Positions 1-64,000 of a DNA stretch of 64,000 nt are shown piece after piece. The position numbers and the translations under genes were made by a program. Origin of the DNA: an uncultured Gammaproteobacteria bacterium (GTDB taxonomy: Bacteria; Pseudomonadota; Gammaproteobacteria; JAKDMP01); the NCBI GenBank assembly GCA_964586925.1, contig CAZPJI010000002.1, positions 64,039 through 128,038 of the forward strand, given 5' to 3'. The notes under the pieces are model-generated. The model was not told the DNA's origin. It saw nothing but the letters and a program-made list of their open reading frames with translations, and made no database searches. Position 1 is the stretch's first letter; every line of letters starts with the position of its first letter.

Positions 1-381
<381 letters not shown>

Positions 382-449
382 TTAACTCGAATTCAACGCA
401 GTGTGATGATAGCGGCAGACGCCCCATGCGTCCAGAATTCCGGTGCTCC

Positions 450-1016
450 TCAGCCCGCCTCGCCGATCTCCAGCAGGCGCCCATGCACCGCCCCGGCACG
501 CACCTCGCGATACACGCGCCAGTGCGGGCTCAGCATCGTTTCCCCGCCCGCGCTTTCCTCGATATAGACGCATGCTCCCGGGGTTATAAATCCGGCCTTG
601 TACAGGCGCTCGAGCACCGGACCAACCAACCCGCTCGCGTAGGGCGGATCGACGAAGACGAGGTCAAAAGCCCCCTCGTCGCGGGAAAGATAGCGCATGG
701 CGTCCATGCACAGGACAGTCGCCGAAGTGGCGCCCAGAAGGTCGATATTGGCCTCGAGCGCCCGCACTGCCGTGCGGGAAGCTTCGACGAACACGGTCTC
801 GGACGCCCCGCGCGAAATCGCCTCGAGACCCAGGGCCCCGCTGCCGGCAAACAGGTCCAGTACGCGGCGGCCCTCGATCCAGGGACCCAGCCAATTGAAC
901 AAGGTCTCACGCACGCGATCCGGCGTCGGGCGGAGGTCCGGGCCCGCCGGAACCTGCAGGCGCCGGCTGCGCCAGACCCCCCCGATCAACCGCAATTGTC
1001 CTTTTCGGCGCGCCAT
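450..1016 (-). CDS. rsmD: 16S rRNA (guanine966-N2)-methyltransferase RsmD
   Basis: 188-aa ORF with LDLFAGSGALGLEA (SAM-binding) and DPPY (N6/N2-methyltransferase) motifs. The rsmD-coaD gene order matches the conserved arrangement. Confidence 0.85.
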   Translation of the reverse strand: MARRKGQLRLIGGVWRSRRLQVPAGPDLRPTPDRVRETLFNWLGPWIEGRRVLDLFAGSGALGLEAISRGASETVFVEASRTAVRALEANIDLLGATSATVLCMDAMRYLSRDEGAFDLVFVDPPYASGLVGPVLERLYKAGFITPGACVYIEESAGGETMLSPHWRVYREVRAGAVHGRLLEIGEAG

Positions 1017-1138
1017 TTCAGCCTCGTCCAGACTGACGGTGATTGCACTGGACGCCAGATCGTGCTTTACTTTCAGACGTTTGATTGGCCCATACGCCGG
1101 ATTTGGGCGTGTACTTATTCATTGTGGAGGATGGCGCC

Positions 1139-3265
1139 ATGCTGAAACGAATTCCCCTGGTACTGATTGCTTCGTTTGCTTTGCTGGCCGGCTGCGGCGT
1201 AAGCAGCAACAATCCGCCGCCGAGCAACAGTTTCCAAGCCGAGTTTTATATTACAAGCACTGTCAGCAATTATTCGACGGGCTTCAACATACCCTTCCCG
1301 AATGACCTCTACTTCAACGGCTCGACAGATGGAACAGTCAATATCCCAGGGCTAACCGATCCCAGCAATTACTCCGACCCGCTGGTTGCCATCAACGCGC
1401 TGGATGGATTCTCCAGCACCGCGCCCATCACGGAACAGTTCAACAAACCCATTGACCCCAAATCCCTTTCGGGCAACATCTATGTCTTCTCGGTCACCAC
1501 CGATCCGACCCAGGGTTACGCCGTCACCGGCGTCAACGGCCTGCTCACGGAAGGCACCGACTACACGCTGAGCGTCTCGAGTTCCGATCCCTCGGTGCTG
1601 GAAATCACGCCGACCGGCACCCTGGGCGCCGACAAATCCTTCATGGTCGTGATTACCAGCGGGGTCAAGGACACCAACGGCGACCCGGCCCAGGCATCGC
1701 CCAATTTCACCACGATCAAAGACGCCCTCGCGACCAACAAAGTCCCCTCCAACCCGACACTTGCAAGCGTCATGCCTCTGTTCGGGGCCATGCTCACCGC
1801 CGCCAACCAAGCCGCCGGTATCACGCCGGACAAAGTCAGCATGATCTGGACCTTCACCACACAGTCGGAGGGCGACGTACTCCAGAACATTGCCAAAAAC
1901 GCGCAGCCGGGCACGATGGCCCTTCAGGACCTGGGCAAGACCACCAAGGACATCAACCCACAGCTCCAGGGCTACGCCGAAGTCTTCGTCGGCAAGCTGA
2001 GCATCCCCTACTACGCCGGCATCCCTTCGAGCAGCGACCCGACCGCGCCGTTGACCAATTTCTGGCATGCCGCCAACGGCGGTTTCCTGACCCGCTACAA
2101 CACCCAGGCAGCGCCCACGGGCACGGTGACCGTGCCAGTCATCATGACGATCCCGGCTCAGGGCTCGCCCTATTTTGCGGGTGGCGGCACCTATCCCTCC
2201 GCCGGCTGGCCGGTGGCCATCTTCCAGCACGGCATCACCCGCGACCGGCTCGATGATCTGGCCGTGGCGGACACGTTCGCGCAGTTCGGCATTGCCACCA
2301 TCGCCATCGACCTGCCGCTGCACGGCGTGACCGACCCGAACAACCCGTTCTATGACAACCAGCTCGCCGCCGGCGCGCCCACCAATGTGACTACCGGAGT
2401 CGAGGAGCGCACGTTCAATCTCCCGGCCCCAGCGCCCGCAACGGGCATAGCGGCATCGGGCACGTACTTCATCAATCTCAACTATCTGCTCACCAGTCGC
2501 GACAATCTGCGCGAATCGGTGGCGGATCTCCTGCACCTGACCGAAACTCTGCCATCTGCGCAATTCGGCACGATCAACAGCGGAACCCCAACCATCGAGA
2601 AGTTCAACACGCTGGCCACCTACTACTCGAGCATTTCGCTGGGCTCGATCGTCGGCATTCCCTACCTGGCGGAAGTGCCCAACATCCCCGGCTACGGAAC
2701 CAGCATTGATGTACAGTCGGCCACGCTGTCGGAACCGGGCGGCAAGATCGCCTACCTGCTCCAGACCTCGCCGACCTTCAGCCCGGAGATCAACCAGGGC
2801 CTTGCCCAGATCGGCCTGGTTCCGGGAACGCTTGGCTATGACACCTTCTTCCAGGATGCCCAGACCGCAGTTGATTCGGGCGACCCGCTGAACTATGCCG
2901 CGACCGCAGCCGCCAACATACCGATCAACATGACCGAAGTCGTCGGCAGCTCCTCCAATCCGCCGGATCAGGTCGTGCCCAACTGGACCGAGGATCTCTT
3001 GGTCAATGCCATGGGCCTGAAGACCTACACCACGTCGACTGTAGACACCAGTGGTATCCGCGGCCTGGTGAAGTTCAACTCGGGTGTTCATGGATCGTTG
3101 CTGGATCCGACCTCCGATCCGCTGGTCACCCAGCAGATGCAGATCGAGATGGGCGTGTTCGCGGGCGGCTGCCTGCCTGGCAGCGTACCGGGCTGCCCAT
3201 CCACTGGCGGGCTGCCGAACGGACAGACCATGGACATCGCGATTCCGAGCGTCGTGGTGCCCTGA
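1139..3265 (+). CDS. Large secreted lipoprotein, ~708 aa. It may be a lipase/esterase-like hydrolase, but that function is not established
   Basis: The N-terminus MLKRIPLVLIASFALLAGCGV is a type II signal peptide with a lipobox (LAGC). A GGAGGA RBS sits 8 nt upstream of the ATG at 1139. The protein is long and Thr/Ser/Gly/Pro-rich. It has a weak SISLGS motif but no canonical GxSxG. A rho-independent terminator follows. The lipase assignment is only a guess. Confidence 0.55.
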   Translation: MLKRIPLVLIASFALLAGCGVSSNNPPPSNSFQAEFYITSTVSNYSTGFNIPFPNDLYFNGSTDGTVNIPGLTDPSNYSDPLVAINALDGFSSTAPITEQFNKPIDPKSLSGNIYVFSVTTDPTQGYAVTGVNGLLTEGTDYTLSVSSSDPSVLEITPTGTLGADKSFMVVITSGVKDTNGDPAQASPNFTTIKDALATNKVPSNPTLASVMPLFGAMLTAANQAAGITPDKVSMIWTFTTQSEGDVLQNIAKNAQPGTMALQDLGKTTKDINPQLQGYAEVFVGKLSIPYYAGIPSSSDPTAPLTNFWHAANGGFLTRYNTQAAPTGTVTVPVIMTIPAQGSPYFAGGGTYPSAGWPVAIFQHGITRDRLDDLAVADTFAQFGIATIAIDLPLHGVTDPNNPFYDNQLAAGAPTNVTTGVEERTFNLPAPAPATGIAASGTYFINLNYLLTSRDNLRESVADLLHLTETLPSAQFGTINSGTPTIEKFNTLATYYSSISLGSIVGIPYLAEVPNIPGYGTSIDVQSATLSEPGGKIAYLLQTSPTFSPEINQGLAQIGLVPGTLGYDTFFQDAQTAVDSGDPLNYAATAAANIPINMTEVVGSSSNPPDQVVPNWTEDLLVNAMGLKTYTTSTVDTSGIRGLVKFNSGVHGSLLDPTSDPLVTQQMQIEMGVFAGGCLPGSVPGCPSTGGLPNGQTMDIAIPSVVVP

Positions 3266-3290
3266 CCCGGAGTCCTGTTAGGCAAATCAG

Positions 3291-3321
3291 GCGGGCAGCG
3301 GAAACGCTGCCCGCTTTTTTT
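3291..3321 (+). terminator. Rho-independent terminator downstream of the lipoprotein gene
   Basis: Stem gcgggcagcg / cgctgcccgc with a gaaa loop, followed by a run of seven T residues. Confidence 0.75.
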
Positions 3322-3411
3322 GAGGTCCTTTCCATACATTGATCGGCAAGGGCCCACGGAAGTCTCGTCGAGGCAAAACCCGCGCGCCCGACCCGCTAGA
3401 ATGTCCATGGC

Positions 3412-4308
3412 TTGACTGACAAGTTATCCATGCCTCCACGATTGTTCGAGCGGCTGCGAACCCGATTGAAAGCCGCGCCCCTCGTCGATACCGGCGAGAC
3501 CTTCGACGCGGAAACCCTTGAGACCCGGTTGCTCATGGCCGATGTCGGCGTTACTGCAACCGGCGATATCGTCGCGGCCGCGGAACAGGCCTCACGCGGC
3601 GGCGAATTGATCGCAACCGCCGTGGAGAAGCAAATCGAGACGCTTCTGGAACCGGCGGCAAAGCCACTCGAGATCAACGCCACCGCACGCCCGTTCGTGA
3701 TTCTGGTGACCGGCGTCAACGGCAGCGGCAAAACCACAAGCATCGCCAAACTGGCGCATCGCCTCAAGAGCGAAGGCCACGGCGTCATGCTGGCTGCCTG
3801 CGACACCTTCCGCGCGGCGGCCGTAGAGCAACTTGAACACTGGGGGGATCGCATCGGCGTGCCCGTGATGTCACAAGGTGCAGGAGCAGACCCGGCGGCC
3901 GTCGCCTTCGATGCCTGGCAAGCGGCCCACGCGCGCGGCATCGACGTGCTGATCGTAGACACGGCAGGCAGGCTGCACACGCAGGACCACCTCATGGCCG
4001 AGCTGGGCAAGATTCGCCGGGTGCTGGCGCGCCACGATCCGAATGCCCCCCACGAGACCTTACTGGTACTCGACGGCCACACGGGGCAAAATGCGCTCAT
4101 GCAGGCACGTGAATTTACCCGGGCGATAGGCACCACGGGACTGGTCATCACGAAGCTCGACGGCAGCGCCAAGGGCGGCGCCGTCGTGGCGATTACCCGT
4201 GAGTTGGAACTGCCCATCCGGTTCATCGGGCTCGGCGAAAGCATCGATGACCTCGAACCATTCAATGCCTCGGAATTCGCGGCCGCACTGGTGAAGGGCA
4301 AAACATGA
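3412..4308 (+). CDS. ftsY: Signal recognition particle receptor FtsY (short form lacking the acidic A-domain). Start is TTG at 3412, or ATG at 3430
   Basis: GVNGSGKTTSIAKLA (SRP GTPase P-loop), DTAGR, and the TKLDGSAKGG motif. ftsE-ftsX-rpoH lie downstream, matching the classic operon. Confidence 0.9.
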   Translation: MTDKLSMPPRLFERLRTRLKAAPLVDTGETFDAETLETRLLMADVGVTATGDIVAAAEQASRGGELIATAVEKQIETLLEPAAKPLEINATARPFVILVTGVNGSGKTTSIAKLAHRLKSEGHGVMLAACDTFRAAAVEQLEHWGDRIGVPVMSQGAGADPAAVAFDAWQAAHARGIDVLIVDTAGRLHTQDHLMAELGKIRRVLARHDPNAPHETLLVLDGHTGQNALMQAREFTRAIGTTGLVITKLDGSAKGGAVVAITRELELPIRFIGLGESIDDLEPFNASEFAAALVKGKT

Positions 4309-4982
4309 TCCGCTTCCTCGACGTCAGCAAGCGCTACCCGGGCGGGCACGAAGCCCTCAGCCACGTCAGTTTCGAACTCGAAGCCGGAGAAATGGTGTTC
4401 CTGACGGGCCATTCCGGCGCAGGCAAGTCGACCCTGCTCAAGCTGATTGCCCTGCTCGAACGGCCCACGCGCGGCCAGGTCCTGTTCGGCAAGCGCAACC
4501 TGGCCCACCTGCCGCGCTGGCGCATTCCTTATCACCGCCGCCACGTGGGTGTGGTCTTCCAGGACCATAAGCTGCTGACCGACCGCACCGTATTCGACAA
4601 CGTAGCTCTGCCGCTGGTGGTGACCGGGCACTCGCACCGGGAAATCGGCAAGCGTGTACGGGCCGCGCTCGACCAGGTGGATCTCCTCGACCGGGAAAAG
4701 GCCCGCCCGCTGGAGCTCTCTTCCGGCGAGCAGCAACGGGTCGGCATCGCGCGCGCCGTAGCGGGCAGGCCGCCGCTGCTGATCGCGGACGAACCGACCG
4801 GCAACTTGGATCCCGAGCTGTCGCTCGACATCATGCGTCTGTTCGAGCGCTTCAATTCAGTCGGCGTAACCGTGCTGATCGCCAGCCACGACCATGCCCT
4901 GCTCGCGCGCCTGGGCCACCGCGTGATGTCCCTGTCCCAGGGGGAATTAACCGCACCGAACCTGGTGACGTCCCATGGCTAA
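4305..4982 (+). CDS. ftsE: Cell division ABC transporter ATP-binding protein FtsE
   Basis: Walker A GHSGAGKST, ABC signature LSSGEQQRV, Walker B LLIADEPTGNLD. It overlaps the ftsY stop (ATGA) and lies upstream of ftsX. Confidence 0.9.
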   Translation: MIRFLDVSKRYPGGHEALSHVSFELEAGEMVFLTGHSGAGKSTLLKLIALLERPTRGQVLFGKRNLAHLPRWRIPYHRRHVGVVFQDHKLLTDRTVFDNVALPLVVTGHSHREIGKRVRAALDQVDLLDREKARPLELSSGEQQRVGIARAVAGRPPLLIADEPTGNLDPELSLDIMRLFERFNSVGVTVLIASHDHALLARLGHRVMSLSQGELTAPNLVTSHG

Positions 4983-4985
4983 GAA

Positions 4986-5258
4986 GGAACCCTTGATCTA
5001 TTCATACGCGGTCGCGCCGGTGTCATTGCGCGCGACTGGCAAGGAATGAGGAGTGAAGTTTGCTCATTGCAAATGAACGACGAATGACGCCGTCCAGGCG
5101 TGCGCAATGGCCCGGCCCCGAGGGGTTTGGCCCCAAAGGCCCGGCTGCTGCGTTACACCGGCTTGGCCATAGTCCCTGCTACGGCCCTGCGCCGCGCGCC
5201 TTGCATCCGGGCCTTTGGGACTCAAACGCGATTCGCGTATGAATAGATCAAGGGTTCC
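4986..5258. mobile_element. MITE-like or structured insert bounded by a perfect 25-bp terminal inverted repeat (ggaacccttgatctattcatacgcg ... cgcgtatgaatagatcaagggttcc)
   Basis: Read directly from the sequence. Positions 4986-5010 are the exact reverse complement of 5234-5258. The interior (~220 bp) is AT-richer than its surroundings. It contains nested inverted repeats: gtcgcgc/gcgcgac near 5011-5036 and ccaaaggcccgg/ccgggcctttgg. It separates ftsE and ftsX, which are normally adjacent or overlapping. Confidence 0.35.
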
Positions 5259-6204
5259 CGCCCCTCGTCCGCCCTCCCATCGTTTCCGGGCGCGGCTGCG
5301 GGCACTGCCGGCACAGCACGGACATGCCGCCTTTTCCAGCCTCGGGCGCCTGTGGCGCGGCCGCGGCGCCAGCCTGATGAGCATCGGCGTCGCCGCCATT
5401 GCCCTGGCGCTTCCGCTGGGACTGGCCGTACTGGTCCAGAATGCAACGGGCCTGACTGGCATTTCACGCGGTTCGGCCCGCATCTCCGTGTTTCTTCAAC
5501 CCGGTGCCAGTGACCAGACGCTCACCAAGACGCGTACCGCGGTCGATTCTTTGGCGGGTGTGCTTTCGGTCAAGACCATCACATCCGCGCAAGCCCTGAA
5601 CGAATTCAAGCACCTCGCCGCCTTTCACCAGGCGCTGACGGCGCTGCAGAGCAATCCGCTGCCGCCGGTGCTGGTCGTCACGCCCAGCGATTCGCGGGTC
5701 GGCTCGGTCGAGCAGCTGGCGGGCAAATTGAGAACGCTGTCCGGCGTCGACCAAGTGGTGACCGACAGCACCTGGATCGCGCGTCTCAACGCAATGCTCT
5801 CGATCGCCCGCCGCGCCGTCTGGGTCCTCGGGGCCCTGCTGGCCCTGGCCGTGCTACTGGTCATCGGCAACACCGTGCGGCTGGAAATCCAGAACCGGCG
5901 CACGGAGGTGGAAGTGCAGAAGCTGGTCGGGGCCACCAATGCCTTCGTGCGCCGCCCCTTCCTCTACGGAGGGTTGTGGTATGGGGCCTGGGGGGGCGTC
6001 ACGGCCTGGATCCTGGTCGAGATTGCGCTGGCCCTGCTTGCGGCACCGGTCGCCCGTCTGGCACATCTGTATTCCAGCTCGGCCCAACTCGATGGCCCCG
6101 GTTTCTCCGGCCTGGTGGGCATGATCGCGATGGGAGCCGCTCTCGGCTGGCTGGGCGCCCTGGTGGCCGTAGGACGCCATCTGCGAGCGATCGAACCCGG
6201 TTAG
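5239..6204 (+). CDS. ftsX: Cell division permease FtsX
   Basis: It follows ftsE. The basic N-terminus is followed by TM1 (IGVAAIALALPLGLAVLV), a periplasmic domain, and three C-terminal TM helices, which is the typical FtsX topology. The start ATG at 5239 lies inside the right arm of the 25-bp inverted repeat. Confidence 0.8.
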   Translation: MNRSRVPAPRPPSHRFRARLRALPAQHGHAAFSSLGRLWRGRGASLMSIGVAAIALALPLGLAVLVQNATGLTGISRGSARISVFLQPGASDQTLTKTRTAVDSLAGVLSVKTITSAQALNEFKHLAAFHQALTALQSNPLPPVLVVTPSDSRVGSVEQLAGKLRTLSGVDQVVTDSTWIARLNAMLSIARRAVWVLGALLALAVLLVIGNTVRLEIQNRRTEVEVQKLVGATNAFVRRPFLYGGLWYGAWGGVTAWILVEIALALLAAPVARLAHLYSSSAQLDGPGFSGLVGMIAMGAALGWLGALVAVGRHLRAIEPG

Positions 6205-6366
6205 GCCAAATATCCCGCCTCTTTACCGGAACCACCCTTGATTTGCGTCAGTGCGCCCCCATCAATAATCAAATAACGTGACGGTTAGCCAACACCGGGA
6301 ACCCCGGACAGGTTTGGCAGTCTAATTCCACGAGTGCTAAAATTGCACGGTAAAGGAGGGACTTAC

Positions 6367-7233
6367 ATGACTCAGGCGCTGGCCACCATCGACCGCAACC
6401 TCACGCTGAACCCCAATGGCAGCGTGGAGGCCTATATGGGTGCGGTCCGCCAGATTCCGATCCTGTCCCCCACCGAGGAGCAGGCGCTGGCTCACCGTTA
6501 CCGCGACGACGGCGACGTGGATGCCGCGCGCCAGCTCGTCCTCTCCCACCTGCGCTTCGTCGTACATGTGGCCCGCGGCTACCGTGGCTACGGCCTGCCG
6601 CTGGGCGACCTGATCCAGGAAGGCAACGTCGGGCTGATGAAGGCGGTCAAACGCTTTGACCCCGAAGTTGGGGTGCGTCTGATCTCCTTCGCCGTGCACT
6701 GGATCCGTGCCGAGATCCACGAATTCATCCTGCGCAACTGGCGTATCGTCAAAGTCGCGACCACCAAGGCCCAGCGCAAGCTGTTCTTCAACCTGCGCCA
6801 GTCCAAGCAACGCCTCGGGTGGCTCAACCAGAAGGAAATCCAGGCCGTGGCCGAAGACCTCGGCGTACCGGAACGCGAAGTTGTGGAGATGGAATCGCGC
6901 CTGGCCGGCCAGGATGTCGGCTTCGACCTCCCGACCGACAACGACGACGAAGACGCCACCTTCGCTCCCGTGGCCTACCTCGAGGCCCCGACCGAGAGCG
7001 ATCCCGCCGTGATGCTCGAGGAAACGAATACCGCCGCCGACGGCAAGCGCCGCCTGCGCGAGAGCCTCACCCAACTCGACGAGCGCAGCCGCGACATCGT
7101 GCGCCGCCGCTGGTTGAGCGAATCCAAGGCGACCCTGCACGAGCTCGCCGACGAATACGGCGTCTCCGCCGAGCGCATCCGCCAGATAGAAGCTGGTGCC
7201 CTGAAGAAAATGCGTGGCACCATGGCAGCCTGA
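6367..7233 (+). CDS. rpoH: RNA polymerase sigma-32 heat-shock factor RpoH
   Basis: Carries the RpoH box QRKLFFNLR, region 2 ([18 protein letters not shown]) and region 4 ([20 protein letters not shown]). RBS AAAGGAGGG sits 6 nt upstream. It lies downstream of ftsYEX as in E. coli. Confidence 0.92.
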
Positions 7234-7256
7234 GCACGGCCCGGACTGAATCGATC

Positions 7257-7283
7257 AACGCCGCCTCCGGGCGGCGTTTTCTT
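7257..7283 (+). terminator. Rho-independent terminator after rpoH
   Basis: Stem aacgccgcc / ggcggcgtt with a tccg loop, followed by TTTTCTT. Confidence 0.7.
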
Positions 7284-7328
7284 ATCCGCGCTTTGCCTCA
7301 TACCTCTCCCCCGCGATCATGACAATTG

Positions 7329-7342
7329 TCATCCCAAAGTCC
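7329..7342. promoter_or_regulatory. Perfect 14-bp palindrome ATGACAATTGTCAT with additional TGACA/TGTCA half-sites downstream. Putative operator upstream of the ABC/two-component operon
   Basis: The palindrome is read directly. Additional cTGACAaacagg and ctgtcatc...ggtgacag inverted half-sites occur between 7350 and 7410. All lie in the rpoH-ABC intergenic region. Confidence 0.35.
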
Positions 7343-7411
7343 TGACAAACAGGGCTACCGCCTAAAATTGAATTCGATCATCCTGTCATCAACTTTTCCC
7401 GGTGACAGACC

Positions 7412-8329
7412 ATGCCTGCCCAAGATTTCAGCCATCCCATCGCCAGGCTATCCAATCTCACAAAACGCTATGGCGGTGTTACGGCCGTCGACGATATCAA
7501 CCTCGATATCCGCCGAGGCGAAATTCTGGCCTTACTCGGACCCAATGGGGCCGGTAAAACGACAAGCGTAAATCTTCTGCTGGGTCTTGCGCAGCCTTCC
7601 GCAGGCAAGACCGAACTCTTCGGCCAGTCGCCCCACTCGGTGGAAGTTCGCAGACGTATCGGCGTCATGCTGCAGGACGCCCGACTAGCCGGGCAGGCCC
7701 GCGTGCGCGAAGTCATCGCGCTCTACGCCGGCTACTACCCGGAACCCATGTCGGTGCGCGAAACACTGGAACTGGCCGGCATCGAAGATATCGCCGAACG
7801 CCCCGTCAACAAGCTCTCCGGGGGACAGAAGCAGCGGCTGATGTTCGCGCTCGCCGTGTGCGGCAACCCGGAGTTGCTATTTCTCGACGAGCCGACGGCA
7901 GGGCTCGACGTGGAGGCCCGGCGTGCACTCTGGGAGACAGTCCGCACGCTGGCCGAGGATGGGCGCACCATCGTGCTCACCACGCATTACCTGGAGGAAG
8001 CCGACGCGCTGGCGGACCGTATCGTCGTGATTACCCGCGGCCGCATCGCCGCGACCGGATCCCCGGCCGAGATCAAACGCAGCGTCGCCCAACGGCGCAT
8101 TCGTTGCGTGACCCGGATCCCCGTGCCGCAATTAGAGACACTCCCCGGTGTAAGCGCCGTAGCGCGAATCGGCGAGCAGGTGGAAATCGTCTCCGCACGG
8201 CCCGAGCCCGTCGTGTACAAACTGCTGCAGATGGACAGCACATTGCACGACCTGGAGGTCGGAGGCGCGCGCCTCGAGGAAGCATTTATCGCACTGACCG
8301 GAAACCACACCACGGAGAAAGCCGCATGA
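7412..8329 (+). CDS. ABC transporter ATP-binding protein (ABC-2 / drug-exporter type)
   Basis: Walker A GPNGAGKTT, signature LSGGQKQRL, Walker B LLFLDEPTAGLD, H-loop. It is followed by an overlapping ABC-2 permease gene. Confidence 0.88.
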   Translation: MPAQDFSHPIARLSNLTKRYGGVTAVDDINLDIRRGEILALLGPNGAGKTTSVNLLLGLAQPSAGKTELFGQSPHSVEVRRRIGVMLQDARLAGQARVREVIALYAGYYPEPMSVRETLELAGIEDIAERPVNKLSGGQKQRLMFALAVCGNPELLFLDEPTAGLDVEARRALWETVRTLAEDGRTIVLTTHYLEEADALADRIVVITRGRIAATGSPAEIKRSVAQRRIRCVTRIPVPQLETLPGVSAVARIGEQVEIVSARPEPVVYKLLQMDSTLHDLEVGGARLEEAFIALTGNHTTEKAA

Positions 8330-9105
8330 ATACCGCGACCCTGAATACCTGGCGCCGGCGCGACACGCTGGCCGTCTACCTGCGCGAAGCCGCCTTCCAG
8401 TTCTGGACCGTGCTGCGCACACCCGGCTTCGCGTTGCCGACCCTGCTCTTCCCCACCATTTTCTACCTCTTTTTCGGGCTGTTGTTCGGTCATGACAAAG
8501 ACGGCAACGTCGCGACCTACATGCTCGCCACCTACGGCACCTTCGGCATCATGGCACCCGCACTATTCGGATTCGGCGTGGGCATCGCCATGGAGCGCGA
8601 GCACGGCATCCTCGCCTTGAAGCGCGTCAGCCCCATGCCGCCGATGGCCTACCTGTTCGCCAAGGCAATGATGGCCATGCTCTTCGCGCTCGTCATACTC
8701 ACCCTATTATCGGCGCTGGGCGTCCTGTTCGGGCACGTACGCTTGACTGGCGGACAGTGGTTCACGTTGTACCTGACGTTGATCCTCGGCACCCTGCCCT
8801 TCTGCGCCCTGGGTCTCGCTATCGGACTACGTGCCGGAGGCCAGTCCTCGCCCGCGATCATCAATCTCATCTACCTGCCCATGTCGATCCTGTCGGGACT
8901 CTGGGTGCCACTGCACCTGTTCCCCCATTGGCTGCAGGCATTCGCACAGGCACTGCCCGCCTATCATCTGTCGCGTATCGCGCTGGGCATCGTGCACATG
9001 AGCGGCGACAGCCATCCCCTAGTCCATCTGATCTACCTCGCCGGATTCACCGGTGTCTGCCTGTTTGCGGCGCTGCGGGGCTGGCGCCGCATCCAGGACC
9101 GCTGA
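8326..9105 (+). CDS. ABC-2 family transporter permease
   Basis: 259 aa with six predicted TM helices and no ATPase motifs. Its start ATGA overlaps the stop of the ATPase gene. The LSGLWVP region is typical of ABC-2 permeases. Confidence 0.75.
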   Translation: MNTATLNTWRRRDTLAVYLREAAFQFWTVLRTPGFALPTLLFPTIFYLFFGLLFGHDKDGNVATYMLATYGTFGIMAPALFGFGVGIAMEREHGILALKRVSPMPPMAYLFAKAMMAMLFALVILTLLSALGVLFGHVRLTGGQWFTLYLTLILGTLPFCALGLAIGLRAGGQSSPAIINLIYLPMSILSGLWVPLHLFPHWLQAFAQALPAYHLSRIALGIVHMSGDSHPLVHLIYLAGFTGVCLFAALRGWRRIQDR

Positions 9106-9132
9106 TTCCTTTCGATGGCTTAATCTAGTGCC

Positions 9133-10290
9133 ATGAACGGCAAGCCATTCCTGCGATCCCTGACGGCACCTTTTCTCTGGGTGCACCATCGCCTGCTTCC
9201 CCGAGGATCGGTAGCCGAATGGACGGCTTACCTCTGGCTTTGCTGGTTGGGCCTGTTCTTCGTCGACACGCCGGCGGCGCCGACCCTGATCGTCACGCTC
9301 GTGGCCATCGCCCTTTTTTTGCCCCTGTATTTCCGTTGCTTCTGGGCCGCACACCGGGAACGCCTCCTGATCATCGGTGCAGTCGCGGTGCTGGGCTTCG
9401 CCCTGACCCCGTTCAACGCCAGCGGCGGCGGCTTTCTCATCTATGCCGGCGCGTTCATCGGCTTCACCTTCGCGCGCCCCCGCGATGCCATGATAGCCCT
9501 CGCCGTGCTCGCCGCCGCGGGCAGCATCGAGTATATGCTGCTCGGCTTCAGCTTCATCCAGTGGTTCTGGGTCCCCATGGTGACGCTCGTTATCGGCATG
9601 GCCAACGTGTGGGGCGCGGAACGCCACCGGCAACTCTGTGCGCTCCGGCAATCGCAGGACGAGGTCAAGCGCCTCGCGGCGACGGCAGAGCGAGAGCGCA
9701 TCGGCCGCGACCTGCACGACCTGCTCGGGCATACGTTGACGCTGATCACCGTCAAGGCCGAACTGGCTGCGCGACTGGCAGAACGCGACCTGGCCGGTGC
9801 CGCCCGGGAGATCCGCGAGGTCGAACACATCTCCCGAGAGGCGCTGCAGCAAGTACGCGAAGCCGTGGGCGGCTACCGTGCCGGTGGCCTGCAGACGGAA
9901 CTCGCCAACGCCCGCGCCGCGCTGACATCCGCAAGCGTGGGACTGGACGAAAAAGTCGAACCGCCCGCCCTGTCGGCGATGCAGGACTCGCTCCTCGCCA
10001 TGGTGCTGCGCGAAGCGATCACCAACGTTATCCGGCATGCCAACGCCCGGCACTGCCGCATCGAGCTGGATGACCACGACCGGCAGGTCCGCCTGATCGT
10101 CAGCGACGACGGGCACGGCGGCGACATGCGGGAGGGCAACGGCCTCAAGGGCATGCGCGAACGCCTGCAGAAAGTCGCTGGTCGGCTCGACATCGCCTCC
10201 GGCCGCCAGGGGACTCGCCTGTCCGTCCTGATGCCTCTCCAGCCTGCTACGCCAGATGACGCCCCGCCGCTGGAAGGGGGATCGGCGTGA
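9133..10290 (+). CDS. Sensor histidine kinase, HisKA_3 / NarL-partner family, intramembrane-sensing type
   Basis: N-terminal ~170 aa consist of 5-6 TM helices with almost no periplasmic loop. The H-box is ERERIGRDLHDLLGHTLTLI (HisKA_3). HATPase_c N-box is LREAITNVIRHA with G-boxes DDGHGG and GNGLKGMRERL. The gene overlaps the downstream response regulator. Confidence 0.85.
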   Translation: MNGKPFLRSLTAPFLWVHHRLLPRGSVAEWTAYLWLCWLGLFFVDTPAAPTLIVTLVAIALFLPLYFRCFWAAHRERLLIIGAVAVLGFALTPFNASGGGFLIYAGAFIGFTFARPRDAMIALAVLAAAGSIEYMLLGFSFIQWFWVPMVTLVIGMANVWGAERHRQLCALRQSQDEVKRLAATAERERIGRDLHDLLGHTLTLITVKAELAARLAERDLAGAAREIREVEHISREALQQVREAVGGYRAGGLQTELANARAALTSASVGLDEKVEPPALSAMQDSLLAMVLREAITNVIRHANARHCRIELDDHDRQVRLIVSDDGHGGDMREGNGLKGMRERLQKVAGRLDIASGRQGTRLSVLMPLQPATPDDAPPLEGGSA

Positions 10291-10889
10291 TCCGGGTGTT
10301 GGTGGCCGAGGACCAAGGCATGATCCTCGGCGCGCTGGCCGCAATGCTGGACATGGAACCCGACATCGCCGTAGTCGGCCGCGCACCGGATGGACGCGAA
10401 GCGCTACGAATGGCCCTGGAGGCGAAGCCGGACGTCGTGGTCACCGACATAGAGATGCCGGGCCTGAGCGGACTCGAACTGGCAGCGGAGCTGCGGGAAT
10501 GCTCGGCTGGCCAGCGCGTCATCATCGTCACGACGTTTGCCCGCCCGGGCTACCTGCGCCGCGCGCTGGACGCCGGCGTCAAGGGCTACCTGCTCAAGGA
10601 CGCGCCGGCGCAGCAACTGGCCGACGCCGTCCGCACGGTGCACCGGGGCGGCAAGGTCATCGCTCCCGAACTCGCGGCCGCGGCCTGGGACAGCGAGGAC
10701 CCGCTCAACGACCGCGAACGCCAGGTGCTGCGCCTGGCCGGGGAAGGCCGCACCAGCGGCGATATCGCCCGCGAACTGTGCCTGTCCGAAGGCACGGTGC
10801 GCAATTACCTCTCCGAGGCAATCGGCAAGCTCGGGGCCGCCAATCGCGTCGAAGCAGCCCGCATCGCCCGCCAGAAAGGCTGGCTCTGA
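10287..10889 (+). CDS. Two-component response regulator, NarL/LuxR (FixJ) family
   Basis: Receiver domain (VLVAEDQ, DVVVTDIEMPGLSG, K in GYLLKD) plus a C-terminal LuxR HTH (LSEGTVRNYLSEAIGKLG). Confidence 0.88.
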   Translation: MIRVLVAEDQGMILGALAAMLDMEPDIAVVGRAPDGREALRMALEAKPDVVVTDIEMPGLSGLELAAELRECSAGQRVIIVTTFARPGYLRRALDAGVKGYLLKDAPAQQLADAVRTVHRGGKVIAPELAAAAWDSEDPLNDRERQVLRLAGEGRTSGDIARELCLSEGTVRNYLSEAIGKLGAANRVEAARIARQKGWL

Positions 10890-10931
10890 CCCAAGCGCTT
10901 CGAACGCCAACAACTGTATCGCAAAGGAAAA

Positions 10932-10957
10932 GGGGTGGCTGCCAACGCAGCCACCCC
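10932..10957. terminator. Bidirectional hairpin terminator between the convergent RR gene and the S53 protease gene
   Basis: Stem ggggtggctg / cagccacccc with a ccaacg loop. A-run on the plus side (a T-run for the minus-strand transcript). Confidence 0.6.
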
Positions 10958-10981
10958 ACATACCTCTACTTGGATCGGAGG

Positions 10982-13900
10982 TCAGGAGGTTGTCTTGATG
11001 CGCTCCTGCTTGCGGCCCAGCAATATTGCGAGACCGAACAGCAAGGCCAGAACCGGCCAGCCGAAGCTGCCGCCACCGCTCGATGACGGTGCCTTATTGG
11101 CTACTGTGGTCGAATTATTAACCGAGCCGTCCTGAGGTTCCTGAGCCGAAGCCGTTGCCATCACCTCATACTCCCCGGTCTTGTCTATATGGGCAACGAG
11201 CACGACATTCGCCTGATCCCCCTGAGCCAAATCACCGATCGGGCAAACGACCACACCCGCATTCGAGGAACAACTGCTGCCTTGTTCCGTAACGAAGGAC
11301 AGGCTGGACGGCAAATTGACCGTTAACACAGTCTGCGTAGCCGTTCCGTCACCCTTGATTGCTTCATTGGTCACGGTGAAATCGAAGGTCACGTTGGTTC
11401 CCGTCTTGACCGACGTCGGATCGGCGGTGCCTGATACCTTTAGGGCTACGGGCTGCGGCTCCCAGTCTATGGTTACCGGCACATTAATCGGGCCGTAAGG
11501 CGACTTGTTCGCAACGCTTAAGTATGCCCTGGAAGTCGTAAACGCCTTCTGTCCCGTGCCATCGACGGTGAGCTGGATAGTTGCTGTAGCCCCCGCCTGT
11601 AAGGTACCGGTCGCCGGCGCCATGCTGAGCCAGGAAGCTTGTGGCAACTTACCGCATTGCTGAGTGTAGCCAGGGAGGACTCTGGTCACATTAGTGATTA
11701 CAGGACCAAAGATATTGAAAGCGGTGATCCCTCCGGTTTGATACAGACCACAGGCATGACCTCCCCGTGTAATTGCCGTGGGCAGATTCGGCAACGGGAA
11801 CCAGCTATTGGTCTGAGGATCGTAGGCCTCACCCTCATTGACCAGATTGCCACCCCCATCGACGCCTCCGTCAACCAGGAGAAGTCCGTTTGCCGCCGTA
11901 TAGAAAGACTCGCCCAGCGGAACGAACATGGGGGCAATAGACGACCAACTGTTGGACAATGGATCGTATACATAGCCATCCCCTACAGCTGCGCTTCCCT
12001 GCATGCCCCCGGCACAATAGAGCTTGCCATCGATCGCCCCGCACGAGGCAAATGCAACCGCTTGCGGGTAGTTCGCGGCCGAGGTCCAACTATCCGAATA
12101 GGGGTGGTAAACCTGAACGGCATTTGTCGGAGTACTGCACGGGCCATCAATGCAGCCACCCACGAGGTATAGTGATCCGTTCAGAACCGCGTAGGCGCTT
12201 CCCCCCGCAGCAGGCACCGGATTCGACGCGCCAGTGCTCCATTGTCCGGTTACCGGATCATAAATATCCGTCTCGGCTACCGGATTGGCCGCTGCACCTG
12301 CTGCCCAGCCATCGGCAACATAGTACTTGCCATCGATAAATGCCGAGGCAGCCGCTTGTCGAGCCACTGGTGCATTCGCAATGGGTGACCAGCTGTCGTC
12401 CTTGGGATCGTAGACAAACGCCGAACTGTCTATGCCAACAACCGACCCATACTGGCTATAGGTGCCCCCCATGGAATAGACCTTACCGGTTACCGGATCG
12501 CGCGCCATGGTGTTGTCGGCTGTCTCCTTTGGATAGGGGGCAATCGCCTGCCATACTGGAGCACTACTTGAACTGGGTGCAATAGTCGGGCTGGTTTCAA
12601 CTGAATTCGCCTGCGCGGCTTTGGACTGGGCGTGCATAGATACCCATGACAGACTCGCCGTTAGCCAGGACGGGTTGGCGACCGGAACTTGAATCAGGGG
12701 CGCACCACCGCCCGTGGCGGGTGACTGCTGGGTAGCCGGGGCCGGAGCATCGATTCCCACGACCCTGTACTGTCCAGGTGCACTTCCGGCATTGCTTAGC
12801 GCAAAGGACGCGGTCGCCGAACTGTTTACCATCACATGCAATGTGAACTGCCCGGGGTTGGCCCCCATCTTTGCTGTCTTGAGCGCAAAGTTCTGGGTGA
12901 CGACGCTATTGTCGTTTAGAGTTATCCCCGCTGTTGCTGTGGAATAGTTGCTCGCAGCGGTTGTGGTCAGTGTGTACTGCCCCGCTTTATCGAAGAACAA
13001 ATAGAATCCTACCGGAAGATTCGGATCGGAATAGTTTTCGACCGTATCCGCATTCGTGCCGTTTCCGTCTGCAACGTGTGCGCCGAGGATGCCCTTGCCT
13101 GTATTGGCGTCACTCACCTGGCCCATGACAAGACCGCCCGAGACAGGTTGACAGGTCCCAATCACGACATCGTCAATCTGGGCAAGTGTAGAACTGTAAG
13201 ATGCCGGACCATAAAAGCGCCAGCGCAGCTGGAAGTCTCCACTCGTCGGGAGATAGGGAGAGAGATCAACACTTTCATCTTCTCCATTCGCCCCGTTAGC
13301 AGGATGGCCCGACGTCCAATGCAGAATGTTGGTCCACGTTGATCCACCGTCCGTCGTGATATCGAGATCGAATGGCATCGTGGAACCGCCACCATAAAAG
13401 GCTTTGTACCTCAAAACAGCCGCGCCAGTCAGCGATGTCGCCGAAATCGGCGGTGTGACGAGCGAGGTATCGAAAGCAGGGTAAGGCGGATTATTGCTGT
13501 AGTTGACGCCGAGGGCGCCATTGGCCTCTGCGGCCGTACCCGTCCCGCCCGTTTGGTTTCCATAGTTTCCAGGGGCATTCGAGAGTTCCCATATAACGGG
13601 ACTGCTTGCAGGATTGGTGACAGTCCAACCGGTGGGCGGGAAACTCGGATTATTAAAGTCATTGCTGAACCCGCCAGCCTGGAACTGATAACCCGGCGCC
13701 GAGCAGGTGCTCGCGACAGCGAGCGGGAAATTCTCGTTCACGTCCGCTGAGACTGTAACGGTTTTCGATACCGTCTGATACCCGTCAAAAGCCGCGGCTA
13801 CGTGTATTGCATAGCCATAACCCTGCGGAAGCTTCACACTGTAGGCGCCGGTAGCGGGGTCGGTCCATATGTCCGCCACCTGGAGATCTTTCGGCTTACC

Positions 13901-16081
13901 ATAGCCTGGCGGACTATTGCTAATTGTCACCGAGACCTCGGCATAGAGTCCATAGCCATGGCCTGATCCATCGGTTACCTTGCCTGAAACGGTATCCGTT
14001 GGCGCAGCGTCAAGAGTAAAGTCTTGCGTAGTCGTGGCGCTATCGGTGACACTGACTGATGCTGTGCCAAGTGCATAACCGAAGGCACCAACGCTGATGG
14101 CATGACTGCCTGCCGGCAAGACAAACGAGTAATTGCCATCGGTCCCGGTGGGCCCTTCATAGCTGCCATCGACACTGACCTCCGCGCCGGCAACCGGATT
14201 TCCATCGACATCGGTCACTGTGCCGCTCAGAGTTCCGGATGGGCTGGTCACGCCCAGGTGTGAGAGAAAACTGGTCGCATTGGGACTGCCCCAACCCGTC
14301 GGGTGATCCCAGTCTACTGCCGCGCAGGACGACGAACCATCGGGCAATTCGCCGTTGCAACCCGTTGTGATGTCGTGAAAATCGGCAGCATAATTGCCGG
14401 CATTGACATCGCCATATATCAACGTATTCGACTGCCCCAACGAAACGTCGCTGTTCTGGGACACGCCGATGGCGAACAAGGCTGCAAGCTGCGGTGCTAC
14501 TGCACTCGTGCCGTAGACGGCACCAAAACCTCGCTGTGAATCGTATACGACATAATCGCTTCCGTTCTGGCCACCCGAATTCAACGCCATGTCCGAATTC
14601 ATGCGCATGCCGTTACTGGGAACGCCTGGCCCCGTCTGCCAGGACGGTTGGGTAAACAACTGGCTGATCGCACCGCCTGTGCCCGGCGCACCACTATAGC
14701 TGGGCGACCAGGCCGTCTCACTGCCATAAGTGCCACTGATGTCGGCAATGGTCAATAAACTGCCGTTTGCAGTCGTTATATAAGGACTGGAGGAAGGAAA
14801 ATCGGCATTGTTTCCGGTACCGTCGCCATTGGGAATGTCCGCAGCGCCATTGTCACCGGCGGCGGCGAACATGGAAATTCCCTCGGCGGCCCCCTGCATG
14901 AAAATCTGGTCCGCCGTCATGCCCAGACTGCCCCAATAGAATTCGGGCGCCCCCCAACTCGTCGTCATGACCTGAGACGTATCGTCATTCACAAACTCGT
15001 TGAAAGCATCGACAAATGTCGTGAAATAAGGGTTTGCTGCCAAATACACGTTTTGGGTAATTCCCGGCGCCATGGCACCGCTCCACTCGATGTCGAGCAG
15101 TGTTTCACCCATACCGTCAGTCAACCCTTCATCGCCGTCCACTGGAATTACATTTACCGTATGACTGGGCAGACCATAGGCGTTCCAGAAAGCGCTGGCT
15201 GAATCATTGGATCCAAGGCCCGAACTGTCGGCGGTAATGATTGCCACCGATACACCCTCGCCATTTCTTTGATCGGTAATACTGGGCCAGTCGTAAGCAG
15301 TGGCGATTTGTGAAGGATCGAAATACGCAGAGGAGGAAGTTGCCGCGGGCGGCGATAGCGATACCTGGGAGTTGACAACTCCGGCACGTCCCGGCAACGG
15401 CTTGAAATTCGAATGCGGGCGCATCATCTGGAAATGATCAAGGCCCAGTACATTGAGTACGACGCCAGCTACCGCCCGCGGGATTCGTATTCGATCTTTG
15501 GTGCTTGGGAAAGTGCGTCCATTCAGTTTGTAATTGTTGATACGGATGGAAAAAGCACGCTCGAAGGCGCCAGTGGTTCCCACGGCATGAATCAAAGTGC
15601 GGTTGGCAGAGATGCTTTGCACCTGTATCTGATTCCGTTGCAGGAATTTCTTCACTACGTCGACTTGTGTTTGCGTCGGTCCGTATTGCCGAGCGAACTG
15701 TTGCGGCGTAAGGAAATGATGATATTGAGAGCTACCGGGATTCTGAACTTCCTCAAGGAATTGCTTCAGCTTCCGCGTTTTGCGCAGCTTCAGGCTAATC
15801 GTCAATTTCATGGCGGCCGAGCTTTCGCGGGAACCCAGGTTCTCAGCCCTGGAGAGCAAAGTTAAATTGCCTTGCGGGGCCATGCGGACAAATGCGCTCG
15901 CCGCGCCGTTTCGACGGGCGTTCGCTATCCCCCAGGAAGTCAAACCGGAGGGCTTGAGCTGCTTCGTAACTGGCGCTATCGCCGGGGAAGCGTAAGCAAC
16001 AGGAAGAAAAGCGACTACCCCGGTCGCCAAGAAAACACCAACCGCGGCAAAGGCGGAGAGAGGCTTGAATCGACGGCTCAT
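10982..16081 (-). CDS. Giant secreted multidomain sedolisin-family (peptidase S53) protease, 1699 aa. Domain order: signal peptide, pro-kumamolisin activation domain, S53 catalytic domain, CarboxypepD_reg-like domains, Kelch beta-propeller, DUF11/CARDB-like domain, GlyGly-CTERM-like C-terminal anchor
   Basis: N-terminal signal MSRRFKPLSAFAAVGVFLATGVVAFLPVAYA. Prodomain region QYHHFLTPQQFARQYGPTQTQVDVVKKFL is typical of pro-kumamolisin. The catalytic domain contains the GTSAVAPQLAA (SGTSxxAP) serine motif. GTLSGTVTDVDGNPVAGAEVSV marks carboxypeptidase-regulatory-like beta-sandwich domains. Six Kelch-like blades are visible (YSMGG.., YVADGW.., YLVGGC.., LYCAGGM.., LLVDGGVDG..). The C-terminus GGGSFGWPVLALLFGLAILLGRKQERIKTTS is Gly-Gly, then a TM helix, then basic residues. 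GC content is visibly lower than the flanks. Confidence 0.8.
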   Translation of the reverse strand: MSRRFKPLSAFAAVGVFLATGVVAFLPVAYASPAIAPVTKQLKPSGLTSWGIANARRNGAASAFVRMAPQGNLTLLSRAENLGSRESSAAMKLTISLKLRKTRKLKQFLEEVQNPGSSQYHHFLTPQQFARQYGPTQTQVDVVKKFLQRNQIQVQSISANRTLIHAVGTTGAFERAFSIRINNYKLNGRTFPSTKDRIRIPRAVAGVVLNVLGLDHFQMMRPHSNFKPLPGRAGVVNSQVSLSPPAATSSSAYFDPSQIATAYDWPSITDQRNGEGVSVAIITADSSGLGSNDSASAFWNAYGLPSHTVNVIPVDGDEGLTDGMGETLLDIEWSGAMAPGITQNVYLAANPYFTTFVDAFNEFVNDDTSQVMTTSWGAPEFYWGSLGMTADQIFMQGAAEGISMFAAAGDNGAADIPNGDGTGNNADFPSSSPYITTANGSLLTIADISGTYGSETAWSPSYSGAPGTGGAISQLFTQPSWQTGPGVPSNGMRMNSDMALNSGGQNGSDYVVYDSQRGFGAVYGTSAVAPQLAALFAIGVSQNSDVSLGQSNTLIYGDVNAGNYAADFHDITTGCNGELPDGSSSCAAVDWDHPTGWGSPNATSFLSHLGVTSPSGTLSGTVTDVDGNPVAGAEVSVDGSYEGPTGTDGNYSFVLPAGSHAISVGAFGYALGTASVSVTDSATTTQDFTLDAAPTDTVSGKVTDGSGHGYGLYAEVSVTISNSPPGYGKPKDLQVADIWTDPATGAYSVKLPQGYGYAIHVAAAFDGYQTVSKTVTVSADVNENFPLAVASTCSAPGYQFQAGGFSNDFNNPSFPPTGWTVTNPASSPVIWELSNAPGNYGNQTGGTGTAAEANGALGVNYSNNPPYPAFDTSLVTPPISATSLTGAAVLRYKAFYGGGSTMPFDLDITTDGGSTWTNILHWTSGHPANGANGEDESVDLSPYLPTSGDFQLRWRFYGPASYSSTLAQIDDVVIGTCQPVSGGLVMGQVSDANTGKGILGAHVADGNGTNADTVENYSDPNLPVGFYLFFDKAGQYTLTTTAASNYSTATAGITLNDNSVVTQNFALKTAKMGANPGQFTLHVMVNSSATASFALSNAGSAPGQYRVVGIDAPAPATQQSPATGGGAPLIQVPVANPSWLTASLSWVSMHAQSKAAQANSVETSPTIAPSSSSAPVWQAIAPYPKETADNTMARDPVTGKVYSMGGTYSQYGSVVGIDSSAFVYDPKDDSWSPIANAPVARQAAASAFIDGKYYVADGWAAGAAANPVAETDIYDPVTGQWSTGASNPVPAAGGSAYAVLNGSLYLVGGCIDGPCSTPTNAVQVYHPYSDSWTSAANYPQAVAFASCGAIDGKLYCAGGMQGSAAVGDGYVYDPLSNSWSSIAPMFVPLGESFYTAANGLLLVDGGVDGGGNLVNEGEAYDPQTNSWFPLPNLPTAITRGGHACGLYQTGGITAFNIFGPVITNVTRVLPGYTQQCGKLPQASWLSMAPATGTLQAGATATIQLTVDGTGQKAFTTSRAYLSVANKSPYGPINVPVTIDWEPQPVALKVSGTADPTSVKTGTNVTFDFTVTNEAIKGDGTATQTVLTVNLPSSLSFVTEQGSSCSSNAGVVVCPIGDLAQGDQANVVLVAHIDKTGEYEVMATASAQEPQDGSVNNSTTVANKAPSSSGGGSFGWPVLALLFGLAILLGRKQERIKTTS

Positions 16082-16265
16082 ATTATTTGCTCCTGAAATA
16101 CCTGATTATCAAAATTTGTCTACGAGGTCCCCTGGTTCGCCTCGCGGCAACCTCGGTTGAAGTATCTCAAAGAGTAGCTATGGAATTTTGGCGGTCTTTT
16201 GCCATGGCGTATAACCGCCAATTTCAGGAGAATTGTCTCCCAGCGACCATTTTCTTTGTCAACTC

Positions 16266-17324
16266 TCAGGTAGAAACGTCAGGAATATCGGCTTCCCCGT
16301 CTGACAGCTGCAAGGCGCAAAGCCAACCCAACTGGAAGCGGGTACGCGCATTCAAAACACGCATCAACTCAGCAATCCGCCTCTCCAGGGTACGTTGCGA
16401 GATGTTCAGATCATACGCGATGGTCTTGTCATTCAATCCCGCGGCCATCAGGACAATCAGTTCCTTGGATTCAAGGCTCAGCATGGACTCGGATACGCCA
16501 ATTTGCGGCCGGCTTTCCTGACCGAATGAAATAGGTGTAGCCCGCTCCCAAATCATTTCGAACAATTCATAGAGCGCGTCAAGCAGAGACGAAGATCGAA
16601 CCAGCAAGGCCGGACTATCCAGTTCGCCCAGGTTCAATGGAATCAACGCGAGACGGTGATCTGCCAAAACCAGCTTGAGCGGCAACTCCGGGGCCACCCT
16701 GACCTCCTCTCCCACAGCCATGTCGGAACGAATGCTTTGCACTACGGAGGGGATAGCCATAAGACCGGATTCAATAACTGTCCTGTACCGCACCCCCCTT
16801 TTTAGCGCTTCTATCTGGCCCGGATGATCTTCCTCGGCAGGTCTATTCAATTGCGATACCCGCATCGGCGCCCGCATCAGGGTGATGAATTCGTTTTCGA
16901 CGGTTCGATCCATCTGCTCGAGAATCTGGCGCTCTGCGTCACGACTGGTAATGAGTTCAACCATTTGCTTGTGTTCGTCATGGTTTTGCACAGAGTTAGC
17001 CTGTTCCTGCAACTCCTGGATTGTGTGCTGGGTCTCCAGCAAGGCTTTCTGTTGTTGGAGAAACAACGCGCCCAAGGCAATATCGGGCGCTGATGGCAGA
17101 TAACGCCGCGACCGCTCAGGCGAATGAGTAACCAGCCCCATGGCTTCTATTGATTCCAGCAGCCCCTGTGTCTTTCTCGGTCCGAGCGATAATGCACGCG
17201 CGACGTCGCTCGCACTCGCACCGGGATGCTCCAGGATCCAGCGATACACTCGCTCTTCCGCCTCGCTGATGCCGAGACTGGCTAATGACTGTTCCTTTGT
17301 GGATTCGTTTTGGTTTACAGACAT
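16266..17324 (-). CDS. LuxR-family transcriptional regulator with an extra N-terminal TrmB/MarR-like winged HTH (dual DNA-binding-domain architecture)
   Basis: C-terminal LuxR HTH: ELIVLMAAGLNDKTIAYDLNISQRTLERRIAELMRVL. The N-terminus LGISEAEERVYRWILEHPGASASDVARALSLGPRKTQGLLESIEAMGLV resembles a TrmB-type wHTH. It lies immediately upstream of, and is co-oriented with, the protease gene. Lower GC. Confidence 0.75.
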   Translation of the reverse strand: MSVNQNESTKEQSLASLGISEAEERVYRWILEHPGASASDVARALSLGPRKTQGLLESIEAMGLVTHSPERSRRYLPSAPDIALGALFLQQQKALLETQHTIQELQEQANSVQNHDEHKQMVELITSRDAERQILEQMDRTVENEFITLMRAPMRVSQLNRPAEEDHPGQIEALKRGVRYRTVIESGLMAIPSVVQSIRSDMAVGEEVRVAPELPLKLVLADHRLALIPLNLGELDSPALLVRSSSLLDALYELFEMIWERATPISFGQESRPQIGVSESMLSLESKELIVLMAAGLNDKTIAYDLNISQRTLERRIAELMRVLNARTRFQLGWLCALQLSDGEADIPDVST

Positions 17325-17447
17325 ATTGCCCCCTGTGCAAAACCACGAAACAGTTTAGCCCGCAAATATCTTCCTGGCTGCAATCGACGTTAATCGTCAA
17401 ACGCGAAAACCGTTTCAAACACCGAAACCGTGCGGCTTTGTATAGGT

Positions 17448-18656
17448 TCAGCGTTCCAGGTCAGGATCGGGGACATGGGTGAAGGCGATGCGCATGGGGG
17501 CGGCATCAAGCGCCTGGTGGGCACCACCGAAATACACGGCGTGAGCGCCAAAGCGGTTGTTCACGGCGTCTACCGCCTGGTTGAGACGGGTTCGCTTGCC
17601 GGTTTCCTCGAAAAGCGAACCCTGCACCCCCTCGCTCAACCGCGACAGGCTCAGCCCCACGCCGAGAATGGGCACCTGCCGCTCCGGGCGCTGCTTCCAG
17701 AGCGCGCTCAGAACGTGTTCGAACAACAGCGTATCTGCGCTTGGGGCAAAACGCTCGACCTGCGTCCAGCGCTCGCCGTCAAGGTAACGCAAGTTCAGCC
17801 GCAGGCTGCCCGCAGCGTAACCCAGGCTGCGCAAACGCCAGGCACTCTTCTGGAGCAGCCGGTGGGCCACCGCGAGCGTGGCGGCCGGATTACGCAACTC
17901 GGGCGCCAACACGTGGGAATGCCCGATGCTCGCCCGCGGACCGGTGGCCATGGCCATTTCCTCGCCGCGCAACTCCCGGTACATGCGCTCGCCGCCGATC
18001 CCGCCCCAGATGCGCACGATTTCACGCTTGGGCGCGGCATAGAGTTGCTCGACGGTGGTGATGCCCGCAGCCTGCAAGCGTTTGTGCATGCGTCGGCCGA
18101 TGCCGGTGAGGTCCCTGAGCTGCAAACGGTAAAGGGCCTCCGGGACATCGCTTTCCTCGAGGATGCGCAGCCCCCGCGGCTTATCCATCTTGGAGGCCAT
18201 CTTGGCGAGGAAACGGTTGGGCGCAATGCCTATCGAGCAGCCGATGGCTGCGCCGACCCCGGCCACCGCTTCGCGGATATTTTCAGCGACGGCACGTGCC
18301 CGGCCGGGTTCCCGCCAGGAACCGCTCAAGGTGCAGGTCAACTCGTCGATCGAGGCCACTGCGTCGATGGGGATGCAGGTCTCCACCGCTTCGCGCAGTC
18401 GATGGTGGTAGCGAATATAGAGTTCATGGCGGGCTTCGACGAGCACGATGCCGGGGCATAGCTTTTTCGCCTCGCCCACCTGTGTGCCGGTGCTCACGCC
18501 GTGGCGCTTGGCCTCGTAACTCGCCGCGATGCAGCAGGTAGTATCCGCCATGACGGGCACTATACCCACCGGCTTACCACGTAATTCGGGGCGCAGCTCC
18601 TGTTCTACCGAGGCGAAGTAGGCATCAAAGTCGATGAAGAGGCAATTGAGACCCAC
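17448..18656 (-). CDS. Y-family translesion DNA polymerase (UmuC/DinB-like paralog), 402 aa, catalytic acidic residues present
   Basis: MGLNCLFIDFDAYFASVEQ...GKPVGIVPV...SIDELTCTL. These are the conserved Y-family palm motifs (D-x-D, SVE, S-I-D-E), followed by thumb/little-finger regions. The protein is distinct from the canonical dinB at 53818-54930. No umuD is adjacent. Confidence 0.8.
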   Translation of the reverse strand: MGLNCLFIDFDAYFASVEQELRPELRGKPVGIVPVMADTTCCIAASYEAKRHGVSTGTQVGEAKKLCPGIVLVEARHELYIRYHHRLREAVETCIPIDAVASIDELTCTLSGSWREPGRARAVAENIREAVAGVGAAIGCSIGIAPNRFLAKMASKMDKPRGLRILEESDVPEALYRLQLRDLTGIGRRMHKRLQAAGITTVEQLYAAPKREIVRIWGGIGGERMYRELRGEEMAMATGPRASIGHSHVLAPELRNPAATLAVAHRLLQKSAWRLRSLGYAAGSLRLNLRYLDGERWTQVERFAPSADTLLFEHVLSALWKQRPERQVPILGVGLSLSRLSEGVQGSLFEETGKRTRLNQAVDAVNNRFGAHAVYFGGAHQALDAAPMRIAFTHVPDPDLER

Positions 18657-18669
18657 CGCTCCCCACGCA

Positions 18670-19581
18670 TCAGATCAGCAACAGGTAGTGGTCCACGAGC
18701 AGGGCCGCGAACAACAGCGAGAGATAAAGGATCGAATAACGGAACGTGGCCATGGGTGCACGTTCGTCACGCCCGCGCCAGAGCCGGAACGCGTGGTACA
18801 GGAAGCCGGCGCCGAGCAGTAGCGCAGCCGCAAAATAAACCCACCCACTGGCGCCCAGGGACCACGGCAGTAGGCTGAAAGCGACCAGCAGCACCGTGTA
18901 GAGCAGAATATGCAGGCGCGTCAGTCGAATGCCGTGCGTGACCGGAAGCATGGGCACGCCCGCCTTGGCATAGTCGTCGCGGCGATGGATCGCCAGCGCC
19001 CAGAAATGCGGCGGCGTCCATATGAAGATGATGAGGAACAGGGCGAGCGCCATGGGATCGATGCGCCCGGTCATGGCCGTCCAACCGATCACCGGCGGGA
19101 TAGCGCCGGCCGCTCCGCCGAGCACGATGTTCTGCGGCGTGATGTGCTTGAGAAACGCCGTATACACCACGGCATAGCCGATCAGTCCGCCGAAGGTCAG
19201 CACCGCACTCAACAGGTTCACGCCGATTGTCAGTACGGCCATGGAGGCCACGCCCAGGACGGCTGCAAACGCCAGCGCCTGGTGCTCGGTCAACGCGCCC
19301 CGCGGGAGGGGGCGGTAACAGGTACGCCGCATGCGATTGTCGATATGGCGGTCGATGACATGGTTGATCGTGGCCGCCGAAGCCGCAGCCAGGGCAACCC
19401 CGAGGGTAGCGAGCAGGACACGCCCCAGCGGCGGCCAGCCCGGCACCGCGAGCAACATACCGACCACGGCAGTAAAGACGATGAGCTCGACGATACGCAG
19501 CTTGCACAGAGCCAGGTAACTGCGCACCCGCTGCCACGGTCCGATCGGTCCGGAAACGGTTTCAATCAGCGGTGAATTCAT
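18670..19581 (-). CDS. ctaB: Protoheme IX farnesyltransferase (heme O synthase) CtaB/CyoE
   Basis: UbiA-superfamily prenyltransferase with 8-9 TM helices. Signature YRPLPRGALT and the NHVIDRHIDNRMRRT (D-rich) motif. It sits at the end of the cox cluster. Confidence 0.88.
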   Translation of the reverse strand: MNSPLIETVSGPIGPWQRVRSYLALCKLRIVELIVFTAVVGMLLAVPGWPPLGRVLLATLGVALAAASAATINHVIDRHIDNRMRRTCYRPLPRGALTEHQALAFAAVLGVASMAVLTIGVNLLSAVLTFGGLIGYAVVYTAFLKHITPQNIVLGGAAGAIPPVIGWTAMTGRIDPMALALFLIIFIWTPPHFWALAIHRRDDYAKAGVPMLPVTHGIRLTRLHILLYTVLLVAFSLLPWSLGASGWVYFAAALLLGAGFLYHAFRLWRGRDERAPMATFRYSILYLSLLFAALLVDHYLLLI

Positions 19582-20189
19582 GAATTCACTTCCAGCAGAT
19601 GCCGCAGATCCTTGACCAAGCCTTCGGGATTCGCGTGTTTGGAGAATGTCATCATCAATAACCCGTTGGGATCCACGATATAAATGCCGCCTGCCGGACG
19701 CAGCGCCGTGAACTGGCGCATGAAATCCCTGCCGGCCGTTCCCGAACTCAGAGTCATCGTCACCCCGGGCCAGTCGGCGGCAAACCCGGCGCCGGGCGCA
19801 TCCTTGGCGGGCGCGACGTAGAGCCGCTGCACATTACGCATGTGCTCGCCCGTTGCGAGACGTGCCTGGCGCATGGCATACAAGGCCGCCTTGCAATCAG
19901 CGTGGCACGATCCGGTGCCGATGTAAACCAAGGTCCAGTGACCGGAGAAATAATCGGTCGGCAGAGCCGTTTGCTTCGCGGCAGCCGGCGACGACGTGGT
20001 CGGAGCCCGCACCAGACCCTTGACGGTTATTTTAACCGGCGGGCGGACCAGTTGGCCGTGATTGGTGTGCCCCAGGGCAAACCAGGTCGGATGGAAATAC
20101 ACCAGCACCGCGAAAATCAGCGGGATCAGGACCACCACGAGAATAAGGGCGGGCGTCAGCCAGACCCGTTTTGCGGCTTTTGTCATCGT
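19578..20189 (-). CDS. SCO1/SenC-like thioredoxin-fold copper chaperone (divergent CxxxC = CHADC), membrane anchored
   Basis: N-terminal TM helix, then GHWTLVYIGTGSCHADC aligning to the SCO GKWxLVYFGFTHCPDIC region, YIVDPNG (cf. SCO YLIDPDG), and a downstream conserved His. It lies between SURF1 and ctaB. Start chosen at MTKAAKRV. The ORF extends further upstream to 20273. Confidence 0.6.
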   Translation of the reverse strand, partial: TMTKAAKRVWLTPALILVVVLIPLIFAVLVYFHPTWFALGHTNHGQLVRPPVKITVKGLVRAPTTSSPAAAKQTALPTDYFSGHWTLVYIGTGSCHADCKAALYAMRQARLATGEHMRNVQRLYVAPAKDAPGAGFAADWPGVTMTLSSGTAGRDFMRQFTALRPAGGIYIVDPNGLLMMTFSKHANPEGLVKDLRHLLEVNS

Positions 20190-20929
20190 CTGCTTTCTCC
20201 GTGGGAACGCCGCAGGGCACGCAGCGTCAGTATCAACCAAACTATAAATACCGTTACGGCCAGACCGATCCACTGGGCCATGTAACCGTAATTTTCGTCC
20301 GGGCCGTGGGCCGGCCGGAACCGCCAGGCCCGGTCATAGCCCCCCGGCCCATTGGGGACCAGCCACAGGATCCGGCGCTGCAACCCGGGGCCGTACAAGG
20401 CCTCCAGGTCCTTCCACCGCGGATACAGCAGGTACCTGGGCCACTGCCCTTTCACGCTGTCCCGGCCCTCGAGCCGGACGCCGGCCCGGGACAGATCGGC
20501 AAGGTAGCCGGTGACCCTTATCGTTCCCGCGGGCGGGGCCAATGCCACGCGGGTATGCCCTTGCGGATTGGCCGGGACCCAACCGCGGTTGACGAGCAGA
20601 ATGTGCCCGCCGGACAGGCTTAAAGGCGTAACCACCTCGGCCCCCACTGCCGGGCCGTTGGGCTGAGGCCGTTCGATGAAAATGATCTGGTGGTCTCCAT
20701 CATACTGCCCCACCGCGGACACATGCGCATAAGGCGGCAGTTTTGCCACGCCTGCAATCGGCAACGGCCGAGCCGACCCTTGCCGTGCGACCGCATAGGC
20801 GTGCAGCAGTACTGAACGTTCCTGCGCACGGTGATACTGCCAAAGCGCCAAACGCGCGAACAGGGCCACGACCGCCACCATCATCAAAGTCAGCAGCCAG
20901 AAGGCAATCTTGGCGCGCATGTTCATCAA
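20183..20929 (-). CDS. SURF1 family cytochrome oxidase assembly protein
   Basis: 248 aa with N- and C-terminal TM helices and RGWVP, ALWQYHR-type motifs. Located within the cox cluster. Confidence 0.85.
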   Translation of the reverse strand: MMNMRAKIAFWLLTLMMVAVVALFARLALWQYHRAQERSVLLHAYAVARQGSARPLPIAGVAKLPPYAHVSAVGQYDGDHQIIFIERPQPNGPAVGAEVVTPLSLSGGHILLVNRGWVPANPQGHTRVALAPPAGTIRVTGYLADLSRAGVRLEGRDSVKGQWPRYLLYPRWKDLEALYGPGLQRRILWLVPNGPGGYDRAWRFRPAHGPDENYGYMAQWIGLAVTVFIVWLILTLRALRRSHGESRR

Positions 20930-20970
20930 TATGAGAACATACTCATCACGCCCTGACCCACGGAAACGCC

Positions 20971-21171
20971 TTGGTCATCCACATTGTCCTGATCGTGCTT
21001 TTCCTGATCGTGGTCGCCACGCTGTTTCAGGCCCTGTTTTTCCTGGCGCACGACAAGGGCGAAAGCAAGCGAACGGTAAAAGCGCTTTCCTGGCGGATCG
21101 GACTTTCCGTACTGCTGTTCGTACTCATCATCGTCCTCTGGGCCGTGGGATTACTGAAACCGGCCGCCTGA
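20971..21171 (+). CDS. Twin transmembrane helix small protein (DUF2909), cox-cluster associated, 66 aa
   Basis: Two hydrophobic helices separated by a DKGESKRTVKALSWRIGLS linker, the pattern of the 'twin transmembrane helix small protein' family found in aa3 oxidase clusters. It is encoded on the strand opposite the rest of the cluster. Confidence 0.55.
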   Translation: MVIHIVLIVLFLIVVATLFQALFFLAHDKGESKRTVKALSWRIGLSVLLFVLIIVLWAVGLLKPAA

Positions 21172-21233
21172 TCAAAGCCACCTGCAAGACTTCCTTGCTC
21201 GCCATCCTGGCTACGTCGGGCAACATTCCAATA

Positions 21234-21261
21234 CTCTTGCAAAGGCGCCAAGACGCAAAGG
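21234..21261. repeat. YCTTTGCG-array repeat, reverse orientation (ctcttgcaaaggcgccaagacgcaaagg), family B. A weaker copy ctctgcgtctttgtgagag lies at 21346-21367
   Basis: Intergenic, between the DUF2909 gene and coxC. The reverse complement reads cctttgcg tcttggcg cctttgca agag. Confidence 0.5.
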
Positions 21262-21380
21262 ATTCAATAAAAACCTCGAACCGACGAAACCCGGCGCTAC
21301 GAAAAGCGCATTTCGTCTCTCTAGACCTCCGTCTTCTCGTCGGTCTCTGCGTCTTTGTGAGAGATAATCCGAATTCCGGA

Positions 21381-22256
21381 CTATAGCCAATACACGAAGA
21401 GGTACAGGCCGAGCCAGACGACGTCGACGAAATGCCAGTACCAGGCGATGGCTTCGAAACCGAAGTGATGGTGTTCGTTGAAATGTCCACGCATGACGCG
21501 GATCCAGATCACGAACAATCCGATAGCGCCAATGGTGACGTGCGTGCCATGGAACCCGGTCAACACGAAGAACGTCGTGCCGTAGATGCCGGTAGCCAAC
21601 TTCAGATTCTGGGCGGTGTAGGCGTGGATGTACTCATGCGCCTGCGAGGCAACGAAAGCGAACCCAAGCAGGAATGTCAGGGCCAGAAAAACCTTGACCA
21701 GACCACGGTGGTTGTTCTTCAAACCCCAGTGGGCAATGGTCACGGTGATGGCACTGGTCAACAGCAGCGCCGTGTTCATGGCGGCGATGCCACCGGCGCC
21801 CATGCCTTCGAAGTGCCCATTCAGCAGGCCCGGGCCATTAGACGGCCAGTGGCTCAGGAAATGCGGCCACAACAACACGCTCGTGAACAGGTTGTTACTG
21901 GCGCCGGCCAGCCAGGGAAGCACGAATACACGCGCGTAGAACAAAGCCCCGAAGAAGGCACCGAAGAAAAACACCTCCGACGTGATAAAGAACACCATGC
22001 CCCAGCGGAAACTGCTGTCTTCCAGGGCGCGGTAGGCTCCAGTTTCACTTTCGTGGATCACCGCAGCCCACCAGCCGAACATGCTCACCAGTAGAACGGC
22101 GACTCCGAAAAACAGGATGGAAAGCCCAAGCGTTTTGTCACCGCTCAAGAAATTGGCAAACCCGAACAGCATCGAGAACAGGCCGACGGTCGCGGAAAAC
22201 GACCAGGGCGAACTATGCGGCAGGAAATAACGTGGTGCGCTGGTGCTGGTGCTCAT
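21381..22256 (-). CDS. coxC: Cytochrome c oxidase subunit III
   Basis: 291 aa, 7 TM helices, HFVDVVWLGLYLFVYWL C-terminal signature of COX3. Confidence 0.9.
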   Translation of the reverse strand: MSTSTSAPRYFLPHSSPWSFSATVGLFSMLFGFANFLSGDKTLGLSILFFGVAVLLVSMFGWWAAVIHESETGAYRALEDSSFRWGMVFFITSEVFFFGAFFGALFYARVFVLPWLAGASNNLFTSVLLWPHFLSHWPSNGPGLLNGHFEGMGAGGIAAMNTALLLTSAITVTIAHWGLKNNHRGLVKVFLALTFLLGFAFVASQAHEYIHAYTAQNLKLATGIYGTTFFVLTGFHGTHVTIGAIGLFVIWIRVMRGHFNEHHHFGFEAIAWYWHFVDVVWLGLYLFVYWL

Positions 22257-22286
22257 TGTCTTGACTTCCCCTTGGTCTCCAGGTGT

Positions 22287-22379
22287 TCAGTGTGCCGGCG
22301 AATGGAAATAGCGCTGTATCAGGAATGCGCCTACGTAAAAGGCCAACGCCAGCATCCCGAGAACAACAGCCGTGATCAT
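22287..22379 (-). CDS. Possible very small single-TM protein between coxA and coxC (30 aa from ATG; the ORF extends upstream through a basic RRKRRR stretch)
   Basis: MITAVVLGMLALAFYVGAFLIQRYFHSPAH: a hydrophobic helix preceded by basic residues, in the 163-bp coxA-coxC gap where ctaG would normally be. The start is uncertain. Confidence 0.25.
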   Translation of the reverse strand: MITAVVLGMLALAFYVGAFLIQRYFHSPAH

Positions 22380-22419
22380 GATGCGGCGGCGCTTGCGACG
22401 ATCCGGTACGGGCGCCTTC

Positions 22420-24006
22420 TCAGGGCACATCCGGGGCGTCTTCAAAGGTGTGATAGGGCGCCGGCGAGGGCACGGTCCATTCCAATCCATGTGCGCCTTC
22501 CCAGACGCGGTCCGTGGCCTTTTTGCCGCGGTAAACGGTTCGGATCACGTTGTACAGGAATATGAGCTGGGTCACGCCGAACACGAAGCCTCCAATCGAG
22601 GACAGGAGGTTAAGGTCGGCGAACTGCAGCGCATAATCGGGCACGCGGCGCGGCATGCCGGCAAGGCCCAGGAAATGCTGCGGGAAAAACAACACGTTGA
22701 ACGAGATCACCGACAGCCAGAAATGCCATTTTCCGAGCGCCTCGTTGTACATGTGCCCGGTCCATTTCGGCAGCCAGTAGTACACGCCGGCAAACAGTGC
22801 CATCAGCGTGCCGCCCACCAGCACGTAATGGAAATGCGCGACCACAAAATAACTGTTGTGGTACTGCAGGTCCGCCGGCACGAGCGCGAGCATCACGCCA
22901 CTGAACCCGCCAATGGTAAACAGGAACAGAAACCCTATCGCGAACAGCATCGGCGTCTCGAAGGTCAGCGAACCGCGCCACATCGTCGCCACCCAGTTGA
23001 ATATCTTGATGCCCGTCGGAATGGCGATGAACATCGTGGAATACATGAAGAACAATTCCGCAGCCGTCGGCATGCCCGAGGTGAACATGTGGTGCGCCCA
23101 CACGACGAAGGACACGAAAGCGATCGAGGCGGTCGCGTAAACCATTGCGGTATAGCCGAACAACGGCTTGCGCGAGAAGGTCGGAATGACCTCGGAGATG
23201 ATGCCGAAAGCCGGCAGGATCATCACGTACACTTCGGGATGGCCGAAGAACCAGAACACGTGCTGCCACAGGATCGGCGACCCGCCGCCGGCCGCGTTGA
23301 AGAAGCTGGTGCCGAAGAAACGGTCGAAGAGCAGCATCGTGACGCCCCCGGCCAGCACCGGCATGATCGCGATCAACAGAAACGCTGTCACGAACCAGGT
23401 CCAGACGAACAACGGCATCTTCAGCAGCTTCATGTCCGGCGCGCGCAGGTTGAGGATCGTCGAGATGATGTTGATCGAGCCGAGGATCGAAGAGATACCC
23501 ATCAAATGCACGGCGAAGATCATGAACGGGAACGCATACGGCGTCTGCTCGACCTGAGGTGCGTACATCGTCCAGCCCATGGCCGGTGCTCCACCGGGCA
23601 TGACCAGGGTCGATATCAGCATGGTCATACCGGCCACAAGCAACCAGAAACTCCAGTTGTTCAGGCGCGGCAGGGCCATGTCGGGCGCGCCGATCTGCAT
23701 CGGCACCATCCAGTTGGCAAAACCCACCAACGCGGGCATCAGCACGCCGAAGATCATGATGAGCCCGTGCAGGGTCATCATTTCGTTGAAGAAGGCGGGG
23801 TCGACCACCTGCAGGCCGGGCTCGGCCAACTCGGAGCGGATGACCATGGCCATGGCGCCGCCCACGAACAGCATGATCAACGAAAACACCAGGTACAGCG
23901 TTCCGATGTCCTTGTGATTCGTAGTGGTAATCCAGCGCATGATGCCCTTGGCCGGGCCATGGTGCGCATCGGCATGCCCGTGTGCTGCCGTCATTTCACT
24001 GCTCAT
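22420..24006 (-). CDS. coxA: Cytochrome c oxidase subunit I
   Basis: 528 aa, 12 TM helices, heme/CuB histidine ligands (WAHHMF, HFHYV, GHPEVYVMILPAFG). Confidence 0.93.
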   Translation of the reverse strand: MSSEMTAAHGHADAHHGPAKGIMRWITTTNHKDIGTLYLVFSLIMLFVGGAMAMVIRSELAEPGLQVVDPAFFNEMMTLHGLIMIFGVLMPALVGFANWMVPMQIGAPDMALPRLNNWSFWLLVAGMTMLISTLVMPGGAPAMGWTMYAPQVEQTPYAFPFMIFAVHLMGISSILGSINIISTILNLRAPDMKLLKMPLFVWTWFVTAFLLIAIMPVLAGGVTMLLFDRFFGTSFFNAAGGGSPILWQHVFWFFGHPEVYVMILPAFGIISEVIPTFSRKPLFGYTAMVYATASIAFVSFVVWAHHMFTSGMPTAAELFFMYSTMFIAIPTGIKIFNWVATMWRGSLTFETPMLFAIGFLFLFTIGGFSGVMLALVPADLQYHNSYFVVAHFHYVLVGGTLMALFAGVYYWLPKWTGHMYNEALGKWHFWLSVISFNVLFFPQHFLGLAGMPRRVPDYALQFADLNLLSSIGGFVFGVTQLIFLYNVIRTVYRGKKATDRVWEGAHGLEWTVPSPAPYHTFEDAPDVP

Positions 24007-24869
24007 TTACTGCCCTCCGCGACTAATGCAGGCGCCGACTTGACCGTATTTACGGCTACCGGTTGCGCTCCCCGCTCATGTGAATGAAGCCACTGATCGA
24101 ACTCGGTCTTCGGCTTCGCCACGACTACGATCGGCATATAAGCATGCCCGGCACCGCATATCTGGTTGCACACCCCGCGATATACCCCGGGTTTATCGAC
24201 ATTGATCCACATCTGGGTCACGAAACCCGGGATCGCATCCTGTTTTTCGCCGAAATCAGGCACCCACCAACTGTGAATAACGTCGCCCGAGGTGATGAGG
24301 AGAAGGACCTTCTCATGAGTAGGCACCACCAACGGGTGATTTACATCCTGCAGGTAGTGCTTGTCGGTCCAGGGGGATTTCTTTGAATCGAGATTCATCC
24401 GCTCTTCGCTGGCCAATGCGATACGGCTATAGAACCCATACAGCGGCTTGGCGGCGGGCGAGAGATATTCATACTTCCAGAGCCACTGGTAACCGGTAAT
24501 ACGGATGCGCAACTGCGCATGATGATAATTCTGGACCTTGAGAAGAACCAGCGTCGACGGAATCGCCAATGCCACCAGGATCAGGAAGGGTGCGATGGTC
24601 CAGGCTACTTCGAACTTGAGGTTTTCGTGGAACTGGGAGGCCTCGGGCCGGCGCGAACGACGATGAAAGATAATGGACCACGTCATGGCGCCGAACACCA
24701 CGACTGCGATGCCGACCATCATCCAGATTGCGAACATATGCAGTTCGTAGGTCTGGTGGCTGACCGGAGTCACGCCCTTCGGCATGTTCCAGTCCGCCGC
24801 CCATGCCCCCGGCGCCGCAGCCAGACCGGCAATAACACCCGCCCAGCGAACCAGACTCCATTTCCTCAT
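24003..24869 (-). CDS. coxB: Cytochrome c oxidase subunit II (CuA site)
   Basis: Signal peptide MRKWSLVRWAGVIAGLAAAPGAWA, two TM helices, and the CuA motif H...CNQICGAGHAYMP. The ORF could also start at 24899. Confidence 0.88.
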   Translation of the reverse strand: MRKWSLVRWAGVIAGLAAAPGAWAADWNMPKGVTPVSHQTYELHMFAIWMMVGIAVVVFGAMTWSIIFHRRSRRPEASQFHENLKFEVAWTIAPFLILVALAIPSTLVLLKVQNYHHAQLRIRITGYQWLWKYEYLSPAAKPLYGFYSRIALASEERMNLDSKKSPWTDKHYLQDVNHPLVVPTHEKVLLLITSGDVIHSWWVPDFGEKQDAIPGFVTQMWINVDKPGVYRGVCNQICGAGHAYMPIVVVAKPKTEFDQWLHSHERGAQPVAVNTVKSAPALVAEGSK

Positions 24870-24885
24870 TCCTGTGTCTCCATGT

Positions 24886-25452
24886 TCAAAGCTGACCACT
24901 CGGCATCGGACCCGTTATTTTAGCCCCCGACAGCCAGGCTGTCGGGCCCAGCAATTGCCGCAACCGCGCCGCCAATGCAGCCCGGGCTTCTTCGTCCAGC
25001 GCCCGTGCAATCTCTACGGCCACGCCCCGTGACCGTATGATCAGCGCGGGGCGCGGGTTGCTGCATTCTTCGACGCGCGCCCAGTAACGATCCATTTCGA
25101 CCCGCATTTCCAGGCGTCGGCGTCCATACTCGACGACAACCTCACGCTCATATACCGTTACGATTTCCCGCGAGCGGTTTGCCGTCAAACAGGCCAGAAT
25201 CGCGGCAAAAAGCACAAAAACACCACCCTCGTAAGCAGCCACAGGCCACCAGCCCGCCGCAACGCCCGCCGCCAACCCGATAGCCAGGTTCAGTGCAAGG
25301 CCACCGGCCAGGATCAGTCCCAGCCCCTGCCAGCTCAGCGATTGGTTGCGCCGTATAACTATACGGGTGATGATGGGATCGGTAGAAATCACGGCATCAA
25401 GGGCTTGCAACCGGGAAAATGATACTCCATGGCCTGTTCCGCGGCAAACCAC
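24886..25452 (-). CDS. DUF2244-like integral membrane protein associated with cytochrome oxidase (start uncertain)
   Basis: Two adjacent TM helices (GLGLILAGGLALNLAIGLAAGVAAGWWPVAAYEGGVFVLFAAILACL), then a soluble tail with REIVTVYEREVVVEYGRR. Its position upstream of coxB matches DUF2244 family context. Confidence 0.45.
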   Translation of the reverse strand: MVCRGTGHGVSFSRLQALDAVISTDPIITRIVIRRNQSLSWQGLGLILAGGLALNLAIGLAAGVAAGWWPVAAYEGGVFVLFAAILACLTANRSREIVTVYEREVVVEYGRRRLEMRVEMDRYWARVEECSNPRPALIIRSRGVAVEIARALDEEARAALAARLRQLLGPTAWLSGAKITGPMPSGQL

Positions 25453-25457
25453 ACATC

Positions 25458-26135
25458 ATGAGGCAAAACCTGTCACGCTGGCTCTCGGCGGGCTGCCTGC
25501 TGTGCGGCGATGCCGGCTCGGACGGCCTCTGCACCCCCTGCTTCCATGACCTGCCCTGGAATGATCATGCCTGCGTACGCTGCGCATTGCCCTTGCCGGC
25601 ACTGGCCACCGAGTTGTGCGGAGCCTGTAGCCGGTCTGCGCCGCGATTCGATGAAGCCTACGCCGCCTTCCGCTATGCCTGGCCCGTGGATCGCCTGCTC
25701 CAACAATTCAAGTTTCGTGGCCACTTGGCACAAGGGCACACGCTCTCCACGGCACTTGCCGAATATCTCGACATGCGTGGTGCCGCCCATCCGGACATAT
25801 TGCTGCCCGTGCCGTTGCACCACCGCAGGCTTGCGGCACGTGGCTTCAATCAAGCCGGTGAAATCGCTCGCACGATAGGAAAAGCGCTGGATATACCCGT
25901 TGCTTACAGCGCCCTGCGGCGAATTCGCGCCACGCCCGCGCAGCGCAGCCTCGACCGCAAGGCACGGCGCGCCAATCTGAAAGGAGCTTTCGCAAGCTGC
26001 CGGAGTTTTGCCGGATTGCACATCGGCCTCGTGGATGATGTCATCACCACCAGCAGCACCACCAACGCTGCGGCTCACGCCGTGGCCCGGGCGGGTGCTG
26101 TGCGAATCAGCGTTTACGCCCTCGCCCGCGCCTGA
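25458..26135 (+). CDS. ComF/GntX family phosphoribosyltransferase-domain protein
   Basis: N-terminal Cys-rich zinc finger (CLLCG...CTPC...CVRCALP) and C-terminal PRTase motif GLVDDVITTSSTT. Confidence 0.8.
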   Translation: MRQNLSRWLSAGCLLCGDAGSDGLCTPCFHDLPWNDHACVRCALPLPALATELCGACSRSAPRFDEAYAAFRYAWPVDRLLQQFKFRGHLAQGHTLSTALAEYLDMRGAAHPDILLPVPLHHRRLAARGFNQAGEIARTIGKALDIPVAYSALRRIRATPAQRSLDRKARRANLKGAFASCRSFAGLHIGLVDDVITTSSTTNAAAHAVARAGAVRISVYALARA

Positions 26136-26148
26136 AGATACCAAGCCC

Positions 26149-27687
26149 TTATCGCGCCGGGTCGTACTCGATTTCGGAATCCGGCCGCACGGCGATCAGG
26201 CGGCGTTGGATCGGCCGGGCGAACAGGGCGAGCAAAACCCCTACCCCGATGCCCACCGCGGCGATGGTGAGGTAGATGTGGGGCATGTCATGCACGTCGT
26301 GCGCACTGAAACGACCCGCGATCAGGCCGGCCAGCAACTCACCGAGGGCCAGGAACAGAAACCAGGCCCCCATCATGCGGCCGCCGTAGCCGCGCGGTGC
26401 GAGCTTGGTGGTCGCCGACAGGCCCACCGGACTCAGGCACAACTCGCCGATGGTATGCAGCAGATAGGTCAGCGCCAACCAGGTCGGCAACGCCTTGTGC
26501 CCGGCAACCACGACCCAGGCGGCGCCGGTCATCACCAGGAAACCGATGCCCATGAAGATCATGCCGAGGGCGAACTTGAGCGGCGTCGAAGGATCGAGGT
26601 TGCGCCGCCCCAGCCAGATCCACAGCCAGGCGAAGAACGGCGCCAACACGATGATGAGCAGGGAGTTCTCGCTCTGGAACCAGGACGCCGGGAAATTCCA
26701 GCCGAATACGCTGAGTTGTGTGTAGCGCTCGGCGAAGAGATTGAAGTTGGAGCCGGCCTGCTCGTAGCCCGCCCAGAACAGCACCTGGACCAGCAGAAGA
26801 ATGGCCAGCGCCGCCAGTCGTTTTCGATCACGGGCACTCAACTCACCCCGAAAAAACACCCAGGCGAGAAAACCCAACCCGAGAGCGAGGAGCAAAAACC
26901 CTGACCACACCGCAAGCGCGTGCGGATGATAGACAATCACTCCGAGGTAACCCAACACCACCAGGAGCGCCAGGATGCCAAGGCCCAGGACCAGTGCAGA
27001 CCAACCGCGGCGCCGGGAACGGCGCTCGAGCGTCGCATCCTGGAAATGCCCGGGCACACCGCGCCCCGCGTTGCCGAGGTAACGGATCGTGTAGCGATAC
27101 TGGATCAGGCCCAGTACCATGCCGACACCCGCCGCCGCAAAGCCGTAGTGCCAATTCACCTTCTGGCCAAGGAACCCGCACACGAGGGGGCCTATAAAGC
27201 CGCCCAGGTTGATGCCCATGTAATAAATCGAAAACCCGGCATCGCGCCGCGAACCGCTTTCCGGATAAAGATCGCCCACCATGGCACTCGCATTCGGCTT
27301 CAGCAATCCCGTGCCCAGCACGATCAGGATCAGGCCGATAAAGAAGGATTCCTTGCTGGGGATTGCCAGCGTGAAGTGGCCGAGCGCGATGATGATGCCC
27401 CCGTACCAGACAGACCGCTGCTGGCCCAGCAGGCGATCGGCGATCCAGCCGCCGGGCAACGAAGTCAGGTAGACGCCCGCCATATAGAGTCCGTAGATCG
27501 CAGTCGCCGTCTTGTCGGTAAAGCCGAGCCCGCCTTGCTTGACCGCCGCGGCCATGAACAAGATCAACAGCGCGCGCATGCCGTAGAAGCTGAAGCGCTC
27601 CCACATCTCGGTGAAAAACAGTGTCGCAAGACCGCGCGGATGGCCCAACCAGGTTTTCAACTCGGGGGCGGATGCCTGATCGCTCAT
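26149..27687 (-). CDS. Proton-dependent oligopeptide transporter (POT/PTR2 family, MFS)
   Basis: 512 aa, ~14 TM helices. POT signatures ERFSFYGMRALL and GGWIADRLLGQQRSVWYGGIIIALGH. Confidence 0.85.
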   Translation of the reverse strand: MSDQASAPELKTWLGHPRGLATLFFTEMWERFSFYGMRALLILFMAAAVKQGGLGFTDKTATAIYGLYMAGVYLTSLPGGWIADRLLGQQRSVWYGGIIIALGHFTLAIPSKESFFIGLILIVLGTGLLKPNASAMVGDLYPESGSRRDAGFSIYYMGINLGGFIGPLVCGFLGQKVNWHYGFAAAGVGMVLGLIQYRYTIRYLGNAGRGVPGHFQDATLERRSRRRGWSALVLGLGILALLVVLGYLGVIVYHPHALAVWSGFLLLALGLGFLAWVFFRGELSARDRKRLAALAILLLVQVLFWAGYEQAGSNFNLFAERYTQLSVFGWNFPASWFQSENSLLIIVLAPFFAWLWIWLGRRNLDPSTPLKFALGMIFMGIGFLVMTGAAWVVVAGHKALPTWLALTYLLHTIGELCLSPVGLSATTKLAPRGYGGRMMGAWFLFLALGELLAGLIAGRFSAHDVHDMPHIYLTIAAVGIGVGVLLALFARPIQRRLIAVRPDSEIEYDPAR

Positions 27688-27806
27688 GAATGATCTTCTT
27701 TACGGTTCGCGGCAGCATCCCCCATCGGACATACCAACGTCAACATCGGGGTAACGCGGACTTACCTCCGGCTCCATATTTATCGCAACGGCGCAACGAT
27801 AGAGAG

Positions 27807-27886
27807 GCTGTAGGAGCGACGGTCCCCGTCGCGATAGGCTGTGCCACCGAAGACCGGATCGCGGCCGGGACGTCCGCTCCTACAGC
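27807..27886. repeat. REP-like imperfect palindrome (arms GCTGTAGGAGCGACGGTCCCCGTCGCGAT / ATCGCGGCCGGGACGTCCGCTCCTACAGC)
   Basis: Two ~29-bp arms that are near-reverse-complements, separated by a ~22-bp loop. The same unit family recurs at 47815, 48139 and 50781. Confidence 0.7.
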
Positions 27887-27971
27887 AGCCAAGATTTCCG
27901 GAATCCCTCCGGGTTCCACTCCCTTGCTACGCGAGCAAAAAGGAGAGTCATCTCGATTTGACGTGGCGGTT

Positions 27972-28073
27972 TCTACGCCTTGGCGAGAGGAACAATCACG
28001 TTCATCTTTGCGATCTTTGCGCCTCTGCGAGATTTATCTCTTTGTTCGTTGCGTCGTGGCGCCTTTGCGAGAG
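27972..28073. repeat. Array of YCTTTGCG / YCTTGGCG octamer units ending in AGAG (dispersed intergenic repeat family B)
   Basis: Contains tctacgccttggcgagagg, tctttgcgatctttgcgcctctgcgagat and gcgtcgtggcgcctttgcgagag. Related arrays occur at 21234, 35291 and 47771. Confidence 0.6.
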
Positions 28074-28083
28074 TTTTTCCGGT

Positions 28084-29028
28084 TCAATGCGAAAAGGGAA
28101 TCTGCAGGATGATGCCGGCAAACACGGCGGCGCCGAACCAATTGTTGTTGAGGAAGGCCTGGAAGCACTTCAGCGGTTCGCGCTCGCGGATCAACCATTG
28201 CTCGTAGAGCCCGAAACAGGCCGCTGCACCGAGGCCCCAGTAATAGGCCGGCGCCAGATGCAGGCGTACGCCGGTCAGCGCCAGGCCGATCAACACGGTG
28301 ACCTGGAGAATGCCGATGATGGTGCGATCCATTTCACCAAAGAGTATGGCTGTGGACTTGACGCCGATTTTTACGTCGTCCGGCCGGTCGGCCATCGCAT
28401 ACATGGTGTCGTAGACGGTGGCCCACAGGATATTGATGATCAGAAGCAGCCACGCCACGTTCGGCACGTGATCGGTCACGGCCGCGAACGCCATCGGAAT
28501 GCCCCAGCCGAAGGCCACGCCCAAATACAACTGCGGCAACTGGGTGAAACGCTTCATGAAAGGATAGGTGGCCGCCAGGAAAGCGCCGGGCAAGGCAAAC
28601 CACAACACGAGACGGTTCAACGTCAGCACCAGCCCCAGCGCAGCCAGAGAGAGGACGACAAAAATGGCCAGGGCCTCTGCGGGATGGATCTCCCTCCGGG
28701 CCAGCGGTCTCTCCTGCGTGCGCCAGACATGGGGGTCGATGCGCCGGTCGGCGAAGTCGTTCATGGCACACCCGGCGGACCGCATCAGAAAGGTGCCCAA
28801 CACGAAGACCACGAAATGCCAGGGCCGCGGATGGCCGTCGCTGGCCAGCCACAGCGCCCAGAGCGTGGGCCATAGGAGCAGAAACGTGCCGATGGGCTTA
28901 TTGATACGTGTCAGGCGCGCATAAGCGTCGAACCGTTTCAGTAACCACGGCAAATACTCGCGCGCGAATCGGCTGCGCCTCCAATTGTGGCGCAACCGCC
29001 GTATCCAGGGTTCGCGTGGCTTGCGCAT
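28084..29028 (-). CDS. ubiA: 4-hydroxybenzoate polyprenyltransferase UbiA. The ORF continues in frame upstream to 29370, adding a 114-aa Lys/Ala/Pro-rich extension
   Basis: LTRINKPIGTFLLLWPTLWAL N-terminal UbiA motif and D-rich NDFADRRID and YDTMYAMADRPDD motifs, 8-9 TM helices. The conventional start is MRKPREPW at 29028. The upstream in-frame region encodes KPNRKRSPARKKKTAARKTAPRKKTQAQQANKP. Confidence 0.85.
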   Translation of the reverse strand: MRKPREPWIRRLRHNWRRSRFAREYLPWLLKRFDAYARLTRINKPIGTFLLLWPTLWALWLASDGHPRPWHFVVFVLGTFLMRSAGCAMNDFADRRIDPHVWRTQERPLARREIHPAEALAIFVVLSLAALGLVLTLNRLVLWFALPGAFLAATYPFMKRFTQLPQLYLGVAFGWGIPMAFAAVTDHVPNVAWLLLIINILWATVYDTMYAMADRPDDVKIGVKSTAILFGEMDRTIIGILQVTVLIGLALTGVRLHLAPAYYWGLGAAACFGLYEQWLIREREPLKCFQAFLNNNWFGAAVFAGIILQIPFSH

Positions 29029-29326
29029 GGCGTCCGGATCGAGCGGACGCGGCTGGCCGGTCACGCGGTCCCAGGCGGAACGCGCGGCGCGAAGGATTGC
29101 AGACGCCGGCGACTGCGGCCGCTGCCGGAAACGGGGCCCCCGGGCGGCAGGCTCTTCCGCCGTCGCCTTTCTGGGGGCCGGGCCTGCCTGGGCGCGCTGT
29201 GTCGTCACTGGCTCCCTGGCCTGCTCCGGTTTATTAGCCTGCTGCGCCTGGGTTTTCTTGCGCGGCGCCGTCTTGCGTGCAGCCGTCTTCTTCTTGCGTG
29301 CAGGGCTGCGTTTTCGATTGGGTTTG

Positions 29327-31399
29327 TCAGGCGTCGGCATAGCGCAAGTCCTCTCCCAGCCAGAATTCAATCAGATGCTCTATCTCCACGGGCGGCACCT
29401 CGGTCAGAATCCGTTCGGCGCGCTGCGGCAAGCGTGCGACCAGGCCCCGATCCCGGGCGAGATCGGCAACGCGCATACGTGCAAATCCCGCCTGGTGGGT
29501 CCCCAGCAATTCGCCGGGCCCGCGCAACTCGAGATCGGCCTCGGCAATGACGAAACCATCATCACTGTTGCGCACCGCCATCAAGCGCTTGCGGGCCCGC
29601 TCGCCGAGCGGCGGCTTGTAGAGCAGCACGCAATGGCTCTGTGCGCCACCCCGGCCCACGCGGCCACGCAACTGGTGCAATTGGGCCAGGCCCAGCCGTT
29701 CGGCGTTCTCTATCACCATCAGCGTCGCATTGGGCACGTCCACCCCCACTTCAATCACGGTCGTCGCCACGAGCAGATCTATTTTGCCTGCGACGAACCT
29801 GCGCATGATCGCATCCTTTTCCGCAGCCGGCAGACGGCCATGTACCAGGGCGACCTTGACCGAAGGCAGGGCCGCGGCCAGCGCCTCGGCGGTTTTCTCC
29901 GCCGCCTGGGCCTCCAGCACCTCCGATTCCTCGATCAACGGGCACACCCAGTAGACCTGCCGCCCGGTTCCGATTACCTCGACGATGCGTTCGATCAATT
30001 CATCGCGGCGCGCTTCGCTCATCACGGCGGTGACGACGGGCACACGTCCGGGTGGGCGTTCATCCAGCACCGAGACGTCAAGGTCCGCGTACAGCGTCAT
30101 CGCGAGCGTGCGCGGGATGGGCGTCGCGCTCATGACCAGTTGATGCACCGCGCCCTGCTCGCCACCGGTGAGCGCCAGGCGCTGGCCGACTCCGAAACGG
30201 TGCTGTTCATCGACCACGGCCAGGGCCATTCCCGGCAGCGGGTTCTCTCCGGCGACCAGGGCATGTGTGCCTACCAGCACCAGCGGTTCACCTGCCGCCG
30301 CCCGTTCGCGCCAGCGCCGTCGTTCGGCCGCCGGCACATTCGCGGTATACAGACCCACGGGAACGCCGATGGTATCGAACCAGGCCGACAGGGTCCGCAT
30401 ATGCTGCTCGGCCAACAAGGCGGTAGGTGCCATGATCGCGGCCTGGTGACCGGCACCCACGGCCCGTGTCAACGCCAAGGCCGCCAGCACCGTTTTGCCG
30501 CTGCCGACATCGCCCTGCAGCAACCGACGCATCGGGCGGGTCGCATCGAGGTCGGCGGCGATCTCGCCGGCCACGCGCACCTGCCCGGCCGTCAGTTCGA
30601 AAGGCAGAGCCTTACGCAGCCGCCCGGCCACTTCTGCGCCTTCGGCAAGACTCGGCGCGTGACCCGTCCGGGACTGGTTTCTCAGCTGCCGCAACACCAG
30701 ATAATGCGCAAGCAATTCGTCCGCCGCCAGGCGCTGCAACACGGAGCCGTCCGGCTCCGGAGGCCCCTGCTCCGGGCGGGGATAATGCACGGCCTGCAAG
30801 GCCGGCACCAAGCCGGGCCAGTTCTCTTGAACCGGCGGCAGCTCATAGGCTTCGAGCCGCCCCGCGCGCAAGCCCGCAAGCGCCTGATCGACCGCACGCC
30901 GCAACGTGGCCTGACCCAGGCCGCTGACGGTGGGATAGACCGGCGTCAGCGTTTCGTTCGCCGGGGCCTCGGCGCCCGGTGTCAAACGGCGTAGCGATGG
31001 GTGCACCATCTCCAGGCCGCCCGGGCCCACACGTACCTCGCCGAAGCAGGCGAAACGCGCACCGCGCGCGAGGCTTTTTTGCATACGTTCGTGAAAGTGG
31101 AAAAAACGCAGGGTCACGTATCCCGTGCCGTCGCCCAACCGGACCACCAGCATGCGGCGGCGCGCACGCACGTGCTCGGCGACCAGGACCTCCCCCGCCA
31201 CCAGGGCCTCGGTGCCTGGATGCAAAGCGCCCATCGGGGTCACGTGCGTCTGATCTTCATAACGCAGGGGCAAATGCGTGAGCAACGCCGAGGGTCTGTC
31301 TATGCCCAACTTGGCCAGCCGCTCGGCCAGCCTCGGGCCTATGCCGCGAATGCCGCTCCACAGGGCGGCACCATCGGAAGTCTCTTCACCCCTGCTCAT
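29327..31399 (-). CDS. recG: ATP-dependent DNA helicase RecG
   Basis: Wedge domain followed by the SF2 helicase core: Walker A GDVGSGKT, DEQHRFG (DEQH box), helicase C motifs, TRG motif. Start taken at MSRGEETSDG. The ORF extends to 31462. Confidence 0.9.
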   Translation of the reverse strand: MSRGEETSDGAALWSGIRGIGPRLAERLAKLGIDRPSALLTHLPLRYEDQTHVTPMGALHPGTEALVAGEVLVAEHVRARRRMLVVRLGDGTGYVTLRFFHFHERMQKSLARGARFACFGEVRVGPGGLEMVHPSLRRLTPGAEAPANETLTPVYPTVSGLGQATLRRAVDQALAGLRAGRLEAYELPPVQENWPGLVPALQAVHYPRPEQGPPEPDGSVLQRLAADELLAHYLVLRQLRNQSRTGHAPSLAEGAEVAGRLRKALPFELTAGQVRVAGEIAADLDATRPMRRLLQGDVGSGKTVLAALALTRAVGAGHQAAIMAPTALLAEQHMRTLSAWFDTIGVPVGLYTANVPAAERRRWRERAAAGEPLVLVGTHALVAGENPLPGMALAVVDEQHRFGVGQRLALTGGEQGAVHQLVMSATPIPRTLAMTLYADLDVSVLDERPPGRVPVVTAVMSEARRDELIERIVEVIGTGRQVYWVCPLIEESEVLEAQAAEKTAEALAAALPSVKVALVHGRLPAAEKDAIMRRFVAGKIDLLVATTVIEVGVDVPNATLMVIENAERLGLAQLHQLRGRVGRGGAQSHCVLLYKPPLGERARKRLMAVRNSDDGFVIAEADLELRGPGELLGTHQAGFARMRVADLARDRGLVARLPQRAERILTEVPPVEIEHLIEFWLGEDLRYADA

Positions 31400-31555
31400 C
31401 GTGTTTACTAGCCCGGAAATTTCATGAATTCGCGCGATGATCGCACAGCATATTGGTTTCACAAGGAATTTTGTGAAGGCGTGGCGTATCAGCGATTACG
31501 GCCAACTGAACAAAATTTCTTGTGGAAGCAATAGGCAAGCGAGGGCGTGCGCAAT

Positions 31556-33886
31556 TCATGAATTTTCCGGGCTTGCACGGGTGTGCGGTGCCATGAGAAT
31601 CGAGAGGCAGAAATGGAATGCCACGCCCAGCGCCACGGTCAATCCAATCGCCCGCAGCACGGGAATGGTGGACCATACCAACATCCCGAACACCAGCAAT
31701 GCCGACAACACGCACACGACGGTCGCATGCAATGTACGCCGCTGTTCCGCGGGATCGCCGGTATCGCGCTCGAAGAACAAGGCGTAATGCAGGCCGAGAC
31801 CGGCCGCCAGGATCAGCGCGATCAGATGAAACAGGGAAATCTCGATACCCGCCAAGCGCTCGACGGCAAGGACCAGGAACGTGGCAAGCGTCATGGGTGC
31901 CAGCACATGCCAGGCACGGCGCACACTGCGCAAGGCGAAGGTCACCGTCAGAATGAGCAGCGCGGCAGCGATGATGAGCGCATGCAGGATACGCACGCGG
32001 TAATCATTCACCAGCTTTTCGGAGGCCGCTTTGATGTCGAGCAGACTCACGCGCCCGTCCGTGGTTTTCGACAAGGCCGCGATGGCCGCGGGTTTCTTGA
32101 CGCCGCTCAGGGTCGCCAGTCCCAGCCAGTGGTTCCCCTGGTGCACGAGCATCGAAGCGAGACGCTGGCCCAGCGGCGTGGACTCGAACTGTTGCGGTGT
32201 TACCGGCGGAGCATGCTTCGCTGTCTCGACATCGTTGACGAAAGGCGCAAACAGCCCCTTGCGAAAGGGTAGCCCCGCCCGGGCCTTGGCCAGCGATTGT
32301 TCCAGCTCTGAACGATCGGGTAGCCGGGCTTGGCGGGCCTGCTGAGTGGCCAGGCTCGGCAGATAGCGCGAGGGCAACTCGGCTGCGTCCAGTACCCCCT
32401 CCTGTTCGAGGCTGCGCAGTTTCGGCGCCACCCGTTCGGAAAGCTGCAGTACCGACTGGGCGCTGTCGCCATGCAACAACAGCAGATAACGCGGGTCCGG
32501 CGCCCCCAGCGCCTCGGATAAATGCGTCTGCGTGGCAATCATTTTCTGCGAGAGCGGGGTCAGTCCACCCAGGCTCTGCTGCCAGAATGCACCGGGCGCC
32601 AGCCACAGCGCGAGACCCACTCCCACGGCAAGCAACCAGGGCAACCAGCGCGGTCGCGGCAACCCGTCGAGGAAAGCGCGAAAACGAGCCAGGCCGGGAG
32701 TGCCGGCGCAGTCGATGAAGCGCGCAGGCAACACACGCGGCAGCAAATAACGGGTCGAGAATCCCGCCACAAGCAAACCGGTGATCGTGAATACCGCCAA
32801 CTGCTGCAGCCCCGGTACGCCCGACGCATAGAACGCCAGGTATGCAATGCAGGCCGAGGCGATCGCCGTCAGCAGCAACGGCCAGAGTCCGCGCACGCTT
32901 TCCAGCGCCGTGGCCCCTGCGCGCCGGTGGCTGAGCAGACGGATGGGGTACTCCTGCGCCACACCGAGCAGCGTGAATCCGAAAGCGAGGGTAATACCAT
33001 TGGCCCGATCAAAGCCCAGGATCAGTGCGGCAAGACCAGCCAGCGCACCGCTCGCGATCGGCAGGCCCGCCAATATCAGGGCACTCGGACTTCGATAGGC
33101 CAAAAGCAGCAGCAGAATGAAGCCGATTGTGGAGATGGCTCCGATCCAATCCGCTTGCGCCTTGGTGTTGCGGGCAATGATTACGCTGAAATAGCCGGGC
33201 CCGCTGAGCACGAGTTGCGCATCGCTGCTGTGCGGCAGCTTCGCATAGGCCTCGCGCAAGGCGCCGACCGCACGCGCCTGGGCGTCGGGATCGAAACCGG
33301 CGGCACGGGTCTGCACCAGCATGAGCGCCTCGCCCTGCTTGTCGAACCAAACGCCGTCGCGCGTCTCGGGGCCATGCGCCGGGGCCCAGCGTTGCACGAG
33401 TTTGAGCACTTCCAGGGTCGGATCGCGCGGCAGCCATTTCTGGAGCATCCCGCTGGCGGGCGAGCCCAGGTCCTGCAGACGCTCTTCCAGTTGCTGGTGG
33501 AGATAGGCGGCGTCCAGCCGCTGACGGTCCAGCGTGTCGGTAAACAGATAACGGTAGGGCAACCATTTCGGATCCAGCGAGGACAGATTGAAATCGCCGT
33601 TGATGACCCGGCTGAAACGATCGTCCTTGCGCAGGCTCGCGGTAAGCCCCTTGCTGAGCGCGGCCAGCCGCGCCGTGTCGGCGCCTTTGATAGCCAGCAG
33701 CAGCAGTCGCGAGCCCGGCCCTTGGCCGATCTGCTGCATCAAGAGACGCTGATCCGGATTGGTGGCGCTGGGCATGAAGCTGCGCAAGTCGGTGCCGACC
33801 TTGAGTGAGTGCATGACGTACGCGCCGAGGCCACCAAGCACCAGCAGCCACAGAACAATCAATCCGATACGCGTGCGCAGCTTCAC
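31556..33886 (-). CDS. MMPL/RND-superfamily predicted exporter (COG4258-like), 776 aa
   Basis: Two 5-6-TM bundles, each preceded by a large periplasmic domain. Paired with a LolA-like gene upstream, the typical COG4258 context. Confidence 0.7.
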   Translation of the reverse strand: MKLRTRIGLIVLWLLVLGGLGAYVMHSLKVGTDLRSFMPSATNPDQRLLMQQIGQGPGSRLLLLAIKGADTARLAALSKGLTASLRKDDRFSRVINGDFNLSSLDPKWLPYRYLFTDTLDRQRLDAAYLHQQLEERLQDLGSPASGMLQKWLPRDPTLEVLKLVQRWAPAHGPETRDGVWFDKQGEALMLVQTRAAGFDPDAQARAVGALREAYAKLPHSSDAQLVLSGPGYFSVIIARNTKAQADWIGAISTIGFILLLLLAYRSPSALILAGLPIASGALAGLAALILGFDRANGITLAFGFTLLGVAQEYPIRLLSHRRAGATALESVRGLWPLLLTAIASACIAYLAFYASGVPGLQQLAVFTITGLLVAGFSTRYLLPRVLPARFIDCAGTPGLARFRAFLDGLPRPRWLPWLLAVGVGLALWLAPGAFWQQSLGGLTPLSQKMIATQTHLSEALGAPDPRYLLLLHGDSAQSVLQLSERVAPKLRSLEQEGVLDAAELPSRYLPSLATQQARQARLPDRSELEQSLAKARAGLPFRKGLFAPFVNDVETAKHAPPVTPQQFESTPLGQRLASMLVHQGNHWLGLATLSGVKKPAAIAALSKTTDGRVSLLDIKAASEKLVNDYRVRILHALIIAAALLILTVTFALRSVRRAWHVLAPMTLATFLVLAVERLAGIEISLFHLIALILAAGLGLHYALFFERDTGDPAEQRRTLHATVVCVLSALLVFGMLVWSTIPVLRAIGLTVALGVAFHFCLSILMAPHTRASPENS

Positions 33887-34001
33887 GCCGCTTGCTCCCT
33901 AGGAGCGTGTCTGACTTGAGCGATCGTAGCGAGGCAGTAGATCAGCCTCAAATCCGACACGCTCCTGGCCGGCACCGGTTCAAGCCCGCCGCCCGGGCGA
34001 A

Positions 34002-34670
34002 TCAGCCCGCCCGGCACAGCTTCTGCAGCGCGGCCTGCGTGGGGCGGGACGGCACGTGCCCGGCCAGCGGGCCGAGCACGTAGATGCTCGTGTCACCGCC
34101 CGATTGAAGTATCTCGATGCAGCGCAAGGTGCCGGAATTGCCGTCGAGGGCAAGCTGTTTGAGCTGATCCTTCAATTTGGCGGAACGCGGCGCCAGAAGC
34201 AGCGTCCAGTAGGCCTGGGGACGCCCCTGAAGCGATGCCTCGAACACGCCGCGAAGCCGCTTGGGATTGCCCGCCAGCACGGCAATCAGGCCATCGAGCA
34301 GCGCCTTCATGGCCGGCGCGCGATCCAGCGAGTAATGCCGCGTGCCGTGCCCGGCACGAGTCACGCTGACTTGCGTGCCGTCGATCTTCGTATGCTCCGA
34401 GTAAGGTTTCGTGACCTTGCGCTCGAGTACGTCCCCGCCTTCCCATGCGAGTTCGCCATGCAACAAGAGGGCGCGGTCGAGGAGTGACGAAAAACGTGCC
34501 TCGGCAAACGCCGTCTGCGTCGGCGGCTGCTGCGCGAGGCGATGCACGATGCTCAGAGGGTGGGACGCCGAAAACGCGGGCGGCGCACCGGTTGCCGCAC
34601 GCGCATACGAGGCCGTCGCCACCAGTACACCGATGAAAGCTGCCGTCCACAACGTAATCCAGGTTTTCAA
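34002..34670 (-). CDS. LolA-like outer-membrane lipoprotein carrier family protein (periplasmic). Start uncertain: the ORF runs to 34715 and would overlap ridA
   Basis: Signal-peptide-like TWITLWTAAFIGVLVATASYARA, then a ~200-aa soluble domain. Size and context next to a COG4258 exporter fit the LolA-like family. Confidence 0.5.
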   Translation of the reverse strand: MKTWITLWTAAFIGVLVATASYARAATGAPPAFSASHPLSIVHRLAQQPPTQTAFAEARFSSLLDRALLLHGELAWEGGDVLERKVTKPYSEHTKIDGTQVSVTRAGHGTRHYSLDRAPAMKALLDGLIAVLAGNPKRLRGVFEASLQGRPQAYWTLLLAPRSAKLKDQLKQLALDGNSGTLRCIEILQSGGDTSIYVLGPLAGHVPSRPTQAALQKLCRAG

Positions 34671-35062
34671 ACGTCTGCCTCCCTGCCGGCCATGATGGCT
34701 TCGACCTCCACACAAGCACCGCGCGGCAATGCAGAAACTTCCACTGCCGCACGCGCAGGAAACGGTTCGGAGAAAACGGACTGCATGACCTCGTTGACCG
34801 TCGCGTAATCGCCCAGATCCGTCAAATAGACCGTGAGCTTGACCAGGGATTCCAGAGAACCGCCGGCAGCGGCTGCCACGGCGTTCAGATTCCGGAATAC
34901 CTGCCGGGTCTGGGCCTCGACTCCACCGCCTACCAATTCGCCGCTCGCGGGATCGAGCCCGATCTGGCCCGAGAGAAAAACCCAGCTGCCGGCCTGGATG
35001 GCCTGCGAATAAGGCCCGATGGCCGCGGGCGCCTCGGTCGTCGCGATCGCTTTTCTTGTCAC
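34667..35062 (-). CDS. ridA: RidA/YjgF family reactive enamine/imine deaminase
   Basis: 131 aa with AIGPYSQA, GQIGLDP, and the C-terminal AAVEVSALPRGACVEVEAI conserved Arg. Classic RidA. Confidence 0.88.
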   Translation of the reverse strand: MTRKAIATTEAPAAIGPYSQAIQAGSWVFLSGQIGLDPASGELVGGGVEAQTRQVFRNLNAVAAAAGGSLESLVKLTVYLTDLGDYATVNEVMQSVFSEPFPARAAVEVSALPRGACVEVEAIMAGREADV

Positions 35063-35290
35063 CGTTTCAATTTCCGTTGCCTATACAGCGCACATTGTGC
35101 CGTAAACGCCGCCCAATCTGAATTGGCAGCACCCCACCGGTCCAGACTCCGCCTATCCCAACCACTTCACGAAGTTCATAGGCCTGAAAACTCTCGCCAA
35201 GGCGCATGGATCGCCAAGTGGATTAATCAAAAACAAGGAGCCTGCCAAAATGTCGCAGATTTTCACGGCCTTGAATATTGTTTAGCCCCT

Positions 35291-35318
35291 TCTCTGCGTC
35301 TTTGCGCCTTGGCGAGAA
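35291..35318. repeat. YCTTTGCG-array repeat (tctctgcgtctttgcgccttggcgagaa), family B
   Basis: Three tandem octamer variants plus an AGAA tail, in the ridA-spoT intergenic region. Confidence 0.55.
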
Positions 35319-35336
35319 TATCCCGACATCTCCACC

Positions 35337-37472
35337 CTAGGTGCGGACGACGCGCAGTACGGACGCCGTCTTGCGCAGGCGCCGGATGATACGCGCCAGG
35401 TGCGCCCTGTCGCGAACGGTCAACTCAAGCGTCAATATCGAGATACCGTCTTCGCGCTCGGCCACCTGGGCATGGTGAATATTGGAGCCTTCCGCGGAAA
35501 CCGTTGCCGCCACGGAAGCGAGCACGCCGCGCTCGTCCTCGAGCTCCAACCTCAGTTCGGCCGGGTAATCGCGGCGCGCTTCTTCATGGAAAGCGATATC
35601 GACCACGCGGTCGCTGTCCTTCTGGGCAATCAGGTTGCCGCAATCGACCCGGTGCACCACGAGTCCCTTGCCGCGCGTAAGAAGGCCCGCAATGCGGTCC
35701 CCGGGTATGGGGTGGCAACAACGGGCCAGCGACACGGCAAAACCCTCGGTGCCTTGAATTTCAATCGGTGCCGCCTGCGAGAGTGGCGCCGCCTCGGAAT
35801 CAGTTACGAATCGGCGGGCCACCAGTAATGCCGGCAATTCGCCAATGCCGATGCGGCGCAACAATTCCTCGGTGGAATCGATTTTGAGTTCCCCGGCGAC
35901 CCGCTCCAGTTCCCGGTTCTTGCGCTTGAGATCGAGTTTGTAGCTTTCCAGGGCCTGCTGCAACATACGCCGACCCAGGCGCTCCGCATCCTCGGCGCGC
36001 ATATCACGCAGGAAGCGGCGCAAGGCCGAACGCGCTTTTGCGCTCACCGCGAAATTGAGCCAGGCCGGGTTGGGCCGGGCGTTGCGCGCCGTGATGACCT
36101 CCACGGTCTGCCCGGTCTGCAACTGCGTGCGCAGCGGCACGACGCGCCGGTCGACCTTGGCCGATACACAGGCATTGCCGATGTCGGTGTGTACCGCATA
36201 AGCAAAGTCCACCGGCGTGGCACCGCGCGGCAACTCGATGATCTCGCCCTTGGGGGTAAACACGTAGATATCGTTGGGCGCGAGATCGATCTTGGCATGC
36301 TCGAGGAACTCGATCGGCGTCGCGCTCTCGGCATTGATCTCGTCCAGGCTACGCAACAGGTCGCGCGCCCGTATTTCGTCCGAAGAACCGGCGCCCTGCC
36401 CCGTCTTGTACATCCAGTGCGCGGAAATGCCGTTCTCGGCAACCTGCTCCATGGCTTCGGTGCGGATCTGCACTTCGACCGGCTGTCCGGTGGGACCGAC
36501 GATCACGCTGTGCAGGGACTGATAGCCGTTGGCCTTGGGCAGGGCAATGTAATCCTTGAAACGCCCCGGTACCGGCTTGTAAACACCGTGCACCAAGCCC
36601 AGGACACGGTAGCAATCGTCCACATTCTCCGTGACGATGCGAATACCGTGGATATCCATGACTTCGCTGAGCCGCAGGCTCTTGCCGCGCATTTTGCGAT
36701 AGATGCTGTAGAGCGCCTTGTCGCGCCCCCTCACCTGTGCGTTGAGACCGACCTTGGCACAGCGGGCCGCCAGCGTTTTGACCATCTTCGGTACGGCGCT
36801 TACGCGCAGGCCGCGTTCCCGGCGCACGGCCCGGCCGAGTACCCGGTAACGATCGGGATACAGGCTGCGAAATCCCAAATCCTCGAGCTCCAGCCGAATT
36901 CGGCGCATGCCCAGCCGATGAGCGATCGGCGCGTAGATCTCCAGCGTCTCGCGGGCGATGCGGCGGCGTTTTTCCGCGGGCATGACACCCAGCGTGCGCA
37001 TGTTGTGCAGGCGGTCGGCGAGCTTGATCAGGATGACCCTCACGTCCGCCACCATCGCCAGCACCATCTTGCGGAAATTTTCCGCCTGGGCTTCGCGGCG
37101 GCTCTCGAAGCGGATCTGCGTCAGCTTGGAGACCCCGTCCACCAGGCGGGCGACTTCCTCGCCGAACAACTCGGCCAGTTCCCCGCGCTCGGCCGGCGTG
37201 TCCTCGATGACGTCATGCAGGAGCGCCGCCTCAAGCGTGGCGGCGTCGAGCGACATTTGGGCCAGGATGCGGGCCACGGCCAGGGGGTGAGTGATATAAG
37301 GCTCGCCGGTGAGGCGGCGCTGGTCGCGATGCGCCTCCTGGGCATACAGGTAGGCGCGTCGGACTTCCTCGATCTCTGCGGGCGCGAGATAGCGCGCCAG
37401 ATCGGCGGTCAGGTCGCTAAGCTTGCTTTCGCCAGCGGTTCCATGCGGCCCGGGTCGGTGTAGGGCACGCAT
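35337..37472 (-). CDS. spoT: Bifunctional (p)ppGpp synthetase/hydrolase SpoT
   Basis: HD hydrolase domain (HPLAVARILAQM...LLHDVIEDT), synthetase domain (RIKSLYSIYRKM-like YRKMRGK, DIHGIRIV), TGS and ACT C-terminal domains. Lies downstream of rpoZ as in E. coli. Confidence 0.9.
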   Translation of the reverse strand: MRALHRPGPHGTAGESKLSDLTADLARYLAPAEIEEVRRAYLYAQEAHRDQRRLTGEPYITHPLAVARILAQMSLDAATLEAALLHDVIEDTPAERGELAELFGEEVARLVDGVSKLTQIRFESRREAQAENFRKMVLAMVADVRVILIKLADRLHNMRTLGVMPAEKRRRIARETLEIYAPIAHRLGMRRIRLELEDLGFRSLYPDRYRVLGRAVRRERGLRVSAVPKMVKTLAARCAKVGLNAQVRGRDKALYSIYRKMRGKSLRLSEVMDIHGIRIVTENVDDCYRVLGLVHGVYKPVPGRFKDYIALPKANGYQSLHSVIVGPTGQPVEVQIRTEAMEQVAENGISAHWMYKTGQGAGSSDEIRARDLLRSLDEINAESATPIEFLEHAKIDLAPNDIYVFTPKGEIIELPRGATPVDFAYAVHTDIGNACVSAKVDRRVVPLRTQLQTGQTVEVITARNARPNPAWLNFAVSAKARSALRRFLRDMRAEDAERLGRRMLQQALESYKLDLKRKNRELERVAGELKIDSTEELLRRIGIGELPALLVARRFVTDSEAAPLSQAAPIEIQGTEGFAVSLARCCHPIPGDRIAGLLTRGKGLVVHRVDCGNLIAQKDSDRVVDIAFHEEARRDYPAELRLELEDERGVLASVAATVSAEGSNIHHAQVAEREDGISILTLELTVRDRAHLARIIRRLRKTASVLRVVRT

Positions 37473-37486
37473 AACTCAAGACCCGC

Positions 37487-37834
37487 TCAAGCCTTCTCGG
37501 GCTCGTCCCCACTCGCGGCCTTGGCTTCATTGCTGCCCGATTCTTCCTCTTCTTCCTCGTCGTCATCGACCGACAGATCGATATCGATGTCGTCGACATC
37601 GGGCAGTGTGAATATCTCGCGCTCGCTCGGCTCGTCGGATTCTTCCAGGATGGAGCGATCCACCTGCCCGGCGGCAATTTCGCGCAACGCGACAACCGTG
37701 GGTTTGTCGCCCTCGAGGGGGACGCCCGGTTCGCGTCCGTGTGAGAGCTGGCGCGCCCGCTTGGAAGCGACCAGGACGAGGTCGAACAGGTTGTCGATCT
37801 TGTTAGTGCAGTCTTCGACGGTTACTCTGGCCAT
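37487..37834 (-). CDS. rpoZ: RNA polymerase omega subunit RpoZ with an extended acidic C-terminal tail
   Basis: [30 protein letters not shown] is the canonical omega N-terminus. The C-terminal ~40 aa are D/E-rich ([20 protein letters not shown]). Conserved gmk-rpoZ-spoT order. Confidence 0.88.
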
Positions 37835-37950
37835 GTCGTATGCATACCCCGCGCAAGCGGTGTTCTAAAAGCTAATCAATAGTTTAAGTGATCCGTCAAG
37901 CCTGCGCCAGCGGATGCGGCGGACGGGCAAGGGCGCCGAAAGCCCTGCTG

Positions 37951-38586
37951 TCAGCCCTCGCCGAGGATCGTGGCCACGAACTCCGGCAAGCCGGGCCGTG
38001 TGCGCGCTACGCCCCGCCCCTGGCCATTCAGAACCGCGCCCAATTCCTCTACGGCACGCTCGAACCGGTCATTAATGATGACGTAGTCGTATTCGTTCCA
38101 GTGCGCCATTTCCGCCGTGGCGACGGCCATCCGCTGATCGATGATGGCCTCGCTGTCCGTGCCGCGCTCAGTGAGGCGGGCACGCAGGCACTCGCGCGAA
38201 GGCGGGAGTATGAAGACGGAGACGGCCTCGGGCATGCGCTCGCGCACCTGGCGCGCGCCCTGCCAGTCGATTTCCAGCACGACCTTGCGCCCATGGGCGA
38301 GCTGGTTGCGAACATCTTCAATAGCCGTGCCGTAGCCATTGCCATACACCTCGGCCGATTCCAGAAACGCATCCGCCTCGCGCATGGCTTTAAAGCGCGC
38401 CTGATCGATGAAATGATAATCGCGCCCATCGACTTCCCCGGGCCGGGGATCACGAGTCGTGTACGAGACGGAGAAGGTCACGGATTCATCGCGCGCCATC
38501 AGCGCCTTGAGCAGCGAAGTCTTGCCCGCGCCCGAGGGTGCCGAAACGATGAACAGCCTGCCCGGGCCAGCTGCGGTTTCATTCAA
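37951..38586 (-). CDS. gmk: Guanylate kinase
   Basis: P-loop GPSGAGKTSL and guanylate kinase signature TTRDPRPGEVDGRDYHF. Confidence 0.9.
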   Translation of the reverse strand: MNETAAGPGRLFIVSAPSGAGKTSLLKALMARDESVTFSVSYTTRDPRPGEVDGRDYHFIDQARFKAMREADAFLESAEVYGNGYGTAIEDVRNQLAHGRKVVLEIDWQGARQVRERMPEAVSVFILPPSRECLRARLTERGTDSEAIIDQRMAVATAEMAHWNEYDYVIINDRFERAVEELGAVLNGQGRGVARTRPGLPEFVATILGEG

Positions 38587-39442
38587 TGTTCTGCACCTGC
38601 TCGCGCATTTCCTCGATCAGCACCCGGCAGTCGAGCGCCCTGCGATTGATTTCCAGATCGCTGGCCTTGGACGCCAGCGTACCCGCTTCGCGCCCCAGTT
38701 CCTGCATGAGGAAATCCAGGCGGCGCCCGACGGGCCGTTTTTCCCCGATCAGACGCCGGACCTCCTTGACGTGAGCGGCCAGCCGGTCGAGCTCCTCGTC
38801 CACATCCTGGCGCACCACCAGCATCGCAGCCTCCTGCGCAATCCGGGCCGCGTCCACTTCAGCCCCGAGGGCTGCCAGCCGATCGGCAAGCCGCTCACTC
38901 AACCGCGTCTGGGCCTTGGGCAAATGCCCCCGAATCTCGCCGACTGCGGCCTCGATCCGATCGAGCCGCTCGGTCAACGCGGACGCAAGCGCTTTGCCTT
39001 CTCGTTCGCGTGCTGCGATCAAGGCCCGGGTCGCCTCTTCCACTAAAGCAATCACGAGCGGCTGCAGAGTATCTACTTCGACCGGCGACGGTTCGGCCAC
39101 GCCCGGCCAAGCCAGCAACCTCAGCGCGTCGCCGGCAACGGGGATATCGGCTCCACTGCCCGCCGCCAACTTCCGCGCCGCCTCCACCAATTCACGGGCC
39201 AGGGCCTCGTTGACCTGCAACCCCGCCCCCTCCGATACACGCCAGCGCAGCAGGGCCTCGACCCGGCCCCGGGCGAGAGCGGCGCGGAGCTGCTCGCGCA
39301 TGGGATTTTCCAATGCCCGCAAGCGATCCGGAAGATTGATCTTGAGATCGAGATAACGGTGATTGACTGCACGCAGCTCAAGTACGAATTCACCCATCTC
39401 GCCTTCCTGGCGAGCGGAGGCAAAACCGGTCATGCTGCGCAT
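38579..39442 (-). CDS. yicC: YicC family stress-induced protein
   Basis: 287 aa. The N-terminus MTGFASARQEGEMGEFVLELRAVNHRYLDL and C-terminal DINEEL-like region (DVDEELDRLAAH) match YicC_N/DUF1732. It lies upstream of gmk as in many gamma-proteobacteria. Confidence 0.85.
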   Translation of the reverse strand: MRSMTGFASARQEGEMGEFVLELRAVNHRYLDLKINLPDRLRALENPMREQLRAALARGRVEALLRWRVSEGAGLQVNEALARELVEAARKLAAGSGADIPVAGDALRLLAWPGVAEPSPVEVDTLQPLVIALVEEATRALIAAREREGKALASALTERLDRIEAAVGEIRGHLPKAQTRLSERLADRLAALGAEVDAARIAQEAAMLVVRQDVDEELDRLAAHVKEVRRLIGEKRPVGRRLDFLMQELGREAGTLASKASDLEINRRALDCRVLIEEMREQVQNIE

Positions 39443-39528
39443 CGTCGTGCTACCTGAACACCAAAGCGGGCATGTTACGCTAAGCCACCTCCGAGCGAAA
39501 CCGCCGGGCCGCTACGTATACACACGCG

Positions 39529-40269
39529 ATGGATCTAGACAGCGCCCAGATCAGCCTAATAGGACACCGGCAAGATAATCAGGATCGGGCCGAGGTCCTG
39601 TTCGGCGATGACAGCCAGCTGGCCATTGTTGCCGATGGAATGGGCGGTCATGCCCGGGGCGATCTTGCGGCGGAAACGGCTGTCGCTTCACTGATCAACA
39701 GTTTTCGCGCTTTGCGGCAAAACCCGCTGCCTTCCGACGAGTTCTTCAAACGTGCCATTAGTGCGGCCCATGAAGACGTGCTCGCGCTCGGCGCCGGCAT
39801 GCGCCCGGAGATCCGGCCCGGCACCATCATCGTCAGCGCGCTGATCAACGGCAACGAACTGCGCTGGGCCCACATCGGCGACAGCCGCGCCTATCTTTTG
39901 CGTGACGAGCGGGTCATTGCACGGACGCAGGATCAGTCCATGGTGGGTTCCCTGCTCGCTGCCGGGGAAATCACCCAGGCGCAAGCCTTGATCCACCCCG
40001 AGCGCCACATGGTCCAGTATTGCCTGGGCGTCGACGAAGAAACACCGCCCATCCCCATCAGCGACGCCATAAAGCTGAAGAAGGGCGACATCGTGCTGCT
40101 ATGCACGGACGGCCTTTGGAGCCAGCTCGGCGAAGCCTACATCATGGAAAAACTGAGTAATGCAGATGACCTGCAGACTGCGCTGCAGATTCTCGCCGAG
40201 GACGCCGTGCGCGGCGGTTATCCGCAAAGCGACAATGTCACCGCAGTAGCCCTGCGAGTCGTGGACTGA
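39529..40269 (+). CDS. PP2C-family serine/threonine protein phosphatase (no cognate kinase in the window)
   Basis: DGMGGH metal-binding motif, GDSRAYL, and CTDGLW, the PP2C catalytic signatures. Confidence 0.85.
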
Positions 40270-40277
40270 GAGGATTC

Positions 40278-40997
40278 ATGCGACCCGACCAACGCCAGAC
40301 CGACGAACTCCGCCCCATAACCATCGCCCGCGACGTCAACCGCCATGCGGAAGGCTCCGCCATGATTACCTGCGGTGGAACACGCGTGCTGTGCACCGCC
40401 TCGGTCGAAGAGCGGATCCCGCCCTTTCTGCGCGGCAGCAAGCGTGGCTGGGTTACGGCGCAGTACGGGATGCTGCCGCGTGCCACCCACACCCGCGGCG
40501 AGCGCGAAGCAGCACGTGGGCGTCAAGGCGGCAGAACTCAGGAAATACAACGCTTGATCGGCCGCGCCTTGCGCACTACCGTCGATTTCGACGGCTTGGG
40601 CGAGCGCACGATCACGCTCGATTGCGACGTCCTCGAAGCCGACGGAGGCACCCGCACTGCCAGCATCACCGGCGCCTGGGTGGCGCTCGCCGATGCCGGC
40701 GCCTGGCTGGTTGAACAGGGGCTCTGCGCCACCAACCCGATCACCGCCCAGGTCGCTGCCGTATCGGTAGGCATCTGGCAAGGGGAGCCGATCCTGGATC
40801 TGGCTTATACCGAAGACAGCGAAGCCGACGTGGACTGCAATATCGTTATGAACGACGCCGGCCACTTCATCGAAATACAGGGCACGGCCGAAGGCGCCAC
40901 CTTCGACGAAGGAGAACTGAACAGCATGCTCTCGTTGGCCAGGGCCGGTATCAGCACCTTGCTCGACAAGCAACGCGACAGCCGCAAAGACAAATAA
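40278..40997 (+). CDS. rph: Ribonuclease PH
   Basis: 239 aa. [42 protein letters not shown] and [28 protein letters not shown] are RNase PH motifs. Confidence 0.92.
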
Positions 40998-41596
40998 TGA
41001 GCAGGCGCGTTGTCATTGCCACGGGCAACCGGGGGAAACTGGCCGAACTGCTGCGACTCCTCGACCCCTTGGGACTGGAGCCCGTGACACAGTCTGAATT
41101 CGGCCTGGACGGCGTCGACGAAGAGGCCCCCACCTTCATCGAAAATGCACTGGCCAAAGCCCGCGAGGCTTCCCGAGTGTCCGGCCTGCCCGCGATTGCC
41201 GACGACTCCGGCCTCGAGGTCGACGCCCTCAATGGTGAACCAGGTGTGCACTCCGCACGCTATGCGGGAAAACACGGCGACGATGCCGCTAACAACCGCA
41301 AGCTGCTGGCCGAACTGCAGGCCTGCACAGGCGCTTCGCGCAGCGCCAACTTCCGGTGCGTTGCGGTGTACCTGCGCCACCCGGAAGATCCGGCGCCACT
41401 GATCGGTCAAGGCGTCTGGCATGGTGAAATCGCTACGGCGCTATGCGGCACCGGAGGGTTCGGCTACGATCCGCTGTTTCTGTTGCCTGATCGTGGTCTC
41501 ACCGCCGCAGAACTCGGTCCGGAACTCAAGAACCGTCTCAGCCATCGCGGAAAGGCCCTGGAATCACTGATCCGGCAAATCGCCCAAAAACAATAA
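40997..41596 (+). CDS. rdgB: dITP/XTP pyrophosphatase RdgB (Ham1 family)
   Basis: VIATGNRGKLAE, DDSGLEVDALNGEPGVHSARY, and GFGYDPLF motifs. It overlaps rph (ATGA), as in the conserved rph-rdgB pair. Confidence 0.9.
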   Translation: MSRRVVIATGNRGKLAELLRLLDPLGLEPVTQSEFGLDGVDEEAPTFIENALAKAREASRVSGLPAIADDSGLEVDALNGEPGVHSARYAGKHGDDAANNRKLLAELQACTGASRSANFRCVAVYLRHPEDPAPLIGQGVWHGEIATALCGTGGFGYDPLFLLPDRGLTAAELGPELKNRLSHRGKALESLIRQIAQKQ

Positions 41597-41654
41597 AGGC
41601 GTTAAAGACGCATACCGCGGCTGGAATCGGCCGTTGCCCGGCTGACGGCTGGTA

Positions 41655-42209
41655 TCAGCCGCCCCCACCGCTTCTGGCGCGCGGCCGGCCCGGATGCAAC
41701 ATGGAATGCTGGCGAGCATAGAACTTCGAACTGCCCGTCGCCAATGTCTCGCCCTTGGGGCCGAGTAAGGAAACCGTCAGCGTATGCGTGCCGCGGTATA
41801 CGGGTTTCAATAGCACTGACGTGCTGGGCGTGGGCTTGCCCATCATTTTCCCGTCGAGCTCGTATTTCAGCAGCACGTCCGCACCTGGCGGTGGGCTTAC
41901 TTGAACGCTGGCGTGCACTTTGTAATTTACCGGCCAAATCGTGCTGCCCGGTGCGGGCGCAAGCACCTTGACCTCGTAGGCAGGCATGGAAGCCGTCTCG
42001 GACTTGGGTGCGGTCTGCGGCTGTCCGGCCGCCTTGGCCGGCACCTTGAAGGGCAATACCGTAGCCGATCCCAGCTTGACCGCTTTGGCATCCTGGTGGG
42101 GCTGGTCGGAGTAATGCACCACGCCCTGCTTGTCGACCCACCGATAGACGGTCTGCGCCAGGGCGGGCACAGCCAGGAGGACGAGAATCAGATAGGCGGC
42201 TTTTTTCAT
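41655..42209 (-). CDS. DUF4124 domain-containing periplasmic protein
   Basis: Signal peptide MKKAAYLILVLLAVPALA followed by VYRWVDKQGVVHYSDQP, the DUF4124 signature. Confidence 0.7.
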   Translation of the reverse strand: MKKAAYLILVLLAVPALAQTVYRWVDKQGVVHYSDQPHQDAKAVKLGSATVLPFKVPAKAAGQPQTAPKSETASMPAYEVKVLAPAPGSTIWPVNYKVHASVQVSPPPGADVLLKYELDGKMMGKPTPSTSVLLKPVYRGTHTLTVSLLGPKGETLATGSSKFYARQHSMLHPGRPRARSGGGG

Positions 42210-42249
42210 GCAATTAGCCTAGCGCGCACGCCTCTTTGCCGCAAATCCA

Positions 42250-43107
42250 TTAGCGCAATCGTTTAAGGATGCCATCGAGTTGATCGAGGCTGTTGTAATG
42301 GATGACCAGCTTGCCACGGCCTTTGCCGCTTGCCTGAACCGCAACCTTGGTCGCGAGACGCTCGGTCAATTCCCGCTCCAACGATTCCACGTTGGCATCG
42401 CGTCGCGGCTTGGCCGCCTCCACCCGCGGACGCTTGAGACGCCTCACAAGCGCTTCCGCCTCGCGGGCCGACATGCCTCGCGACGCGATCTGGCGCGCAG
42501 CCTCTGCCTGCTGGCGAGCCGACAAGGACAGCAGCGCACGCGCATGGCCCATGGCGAGCTTGCCCTCGCGCACGAGGCGTTTGGCTTCCGGGCACAGTTC
42601 GGTCAGGCGCACCAGGTTCGTGACCGCCGCACGCGAGCGGCCCACGGCATCGGCCGCCTCGGCATGGGTTAACTCGAACTCTTCGGTCAAGCGAATCAGG
42701 GCATCGGCCTCTTCCAGCGGATTGAGGTCTTCGCGCTGGATGTTCTCTATCAGCGCAATGGCCACAGCCGCCTGGTCGGGGATCTCACGAACGACTACCG
42801 GCACTTCGGCCAAACCCGCCAACTGCGAAGCCCGCCAGCGTCGCTCGCCTGCGATGATTTCGTAGCGATCGGTGCCTATCGGGCGAACGATCAGCGGCTG
42901 GACGACCCCTTGCGCCTTGATCGAATCCGCCAGGCTGCGCAGGGCATCCGATTGGATATCCTTACGGGGCTGGTAGCGCCCACGCTCCAGGTGTTCGACC
43001 GGCAGACGGACCAACCTCTCGCCCTTGCGGGGGCCTTCCTGCGCCGTTTCCACCTCGCTCAGCAGGACATCCAGTCCGCGCCCCAGACCCCGCCGTTTGC
43101 TGGTCAC
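42250..43107 (-). CDS. parB: Chromosome partitioning protein ParB (Spo0J)
   Basis: ParB box GERRWRAS, HTH region, and the N-terminal RGLGRGLDVLL motif. Confidence 0.9.
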   Translation of the reverse strand: MTSKRRGLGRGLDVLLSEVETAQEGPRKGERLVRLPVEHLERGRYQPRKDIQSDALRSLADSIKAQGVVQPLIVRPIGTDRYEIIAGERRWRASQLAGLAEVPVVVREIPDQAAVAIALIENIQREDLNPLEEADALIRLTEEFELTHAEAADAVGRSRAAVTNLVRLTELCPEAKRLVREGKLAMGHARALLSLSARQQAEAARQIASRGMSAREAEALVRRLKRPRVEAAKPRRDANVESLERELTERLATKVAVQASGKGRGKLVIHYNSLDQLDGILKRLR

Positions 43108-43165
43108 TTCAACCTTGCCTCATCTCGATCGTGTCGGGATTTTACCAGTGCTGCACTCTTCGCGT

Positions 43166-43972
43166 TCACGAAGCGGCCGCCTCGGGCTCCATTGCCTTCT
43201 CGCGGCGAATCACCTCCCCTGCCAGCGCCAGATAGGCGAGCGAGCCGCGCGATGCACGATCGTAAGTCAAGACCGGCGTGCCATGGCTGGGCGCCTCGGC
43301 CAGGCGCACGTTGCGAGGAATGACGGTTCGATACACCCGGTCCTTGAAATGCATGATGAGCTGGCCCGATACGTCACTGGTCAGATTGCTGCGCGGATCA
43401 TACAGCGTACGCAGAATGCCTTCGACCTTCAAACGCGGATTGACCGTTTCGCGGATACGTCGAATCGTCTCAGTGAGCGACGACAAACCCTCCAGGGCAA
43501 AGTATTCGCACTGCATCGGGATCAGTACACCGTTGGCCGCACTCAGGGCGTTCACCGTCAGCAGGTTCAGAGCCGGCGGGCAATCGATAAAGATGTAATC
43601 GTACTTGTCGGCAATCGGCTCCAGCGCCTTTTTCAGCCGGTGTTCGCGCCCGAATTCGGTAACCAGCCGCACTTCGGCTGTGGTCAGGTCACCGCTCGTC
43701 GGCGCGATATCGAAACTGGCCTGGTCGAAATCCAGGCGCTGGATCACCTCAGCCAGAGGGGCTTCGTCGAGCAAAACGTCGGCCATACTTTTACGCAACT
43801 TGTGCTTGTTAATCCCGCACCCGGTAGTAGCGTTGCTTTGCGGATCCAGATCGATCAACAGGACACGGCGGCGCGTCGCTGCCAGCGAAGCCGCGAGATT
43901 CACGGCCGTGGTGGTCTTGCCCACGCCGCCTTTCTGATTCGCCACCGCAATGATGTGTCCCATGCCGTTCAA
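43166..43972 (-). CDS. parA: Chromosome partitioning ATPase ParA (Soj)
   Basis: Deviant Walker A KGGVGKTTTAVNLA, DLDPQSNAT, ParA family. Confidence 0.92.
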   Translation of the reverse strand: MNGMGHIIAVANQKGGVGKTTTAVNLAASLAATRRRVLLIDLDPQSNATTGCGINKHKLRKSMADVLLDEAPLAEVIQRLDFDQASFDIAPTSGDLTTAEVRLVTEFGREHRLKKALEPIADKYDYIFIDCPPALNLLTVNALSAANGVLIPMQCEYFALEGLSSLTETIRRIRETVNPRLKVEGILRTLYDPRSNLTSDVSGQLIMHFKDRVYRTVIPRNVRLAEAPSHGTPVLTYDRASRGSLAYLALAGEVIRREKAMEPEAAAS

Positions 43973-43974
43973 CT

Positions 43975-44637
43975 CTATCCAGTAATCTTGCGCTCAAGCA
44001 CCACGATACAACGCTCGGCCTCTTGTCCCGGCAGATTAACCGGGTTGATTCGCGAACGCCAGCCGTCGCCCAGAGCCGCGCATTCTTCCCGGGCGGTCTC
44101 GAGCCGGCCCTTGAGCGCTACGATCCGCGCGCCCGGTGCCAGAAGCGGGGCCAACCATTTTGCCAGCTGCGGCAGATCCGCCAACGCCCGGGCGGTGACC
44201 GTATCAAAACCGGCCGCGACCGGATATTCCTCGATCCGCCCGGCATGCACGCTTACCCGGTCTCCAAGCCCCAGTGCACGCACGGCATGGGCGAGAAAAC
44301 GGGCCTTTTTGCCCGTCGATTCGGCCAGCACCCACTGCGTGCGAGGCGCCAGTATGGCCAGCACCAGTCCCGGCAAGCCCGCACCGCTACCGGCGTCGAG
44401 CATGCGTGTGCCGTGCAGGAAAGGCAGCGCTGCAGCCGAATCGAGTATATGGCGCCGGACCATCTCGCCCGGATCGCGCACGGCCGTCAGATTGTAGGCC
44501 CGGTTCCACTCGGCCAGCAACGCCAGATAGGCTTTCAGGGAATCGGCGGCCCCGGCCGGTGCCTCGATGCCCTGCGCCCTCAGCCCGGCGGCTATATCTG
44601 CCGCTCGCGGTTCACGGGAAGGATCCGGCACACTCAC
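43975..44637 (-). CDS. rsmG: 16S rRNA (guanine527-N7)-methyltransferase RsmG (GidB)
   Basis: 220 aa, SAM motif LDAGSGAGLPGLVLAI. Sits upstream of parAB in the conserved gidB-parA-parB order. Confidence 0.88.
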   Translation of the reverse strand: MSVPDPSREPRAADIAAGLRAQGIEAPAGAADSLKAYLALLAEWNRAYNLTAVRDPGEMVRRHILDSAAALPFLHGTRMLDAGSGAGLPGLVLAILAPRTQWVLAESTGKKARFLAHAVRALGLGDRVSVHAGRIEEYPVAAGFDTVTARALADLPQLAKWLAPLLAPGARIVALKGRLETAREECAALGDGWRSRINPVNLPGQEAERCIVVLERKITG

Positions 44638-46229
44638 ACGACGGGCGCGAAACTGTCCGCGCGTGCCATCTCCCAGTAGCGCCGATAGGTCTCGTTCGAA
44701 CTGCCTGCGAGCAGCTCCTCCTGATCGAGGTGATCATAGAACTCGGCCGCCGTGCGCACCACATCGGAAGACACCCTGAGGCAAATATGCTGAGGCAATA
44801 GCTCGCCCGGATGATCCAGGCCCACGGCCGCGGTCACCACGCCAAGCGCCTTGACCGTGTTCTCGTGGAACCGCTTTACGTGCAGGGCCTTGTCCTCGAC
44901 AATCAGGGATCGCTGGCGCTGGGGATTCATGGTGGTGATACCGGTCGGGCAACGGCCCGTATGGCATTTCTGCGATTGAATGCACCCGAGCGAGAACATG
45001 AACCCGCGTGCGGAATTGCACCAGTCCGCACCCAGGGCCAGATTCACGGCGATCTTGAATCCGGTCACTGCCTTGCCGCTGGCACCGATGCGGATACGAT
45101 CACGCAATCCCACGCCCACCAGCGTGTTGTGCGCGAACAGCAAGCCTTCCCGTAATGGCGTGCCCAGGCCATCGGAGAGTTCCAGCGGCGCGGCACCGGT
45201 ACCCCCCTCGGCACCGTCAATCACGATGAAATCCGGCAGGATGCTGGTTTCCAGCATTGCCTTGCAGATCGCCATGAATTCCCAGTGATGGCCTATGCAC
45301 AGCTTGAACCCGGAGGGCTTGCCTCCGGACAGGTCACGCAGCTGGGCGACAAACTCGAGCAGCTCGATCGGCGTGGAAAACGCCGAGTGCGCGGACGGCG
45401 ACAAGCAATCCTTGCCCACCGGGACCTTGCGGGTCTCAGCGATTTCCGGCGTCACCTTGGCCGCGGGCAACATGCCGCCATGTCCCGGCTTGGCGCCCTG
45501 CGAGATCTTGATCTCGACCATTTTCACCTGGTCGATCTGGGCCTGATCGCGGAACATGTCGGCATTGAACGTGCCGTCGTCGTTGCGGCAACCGAAGTAG
45601 CCGCTGCCGATTTCCCAGATGAGATCGCCGCCGTATTTGCGGTGATACCGGCTCAAGCCACCTTCACCGGTATCGTGCGCGAAGCCGCCCAGTTTGGCGC
45701 CCTTGTTAAGCGCCATGATGGCGTGCGGCCCGAGGGCGCCGAAACTCATCGCGGAAATGTTGAACACCGAGGCCGAGTACGGATGCTTGCACTGTGGCCC
45801 GCCGATTTCGATACGTGGCATCTCGTCGGCATTTTTCTCCCCCTTGGCCGCGATGGAATGGTTGATCCACTCATACTCGTCCCCGTAGACATCCAGTTCC
45901 GTACCGAACGGTTTGGCGGCGGAAACGCCCTGTGCTCGCTGGTGAATGATCTTGCGCTCGTTATGGTCGAACGGCCGGCCATCGGTGTCGCTCTCGACGA
46001 AATACTGGCGGATCTCCACGCGAACGTATTCCGCCATGAAACGGATATGCGCCAGGATCGGATAATTGCGCAAAACGTTATGTTCGCGCTGCAGCAGGTC
46101 GTATATACCGACCAGCGTAAGCGGCAACGTCACGATCAACCCCCACAGCCAGGGCAGTGCCACGAAGGCCCCGAGTGCTGCGAAGGCAAGCGTTAATCCC
46201 AACATCACGGTAAATACAAAAAAGCGCAT
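44634..46229 (-). CDS. Glutamate synthase (GltB FMN-domain)-related protein, membrane anchored
   Basis: N-terminal TM helices, then a glutamate synthase central-domain-like region with an FMN site (GAEGGTGAAP) and CTGRCPTGITTMNP. It occupies the position usually held by mnmG. Confidence 0.75.
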   Translation of the reverse strand: MRFFVFTVMLGLTLAFAALGAFVALPWLWGLIVTLPLTLVGIYDLLQREHNVLRNYPILAHIRFMAEYVRVEIRQYFVESDTDGRPFDHNERKIIHQRAQGVSAAKPFGTELDVYGDEYEWINHSIAAKGEKNADEMPRIEIGGPQCKHPYSASVFNISAMSFGALGPHAIMALNKGAKLGGFAHDTGEGGLSRYHRKYGGDLIWEIGSGYFGCRNDDGTFNADMFRDQAQIDQVKMVEIKISQGAKPGHGGMLPAAKVTPEIAETRKVPVGKDCLSPSAHSAFSTPIELLEFVAQLRDLSGGKPSGFKLCIGHHWEFMAICKAMLETSILPDFIVIDGAEGGTGAAPLELSDGLGTPLREGLLFAHNTLVGVGLRDRIRIGASGKAVTGFKIAVNLALGADWCNSARGFMFSLGCIQSQKCHTGRCPTGITTMNPQRQRSLIVEDKALHVKRFHENTVKALGVVTAAVGLDHPGELLPQHICLRVSSDVVRTAAEFYDHLDQEELLAGSSNETYRRYWEMARADSFAPVV

Positions 46230-46445
46230 CAGGATGTCTCCTTGTCTGGTCTGGTCGCCCGTTAGCCACCCGCCAACCCTTGGCTTGACCGGGCCTTTTC
46301 TCCCCGTGGGCGGATGGAGGCTCGCTCGCTATCATACCTGCACGCCGTGCCGGAGTATTTCGCCCAAGGTGGCCGCCAGGCCCTGAACCTGTTCTTGCGT
46401 GTTGTGTAAGATGGCCACTCATGTCTACGCCACGCCGATAACCCA

Positions 46446-47762
46446 ATGGCAAATTCAAAGACAGTACGCCAGATCGGCCTAGTCACCGCTACTGCATTGG
46501 TCATCGGCAATATGGTCGGCTCGGGCATCTTCCTGTTGCCCGCCTCACTCGCGCCCTACGGCATTTACAGCCTTTGGGGCTGGCTCTTCAGCACGCTCGG
46601 CGCGTTGCTGCTGGCGTGGGTATTCAGCAGCCTGTCCCGCCGTATGTCCCGGGCCGGCGGGCCGTATGCCTACCCCCGCGAAGCCTTCGGGGACTTCGGC
46701 GGCTTCCTGATCGCCTGGATCTACTGGTTGAGCATCCTCGGGACCAATGCCGCGATCGCCGTCGCCTTCGCCAGCTATCTCGTGCCCTTCTTTCCCGCCC
46801 TGCATGCCTCGCCGCTGCTCGGCGGACTGGTGGCCATCGCTGCCACCTGGTTCCTGACCGCCATCAATATCTGGGGGGTGCATGCCGCGGGCAAAGTCCA
46901 GGTCATCACGGTCATCCTCAAGCTCTCGCCCCTGCTCGCCCTGGCCGCTGCGGGTATCTTCTACTTCGACCCCCACATCCTGACGAGCGGACACAGCACG
47001 GCTTCGCCGGCCGCCTCCATCAACACGGCCGCAGCCTTCACCATGTGGGCATTCCTGGGACTGGAGTGCGCGACGGTACCCGCCGGCCACGTGCGCGATG
47101 CCAAGAAGACGATCCCGCGCGCCACGATGCTGGGCACCGTCATCGCCGCGGTTTTCTACATCGCCAGCACGACCGTGATCATGGGTATCATTCCGAGCAC
47201 GACGCTCGCCCACTCCAACGCCCCGTTTGCCGATGCCGCCAAACTGCTGTGGGGCAACTGGGCCGGTTACCTGATTGCCGGCGCTGCCCTGGTGTCGTGC
47301 TTCGGCGCCCTGAACGGCTGGATCCTCATGCAGGGCCAACTGCCCCAGGCGGTGGCTCGCGACGGCCTGTTCCCGAAAGTACTGTCACGCGAGTCCCGAT
47401 TCGGAACCCCGGTGGTCGCGCTGGTCGTCTCGAGTATTCTGGCAACGCTCCTGATCCTGGCCAACTACAGTGAAGGCCTCGTGGCGATGTTCAACATCCT
47501 GATCCTGCTTACGACGTTCTTCACGCTGGTGCCCTACCTGTTCTGTGCCATGGCGGAAGTAGTGCTTGCGCGCCGTCACGGCCGCGAGGCACGCGCGCCC
47601 TGGCGCAATGTCGTGCTGGCCTCGCTGGCCTTCGCCTTTGCTCTCTGGGCCGCGGCGGGCACGGGCAAGGATTCGATCTACTGGGGTGGCTTGCTGCTAC
47701 TCGCCGGCATCCCGATCTACGTCTGGCAGACTCGCAAGAAGACGGATACCGCCGAAGCCTGA
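46446..47762 (+). CDS. APC-family amino acid permease / antiporter
   Basis: 438 aa, 12 TM helices, N-terminal LVTATALVIGNMVGSGIFLLP APC consensus. Confidence 0.85.
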   Translation: MANSKTVRQIGLVTATALVIGNMVGSGIFLLPASLAPYGIYSLWGWLFSTLGALLLAWVFSSLSRRMSRAGGPYAYPREAFGDFGGFLIAWIYWLSILGTNAAIAVAFASYLVPFFPALHASPLLGGLVAIAATWFLTAINIWGVHAAGKVQVITVILKLSPLLALAAAGIFYFDPHILTSGHSTASPAASINTAAAFTMWAFLGLECATVPAGHVRDAKKTIPRATMLGTVIAAVFYIASTTVIMGIIPSTTLAHSNAPFADAAKLLWGNWAGYLIAGAALVSCFGALNGWILMQGQLPQAVARDGLFPKVLSRESRFGTPVVALVVSSILATLLILANYSEGLVAMFNILILLTTFFTLVPYLFCAMAEVVLARRHGREARAPWRNVVLASLAFAFALWAAAGTGKDSIYWGGLLLLAGIPIYVWQTRKKTDTAEA

Positions 47763-47770
47763 AGCAAGAC

Positions 47771-47800
47771 CTCTCGCAAAGACGCCAAGACGCAAAGACC
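47771..47800. repeat. YCTTTGCG-array repeat, reverse orientation (ctctcgcaaagacgccaagacgcaaagacc), family B
   Basis: The reverse complement reads ggtctttgcg tcttggcg tctttgcg agag, matching arrays at 21234, 27972 and 35291. Confidence 0.55.
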
Positions 47801-47814
47801 AATCGATGCATCCC

Positions 47815-47842
47815 GTGGGAGCGGCGGTCCCCGCCGCGATCC
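47815..47842. repeat. REP-like unit (gtgggagcggcggtccccgccgcgatcc), family A
   Basis: It matches the reverse complement of 48139-48166 with one mismatch over 21 bp. The same family occurs at 27807 and 50781. Confidence 0.65.
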
Positions 47843-48138
47843 ATTGGACTGGATACCGACGTTCCCCGGTATGACGATGATTTTCGATCTCAACATTGAC
47901 TCCTCTGTGCGCCGTTAGTCGCGCCGAGAAGCGCAGCCCGCAACGGGGGAACAGGGAGGCTTTGTTTGAGGCCGGAGCGATATATCGCGCAGGCCGAGTT
48001 CCGACCGGCCCGTTGCGGGCGAGCATCGCAGGGGAGCCCCAAGGCCGCGCCTTGGGGCCGCGACTTCCGGCGCAATGCTTTTGGCTACTTTTGGCGAAAC
48101 AAAAGTAGCCCCGCCGGGAGGGCCAATAAACAATTCCT

Positions 48139-48166
48139 CGCGGCGGGAACCGCCGCTCCTACATCG
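48139..48166. repeat. REP-like unit in inverted orientation (cgcggcgggaaccgccgctcctacatcg), family A, partner of 47815-47842
   Basis: The ~300 bp between the two units also contain a 10-bp-stem hairpin ggctactttt-ggcgaaac-aaaagtagcc at 48083-48110. Confidence 0.65.
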
Positions 48167-48171
48167 GAATC

Positions 48172-49269
48172 CTATTGAGCCGCGGCACGCCAGGCGGCGC
48201 GAACGAGTTCCTGGAAGTGGTGGACGCCGGACTCGCGTTTCGGCGACAGGCGACCCGCCTGGTATGAACCCGACTCCAATCCGATCTGTACGCGCTCGCA
48301 GATGGCGACGTCTTCTTTTTGGACCTCGTCGCTGAAGTCGCGGTCCGCCTGGATGGCTGCGCGCGCCGCCGGCGAATCCGTATCCATGTAGAAATAATCG
48401 AACACCACGCGGCAGCGGCGTTGTGACAATGGGATCACCTGGTTGACCTGCAGCCGGTCGGGCAGGATGTTGAGCATCAGGTTTGGCCAGATGAAGTAAT
48501 AGAACGCCTCGCCCGTTTTGTACGGCCCGCGGTCGCCGTCGAGCGGGCTCTGCTGCCAGGAATACCACTCCGAAAGGTGCGTGTCGTAGCTGCGGTAGTC
48601 GAGCAACCGGTTCAGGCCCGGATGGACGTGCGGGAGGTGGTAGCCCTCCAAGTAGTTGTCCACGTAGGCCTTCCAGTTGCAATCGATGTCGTAGACGTCG
48701 CGTACCTGAAATTGCATCTTCGACAGGTCCGTCGGTTGAATGCGTTCCCGAATACCCGCCATCAGCTCCCCGAGTTCCACCACCGGTTGTCCAACGGCGG
48801 CGAAGACCAGCCCCTCCCATTCCGCGACATGTACCGGGTCCAGGTGGATACAGGAAACATCGAAATCCCGCGCGGCTTCCATCTCGTGCGCGGAGCGCAA
48901 CTGCCCTTCCAGCGTGTAGGTCCAGCCGTGGTACTTGCAGCGCAACTGGCGGGCATTGCCGTTTTCCAGCGCCAGCGGCCCAGCGCGGTGGCGGCAGACG
49001 TTGAAAAAACCGCGCAGTACGCCATCATTGCCGCGCACCGCGATGACCGGCTTGCCCGCCACCTCGGCGACGACGTGATCGCCCGCTTCGCGCAATTGGC
49101 CCGCGCGGCCGACGAGCTGCCACGTGCGCGCGAAAATGCAATCCAGCTCGAAAGCATGGAATGCGGGATCAGCATACGCATGCCCCGGCAACGTGACCGC
49201 ATCTTCCAGCGCCCGTGCCGCCATATCCTCGCGGGACAATACCTTGGGCATATGAGTCACGCCGTTCAC
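48172..49269 (-). CDS. Rieske [2Fe-2S] non-heme iron oxygenase alpha subunit (aromatic-ring-hydroxylating / GbcA-like family)
   Basis: Rieske motif CRHRAG...CKYHGWTY. The C-terminal catalytic domain has a mononuclear iron site (EGYHLPHVHP). Confidence 0.8.
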   Translation of the reverse strand: MNGVTHMPKVLSREDMAARALEDAVTLPGHAYADPAFHAFELDCIFARTWQLVGRAGQLREAGDHVVAEVAGKPVIAVRGNDGVLRGFFNVCRHRAGPLALENGNARQLRCKYHGWTYTLEGQLRSAHEMEAARDFDVSCIHLDPVHVAEWEGLVFAAVGQPVVELGELMAGIRERIQPTDLSKMQFQVRDVYDIDCNWKAYVDNYLEGYHLPHVHPGLNRLLDYRSYDTHLSEWYSWQQSPLDGDRGPYKTGEAFYYFIWPNLMLNILPDRLQVNQVIPLSQRRCRVVFDYFYMDTDSPAARAAIQADRDFSDEVQKEDVAICERVQIGLESGSYQAGRLSPKRESGVHHFQELVRAAWRAAAQ

Positions 49270-49311
49270 GCCGTCACTTACTTGGGAACCGTGTCTGCAC
49301 GACGGTTACTT

Positions 49312-50760
49312 TCAGACCTGCCAGAGGGCCATGAAGTCGGTGACGGAAGTTTTTTCCAGCGTCTTCTGGTCCGCGCACAGGACCTTGAGGGTTTCGCACT
49401 GCTCGGCGGAGAGGTGATCGGCGATGGCATGCTCGAATTTCTTCACCAGGACCGGGATGCCCTCGGCACGACGCTTGCGGTGGCCGATCGGATATTCCAC
49501 CTCCACCCGCTCGGTGCTGGTGCCGTCCTTGAAGAATACCTGGATGGCGTTGCCGATGTAGCGCTTGGCCGGATCGTAGTAGTCTTTCGTGAACTGCTCG
49601 TTCTCGCGCACTTGCATCTTCGCGCGCAGTTCATCGACACGCGGGTCTGCCGCGACCTCGTCCTCGTAATCCGACGCCGTCAACCGGCCGAATATCAGCG
49701 GGATCGCGGACATGTACTGGATGCAGTGATCACGGTCGGCCGGGTTGTTGAGCTCGCCGGTCTTGTCGATGATGCGCACGCCCGGCTCCTGGGTCTCGAT
49801 CACGATCTTCTCGATCTCATCGAGCCGGTCCTTGACCTCCGGATGCAGCGTCATCGCGCATTCCACCGCCGTCTGGGCATGGAACTCGGCCGGGAAGGAA
49901 ATCTTGAGGAGCACGTTCTCCATCACGTAGCTGCCGTACTCGCGCTGGAACAGGAACGGCTCGCCCTTGAACAGCACGTCGTAGAAGCCCCAGGTCTTCG
50001 CCGACAGCGCCGTCGGGTAGCCCATCTCGCCGGTCAGAGCAATAAGGGCGAGGCGCACGCCGCGCGAGGTGGCATCGCCCGCCGCCCAGCTCTTGCGTGA
50101 TCCGGCGTTGGGCGCATGACGATAGGTGCGCAGTGCACCGCCGTCGATGAACGAATGCGAAACGGCATTGATGATCTGCTCACGCGTGCCGCCGAGCATC
50201 TCGGTCACCACGGCTGTGGTCGCCAGGCGAACCAGCAACACGTGGTCCAGTCCGACCCGGTTGAAGGAATTCTCCAGCGCGATCACACCTTGGATCTCGT
50301 GGGCCTTGATCATCGCCGTCAGCACGTCCTTCATGGCGAGTGGCGCCTTGCCCGTGGCCTCGTTACGGCGCGAGACATAGTCGGCCACGGCGAGGATGCC
50401 GCCGAGGTTGTCGGAGGGGTGGCCCCACTCCGCAGCAAGCCAGGTATCGTTGAAATCCAGCCAGCGGATCATCGCGCCGATGTTGAACGCCGCCTGCACC
50501 GGATCAAGCTCGTAACTGGTACCCGGGACACGCGCGCCGCCCTCGAGCGTCGCGCCCGGCACCACCGGTCCCATCAGTTTGGTGCAGGCCCGGTAGTTAA
50601 GTGCCAACATGCCGCAGGCGAGCGTGTCCATGAGATCGTAGCGCGCGGTTTCATACGCTTCGTTGCTGTCGATCTTGTAGTTGATGACGTAATCGGCGAT
50701 GTCGGTCAGCACCTGCTCGGGAGCGGGGCGCTTGGCGGATTTGATGTCGTGACTGGACAA
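49312..50760 (-). CDS. prpD: 2-methylcitrate dehydratase PrpD (probable TTG start with GGAGA RBS; the ORF tracker extends it to 51072, overlapping prpC)
   Basis: MmgE/PrpD family. The N-terminus aligns to E. coli PrpD ([35 protein letters not shown]). Downstream of prpC. Confidence 0.85.
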
Positions 50761-50780
50761 TGCTTTATCTCCATGCTTGC

Positions 50781-50830
50781 GTGGGAGCGGCCGTCCCGGC
50801 CGCGATCGCGACGGGGACCGTCGCTCCCAC
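50781..50830. repeat. Compact REP-like palindrome (gtgggagcggccgtcccggccgcgatcgcgacggggaccgtcgctcccac), family A, in the prpC-prpD intergenic region
   Basis: Outer 9-bp arms gtgggagcg/cgctcccac with inner near-complementary sequence. It is built from the same unit as 27807 and 47815. Confidence 0.7.
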
Positions 50831-50843
50831 AGGTGGCTACGAT

Positions 50844-52001
50844 TTACGAACGTTTGTCGATGGGGACGAATTTCTGGTCTTCCGGCCCCGTGTAGTTCGC
50901 GCTCGGGCGAATGATCTTGCCATCGGCTCGCTGCTCCATGACATGCGCGCTCCAGCCGGTGGTACGCGCGATGACGAACAGCGGCGTGAACATCGCCGTG
51001 GGGACGCCCAGCATGTGATACGACACCGCCGAGAACCAGTCGAGGTTCGGGAACATTTTCTTCGCGTCCCACATGACCGATTCGATCCGCTCGGCAATAT
51101 CGAAGAGCTTCATGTCGCCGGCTTCCTCGGACAGTTCCTTCGCGACCTTCTTGATAACCTTGTTGCGCGGATCGCTGACCGTGTAGACCGGATGACCGAA
51201 ACCAATCACGATTTCCTTGGCTTCAACGCGCTTGCGAATATCGGCCTCGGCCTCGTCGGGATCGTTATAGCGGCTCTGGATGTCGAACGCGACTTCATTG
51301 GCGCCGCCATGCTTGGGTCCGCGTAGCGCGCCGATCGCGCCGGTGATAGCCGAATACATATCGGCGCCGGTGCCCGCGATCACACGCGAGGTGAAAGTCG
51401 AGGCATTGAATTCATGCTCGGCATAGAGGATCAGCGAGGTATGCATGGCGCGCACCTGCATGGCGGTGGGTTCCTTGCCGTGCAGGAGATGCAGGAAGTG
51501 GCCGCCGATGGAATCGTCATCGGTCTCGACGTCGATCATGCGCCCGTTGTGGCTCCAGTGATACCAGTAGCAGAGCATGGAGCCGAGCGAGGCGATCAGC
51601 CGGTCGGCGATGTCGCGCGCCCCGGCGGGGTTGTGATCGTCCTTCTCCGGCAGTGTGCAACCCAGGGCCGACACGCCCGTGCGCATCACATCCATCGGAT
51701 GCGAGGCGGCCGGCAACTGCTCGAGCGCCGTGCGCACCACGTCGGGCAGGCCACGCAGGCGCGCCAGCTTGGCCTTGTAGGCAACGAGTTCCGCACGGTT
51801 CGGCAGCTTTCCATGGACCAGCAGGTAGGCCACTTCCTCGAACTCGCACTTCTCGGCGATGTCTAGAATGTCGTAGCCGCGGTAATGCAGGTCGTTGCCG
51901 CTGCGGCCGACCGTGCACAACGCCGTGTTGCCGGCGGCGATGCCGGACAGCGCGACGGATTTCTTCGGCTTCGGCATAGTCTGCCTGGCGTCCTCGCTCA
52001 T
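50844..52001 (-). CDS. prpC: 2-methylcitrate synthase PrpC
   Basis: Citrate synthase family, ~385 aa (type II, short). Motifs GYRGYDI, HGGANE. Flanked by prpB and prpD. Confidence 0.88.
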
Positions 52002-52030
52002 TGTTCATACCTCTCTGTAAAAATGAATTG

Positions 52031-52627
52031 TCAGCCTTCGAACTGCTCGTCCTTGGGCACTCCGGAACAGGAACTCACCGGCTGCCCCTGCGGCTGCAGA
52101 TTGCGGAAATCCAGCGTGCTCGTCCAGCAATCACCGAGAGTGGAGCAGTAACAGGTTCGGATGGTCACGTCCTTGACGAATTTCGACTTGAAGCGCAACC
52201 ATGCCTTCTGCCCGAATATCACAAGAAAATTCAGGGTATTGCCCGGCGACAAGACCGTATGGTTAAACGAGGACACTTCAAGCTTCGGAGTGGAGTGATA
52301 TCCGAGTGCCTTGAAGACATGATCCCGGCCCGGCTGGGGCTTGCCATCCACGAGCACCTCGACACTGCGCATGATCGCCGGTCCGACGCCCTTGTTCAGA
52401 GCTTCCAGGGCACCGCCATGACTCGCGACGGGAACGCCACCATTGATGATTTGGCTCGGCAGATAATCGGATTCCCCCAATTGCAGATACGGCCAGACCT
52501 GCGCGCGCGTCTGCTGGCGCACGTTCCAGGCGGTATAGCCGGAGATAAAGATTGCCAGCAGGCCAATCAACGCAGCAACGACGGCCGCGATGGCGTCCCA
52601 GTTGTAGTTGTAATTGTCATTGTTCAT
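52031..52627 (-). CDS. Hypothetical membrane-anchored protein with a Cys-rich C-terminus, inserted between prpB and prpC
   Basis: 198 aa. Asn-rich N-terminus MNNDNYNYNW, one TM helix (IAAVVAALIGLLAIFISGYTAW), and a C-terminal domain with CYCSTLGDCW...SSCSG. Lower GC than its neighbours. No recognisable family motif. Confidence 0.5.
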   Translation of the reverse strand: MNNDNYNYNWDAIAAVVAALIGLLAIFISGYTAWNVRQQTRAQVWPYLQLGESDYLPSQIINGGVPVASHGGALEALNKGVGPAIMRSVEVLVDGKPQPGRDHVFKALGYHSTPKLEVSSFNHTVLSPGNTLNFLVIFGQKAWLRFKSKFVKDVTIRTCYCSTLGDCWTSTLDFRNLQPQGQPVSSCSGVPKDEQFEG

Positions 52628-52633
52628 AGGACT

Positions 52634-53518
52634 TCAACCTTCCTCGCCGCCGAACAGCGCATCGAGCTTCTGCTCGTAACGGTGGTAATCGAGATGCTCG
52701 TACAGCTCCTCGCGCGTCTGCATCTTTTCGATCAGGTTCTTCTGTGTGCCCTCGCGGCGCACGGTCTCGTAAAACTCCAGCGCGGCCTTGTTCATCATCC
52801 GGTAGGCCCCGCAGCACAGGAGCTGAATGTCGACGCCGACTCCGGCCAATTCCTCACGGGTCAGCAGCGGCGTCTTGCCGAATTCGGTGATGTTGGCAAG
52901 TATCGGCACCTTCACTGCTTCCTTGAATTGCCGGTACTCGTCGAGACTGCGCACCGCTTCCGGGAAAATCATATCGGCGCCCGCCTCAACACAAGCCAGC
53001 GCTCGCTCGATGCCGGCGTCCATGCCCTCACTGGCGATGGCGTCGGTACGGGCCATGATCACGAACTGCTCATCGGTGCGCGCGTCTACGGCGGCCTTGA
53101 TCCGGTCGACCATCTCTTCCTTCGAGACGATCTCCTTGTTCGGCCGGTGGCCGCAGCGCTTGGCCGCCACCTGATCCTCGATGTGCAGGCCGGCGGCGCC
53201 AAACTTGATGAACGAGCGCACCGTGCGGGCGATGTTGAAGGCGCCGCCCCAGCCGGTGTCGGCGTCCACGAGCAACGGCAGGTCGCAAGTGTCAGTGATG
53301 CGGCGGATGTCGGTGAGCACATCATCCATCGTGGAGATGCCGAGATCGGGCATGCCGAGCGAGTTGGCGGCCACGCCTCCCCCTGATAGATACAGCGCCT
53401 TATGGCCGGCGTCTTTAGCCAGGCGCGCGGTGTAAGCGGTGATGGCACCCACCACCTGCAAAGGACGTTCTGCTTCTACGGTGGCCCGAAAACGGGCTCC
53501 GGCGGATTGTTGGGACAT
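52634..53518 (-). CDS. prpB: 2-methylisocitrate lyase PrpB
   Basis: PEP mutase/isocitrate lyase superfamily. KRCGH catalytic motif, EDQ, and MIFPEA. First gene of the prp cluster. Confidence 0.9.
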
Positions 53519-53817
53519 GGTCTGGGGTCCGTTTCGCTTTCGTTTTCCGGTCTATTTTACCCGCTTACTGCGGCCTGTTCGGGACGAACAGGGCCCCTGC
53601 GGCTATCACACCTCACTCCGGCACCGCATCGAAGGGCAAGGCCATGCAGCCGAGATGCCGGCCTCTTGGCACAGGCCCGGGCTCAATGATATTTACCACA
53701 GAGCGCACAGCGTTCGAAGAGAGAGCTTGGATCAGATTGAATGCTCGTGCTTTCTCTATGTTTCTCTGAGCACTCTGCGGTTGCCTTTCTTCGTTATCGC
53801 GGCTTGAGCCGCTCCTG

Positions 53818-54930
53818 CTAATCCGTGTCCGCGCCTCGGGGCCGGGTGCTTCCCACAGCGAAGAGTTCTTCCTGGGTCGCGAAATCCGCGGCGTCGACAA
53901 AGCCGGACAACCCTACTCCGACCAAGCGATAAAGTTGCTCCGGCGGGAGGTCGACCCGTTCACGCAGCGCGCAGGCGATGTCGGCCAGTTCCTGCTCGGA
54001 GGACGGCCACATCGGCGGCGTATAGCTACGCGTGAGGATGCGGAAGTCGGCCGTCTTGAGCTTGAGCACCACGGTGCGCGCCACCCGCCCCTCTTCGCGT
54101 TGTGCAGCCGCCCAGGTCTTTTCCGCCAGCCTGCGAATATGGGGCTCGAGCCGGTCCAGGCGCAGATCCTGCGCGAACGTATCCTCGGCCGACACCTGCA
54201 ACGTGGGCCGATCGGTCTCGACGGGGTTGTCGTCTATGCCGCGCGCCAGATCGTACAAGCGCAGTCCCCAGCGCCCGAAACGGTCCTCGAGGAATGCCTG
54301 CGACAGCGTACGCAATTGCCCGACCGTGGCGACATCGAGCTCGGCCAGCCTCTGCCGCATGACCTTGCCCACACCCGGCAACTTGCCCACCGGCAGCGGC
54401 GTCAGGAACGCCTCAATGCGCGCCGGCCTGAGCACGAACAACCCATCGGGCTTGCGCCAGTCGGAAGCGATCTTGGCCAGGTATTTGTTGGGCGCCACCC
54501 CGGCCGAGGCCGTCAGGCCGGTTTCGCGACGGATGGCCTTGCGGATGGCCTGGGCGATCGCCGTCGCCGATGCCAGGCGGATTTTCGGCCGGGTGACATC
54601 CAGATAGGCCTCGTCGAGCGACAGCGGCTCGATCAGGTCCGTGTAGCGGGCAAAGATATCCCGCACCTGGCGGGACACGCCCTTGTAGCGGGGGAAATCC
54701 GGCGGCACGAATACCGCCTTCGGGCACAGCCGCTCGGCCCGTACGGCGGGCATTGCCGAATGCACGCCGAAGCGCCTTGCTTCGTAGCTCGCTGCACACA
54801 CCACCGACCGAGCCCCGCGCCAAGCCACCACTACTGGCCGCCCGCGCAACTCGGGCGTGTCGCGTTGCTCAACCGACGCGTAGAACGCGTCCATGTCGAC
54901 GTGGATGATTTTGCGCGATGGGGGGAACAC
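53818..54930 (-). CDS. dinB: DNA polymerase IV DinB (probable GTG start; the ORF extends to 54993)
   Basis: KIIHVDMDAFYASVEQRD, SLDEAYLDVT, and VAPNKYLAKIASD: canonical Pol IV motifs. Confidence 0.9.
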   Translation of the reverse strand: MFPPSRKIIHVDMDAFYASVEQRDTPELRGRPVVVAWRGARSVVCAASYEARRFGVHSAMPAVRAERLCPKAVFVPPDFPRYKGVSRQVRDIFARYTDLIEPLSLDEAYLDVTRPKIRLASATAIAQAIRKAIRRETGLTASAGVAPNKYLAKIASDWRKPDGLFVLRPARIEAFLTPLPVGKLPGVGKVMRQRLAELDVATVGQLRTLSQAFLEDRFGRWGLRLYDLARGIDDNPVETDRPTLQVSAEDTFAQDLRLDRLEPHIRRLAEKTWAAAQREEGRVARTVVLKLKTADFRILTRSYTPPMWPSSEQELADIACALRERVDLPPEQLYRLVGVGLSGFVDAADFATQEELFAVGSTRPRGADTD

Positions 54931-55045
54931 GGCTCTCGAAGTTGCCCTGGACCGGCTTCCGACCAGCTTACCGCGTGACCGGCAGCCGCCCAATGGGTGT
55001 CCACCTTAAAGGCATACTAGACAGGTCGTTGCGCAACAATCAGCC

Positions 55046-55828
55046 ATGAATTCCATAAACACCCGCAGCAGCACCCAAGACCCACCTCCGTCCCAGGACA
55101 TGTCTCCGCGCCTGCTGTTCCAGCTGTTGGTGCTGCTCACCTTCGCAGCGGGTTTCGTCGATACGGCGGGTTTTCTCCTGCTCTTCGAACTGTTCACCGC
55201 CCACATTACCGGCAACACGGTGATCGTCGCGGCCGACATCGTGCACCGCGGCGGCGACGGCGCCATGGCGGCGCTGCTGATGATGCCGATCTTCATCGGC
55301 ACGGTTGTGGCCTGCACCCTGTTCATGGATTCCGCCCGCGGGCGCTGGAAACGACACACCCTGTCATTGATGATCGTGGCGGAAACGGTGATGCTGGGCA
55401 TATTCTGCGCCGCCGCGCTGCTGCTCGATCCCTCGCGCACATCACCCGACGCGCTGCCGGTCATCGTGGTCGGCGGCATCGGCGTTGTCGCGATGGGCAT
55501 CCAGAACACGATCGCGGGTGAGTTGCCGAAACCTTCAACGGTGATGACCGGCAACCTGACCAACCTGATCATCGACGGCGTACGCTGGATCCGTGCCCTT
55601 CTGACCGCAGACCGCCCCCTGCGTGCGAAAACGCAGGCCCGGCTCGTACTACTGTGGCCCACCTTCCTGGCATTCTCGCTGGGCGCCGTCTTTGCCGCGC
55701 TCGGAGTCGTGACGCTCGGCTACTGGAGCCTGTTGATCCCCGTCCCATTCTCCGCAGCGGCAGCCATATTGTCGTTTCGCGGACGCAGTAGGTCAGAAGC
55801 GGAAGAAGCTGCGCGCCCCTGGGGATAA
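55046..55828 (+). CDS. YoaK/DUF1275 family membrane protein
   Basis: 6-TM protein with AGFVDTAGFLLLFELFTAHITGN, typical of DUF1275. Confidence 0.75.
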   Translation: MNSINTRSSTQDPPPSQDMSPRLLFQLLVLLTFAAGFVDTAGFLLLFELFTAHITGNTVIVAADIVHRGGDGAMAALLMMPIFIGTVVACTLFMDSARGRWKRHTLSLMIVAETVMLGIFCAAALLLDPSRTSPDALPVIVVGGIGVVAMGIQNTIAGELPKPSTVMTGNLTNLIIDGVRWIRALLTADRPLRAKTQARLVLLWPTFLAFSLGAVFAALGVVTLGYWSLLIPVPFSAAAAILSFRGRSRSEAEEAARPWG

Positions 55829-55842
55829 CGCCACGGGGATTT

Positions 55843-56322
55843 TCAGTAACGGACGCGGTTATCAGCGAAGGCGGCTTGCAGGCGTTCCCAGGCCGCGGCC
55901 CCGAGGTGGCGTTCCACCAGGCACAGGTAAGCGGCCGCGAACTCCGGACCATGGGCGGCGACCAGACCGTGGCGCCTGAGGCTCGCCGGATGCGCGATCT
56001 CGTGCAGCAACACAGGCAGTGAGCGGGACCAACGGGGGAAAGAAAAGAGCACGCTGTGGCGGCGCTGATCGTAGGCACTGTAGGCATGGCGCGTGCCGCG
56101 GCCATCCTTGATCCGCACGGCTCCCAACATTCCGAATGTATCGGTGAACCATGACTCGGCGATGACCCCTGCCACGAAACGCTCGACGGCGGCGAAATCC
56201 AGGCGGGGCGTGCTGTCCGAGTAAACATCGAAAGCTTCGCGTTCCGCCCGGTAAACCCGGGCGCGCTGGCTGTCGCGAGGCCTCTCGGGTCGCGGCTTGC
56301 GAGGCCACGAGAATGGGGTCAA
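55843..56322 (-). CDS. Hypothetical protein with HExxH motif (possible SprT/WLM-like zinc metallopeptidase), 159 aa
   Basis: LLHEIAHP...H fits a zinc-binding HExxH(+H) arrangement. No other family signature is recognised. Confidence 0.4.
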   Translation of the reverse strand: MTPFSWPRKPRPERPRDSQRARVYRAEREAFDVYSDSTPRLDFAAVERFVAGVIAESWFTDTFGMLGAVRIKDGRGTRHAYSAYDQRRHSVLFSFPRWSRSLPVLLHEIAHPASLRRHGLVAAHGPEFAAAYLCLVERHLGAAAWERLQAAFADNRVRY

Positions 56323-57356
56323 TAGACCTCCAGGAACATGCGCGGACCTGGGCGCACGTGGCGGTGAAATTCCTCTGTGGTGTACTCCAGAGGATGCTTG
56401 CCTTCGGGCGGCTTGCGCAAGCTGATGTAATCGTCAAAGCCGGCCTGCAGTAGCTCGCGGTAAATCGACCATTCCATATCCTTGATGCCGCACACGTAGA
56501 TCAACGTGTTGGGCTGAGCTAGGGTCTCGCGCAACGCCTCGTTTTCGCCGATCTCGTGGTGCACGTAGCGCTTGAAGCCATTTTCCCGCCGTGCCTCCCG
56601 GGACACCACGGGGCGGTACCTGAAACCGGGCATCTCGTGCTCGGCCTGGGTGAACAGGTCCTGGTACATGTAATCCGTGCGATAGGGCACACCGACCAAC
56701 AAGTGGACTTGCACATTGATATTGGCTTGCAGCAAATCCATCGTCATGGCTCGGAATGGCGCCAGGCCGGTGCCCGTTGCGAAAAATACATAGTTGAATT
56801 TTTCCGGCTCGGTCGGCAACAGGAAACGCTTGCCGGCCGGGCCGGTCATCGCCACTTCATCGCCCGGCTGCAGATCGCACAGGTAATTCGAACATACGCC
56901 GAGATAAAGTTTATGGGTTTCGGGTTGCTCCTCGACCACGCGCTTCACCAGCGTGGACACCAGGCGGCCCTTGCCATCTTCTCCCATCGAGGGCGAGCTC
57001 ACCGAGTAGAGACGGAGCTTATGCGGCTTGCCATTGGCATCCACGCCCGCAGGGATGACGCCGAAACTCTGCCCCGCGCGCATCTGCCCCTCCAACTGCG
57101 TACCGCCTATGTCGAAGGTAACGTGGCGGACGAAATTGGGACTGGACTCGGCGGTCACGATCCGCGACTCGACCAGCGGCACCTGAACCGGCTCCTTGGC
57201 ACGGCACAGATTGATGGCGACTTCAGGCATAACCGGGTTAATTGCGCTCGACTCGTCCAATGCTTCGCTCTCCTGACGCTGATCCGCGGCTGCCCGACCG
57301 CAAACCGGGTCCTCGCCGCCTTCTTTCGGGGTTGGAAAATGGCGTAACTTTATCAT
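56319..57356 (-). CDS. fpr: Ferredoxin-NADP+ reductase, plant/FPR type (start may be the internal MPEVAINL)
   Basis: RLYSVSS FAD-binding motif, GxGxAP-like NAD(P) motif (ATGTGLAPF), and C-terminal aromatic/Y residue. Confidence 0.8.
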   Translation of the reverse strand: MIKLRHFPTPKEGGEDPVCGRAAADQRQESEALDESSAINPVMPEVAINLCRAKEPVQVPLVESRIVTAESSPNFVRHVTFDIGGTQLEGQMRAGQSFGVIPAGVDANGKPHKLRLYSVSSPSMGEDGKGRLVSTLVKRVVEEQPETHKLYLGVCSNYLCDLQPGDEVAMTGPAGKRFLLPTEPEKFNYVFFATGTGLAPFRAMTMDLLQANINVQVHLLVGVPYRTDYMYQDLFTQAEHEMPGFRYRPVVSREARRENGFKRYVHHEIGENEALRETLAQPNTLIYVCGIKDMEWSIYRELLQAGFDDYISLRKPPEGKHPLEYTTEEFHRHVRPGPRMFLEVY

Positions 57357-57402
57357 GCGTATCGGTCACGCCGGTGCCGCCACCACTCACAGACCAGGGC
57401 TC

Positions 57403-57936
57403 TCAGGCGTGTAGTGCCTCTACAAAAACCTGACGTGCAGCATGATCGAAAAGTACACAGCGCACGCGGGCCAAGCCGGGCTGTTGCGGTGCAAACTCGC
57501 GAATGGCGGACAGGCTGACCCGGGCAGCCTCGGCCATGGGATAACCGAACACGCCGGTCGAGATCGCCGGAAAGGCAACGCCACGCATCCCGTGTTCACC
57601 CGCGAGCCGCAACGCATTGCGGTAGCAGGCAGCAAGCAGCTCTGCCGCGGGCTCGTCCTGTCCATAGACCGGCCCCAGGCAATGGATGATCCACCGATTC
57701 GGCAAATCGTGGCCGCCGGTAAGTACCGCTTCACCGGGCTTGATCGGCGCCAGCGGCCGGCATTCCTCGGCCAGTCCCGGGCCGGCAGCACGGTGAATCG
57801 CCCCGGCCACTCCGCCGCCCGGCATCAGCCGTGCATTGGCGGCATTGACGATGGCATCCATATCGGGCTGCTTCGTGATGTCTCCCTGCACTACTTCCAG
57901 CACCAACTCTCCGATCCGGGCCGTGTCTTCAGTCAT
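57403..57936 (-). CDS. Macro-domain protein (O-acetyl-ADP-ribose deacetylase, YmdB-like)
   Basis: VQGDIT...IVNAANARLMPGGGVAGAIHRAAG is the macro domain ADP-ribose binding signature. Confidence 0.85.
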   Translation of the reverse strand: MTEDTARIGELVLEVVQGDITKQPDMDAIVNAANARLMPGGGVAGAIHRAAGPGLAEECRPLAPIKPGEAVLTGGHDLPNRWIIHCLGPVYGQDEPAAELLAACYRNALRLAGEHGMRGVAFPAISTGVFGYPMAEAARVSLSAIREFAPQQPGLARVRCVLFDHAARQVFVEALHA

Positions 57937-58014
57937 GCCGAAATCCTCCAGTCAGCTACAGACAGCATAGTCGAACCGTCTGCTACCCTGCCCCATTAGC
58001 GGAGGAATTCAGCA

Positions 58015-58455
58015 ATGAGCTCACCAGTGCAGGCACGCGACGAGACCGCCGTCGGCGAAGTCCTGATGAAACTGGCACGTGGTTTTGTCGCCAACGACGT
58101 ACAAGGGCTGGACGCCCTCTACGCCGAGGACGCCGACTGGACAAATGCTTTCGAAACCAGCCTCCACGGACGCGACGCGATCATCCGGTATCTGGAAAAA
58201 CTGTTTGCCGATTCACGCTTTGAAGCCGGTCACATGGTAGGTAAGCCACAGGCTTCGATCCGCTTCGTAGGGGACGGTACGATTGCTATCGTCAAGACTT
58301 ACGTCGAACGCGAAGATCAGCAGACCATAGCCGGCGGCGAACTACCGGTACGACGCAACCACTCGTTGAAGGTCCTGGAGAAACGAGATGGGTGCTGGCA
58401 GATCCTGTCCGAGATCTATATGGATGCGCGCGATGAACAAACCTTGGTCGACTGA
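58015..58455 (+). CDS. SnoaL-like / DUF4440 (SgcJ/EcaC family) NTF2-fold protein
   Basis: 146 aa with the pattern ...FVANDVQGLDALYAEDADWTN...GRDAIIRYL... typical of the SgcJ/EcaC family. Confidence 0.65.
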   Translation: MSSPVQARDETAVGEVLMKLARGFVANDVQGLDALYAEDADWTNAFETSLHGRDAIIRYLEKLFADSRFEAGHMVGKPQASIRFVGDGTIAIVKTYVEREDQQTIAGGELPVRRNHSLKVLEKRDGCWQILSEIYMDARDEQTLVD

Positions 58456-58473
58456 CCATTTCCCCAGGCAGAC

Positions 58474-61400
58474 TCAAGAACCGGCTACTACGCAATCACG
58501 GCCCTTGCGCTTGGCAGTGTAAAGGGCTTCGTCCGCCGCCTTGATCAACTCCTGGAGATTGCGCAGCCGGCCATCGCTGGTGGCCATGCCAATACTGACG
58601 GTGACCGAAAACTCCCGTTGCCCGCCGCGAAACGGATGACTCTTAACGGCCTGACGCATACGCTCCGCCACTTCACCTGCCTGCTCTGGATCGGTCTCCG
58701 GCAGGCATACTATGAATTCCTCGCCTCCATACCGGCCCATGAGATCGGGTTCGCGCAGAGTTTGACAGCAGGTCTGGCTGATTGCCCGCAACACTTCATC
58801 ACCGATCGTGTGCCCGCACGTATCATTAATGCGCTTGAAGTGATCGATGTCCAGCATCAACACGGACAGGGGATGCCCATAACGCACGCAGCGACTGAAC
58901 TCGACTTCCGCATATTCCGTAAATGCACGCCGTGTGTATACACCAGTCAAACTATCGGTCGTCGCCATATCCTCTAGTTGGTGGATCAGGTGCGCCTTCT
59001 CGAACATCACTCCAAGCTGATTGCAAAGAATGGAAGCAGTAGCGCACTCGGCAGAATCGAATGCCCGCTTCTGGCGCCCGATGATAAGAACATGCATGAG
59101 TCCATTAGCCATCAGCAAGGGCAACGCAAGATAGTGACAACGGCGTACCCCGATGCGTCTCTCAAGCGAACCCAACTCTGTTGCCGTCAGGACACAGGGA
59201 GTTCGACGCTGTCGCAAACGCCCCAGGCAACTGGCGTGCTCCAATGGCCACAGCGCCACCCGTTCTCTCTCGCCTTGTCCCAGGCCGCTATCTGCTACCA
59301 AACGCAAACCACTGGCTTCATCGACGAAGAACACGGCCCGTTCGTGGACCAGCAAAGCCGGAAGACGTTCCAGGAAAACACGCGATATATCGGATTCGCC
59401 CTGCAGGGGGGATACGGCTTCAATGAGGGCCTGCTGCGCTTCCGCCATGGCACGGCGCCGCTGCTCATAGGCCAAGTCACGTTTCTGACGAATGCGCCGG
59501 GCAAAAAGATAAAGCACAGTAATAGCGGCCGATACGGCAGCGAATACGTACAGCAGATAGGCCCACCAGGTCTCCCACGGCGGCGGCAGTATGGAAATAC
59601 CGAACCGCGCCTCTTGCTGACTCCATACGCCATCGCCACCCGCCCCAATAACACGCAACGTGTAATGCCCGGGATCCAGATTGGTGTAAGTAATCGTATG
59701 CCCTTCGTGCAATTGATGCCATTTGTGGTCAAAACCATCAAGGCGGTATTTGAAACGGTTGCGGTCCGGCAATGCAAAATCCAGAACCGCGACCCGGACA
59801 CTGAAGCTGTCACGGTCATAAGGCACGCTAATAGAATGCAATGTTCCCTTGGGGGTATTCAAGGGCACGCTATCGCCCATCACGCGCAGCCCGGTAATCA
59901 CGACCGGTGCCGAAGGCGACATCGCCCCGAGGGCATTCAGGTGGATTACGGCCAAACCGTTGATGCTGCCGAAATAGAGCGTGTCATTACTTCCAGCGTA
60001 AGCAGCGCCCTCGTTGAACTCCTCGTTGTACAATCCGTTTTCAACGTCATAATTGCGCACAGTGTGCTTGCTGGGATCAATACGGGCCAGCCCGCGGCTG
60101 GTTCCGACCCAGATATCGCCTCTGGGGCCCGGCAACACGCTGTAGATCATGGCGCTGGTCAGGCCGTTCGCTTCCGTGTAGCGGCGAAGTGTCCCCACAT
60201 TAGGCACGAAATGCGCCAGGCCGGTCGTGGTTCCTACCCAAAGACTCCCGTCCGCCGCCATCCGGCAGTCCAGAATATCGCTGGACGCCAATACATCGAG
60301 ATGGCCGTTTTCGTCGAGCGGCTTGCTGAAACTCCCGTGTTCGGGATCGAAAGAAAGCAGCCCTCGAGTCGTACCGATCCAGAGGGAATTGTCTCCTGCC
60401 TGGCATAGCGCCCACACGCCCGGCGATCGCAGGCTGCCCGGATAGCGCTTATCCGGTGAATAACGGTACAAAACCTTGCCGCTATGCGGATTCAGCTGTA
60501 CCAGTCCGTTGTTGGTGCCAATCCACAGGCGATTCCGGCTATCCTCGAAAATCATATTGACGCTGGCGCCCAGCCAGTCCGTACGTGAACGTTCCCCCAG
60601 AGAGTAATAGCGAAAGCCGTGGCTGGCCGGCAGATACCGATACACGCCATGCCCCGTCCCCATCCACAGACGCTGCTGATGGTCGGCATAAAGCACTTTC
60701 ACTGACGGGATCTCGCCATTGAAAACAGGCGCCGATGGCAATTTGATTTGCTTGAAGTGCGTACGCGTCGAATCAATCTGCGTCAGGCCGCCATCACTGG
60801 CCACCCAAAGTTCATGCTCGGGACTCTCGTAAACGGCCCAGACGAAGTTGTTTGCCAGGCTTTGCGGGTTGCCGGGTTCGTGCCGGAAACGCCCAAAAGC
60901 CCGGCTGCGGGGGTTGTAGTAATTGATGCCGGCGCCATCCGTTCCCACCCATACCAGGCCACTGCTGTCGCGCATGATGTTGAACAAGTAATTGCTGGAG
61001 AGACTGGCCGGATCCGTCAAGCTGTGGCGGAATGTCCTGAAGCCGCGCTTGTAACCGTCGAAACGACTCAATCCGCCACCGTATGTCGCCACCCAAATAC
61101 GCCCGGTGCCATCCTCCACGATCCCGCTGACCCAGCTGGTCGGCAGACTGCTCCGGTCGCCGCGATGATGTGAAAAGAACCGGACCTTGCCGTCCACATC
61201 ACCCAATACCGCAAGGCCGGTGCGAGTGCCTACCCAGAGGCGGTTATCCGTGCTCTCATAGATTGCTTCGGTCCTGGAGTGCGTCAATGCCGCATAGGCT
61301 TGGGAGTCTTCAGGGACGTGGTAACGCCGCAACTGATCCACCCGCGGCGCATAGTAGAACAATCCGTTGACCGTACCCACCCAGATGCGGCCGTTCCGGT

Positions 61401-62013
61401 CCTGAAACAAGGCCGTGACTTTCTGGAGGGCTTTGTCTTTTCCCGGCAAATGGTAATGACGAAATCGTGCATGCGATTGCAGACGGTCGAGACCGGCAGC
61501 CGTTCCCACCCAAAGGCGATCCGAGCGGTCGACCAACACAGTCTCGACGCTGTTGCTGGACAAGCTGGTGGCAACGTTAGTGTGGTGACGGTAATGCGTA
61601 AAACTGTGTTGCCCCGGAAGCAACCGATCCAGGCCGTTCGTACTGCCTATCCAGAGCGTGTCGTTTGCGGAAAAGGCAAGGCTGCTGACCGTCCCGCCGG
61701 AAAGCGAATGCGGATCGGTCGGGTTATGGCGAAAAGCCACATATCCGTATCCATCATAGCGTTGCAATCCCGCTTCGGTCGCAAACCACATATACCCGAC
61801 GGGCCCCTGAGCGATAGCCGTAACAGTGCTCTGCGCCAAGCCATTGCTGACGCCGATATGCTGAAACACAGGCACAACGTCCGGCGTTGGCACCGGTGGG
61901 TTCGCCATTACCGTCAGCGAAGGCGCCACAACGATCACCGCTGCAGCAAACACCGCATTAGCCCAATGCCAAAGCCTGTATTGTTCTTTTCGCCCCGGGC
62001 TCCCCACTCTCAT
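58474..62013 (-). CDS. Diguanylate cyclase (GGDEF) with a very large periplasmic two-component-regulator-propeller (Reg_prop / Y_Y_Y) sensor region, ~1179 aa
   Basis: Signal peptide, then >12 Reg_prop-like repeats (WVGTxxGL motifs) and a Y_Y_Y-like segment. A single TM helix (WWAYLLYVFAAVSAAITVLYLFA) follows. C-terminal GGDEF with RYGGEEF active site and RxxD I-site. Start chosen at MRVGSPG. The ORF extends to 62277. Confidence 0.8.
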   Translation of the reverse strand: MRVGSPGRKEQYRLWHWANAVFAAAVIVVAPSLTVMANPPVPTPDVVPVFQHIGVSNGLAQSTVTAIAQGPVGYMWFATEAGLQRYDGYGYVAFRHNPTDPHSLSGGTVSSLAFSANDTLWIGSTNGLDRLLPGQHSFTHYRHHTNVATSLSSNSVETVLVDRSDRLWVGTAAGLDRLQSHARFRHYHLPGKDKALQKVTALFQDRNGRIWVGTVNGLFYYAPRVDQLRRYHVPEDSQAYAALTHSRTEAIYESTDNRLWVGTRTGLAVLGDVDGKVRFFSHHRGDRSSLPTSWVSGIVEDGTGRIWVATYGGGLSRFDGYKRGFRTFRHSLTDPASLSSNYLFNIMRDSSGLVWVGTDGAGINYYNPRSRAFGRFRHEPGNPQSLANNFVWAVYESPEHELWVASDGGLTQIDSTRTHFKQIKLPSAPVFNGEIPSVKVLYADHQQRLWMGTGHGVYRYLPASHGFRYYSLGERSRTDWLGASVNMIFEDSRNRLWIGTNNGLVQLNPHSGKVLYRYSPDKRYPGSLRSPGVWALCQAGDNSLWIGTTRGLLSFDPEHGSFSKPLDENGHLDVLASSDILDCRMAADGSLWVGTTTGLAHFVPNVGTLRRYTEANGLTSAMIYSVLPGPRGDIWVGTSRGLARIDPSKHTVRNYDVENGLYNEEFNEGAAYAGSNDTLYFGSINGLAVIHLNALGAMSPSAPVVITGLRVMGDSVPLNTPKGTLHSISVPYDRDSFSVRVAVLDFALPDRNRFKYRLDGFDHKWHQLHEGHTITYTNLDPGHYTLRVIGAGGDGVWSQQEARFGISILPPPWETWWAYLLYVFAAVSAAITVLYLFARRIRQKRDLAYEQRRRAMAEAQQALIEAVSPLQGESDISRVFLERLPALLVHERAVFFVDEASGLRLVADSGLGQGERERVALWPLEHASCLGRLRQRRTPCVLTATELGSLERRIGVRRCHYLALPLLMANGLMHVLIIGRQKRAFDSAECATASILCNQLGVMFEKAHLIHQLEDMATTDSLTGVYTRRAFTEYAEVEFSRCVRYGHPLSVLMLDIDHFKRINDTCGHTIGDEVLRAISQTCCQTLREPDLMGRYGGEEFIVCLPETDPEQAGEVAERMRQAVKSHPFRGGQREFSVTVSIGMATSDGRLRNLQELIKAADEALYTAKRKGRDCVVAGS

Positions 62014-62120
62014 CCTCGTCTCCGGGCATTCCCGGCAGTATGGCGTAAATGCTTCAGACTTGCCAGTTGGCATTGCCCGGCCCGCACACCGCTCATTCTC
62101 GCCGCAATGCGATACAGGGC

Positions 62121-62786
62121 TCAGTTGAAGGTCGCGGTAAACCCGATGAAAAAGGTGCGTGAGTCGGCATGGTCGAAATAGGCCGTGTAAATGGCACCGG
62201 AGGGCTCGATCACACTCAGGCGCGTGTTGGTACCGGCAGAAACGTAATCGAAACCGCCGAACACGCCCAGCCCCCAATCATGTCCGATCCACCATTCCTT
62301 ACCCATGCGTACCTGTGCCGCGAAACCATTATCGGAATTGATATCCGTGTTGTTGTAATGCAACGTAATCTGCCCCGAACCAACCGTAGCTCCCAAGAAG
62401 AGATTGTTATCGAAGTACCAGGTCAAGCCCGCACCCACCATTGATGAGGCGAAATGATAGTCGGTACCCGAATGCAGCGTATTCCCATTGAGCGTCGTAG
62501 AGGGCTTATTGACGGTAGCTTCACCGTTGAGATCAAGCGATAAAACGAGATTGCGAGTCACCACATAGCCAAAACGAAAGTCGACATTCGCTCCACCGCT
62601 ACTGACGTGCATATTGTCGTGCGGCCCTGAATAATCGACGCGCATGCTGGCAGGCGCCACGTCGGTATTGAAGTAGAAGCCGCGATGTGCAGGCCAGCCA
62701 TCGACCCCCGTCCCGGCACATGCGGGCGCAGACGCAACCCCCACGCCCAGCAGAAACAACAAGACCGCCCCGGTATACTTTTTCAT
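62121..62786 (-). CDS. Small outer-membrane beta-barrel protein (OmpW/OmpA-beta-barrel-like), 221 aa
   Basis: Signal peptide MKKYTGAVLLFLLGVGVASAPACA, alternating amphipathic beta-strand pattern, and C-terminal FIGFTATFN ending in an aromatic residue. The longer ORF call (to 63992) is antisense to uvrA and rejected. Confidence 0.6.
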   Translation of the reverse strand: MKKYTGAVLLFLLGVGVASAPACAGTGVDGWPAHRGFYFNTDVAPASMRVDYSGPHDNMHVSSGGANVDFRFGYVVTRNLVLSLDLNGEATVNKPSTTLNGNTLHSGTDYHFASSMVGAGLTWYFDNNLFLGATVGSGQITLHYNNTDINSDNGFAAQVRMGKEWWIGHDWGLGVFGGFDYVSAGTNTRLSVIEPSGAIYTAYFDHADSRTFFIGFTATFN

Positions 62787-62891
62787 GCCGCCTCCCGCCC
62801 AGATCCATCGACAAGTGCTGAATGTGCAGTGTAGGGCACGCGGGGCATCCACGAAATACCCGGACCGGCAACCGGCTAAGATAGCGTCCCT

Positions 62892-64000
62892 ATGGCTAAA
62901 GACTCCATCCGCCTCCGCGGTGCCCGGCAGAACAACCTGAAGGGCCTGGATCTCGACATTCCGATCGGCCAGATCACAGTGGTGACCGGCCCCTCGGGTT
63001 CGGGCAAATCCTCGCTCGCCTTCGATACGGTCTACGCCGAGGGCCAGCGCCGCTACGTCGAGACTTTCTCTCCCTACGCACGCCAGTTTCTCGACCGCCA
63101 GGACCGGCCGCAGTTGGAGCGCATCGAGGGCATCCCGCCGGCAATCGCGATTGACCAGGTCAACCCGGTGCGCACCTCGCGCTCGACCGTGGGCACCATG
63201 ACCGAGCTGGCCGACCACCTGAAACTGCTCTTTGCCCGCGCCACGCAGCTCTATTGCCTGGGCTGCGGCGACCCCGTGCGCCCGGACAATCCGCAGGCGG
63301 TGGTCGACGCGCTGCTTGCGGACCACGCCGGGATACGCGCGGTTGTCACCTTCGAGCTGCACGTGCCGCACAACTTCACGGCGCGCGAGGTCGAGGGGTA
63401 CCTGGAGCAGCAGGGCTATACGCGCGTACACGAGCGCCGCGGCAACACCCTGCACGTCGTCCAGGACCGCCTGCGTCTCGGCAAGGACAACCGGGCGCGG
63501 CTGAGCGAAGCGCTGGAGGCGGCCTTCGCGCGCGGCAACGGCCGCCTGCGCGTGCACCTGCTCGACGAGGAACGCAACGTCACCGAAACGCTGCGCTTCT
63601 CCGAGAGCCTGCACTGCGCGCGCTGCGACCGTGACTACCAGCCGCCGGTGCCCGCGCTGTTCTCCTTCAACTCGCCGGCGGGCGCGTGCCCCACCTGCCG
63701 CGGCTTCGGCCGCACGCAGGGCATCGACTACGACCTGGTGATCCCGGACACCTCCAAGTCGCTCGCCGAGGGCGCGGTCAAGCCCTGGCAGACCCCCTCC
63801 TTCGCCGAATGCCAGAAGGACCTGATGCGCCACGCGAAACAGCGGCGCATCCCCACCACCAAGCCGTGGAGCGAACTGACCGAGGACCAGAAGCGCTGGG
63901 TCATCGAGGGCGAGGGACGCGCGCGCGACGGCAAGTGGTACGGCGCGGTGCGCTTCTTCCGCTGGCTGGAATCGAAGAGCTACCGCATGCACATCCGCGT
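62892..64000 (+). CDS. uvrA: UvrA-family ABC ATPase (excinuclease ABC subunit A or paralog), N-terminal part; continues beyond the window
   Basis: [67 protein letters not shown] matches the UvrA N-terminus almost motif-for-motif. Zinc-finger cysteines CxxC are present later. There is no stop within the window. Confidence 0.8.

What the first reader, a model, noticed from the sequence alone, without database searches (positions are those of the whole stretch)
4986..5258. Perfect 25-bp terminal inverted repeat element inserted between ftsE and ftsX, with the ftsX start codon inside the right repeat
ftsE and ftsX are normally overlapping or adjacent and translationally coupled. Here a 273-bp segment separates them. 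It is bounded by GGAACCCTTGATCTATTCATACGCG and its exact reverse complement. Its core is AT-richer, with nested inverted repeats (gtcgcgc/gcgcgac and ccaaaggcccgg/ccgggcctttgg). The right-hand repeat supplies the ATG and first codons of ftsX (MNRSRV). This looks like a MITE-like insertion or an invertible/structured regulatory cassette in an essential division operon. It could uncouple or regulate ftsX expression.
Basis: seen in the sequence. Interest (0 to 1): 0.62.

Follow-up and report, generated by a model that had tools for sequence, protein, structure and literature searches.

The report
Mobile repeat inserted into ftsX start
A 273-bp mobile inverted-repeat element sits inside the fourth codon of the cell-division gene ftsX and now supplies its start codon, and it belongs to a large, apparently undescribed family that seems to carry its own ribosome-loading site so that genes downstream of it keep being translated.

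Summary
A perfect 25-nt terminal inverted repeat (4986-5010 / 5234-5258) bounds a 273-bp segment, and the only conserved in-frame start for ftsX (ATG 5239) lies in the right repeat. It is a real insertion. Three close relatives have ftsE and ftsX overlapping by 8 nt with no spacer. Five independent assemblies carry the element, all in the same orientation. It lies inside ftsX, after ATGGCTAAGAA, not between the genes.

It belongs to a widespread family of ~270-bp elements (at least 119 loci; Pseudomonas, Halomonas, Azotobacter, Thiodiazotropha, Zetaproteobacteria and others). The family shares a Y-shaped fold supported by covariation, mostly TA flanks, and a near-invariant apical core: GAGGAG, 6 nt, TTG. 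The TTG frame is about four-fold depleted of stop codons up to the right end. The element is co-oriented with flanking operon genes 35:4. Its ORF often stops on or next to the downstream start codon.

In the window the chain is: ftsE, a 24-codon ORF from the old ftsX ATG, the core TTG ORF (60 codons), then TGA overlapping the new ftsX ATG (ATGA). A diverged relative keeps this chain.

Best reading: a fixed MITE acting as a translational relay. The relay is inferred, not shown. No sign of inversion, promoter or terminator. Rfam, Pfam, NCBIfam and literature string searches found nothing.

The parts
4305..4982 (+). ftsE (225 aa, ABC ATPase); stop TAA at 4980-4982
   Evidence: ORF list. The exact protein is on a Logan contig with a Pfam ABC_tran hit.
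4975..4985 (+). Remnant of the ancestral ftsX start, ATGGCTAAGAA (ATG overlapping the last ftsE codons), cut off from the rest of ftsX by the insertion
   Evidence: Relatives without the element read cATGGGTAAG..., cATGGCTAAA..., cATGGCTAGG... with an 8-nt ftsE/ftsX overlap. Alignment A2.
4986..5258 (+). 273-bp non-autonomous terminal-inverted-repeat element (MITE), core strand = + strand
   Evidence: Absent from L124, L125 and L141. Present in L001, L127, L128 and L129. Member of a family of at least 119 loci.
4986..5010 (+). Left terminal inverted repeat (5' strand of stem P1)
   Evidence: P1 pairs covary across the family.
5234..5258 (+). Right terminal inverted repeat (3' strand of stem P1); contains the ATGA stop/start overlap and ftsX codons 1-7
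4975..5049 (+). ORFa: 24 codons opened by the old ftsX ATG (MAKKEPLIYSYAVAPVSLRATGKE*). It covers the left repeat. Its stop TGA (5047-5049) overlaps the Shine-Dalgarno-like GAGGAG.
   Evidence: In L129 the equivalent ORF (28 codons) ends 3 nt before the TTG.
5012..5121 (+). Hairpin H1 (arms 5012-5039 / 5094-5121) with the conserved core at its apex
   Evidence: (I2). H1 pairs show many compensatory changes in 47 representatives.
5048..5083 (+). Family-defining core GAGGAGTGAAGTTTGCTCATTGCAAATGAACGACGA: Shine-Dalgarno-like GAGGAG 5048-5053, TTG 5060-5062, small hairpin TTTGC(5059-5063)/GCAAA(5069-5073)
   Evidence: GAGG, which lay outside the search pattern, is at least 90% conserved. The small hairpin shows GC/CG swaps.
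5060..5242 (+). ORFb: TTG-initiated 60-codon ORF running through H1 3' arm, mini-hairpin, H2 and into the right repeat. Its stop TGA (5240-5242) overlaps ATG 5239 as ATGA.
   Evidence: The frame is kept in L129 by compensating +1/-1 indels. The family-wide frame is depleted of stop codons.
5116..5125 (+). Mini-hairpin CCCC-GA-GGGG between H1 and H2 (family: CCC-loop-GGG)
5132..5219 (+). Hairpin H2 (arms 5132-5148 / 5203-5219). Its apex is a decayed antisense copy of the core.
   Evidence: (I3).
5239..6204 (+). ftsX as now expressed (321 aa, MNRSRVPAPRPPSHRF...). Public gene calls start it at M47 (5377), giving 275 aa.

Best explanation
The segment is a non-autonomous terminal-inverted-repeat transposable element (MITE). 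It inserted 11 nt into ftsX in an ancestor of this lineage and has since been fixed.

It belongs to a widespread family of ~270-bp elements that fold, as a single strand, into a Y shape: a terminal stem P1 made of the two repeats, plus two hairpins. At the exposed apex of the first hairpin the family carries a near-invariant Shine-Dalgarno-like GAGGAG, then 6 nt, then TTG. The reading frame from that TTG is kept free of stop codons to the right end.

Proposed mechanism (inferred):
1. Ribosomes finishing ftsE re-start at the old ftsX ATG (4975).
2. They translate ORFa across the left repeat and stop at TGA 5047-5049, on top of the GAGGAG.
3. They re-start at TTG 5060 and translate ORFb through the rest of the structure, melting P1.
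4. They terminate at TGA 5240-5242, which overlaps the new ftsX start (ATGA).

The result is that ftsX stays translationally coupled to ftsE despite a -167 kcal/mol structure. ftsX has acquired a new N-terminus (MNRSRVP) encoded by the right repeat.

Shown: the insertion, family membership, the new start codon, conservation of the ORF chain in a diverged relative, family-wide stop depletion, and orientation bias.
Inferred: that ORFa and ORFb are translated and that this is what delivers ribosomes to ftsX.
For: Insertion:
- Empty sites with an 8-nt ftsE/ftsX overlap in L124, L125 and L141, whose FtsX is 89-91% identical.
- The element is present in five assemblies.
- Removing it restores an in-frame MAKNAPRPPSHRF.

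New start:
- There is no ATG/GTG/TTG in frame between 5258 and M47.
- Codons 1-46 show 16 synonymous to 1 non-synonymous change against L129.
- ATG 5239 is conserved in L129; TTG 5215 is not.

Family:
- A core-pattern scan found at least 119 loci, several per genome.
- Copies are ~265-275 bp with long terminal repeats.
- 70 of 86 consensus pairs show compensatory changes.
- TA lies on both flanks in 54 of 81 standard copies.

Relay:
- In the variable region only, the TTG frame has 14 stops in 57 representatives, against 59 and 66 in the other sense frames.
- In 47 representatives that are only 53% identical, it has 8 stops in 7 alignment columns against 44/15 and 44/20.
- The left half of the element is not depleted.
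- The TTG-to-right-end distance is a multiple of 3 in 65 of 87 copies, including 9 of 12 longer variants.
- With flanking co-directional genes, orientation is ++ 35 against -- 4, p = 3e-7.
- The element ORF stops on or within a few nt of the downstream start in many loci. Examples: apaG|element|TAATG-apaH in L071 and L079; ATGA at murC in L111; L003, L046, L099 and L122.
- In the window and in L129 the ORFa/ORFb/ATGA chain is intact, and +1/-1 indels compensate within ORFb.
- The element differs by 7.4% between the window and L129, against 32-33% at four-fold sites of ftsE and ftsX.
- No Shine-Dalgarno sequence precedes ATG 5239, and no promoter-like site lies in the element.
Against: - There are no expression data. 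Translation of ORFa and ORFb is not demonstrated.
- The ORFb peptide is not conserved, and GC content shows no codon-position periodicity (0.625/0.641/0.614). Only stop avoidance argues for translation.
- The family sample was collected with a pattern that fixes the core, including TTG. Of five repeat-ascertained ~270-bp elements, three have a different apex. The relay module is therefore a subfamily trait.
- Flanking-gene strands came from a heuristic ORF caller that mis-called the window's own upstream gene.
- Low divergence of the element between orthologous sites could reflect independent or recent insertion rather than constraint. A relative with 97% identical ApaH lacks the apaG/apaH copy.
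- This copy has no TA flanks and no visible target duplication. Its repeat variant was found nowhere else.
- No autonomous partner was found.
Confidence: 0.55

Rival explanations
1. A passive MITE. The element is an ordinary selfish insertion that happened to bring an ATG in its right repeat. ftsX is initiated there independently, or because the P1 stem brings the ftsE stop and the new ATG close together. The internal Shine-Dalgarno-like site, TTG and ORF have no role in host gene expression. They could be a relic of the parent transposase's translation start, or serve the element itself.
For: - Clear insertion polymorphism and family membership.
- The peptide is not conserved and shows no codon-position GC signal.
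- Some family members have a different apex.
- MITEs fused to host ORFs are well known (PMC2229807, PMC10969869).
Against: - A four-fold stop depletion confined to one frame and to the part downstream of the TTG persists across representatives only 53% identical.
- Orientation bias is 35:4.
- The ORF is phased to the right end, and stop/start overlaps with downstream genes recur.
- No long protein shares the ORF's N-terminus.
- ATG 5239 has no Shine-Dalgarno sequence and sits in a 25-bp stem.
Confidence: 0.27
2. An RNA-level regulator. The long perfect duplex and hairpins act mainly as an RNase III or RNase E processing site, or as an mRNA stabiliser. This would set the ftsE:ftsX ratio, as shown for Correia and ERIC elements. 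Translation through it would be secondary.
For: - A very stable fold.
- Covariation in all stems, including compensatory changes between orthologous copies.
- Orientation bias.
- Precedents for RNase III cleavage at Correia terminal repeats and orientation-dependent ERIC effects (PMC10969869, section 4.1).
Against: - It does not explain frame-specific stop avoidance or the phasing of the ORF to downstream start codons.
- Cleavage in P1 would remove the only start codon region of an essential-operon gene.
- It is not exclusive of the relay model.
Confidence: 0.12
3. ORFb (or the family ORF) encodes a functional small protein.
For: A conserved N-terminal M-[VL]-I-[PA]-N-E-R-R-x-T and an open frame of ~60-64 codons.
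Against: - The N-terminus was fixed by the search pattern.
- The rest is unconserved. Most window-versus-L129 differences are non-synonymous, and a frameshifted stretch is tolerated.
- No Pfam or NCBIfam hit.
- Only four small hypothetical proteins were found in 5.8 billion clusters.
- No GC3 signal.
Confidence: 0.03
4. An invertible DNA switch or an assembly artefact.
For: Perfect inverted repeats could support inversion. Correia inversion has been reported (PMC10969869). Three public contigs end inside the element.
Against: - Same orientation and same junctions in five independent assemblies, including one about 33% diverged at silent sites.
- No recombinase gene among the flanking genes ftsY, ftsE, ftsX and rpoH.
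- Contig breaks are what repeats shared with other family members would produce.
Confidence: 0.02

Closest known systems
RUP (repeat unit of pneumococcus), a MITE thought to be mobilised by IS630-Spn1
   Same: A small non-autonomous element with terminal inverted repeats. It inserts at TA, as inferred here from TA on both flanks in 54 of 81 standard copies and from the apaG/apaH junction. It is dispersed and multi-copy.
   Different: [quoted passage not shown] The present family is ~270 bp and Y-shaped, with a conserved apical Shine-Dalgarno-like site and TTG and one stop-depleted frame. No IS630-like partner was identified here.
Correia / NEMIS elements of Neisseria
   Same: Terminal-inverted-repeat elements next to genes. 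They are co-transcribed, form long hairpins, have orientation- and position-dependent effects on neighbouring genes, and some variants carry ORFs fused to host ORFs (PMC2229807, PMC10969869).
   Different: Known Correia functions are promoters, an IHF site and RNase III cleavage. There is no built-in ribosome-binding site or ORF phased to the end. There is no sequence similarity, and no promoter-like site was found in the window element.
ERIC/IRU (RU-1) enterobacterial repeats
   Same: Found inside operons, with orientation-dependent effects on flanking gene expression. They can carry ORFs and occur intragenically (PMC2759123, PMC10969869).
   Different: The ERIC effect is through RNase E and mRNA decay. 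The elements are 127 bp and unrelated in sequence. No translational re-initiation module has been described.
Rickettsia palindromic elements (RPE)
   Same: Palindromic mobile elements tolerated inside protein-coding genes, adding element-encoded residues to host proteins (PMC10969869). Here seven N-terminal residues of FtsX come from the right repeat.
   Different: RPEs insert in frame and are read through as part of the host protein. Here the host frame is interrupted (stop at 5047-5049) and the protein is re-started from the element.
Translational coupling by termination-reinitiation at overlapping stop/start codons (ATGA, TAATG) in bacterial operons
   Same: The junctions ORFb-TGA/ATG-ftsX (ATGA), element ORF/apaH (TAATG) and element ORF/murC (ATGA) have exactly this geometry. 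The uninserted ftsE/ftsX and apaG/apaH pairs are themselves overlapped.
   Different: In the known cases the upstream cistron is a host gene. Here it would be a non-conserved ORF carried by a mobile element.

Membership tests
MITE (miniature inverted-repeat transposable element) | Small size (about 50-500 bp) with no transposase gene | tested here: met
   273 bp. The internal ORFs are 60 aa or shorter, with no Pfam or NCBIfam hit.
MITE (miniature inverted-repeat transposable element) | Terminal inverted repeats | tested here: met
   25/25 nt perfect. Family copies have repeats of 10-35 nt.
MITE (miniature inverted-repeat transposable element) | Presence/absence polymorphism at orthologous sites | tested here: met
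   ftsE/ftsX is empty in L124, L125 and L141 and occupied in the window and L129. apaG/apaH is empty in L142, L144 and L145 and occupied in L071 and L079.
MITE (miniature inverted-repeat transposable element) | Dispersed multi-copy family | tested here: met
Examples: 8 copies in one Halomonas assembly, 5 in MAG MFD03804.bin.2.106, 3 in a Longimicrobiales chromosome. The window's own repeat variant was seen only at this locus.
MITE (miniature inverted-repeat transposable element) | Target-site duplication | tested here: inconclusive
   Standard-repeat copies have TA on both flanks in 54 of 81 cases and on one flank in 21. L079 reads CAC-TA-[element]-TA-ATG, but the empty sites read TGATG, not TAATG. 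The window copy has AAGAA|...|CGCCC with no duplication.
MITE (miniature inverted-repeat transposable element) | Cognate autonomous insertion sequence with matching terminal repeats | tested here: not met
   No full-length element was found between repeat pairs in about 1 Mb of loci, near plasmid hits or through the ORF N-terminus. The search was shallow, so absence is not established.
IS630/Tc1-mariner-mobilised MITE | Insertion at TA (often CTAG) with TA duplication | tested here: inconclusive
   CTA...TAG flanks in 24 of 81 copies and TA...TA in 54 of 81. There is no clean empty-site proof. The window copy and the other variant-repeat copies (L046, L099, L122, L112) lack TA flanks.
IS630/Tc1-mariner-mobilised MITE | Terminal repeats matching those of an IS630-family insertion sequence | not testable with these tools
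   No ISfinder-type library was available. Literature string searches for the repeat found nothing relevant.
Curated structured RNA family (Rfam) | Match to an Rfam covariance model | tested here: not met
   No hit at E <= 1 on window 4500-5800. No gathering-score hit on 12 family loci.
Invertible DNA switch | Both orientations present in a population, and an associated recombinase | tested here: not met
   One orientation in five assemblies. The neighbouring genes are ftsY, ftsE, ftsX and rpoH.

The most novel reading that the evidence does not exclude
This is a class of MITE that has evolved a built-in translational relay. An exposed Shine-Dalgarno-like site plus TTG sits at the apex of its structure. 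A stop-free frame is phased so that the duplicated TA of the target (typically the TA of a host stop codon) becomes codon positions 1-2 at the right junction. The upstream gene therefore still stops (TA+G at the left junction). Ribosomes re-load inside the element, unzip it, and terminate on the original stop codon next to the downstream start. This would let the element colonise stop/start junctions of operons, including essential ones (ftsEX, murG-murC, apaGH), without polar effects. At ftsEX it would have become an indispensable part of ftsX expression.
Probability: 0.45. Interest if true: 0.8.

Novelty: new variant of a known kind. Interest (0 to 1): 0.62.

Why it matters
MITEs in bacteria are known to affect neighbours through promoters, IHF sites, RNase cleavage, gene disruption and in-frame fusions. 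A 2024 review lists these and mentions no ribosome-binding or coupling function (PMC10969869). A mobile element carrying its own re-initiation cassette would be a new way for selfish DNA to avoid harming operons. It would explain how a 273-bp, -167 kcal/mol structure can sit inside the start of an essential division gene.

Practical consequences:
- Public gene calls for this ftsX start 46 codons too late.
- The ~60-codon element ORFs are mostly unannotated.
- The family, which spans several phyla, appears to lack any model in Rfam, Pfam or NCBIfam.
- The module (structure plus apical Shine-Dalgarno site plus phased ORF) is directly testable with reporters. It could also serve as a natural insulator or coupler for synthetic operons.

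Tried and rejected
- Rfam search of the window region (E <= 1) and of 12 family loci: no match.
- Exact 21-nt repeat search in species genomes: 0 hits. In JGI metagenomes: only the same locus in a relative.
- Search for a full-length insertion sequence between repeat pairs in the fetched loci: the candidates were host genes, such as murG/murC and a flavoprotein. A repeat-only plasmid hit had no transposase nearby.
- Attempt to get a clean empty site for the P. aeruginosa plasmid copy: the second plasmid has an unrelated 88-bp spacer, so it was uninformative.
- Idea that other 275-aa FtsX calls mark further insertions: rejected. L137, L139 and L141 have no insertion, only late gene-caller starts.
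- Idea that the whole element is one read-through ORF, like an RPE: rejected. The left half is not stop-depleted, and the host frame stops at 5047.
- Idea that the core is the start of a known transposase or small protein family: no Pfam or NCBIfam hit, and only four short hypothetical proteins in the protein collection.
- Promoter and terminator scan: nothing on the + strand inside the element.
- Literature string searches for the repeat and core sequences: no relevant paper.
- TTG 5215 as the ftsX start: not conserved in L129.

Full report
**1.

GGAACCCTTGATCTATTCATACGCG lies at 4986-5010 and its exact reverse complement at 5234-5258. There are no other matches in the window with up to three mismatches, and none in 100 shuffles. 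The 273-bp segment follows the ftsE stop (TAA 4980-4982). It contains the in-frame ATG 5239 that opens a 321-codon ftsX ORF.

As RNA it folds at -167.4 kcal/mol, z = -9.1. The shape is a Y: the two terminal repeats form stem P1 around two hairpins, 5012-5039/5094-5121 and 5132-5148/5203-5219. The 'AT-richer core' is only a slight dip in GC.

**2. It is a true insertion, and it lies inside ftsX**

FtsX homologues 89-91% identical to the window protein begin MGKPKTPRPPSHRF, MAKHSHRF and MARSKTPRPPSHRF. On their contigs ftsE and ftsX overlap by 8 nt (cATGGnTAA/G) with no spacer (L124, L125, L141).

The window reads cATGGCTAAGAA | 273 bp | CGCCCCTCGTCCGCCCTCCCAT. The old ftsX ATG is therefore at 4975 and the element interrupts codon 4. 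Removing it gives an in-frame MAKNAPRPPSHRF. No target duplication is visible.

The same insertion, in the same orientation, is in a Logan contig, two JGI contigs and a metagenome contig from a diverged relative (L001, L127, L128, L129). It is not an artefact, and there is no sign of inversion. Three of those contigs end inside the element, as expected for a repeat.

**3. ftsX now starts in the right repeat**

Between the end of the element and Met47 there is no in-frame ATG, GTG or TTG. Yet residues 8-46 are conserved in all relatives. Between the window and L129, codons 1-46 differ by 16 synonymous changes and 1 non-synonymous change. ATG 5239 is conserved in L129, and its one change inside the repeat-encoded codons is synonymous. 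The upstream TTG 5215 is not conserved. Public gene calls begin at Met47 (P0003, 275 aa), which is very probably 46 codons too late.

**4. The element belongs to a large family**

- A BLAST search of plasmids hit only the centre of the element. The hits were ~270-bp intergenic elements of Pseudomonas, Azotobacter and Halomonas with different terminal repeats.
They include many Gammaproteobacteria, Zetaproteobacteria, and MAGs labelled Longimicrobiales, Nitrospiria and Oceanithermus, with several copies per genome.
- Nearly all are 265-275 bp with long terminal repeats. Most read TA|GGG(C/T)CTGTT.... TA lies on both flanks in 54 of 81 and on one flank in 21.
- A few have other ends (GAGCCTA..., GAACCTACC..., GGGACCC...). 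The window's GGAACCCTTG... is one of these. Its closest relative is the copy in Spectribacter hydrogenoxidans (L112).
- RNAalifold on 47 representatives gives the same Y shape. 70 of 86 pairs show compensatory double changes.
- The right half is a diverged inverted copy of the left half. The apex of hairpin 2 is a decayed antisense core. One viral-contig copy has core-like sequences on both strands. Three of five repeat-ascertained copies have a different apex. The core-bearing elements are therefore a subfamily.
- Searches found nothing: Rfam, Pfam and NCBIfam on the element ORFs, and literature string searches.

**5. The core looks like a translation start, and the frame behind it is protected**

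- The core is GAGGAG, then 6 nt, then TTG, at the poorly paired apex of hairpin 1. The GAGG part, which the search pattern did not fix, is at least 90% conserved.
- Outside the conserved core and terminal repeats, the TTG frame has 14 stop codons in 57 representatives, against 59 and 66 in the other sense frames.
- In the 47 aligned representatives, which are 53% identical in this region, it has 8 stops in 7 columns against 44 in 15 and 44 in 20.
- The part upstream of the TTG is not depleted (49 against 37 and 34).
- The TTG-to-right-end distance is a multiple of three in 65 of 87 copies and in 9 of 12 longer variants. The terminal TA therefore occupies codon positions 1-2. In 24 of 57 representatives the ORF stops exactly at the right junction.
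- There is no codon-position GC signal, and the peptide is not conserved. What is selected appears to be an open frame, not a protein.

**6. Context**

With the element masked and a heuristic gene caller, flanking co-directional genes run with the core strand in 35 cases and against it in 4, p = 3e-7 (compare). Many copies sit exactly between a stop codon and the next start codon.

- apaG/apaH. In two Pseudomonas species the element lies between the two genes as CAC-TA(A)-[element]-TAATG. The element ORF stops on TAA, which overlaps the apaH ATG. Relatives with 81-97% identical ApaH have the uninterrupted overlap CACTGATG.
- murC. In a high-GC MAG the element ORF ends in ATGA at murC.
- Variant-repeat copies L046, L099 and L122 have the upstream stop 0-9 nt before the left end. 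Their element ORF stops 1-15 nt before the downstream ATG.
- L003. On an annotated P. aeruginosa plasmid the ORF ends in TGATG at the annotated start of the next gene.

**7. The window copy**

The chain is:
- ftsE stop overlapping ATG 4975;
- ORFa, 24 codons across the left repeat, with stop TGA 5047-5049 overlapping GAGGAG;
- TTG 5060;
- ORFb, 60 codons through the rest of the structure, with stop TGA 5240-5242 overlapping ATG 5239 (ATGA);
- ftsX.

L129 keeps every link. It carries an 8-nt duplication upstream of the TTG and compensating +1/-1 indels inside ORFb, which stays at 60 codons.

The element differs by 7.4% between the two, with no change in its first 54 nt. Four-fold sites of ftsX and ftsE differ by 33% and 32%. 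The apaG/apaH pair behaves alike: 10% against 32%, with compensatory changes in hairpin 1.

ATG 5239 has no Shine-Dalgarno sequence and lies in the 25-bp stem. The scan found no promoter-like or terminator-like site on the + strand within the element.

**8. Interpretation**

The well-supported part is this: a MITE of a widespread family inserted into codon 4 of ftsX, became fixed, and replaced the first residues and the start codon of ftsX.

The mechanistic part is inferred. Translation is relayed through the element by termination-reinitiation (ORFa, then ORFb, then ftsX). This melts the structure and preserves coupling to ftsE. I put this at about 0.55.

Rivals:
- a passive MITE whose ORF features serve the element or are relics;
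- an RNase-processing or stability element, not exclusive of the relay;
- a functional micro-protein;
- an invertible switch or artefact.

The first two remain possible. The last two are poorly supported.

**9. Caveats**

- The family sample was collected with a core pattern.
- Gene strands are heuristic, and the caller mis-called the window's own upstream gene.
- The slow divergence of orthologous copies could reflect recent or independent insertion. A 97%-identical ApaH relative lacks the element.
- The TA duplication is not proven by a clean empty site.
- No autonomous partner was found.
- The window's repeat variant is known only from this locus.

**10. Comparison with known elements**

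The element works like, and qualifies as, a bacterial MITE. Closest known:
- RUP, for the TA/IS630-type ends.
- Correia and ERIC, for co-transcribed elements with orientation-dependent effects.
- RPE, for element-encoded residues in host proteins.

All are described in PMC2229807, PMC2759123 and PMC10969869. None of these, nor the 2024 review's list of MITE functions, includes a built-in ribosome-binding site and phased ORF acting in translational coupling. I therefore rate it a new variant of a known kind.

Noticed in passing
window 5377-6204 (public protein P0003): Public gene calls for this ftsX, and for several relatives without any insertion (L137, L139, L141), start at Met47 and give 275 aa. 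This drops a conserved 46-residue N-terminal segment, so it is a likely systematic start-site mis-annotation.
   Followed up: yes
L046 (Pseudomonas sp. BMS12), element at about 441-706 on the minus strand: The element sits between a GGAGG Shine-Dalgarno sequence and the ATG it presumably served (tgaGGAGGc|element|ctcATG), between two acyl-CoA dehydrogenase-like genes. The element ORF stops 15 nt before that ATG.
   Followed up: partly
L111 1189-1455 (MAG MFD02134.bin.3.167): A family copy lies between murG and murC. The murG frame runs five codons into the left repeat before stopping. The element ORF ends in ATGA on the murC start.
   Followed up: partly
L071 6475-6741 and L079 about 3560-3821 (two Pseudomonas species): The same apaG/apaH junction is occupied in two species that are 32% diverged at silent sites. 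It is empty in relatives with 97%, 92% and 81% identical ApaH. This implies precise loss, a target hot spot with independent insertions, or transfer by recombination.
   Followed up: partly
L133 935-1204 (IMG/VR contig): A copy with the standard terminal repeats carries core-like Shine-Dalgarno plus TTG modules on both strands. This suggests the ancestral element was symmetric and could work in either orientation.
   Followed up: no
L100 3286-3606 (Ca. Thiodiazotropha MAG): A 321-bp composite or nested copy has a variant apex (GGAGTGCGGTGTAGCCGGTCTACA...) plus a reversed standard core inside it.
   Followed up: no
several loci (e.g. L130 about 3001-3038): Shorter elements of about 100-150 bp, and solo ends, carry the same GGG(C/T)CTGTT terminal repeats. 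The same presumed transposase may therefore mobilise more than one kind of MITE.
   Followed up: no
L022, L119, L121 (Longimicrobiales chromosome OZ245038.1); L074 (Nitrospiria MAG); L090 (Oceanithermus MAG): Near-canonical family copies occur in genomes labelled as non-proteobacterial phyla. This implies cross-phylum spread, or mis-binned contigs for the two short ones.
   Followed up: no
alignment A3, columns 60-72 with 221-232 and 109-120 with 172-183: GGCAAGGCGCG is complementary to CGCGCCTTGCC, and GCAACGCCGCAT is complementary to ATGCGGCGTTGC. The apical flanks of the two hairpins could therefore pair with each other (alternative fold or kissing interaction), besides reflecting the inverted-duplication origin.
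   Followed up: no
alignment A3, columns 141-151 (window 5116-5125): The mini-hairpin between H1 and H2 is CCC-loop-GGG with loops of the TTCG/TGCG/TACG or GAA/GCA/GGA type. These are extra-stable loop motifs in both RNA and DNA. It is uninformative on whether the structure acts as RNA or as single-stranded DNA.
   Followed up: no

Follow-up and report, generated by a model that had tools for sequence, protein, structure and literature searches.

Characterized sedolisins (kumamolisin and its relatives, MEROPS S53; structure 1t1e) are single-module secreted enzymes of ~550 aa. Proteases known to bear a GlyGly-CTERM sorting signal include VesB and VesC of Vibrio cholerae and others such as NCBIfam NF038111, 'rhombosortase-dependent M36 metallopeptidase', which belong to S1 (trypsin-like) or M36, and S8 and S53 proteases with this signal have already been documented. 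The gingipains of Porphyromonas gingivalis (Kgp and RgpA, with their 'cleaved adhesin' domains) are C25 cysteine proteases of Bacteroidota whose C-terminal domain is of the T9SS type and whose anchor is A-LPS. Among regulators, one DNA-binding module is found in TrmB and TrmBL2 (Thermococcales) and another in LuxR/GerE effectors such as DosR and VpsT.

Here we describe a protease-regulator gene pair carried by an uncultured gammaproteobacterium from soil, lying in a 64-kb stretch of DNA that we refer to as the window, and compare it to these systems. The protease shares its prodomain and catalytic domain with kumamolisin and sedolisin over about 500 aligned residues, including the Ser-Glu-Asp triad, the oxyanion Asp and the HDIT Ca-site motif, and adds ~1090 residues comprising sandwiches, a jelly roll, a propeller, an Ig domain and a membrane-sorting tail. 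Compared to VesB/VesC-type proteases, it is an S53 rather than an S1 or M36 peptidase and is much larger, and most tails of its family score under the GlyGly-CTERM cut-off. Unlike the gingipains, it has neither their T9SS domain nor their A-LPS anchor, and outside the fold there is no homology to them at the sequence level. The regulator joins both DNA-binding modules, that of TrmB/TrmBL2 and that of the LuxR/GerE effectors, in one chain.

The gene pair is intact and lies on the minus strand, as do all features given below, which are numbered by window position. The protease gene (10982-16081; ATG at 16081-16079, TGA at 10984-10982) has 1699 codons, and its exact product was found in public collections (P0001); the co-oriented regulator gene (16266-17324) has 352 codons. 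Both open reading frames, of 1699 aa and 352 aa, are as given in the initial annotation, which also set the fusion apart from the usual S53 enzymes of ~350-600 aa. Metagenomes, though, commonly contain S53 proteins of 900-2600 aa, so that size alone is not unusual. Nor is the architecture unique: ~45 clusters (90% identity) have the same layout over at least 88% of their length. By itself, the pair amounts to a large but otherwise ordinary secreted protease plus a regulator. Taken with its relatives, we read it, with a probability of about 0.62, as a self-contained cassette that encodes a surface-tethered sedolisin-adhesin and its own regulator acting at a dyad, within an expanded family.

The protease begins with a Sec-type signal peptide (residues 1-31, 15989-16081; MSRRFK..., a hydrophobic core and AYA/S), read from the sequence. 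A hydropathy scan of the whole protein confined hydrophobic 19-mers to residues 5-36 and 1669-1690, leaving the one signal peptide and the C-terminal tail as the only membrane-type segments. The Pro-kumamolisin activation (pro) domain (residues 81-217, 15431-15841) matches PF09286 with E=3.7e-32 (112 bits versus a cut-off of 23.5). No Pfam model matched the catalytic domain, which is of the S53 (sedolisin/kumamolisin) type and spans approximately residues 250-607 (14261-15334); phmmer aligned residues 92-607 to pro-kumamolisin 1t1e (E=6.6e-43), pairing GETLLDIE, AAAGDNG and GTSAVAP with the catalytic motifs of the 1t1e chain. The Ser-Glu-Asp triad and the oxyanion-hole Asp are present in these motifs (GE326TLLD330IE, AAAGD410NG, GTS526AVAP), and Glu326, Asp330, Asp410 and Ser526 are invariant across 33 relatives (alignment A1), bearing out the initial S53 assignment. 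The mature protease is acidic (124 D+E versus 66 K+R), which fits acid activity and is not diagnostic of it. The protease is a pre-pro-sedolisin of family S53 with its active site intact, and the invariance of catalytic residues and motifs in 33 diverged relatives argues for selection on catalysis.

Beyond the catalytic domain, Pfam models matched the multidomain build that had been proposed (CarboxypepD_reg three times, Kelch_1 and DUF11). Two carboxypeptidase-regulatory-like beta-sandwiches (PF13620; residues 617-690 and about 697-784, 13730-14233) are followed by a jelly roll of the MAM, gingipain 'cleaved adhesin' or reelin type (residues 786-982, 13136-13726), which is flanked by invariant Cys793 and Cys977 and has no Pfam match. 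This MAM/gingipain-adhesin-like domain was absent from the initial domain list. A third carboxypeptidase-regulatory-like sandwich (residues 986-1068, 12878-13126; PF13620, E=4.2e-5 for the isolated segment) precedes a Kelch beta-propeller (residues about 1176-1470, 11672-12556; PF01344 Kelch_1, E=7.7e-36). This region matches the six-blade designed Kelch 7ona (E=6e-44), and its five YDPxxxxW motifs and closing segment fit roughly six blades. Next comes a DUF11/CLIPPER Ig-like domain (residues 1547-1660, 11102-11443; PF01345, E=6.7e-14, 52.6 bits versus a cut-off of 24.6), in which Cys1604 and Cys1613 are invariant in the family. The Lys-Asn isopeptide pair is not conserved there: the K1548 position, mapped by eye from PMC12617251, is Lys in only 4 of the 33 relatives, and close to the C-terminal strand of the domain no Asn is conserved.

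The protein ends in a tripartite tail (residues 1665-1699, 10985-11089) consisting of SSSGGGS, a FGWPVLALLFGLAILLG helix and the basic cluster RKQERIK, which ends three residues (TTS) before the C terminus. When this tail was scanned alone, TIGR03501 GlyGly-CTERM was the best-scoring curated model (16.7 bits versus a cut-off of 15.5); the match was not reported from the whole-protease scan. Ten other family tails gave 17.8, 15.0, 14.5 and 13.2 bits with the remainder unmatched, and membership is borderline because only one of the ten passes. The initial claim of a C-terminal sorting-type tail therefore stands as to its tripartite form and its best match to GlyGly-CTERM, with borderline model scores across the family. 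A GGGx(L/F)GW-helix-RRR arrangement is kept in nearly all full-length relatives, and the helix core over 43 tails (Leu 35.5%, Ala 19.3%, Gly 15.9%, Val 6.1%, Ile 4.0%) agrees with the Leu/Gly/Ala-rich, Val/Ile-poor GlyGly-CTERM type, for which an unusual Leu/Gly/Ala richness with Leu 34%, Gly 13%, Ala 10% and Ile 6% has been reported (PMC3237569). The Gly motif has no Cys, an absence that separates GlyGly-CTERM from MYXO-CTERM, and the same tail occurs on a non-homologous FG-GAP/cadherin-like protein in locus L025.

Most likely, then, the tail is a GlyGly-CTERM-type sorting signal. Somewhat doubtful, in our estimation, is the alternative that it is a lineage-specific signal for a non-rhombosortase enzyme, or a plain C-terminal inner-membrane anchor that would leave the protease periplasmic or membrane-bound. 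Such a reading would account for the borderline TIGR03501 scores, with most family tails under the cut-off, and for the result of motif scans that found no rhombosortase (TIGR03902; SGxxH, AHxxGxxxG) either in the 64-kb window or across 1.28 Mb of related loci. However, these scans covered a small fraction of any one genome, so that the absence of the enzyme means little, and both the above-cut-off score of the window tail with its best curated model and the Leu/Gly/Ala-rich helix point to GlyGly-CTERM. The same window and 1.28 Mb of related loci contained no type II secretion gene.

The regulator contains an N-terminal wHTH of the TrmB type (residues 14-80, 17085-17285; TrmB E=4.3e-10), a long coiled-coil helix (residues 80-115), a PLD-like effector sub-domain (residues 122-267, 16524-16961) and a C-terminal four-helix GerE-type (LuxR) HTH (residues 284-343, 16296-16475; GerE E=1.4e-6), confirming the combination of TrmB-like wHTH and LuxR HTH first proposed for it. 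The GerE HTH at residues 284-343 takes the place of the TrmB sugar-binding sub-domain, which is missing here as it is in TrmBL2, and the protein has neither a receiver nor an autoinducer domain. By its domain content, it is a one-component protein like TrmBL2 that carries a LuxR HTH in addition. Its co-orientation with the protease, noted initially, extends to an evolutionary linkage: the regulator is directly upstream and co-oriented in 17 related loci, every close relative included. Upstream of roughly half of the paralogous protease genes, such a regulator is missing. The regulator family (1,489 representatives at E<=1e-30) is bacterial, large and, as far as the searched literature shows, uncharacterized; since it is so large and also adjoins other cargo, it is not protease-specific.

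The spacer between regulator and protease (16082-16265, GC 0.451) is AT-rich, as first described, and measures 184 bp rather than the 185 bp given before. It holds an AGGAG ribosome-binding site (16090-16094) and a candidate -10 hexamer, GATACT (16161-16166), both picked by eye; the latter is unsupported by a consensus scan, which called no promoter in the spacer, and a good -35 hexamer is missing in the window's sub-clade. Upstream of these, at 16190-16220, is a 31-bp dyad element, TGGCGGTTATACGCCATGGCAAAAGACCGCC, consisting of two GGCGG-N4-CCGCC-type inverted repeats 16 bp apart and followed by an A-tract, which we consider a candidate operator of the adjacent regulator. The 31-bp palindrome occurs once in the window (0 expected by chance) and is absent from the 123-bp region that separates the regulator from the upstream dinB stop codon (17325-17447, GC 0.48). 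The element is kept in 11 loci, each time just upstream of a cargo gene, with the remaining spacer not conserved, and it travels with the cassette into contexts without the neighboring two-component system. In paralogous cassettes this position is taken by other palindromes, 30-38 bp long and each again followed by an A-tract, and in 12 of 21 spacers the observed palindrome score was reached by 0 of 100 shuffles. That paralogues differ in the palindrome at one and the same position suggests cognate regulator-operator pairs across the paralogous cassettes.

An RNA-level function, in which the palindrome forms a hairpin that ends or stabilizes the regulator transcript or structures the protease 5' UTR, seems unlikely to us. 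The element is a strong dyad located directly 3' of the regulator stop codon, and changes in one arm are mirrored in the other across loci, but a dimeric DNA-binding protein predicts symmetric arm changes equally well. Moreover, the arms are AT-rich in several paralogues, where weak pairing is expected, and they are followed by an A-tract rather than a U-tract, giving no intrinsic-terminator pattern on either strand. An intrinsic-terminator-like hairpin is found past the protease gene (10922-10957), with an 11-bp stem containing nine G-C pairs (10932-10957) and then TTTTCCTTTG. It lies 25 nt past the protease stop, in the convergent gap facing a response-regulator gene that ends at 10889. The initial annotation called this terminator bidirectional; the T-run of the 10932-10957 hairpin is on the minus (protease) strand only, making it one-sided.

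GC content is 0.557 across 10982-17324 versus 0.624 in the rest of the window, and GC3 of the two genes (0.60 and 0.61) lies well under the mean of the 48 other ORFs of the window (0.759, sd 0.050; z=-3.1 and -2.9), confirming that both genes are AT-richer than their flanks. This had been taken to indicate a horizontally acquired islet. Recent acquisition of a 6.3-kb foreign segment from a lower-GC donor would fit the GC3 values, the AT-rich spacer and the variable position of the cassette, which occupies three different contexts among related genomes and in one case (a 70%-identical copy in L003) has a tRNA-Met gene on either side, the kind of site where islands are classically found. However, all related modules examined, from several genomes, show this GC3 dip in both regulator and protease, and the module is 73-74% identical to its closest relative, within the range of the flanking genes (65-88%), so that this copy looks about as old as its surroundings. 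The close homologues all come from the same uncultured gammaproteobacterial lineage of roughly 60-65% GC; no integrase, transposase or IS element was found among the annotated neighbors, no flanking or border repeat at the locus, and no tRNA in the window. The GC dip common to paralogous modules and the divergence matching that of the flanks argue against recent foreign acquisition, which we regard as improbable. About 30 copies were found in one MAG, and the pair is a member of a large and movable gene family that has been little studied, not a one-off foreign insertion.

Under our preferred reading of a surface-tethered sedolisin-adhesin cassette, the protease would be made as a pre-pro-enzyme, exported by the Sec pathway via its N-terminal signal peptide and kept inactive by the pro-kumamolisin-type prodomain, until acidic pH leads, probably and by analogy with other sedolisins, to autocatalytic activation to a Ser-Glu-Asp peptidase. 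Behind the catalytic head, the beta-sandwich stalk would be accompanied by two likely ligand-binding modules, the jelly roll and the Kelch propeller, and the CLIPPER Ig domain and a Gly-rich linker would lead to the tail with its Gly motif, TM helix and basic cluster. Following the precedent of Vibrio cholerae VesB (PMC6219818, PMC13393428), the tail may serve for inner-membrane anchoring, followed by rhombosortase-type cleavage and lipid re-attachment on the way to the cell surface, where the product would be a tethered protease-adhesin. The regulator most likely binds the 31-bp spacer dyad and would thereby control the protease promoter, and the position of the dyad, upstream of the promoter region, suggests that it does so as an activator. 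The cassette is a member of a multigene family much expanded in this uncultured soil gammaproteobacterial lineage, one that retains a lower GC3 than the genome remainder and shifts chromosomal position between related genomes. We infer proteolytic activity that depends on pH, and a role that is probably extracellular protein capture and digestion. Very improbable is the alternative of a protein that serves chiefly as an adhesin, with a protease head that is inactive or processes only itself. Two-thirds of the protein is indeed binding or stalk domains (MAM-like, Kelch, CLIPPER, sandwiches), and CLIPPER is a typical component of the stalks of fibrillar adhesins (PMC12617251), but the 33 diverged relatives all keep the four catalytic residues and the motifs around them.

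If the sedolisin-adhesin reading is correct, rhombosortase-type surface display would reach S53 proteases of very large size, in a soil lineage that has no cultured representative and whose best named SpoT match shows just 56% identity. The roughly 30 copies in one genome would hint at substrate-specific extracellular proteolysis, a process that bears on the turnover of nitrogen in soil and has been linked only poorly to particular genes. The cassettes would also provide a natural set of regulator-operator pairs, each a dual-HTH TrmB-LuxR protein with a 30-38-bp palindrome, that could serve as a model for insulation between paralogous regulators and as synthetic biology parts. More tentatively, it is possible that the lineage keeps dozens of autonomous surface-protease cassettes, each with a lipid-anchored sedolisin-adhesin, a TrmB-LuxR regulator and a private, co-diversified operator, whose copies are switched on independently and move as two genes without a recognizable mobility gene, sometimes between tRNA genes. 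Such a set would be a protein-degrading counterpart of polysaccharide utilization loci, or a variable surface arsenal.

The protease in the window probably belongs to the known class of surface proteases of GlyGly-CTERM type; new are the joining of S53, jelly roll, Kelch and CLIPPER in one chain, a dedicated regulator of TrmB-LuxR build with private palindromes, and the expansion and mobility of the cassette that the two genes form. Our analysis confirms and extends the initial annotation, which read the protein and its upstream regulator correctly, and two co-oriented minus-strand open reading frames were found exactly where it had placed them: a 352-aa regulator (16266-17324) and a 1699-aa protease (10982-16081), separated by a 184-bp spacer with a GC content of 0.451. 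An AGGAG lies 8 nt before the protease ATG (16081, minus strand), and an 11-bp, G+C-rich hairpin (10932-10957) follows 25 nt past the stop codon. This hairpin had been described as a bidirectional terminator, but its T-run is present on the minus strand only, so it is not symmetric and looks like the terminator of the protease gene within a convergent gap. The regulator side is bordered by dinB, ctaB and the cox operon, and the protease side, convergently, by genes for a NarL-type response regulator, a HisKA_3 kinase and an ABC-2 transporter, then rpoH and ftsXEY; together with recG, spoT and rpoZ farther off, these neighbors indicate that the cassette sits within the core chromosome.

Pfam identified a pro-kumamolisin activation domain (E=3.7e-32), three carboxypeptidase-regulatory-like sandwiches, Kelch repeats (E=7.7e-36) and DUF11 (E=6.7e-14) in the protease, and gave no match for the isolated catalytic domain or for residues 785-985; these two regions were assigned by sequence searches against PDB and by fold searches. 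Pro-kumamolisin 1t1e aligns with residues 92-607 (E=6.6e-43), so that GETLLDIE falls on the Glu/Asp motif, AAAGDNG on the oxyanion-Asp and GTSAVAP on the Ser motif. Across 33 aligned relatives with identities of 44-73%, the catalytic residues E326, D330, D410 and S526 never vary. Judged from these motifs and residues, the protease is very likely active. The Kelch part contains five YDPxxxxW motifs and a closing segment, fitting the six-bladed propeller first proposed; its JGI name, 'N-acetylneuraminic acid mutarotase' (NanM/YjhT), was rejected at 44-46 bits versus cut-offs of 256-416. DUF11, since renamed CLIPPER, has been shown to form isopeptide-stabilised stalks in fibrillar adhesins (PMC12617251); in this protease family the Lys position of the domain is not conserved and a Cys pair is. 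The only hydrophobic segments of the protein are its signal peptide and its tail. No S53-Kelch proteins were described in the literature searched.

The window tail alone (last 34-52 residues) scored 16.7 bits against the TIGR03501 GlyGly-CTERM cut-off of 15.5, and a GGGx(L/F)GW-helix-RRR ending closes nearly all full-length relatives. Ten relatives' tails gave 17.8, 15.0, 14.5 and 13.2 bits, the rest having no match, so that membership of the tail family is borderline by HMM alone; such scores are typical for so short and divergent a signal (Haft and Varghese). The helix core of 43 family tails consists of 35.5% Leu, 19.3% Ala, 15.9% Gly, 6.1% Val and 4.0% Ile, near published GlyGly-CTERM values (PMC3237569) and unlike ordinary transmembrane helices, a property that is independent of the HMM score and agrees with the GlyGly-CTERM reading. 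Three further features speak for this reading: the tail motif contains no Cys, a related genome encodes an FG-GAP/cadherin-like protein of unrelated type with the same tail, and S8/S53 proteases with a GlyGly-CTERM tail were already noted in 2011. The tail of one relative scored 23.6 bits on MYXO-CTERM, above the cut-off of that model; this assignment was rejected, as the motif lacks Cys and the organisms are not Myxococcota. Shorter S53 proteins (~820-920 aa; L046, L049, L051-L053, L055) from other 'Proteobacteria bacterium' MAGs carry GGSGSMGLLGLL...-type tails, which by eye are closer to the canonical SGGS-type GlyGly-CTERM motif.

In Vibrio cholerae, the tail directs VesB to rhombosortase, which cleaves it; a glycerophosphoethanolamine-containing moiety is then attached and the type II system takes the protein to the surface (PMC6219818, PMC13393428). 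By analogy, the window protease would follow the same route of rhombosortase cleavage, lipid-type attachment and type II export, and its sorting by rhombosortase is plausible but unproven. A filter for TM-rich ORFs combined with six-frame searches for G.SG...G...H..G...G and SG..HG returned no credible rhombosortase in the window and 83 sequences of related loci (1.28 Mb).

The regulator matches TrmB (E=4.3e-10) and GerE (28.2 bits, above cut-off) in Pfam. Its AF2 model (pLDDT 77.6) comprises a wHTH (residues 14-77), a 35-residue helix, an alpha/beta domain (122-267) and a four-helix HTH (284-343); the earlier claim of a dual-HTH regulator can thus be sharpened to a one-component protein of TrmBL2-like build that carries a LuxR HTH in addition. 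A profile search showed the architecture to be widespread, with 1,489 representatives at 50% identity (E<=1e-30), nearly all of 320-360 aa. The literature searched held neither experimental work on this architecture nor TrmB-LuxR regulators with proteases. Eight paralogous protease genes (L011, L022, L026, L027, L028, L032, L033, L037) have beside them ~600-760-aa proteins that by eye combine a CadC/OmpR-type winged helix, one TM segment and TPR-like repeats, and that may represent an alternative regulator type.

The pairing of regulator and protease recurs: a regulator homologue lies directly upstream of the protease gene, co-oriented and 150-600 bp from its start, in 17 related loci that take in every close relative. 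A third 'conserved neighbour' cluster in these loci proved to be an artefact, made up of ORFs that run antisense within high-GC protease genes. Among the eight closest loci, the spacers can be aligned over a single conserved block only, which in the window reads TGGCGGTTATACGCCATGGCAAAAGACCGCC (16190-16220, minus strand) and pairs two inverted repeats of the type GGCGG-N4-CCGCC at a distance of 16 bp. The element occurs once in the window, where chance predicts 0 matches, and in 1.28 Mb of loci was found only just upstream of cargo genes; since it accompanies the cassette into contexts without the neighboring two-component system, it belongs to the cassette. Distant paralogues have other 30-38-bp palindromes at the same spacer position, often with a CATG centre and always with CAAAA next, and in 12 of 21 spacers none of 100 shuffles reached the observed palindrome score. 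Regulators at least 66% identical to that of the window share its type, and those at most 59% identical mostly have another, with L025 as the single exception.

We read the palindromes as predicted cognate operators of the adjacent regulators. A coiled-coil regulator dimer would offer four HTH units to the four half-sites, and its binding would probably activate transcription; in many loci TAGACA-17 nt-GATACT/AATACT comes next after the palindrome, and in the window's sub-clade only GATACT (16161-16166) is evident. The main rival is that the palindrome works at the RNA level, where the A-tract and the AT-rich palindrome arms argue against a terminator. Rfam returned nothing across the whole window, so the spacer contains neither a known riboswitch nor a known sRNA. 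A sigma-54 reading of TGGCAC in the element was dismissed, as by eye the -12 box has its GC in the wrong register.

In each of the three closest loci (window, L002, L036), a separate G+C-rich inverted repeat follows the candidate -10 hexamer and precedes the RBS; that of the window is GAGGTTGCCGCGAGGCGAACCAGGGGACCTC (16115-16150, minus strand). The repeat may be a 5'-UTR hairpin. L036 (JBAUWE010000181.1) is a 2-kb contig binned as 'Terriglobia bacterium' with the same palindrome and a regulator and protease 75% and 67% identical to the window's; its origin is probably gammaproteobacterial and its binning wrong. The same regulator family also precedes FG-GAP repeat proteins rather than proteases (L025:729-4211 and L080:10001-12497), with a TGGCG...CGCCA palindrome in both spacers; the L025 protein has the same Gly-run/TM/Arg tail and the L080 protein does not.

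The cassette occupies different positions among relatives. In the window it lies between dinB and the response regulator gene, and in the closest relative, L002, on the far side of the four-gene TCS-ABC block, adjoining rpoH. In MAG CAWJLN01, a 70% copy (L003) sits exactly between two tRNA-Met(CAT) genes (L003:8579-8655 and L003:15569-15645) that differ by 1 nt, with the repeat limited to the tRNA itself and no integrase between the two. This copy, the closest to the window's in that MAG, thus sits elsewhere than the dinB/response-regulator site, which holds a 48%/52% paralogue (L019) within flanks 51-77% identical to the window's, suggesting cassette replacement. These differing positions indicate that the cassette relocates or is replaced as a unit.

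Horizontal acquisition had been proposed from the AT-richness of the islet. The compositional dip is real, with GC3 of 0.60 for the protease and 0.61 for the regulator versus a mean of 0.759 ± 0.050 for 48 other ORFs, and it is synonymous rather than due to amino-acid content, because the cox genes, also of low total GC, keep a GC3 of 0.77-0.84. However, every related module examined shows the same dip (0.60-0.64 in regulators and 0.53-0.73 in proteases, against 0.75-0.85 in flanking genes), identity to L002 is 73-74% for the module versus 65-88% for the flanks, and the surroundings contain short chance repeats but no mobility genes, border repeats or IS remnants. The acquisition reading is therefore weak, and the cassette does not resemble a segment recently brought in from a foreign donor.

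The architecture is common, over at least 88% of its length, to ~45 clusters at 90% identity, all from uncultured Gammaproteobacteria MAGs, largely of soil surveys, and longer forms, which reach 3,600 aa, also contain FG-GAP and cadherin-like modules. MAG CAZKOE01 (L004-L044, L061, L067) alone has ~30 distinct N-terminal S53-family starts on 26 contigs, some in tandem, reflecting either extreme paralogue expansion or a mixed bin. SpoT of the window (35337-37472, minus strand) has 75-96% identical relatives in uncultured material only, and its next matches reach at most 57%, the only named organism listed being Natronospira proteinivora (56%); this gap indicates that the host belongs to a deep lineage without a cultured representative among the listed matches.

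Elsewhere in the window, a POT/PTR2 proton-dependent oligopeptide transporter (26149-27687, minus strand) is encoded at a distance of 10 kb and would fit peptide uptake, without evidence of linkage to the protease. A 726-aa ORF (1085-3265, plus strand) with a bacterial lipase N-terminal domain and a Big_5 Ig-like domain is probably another secreted hydrolase. A large sensor (58474-62070, minus strand; the TTG listed as its start, at 62277, probably lies too far upstream) combines a Reg_prop/Y_Y_Y periplasmic propeller, a TM segment and a cytoplasmic region with a GGDEF diguanylate cyclase, and has a lowered GC3 of 0.65 (z=-2.3).
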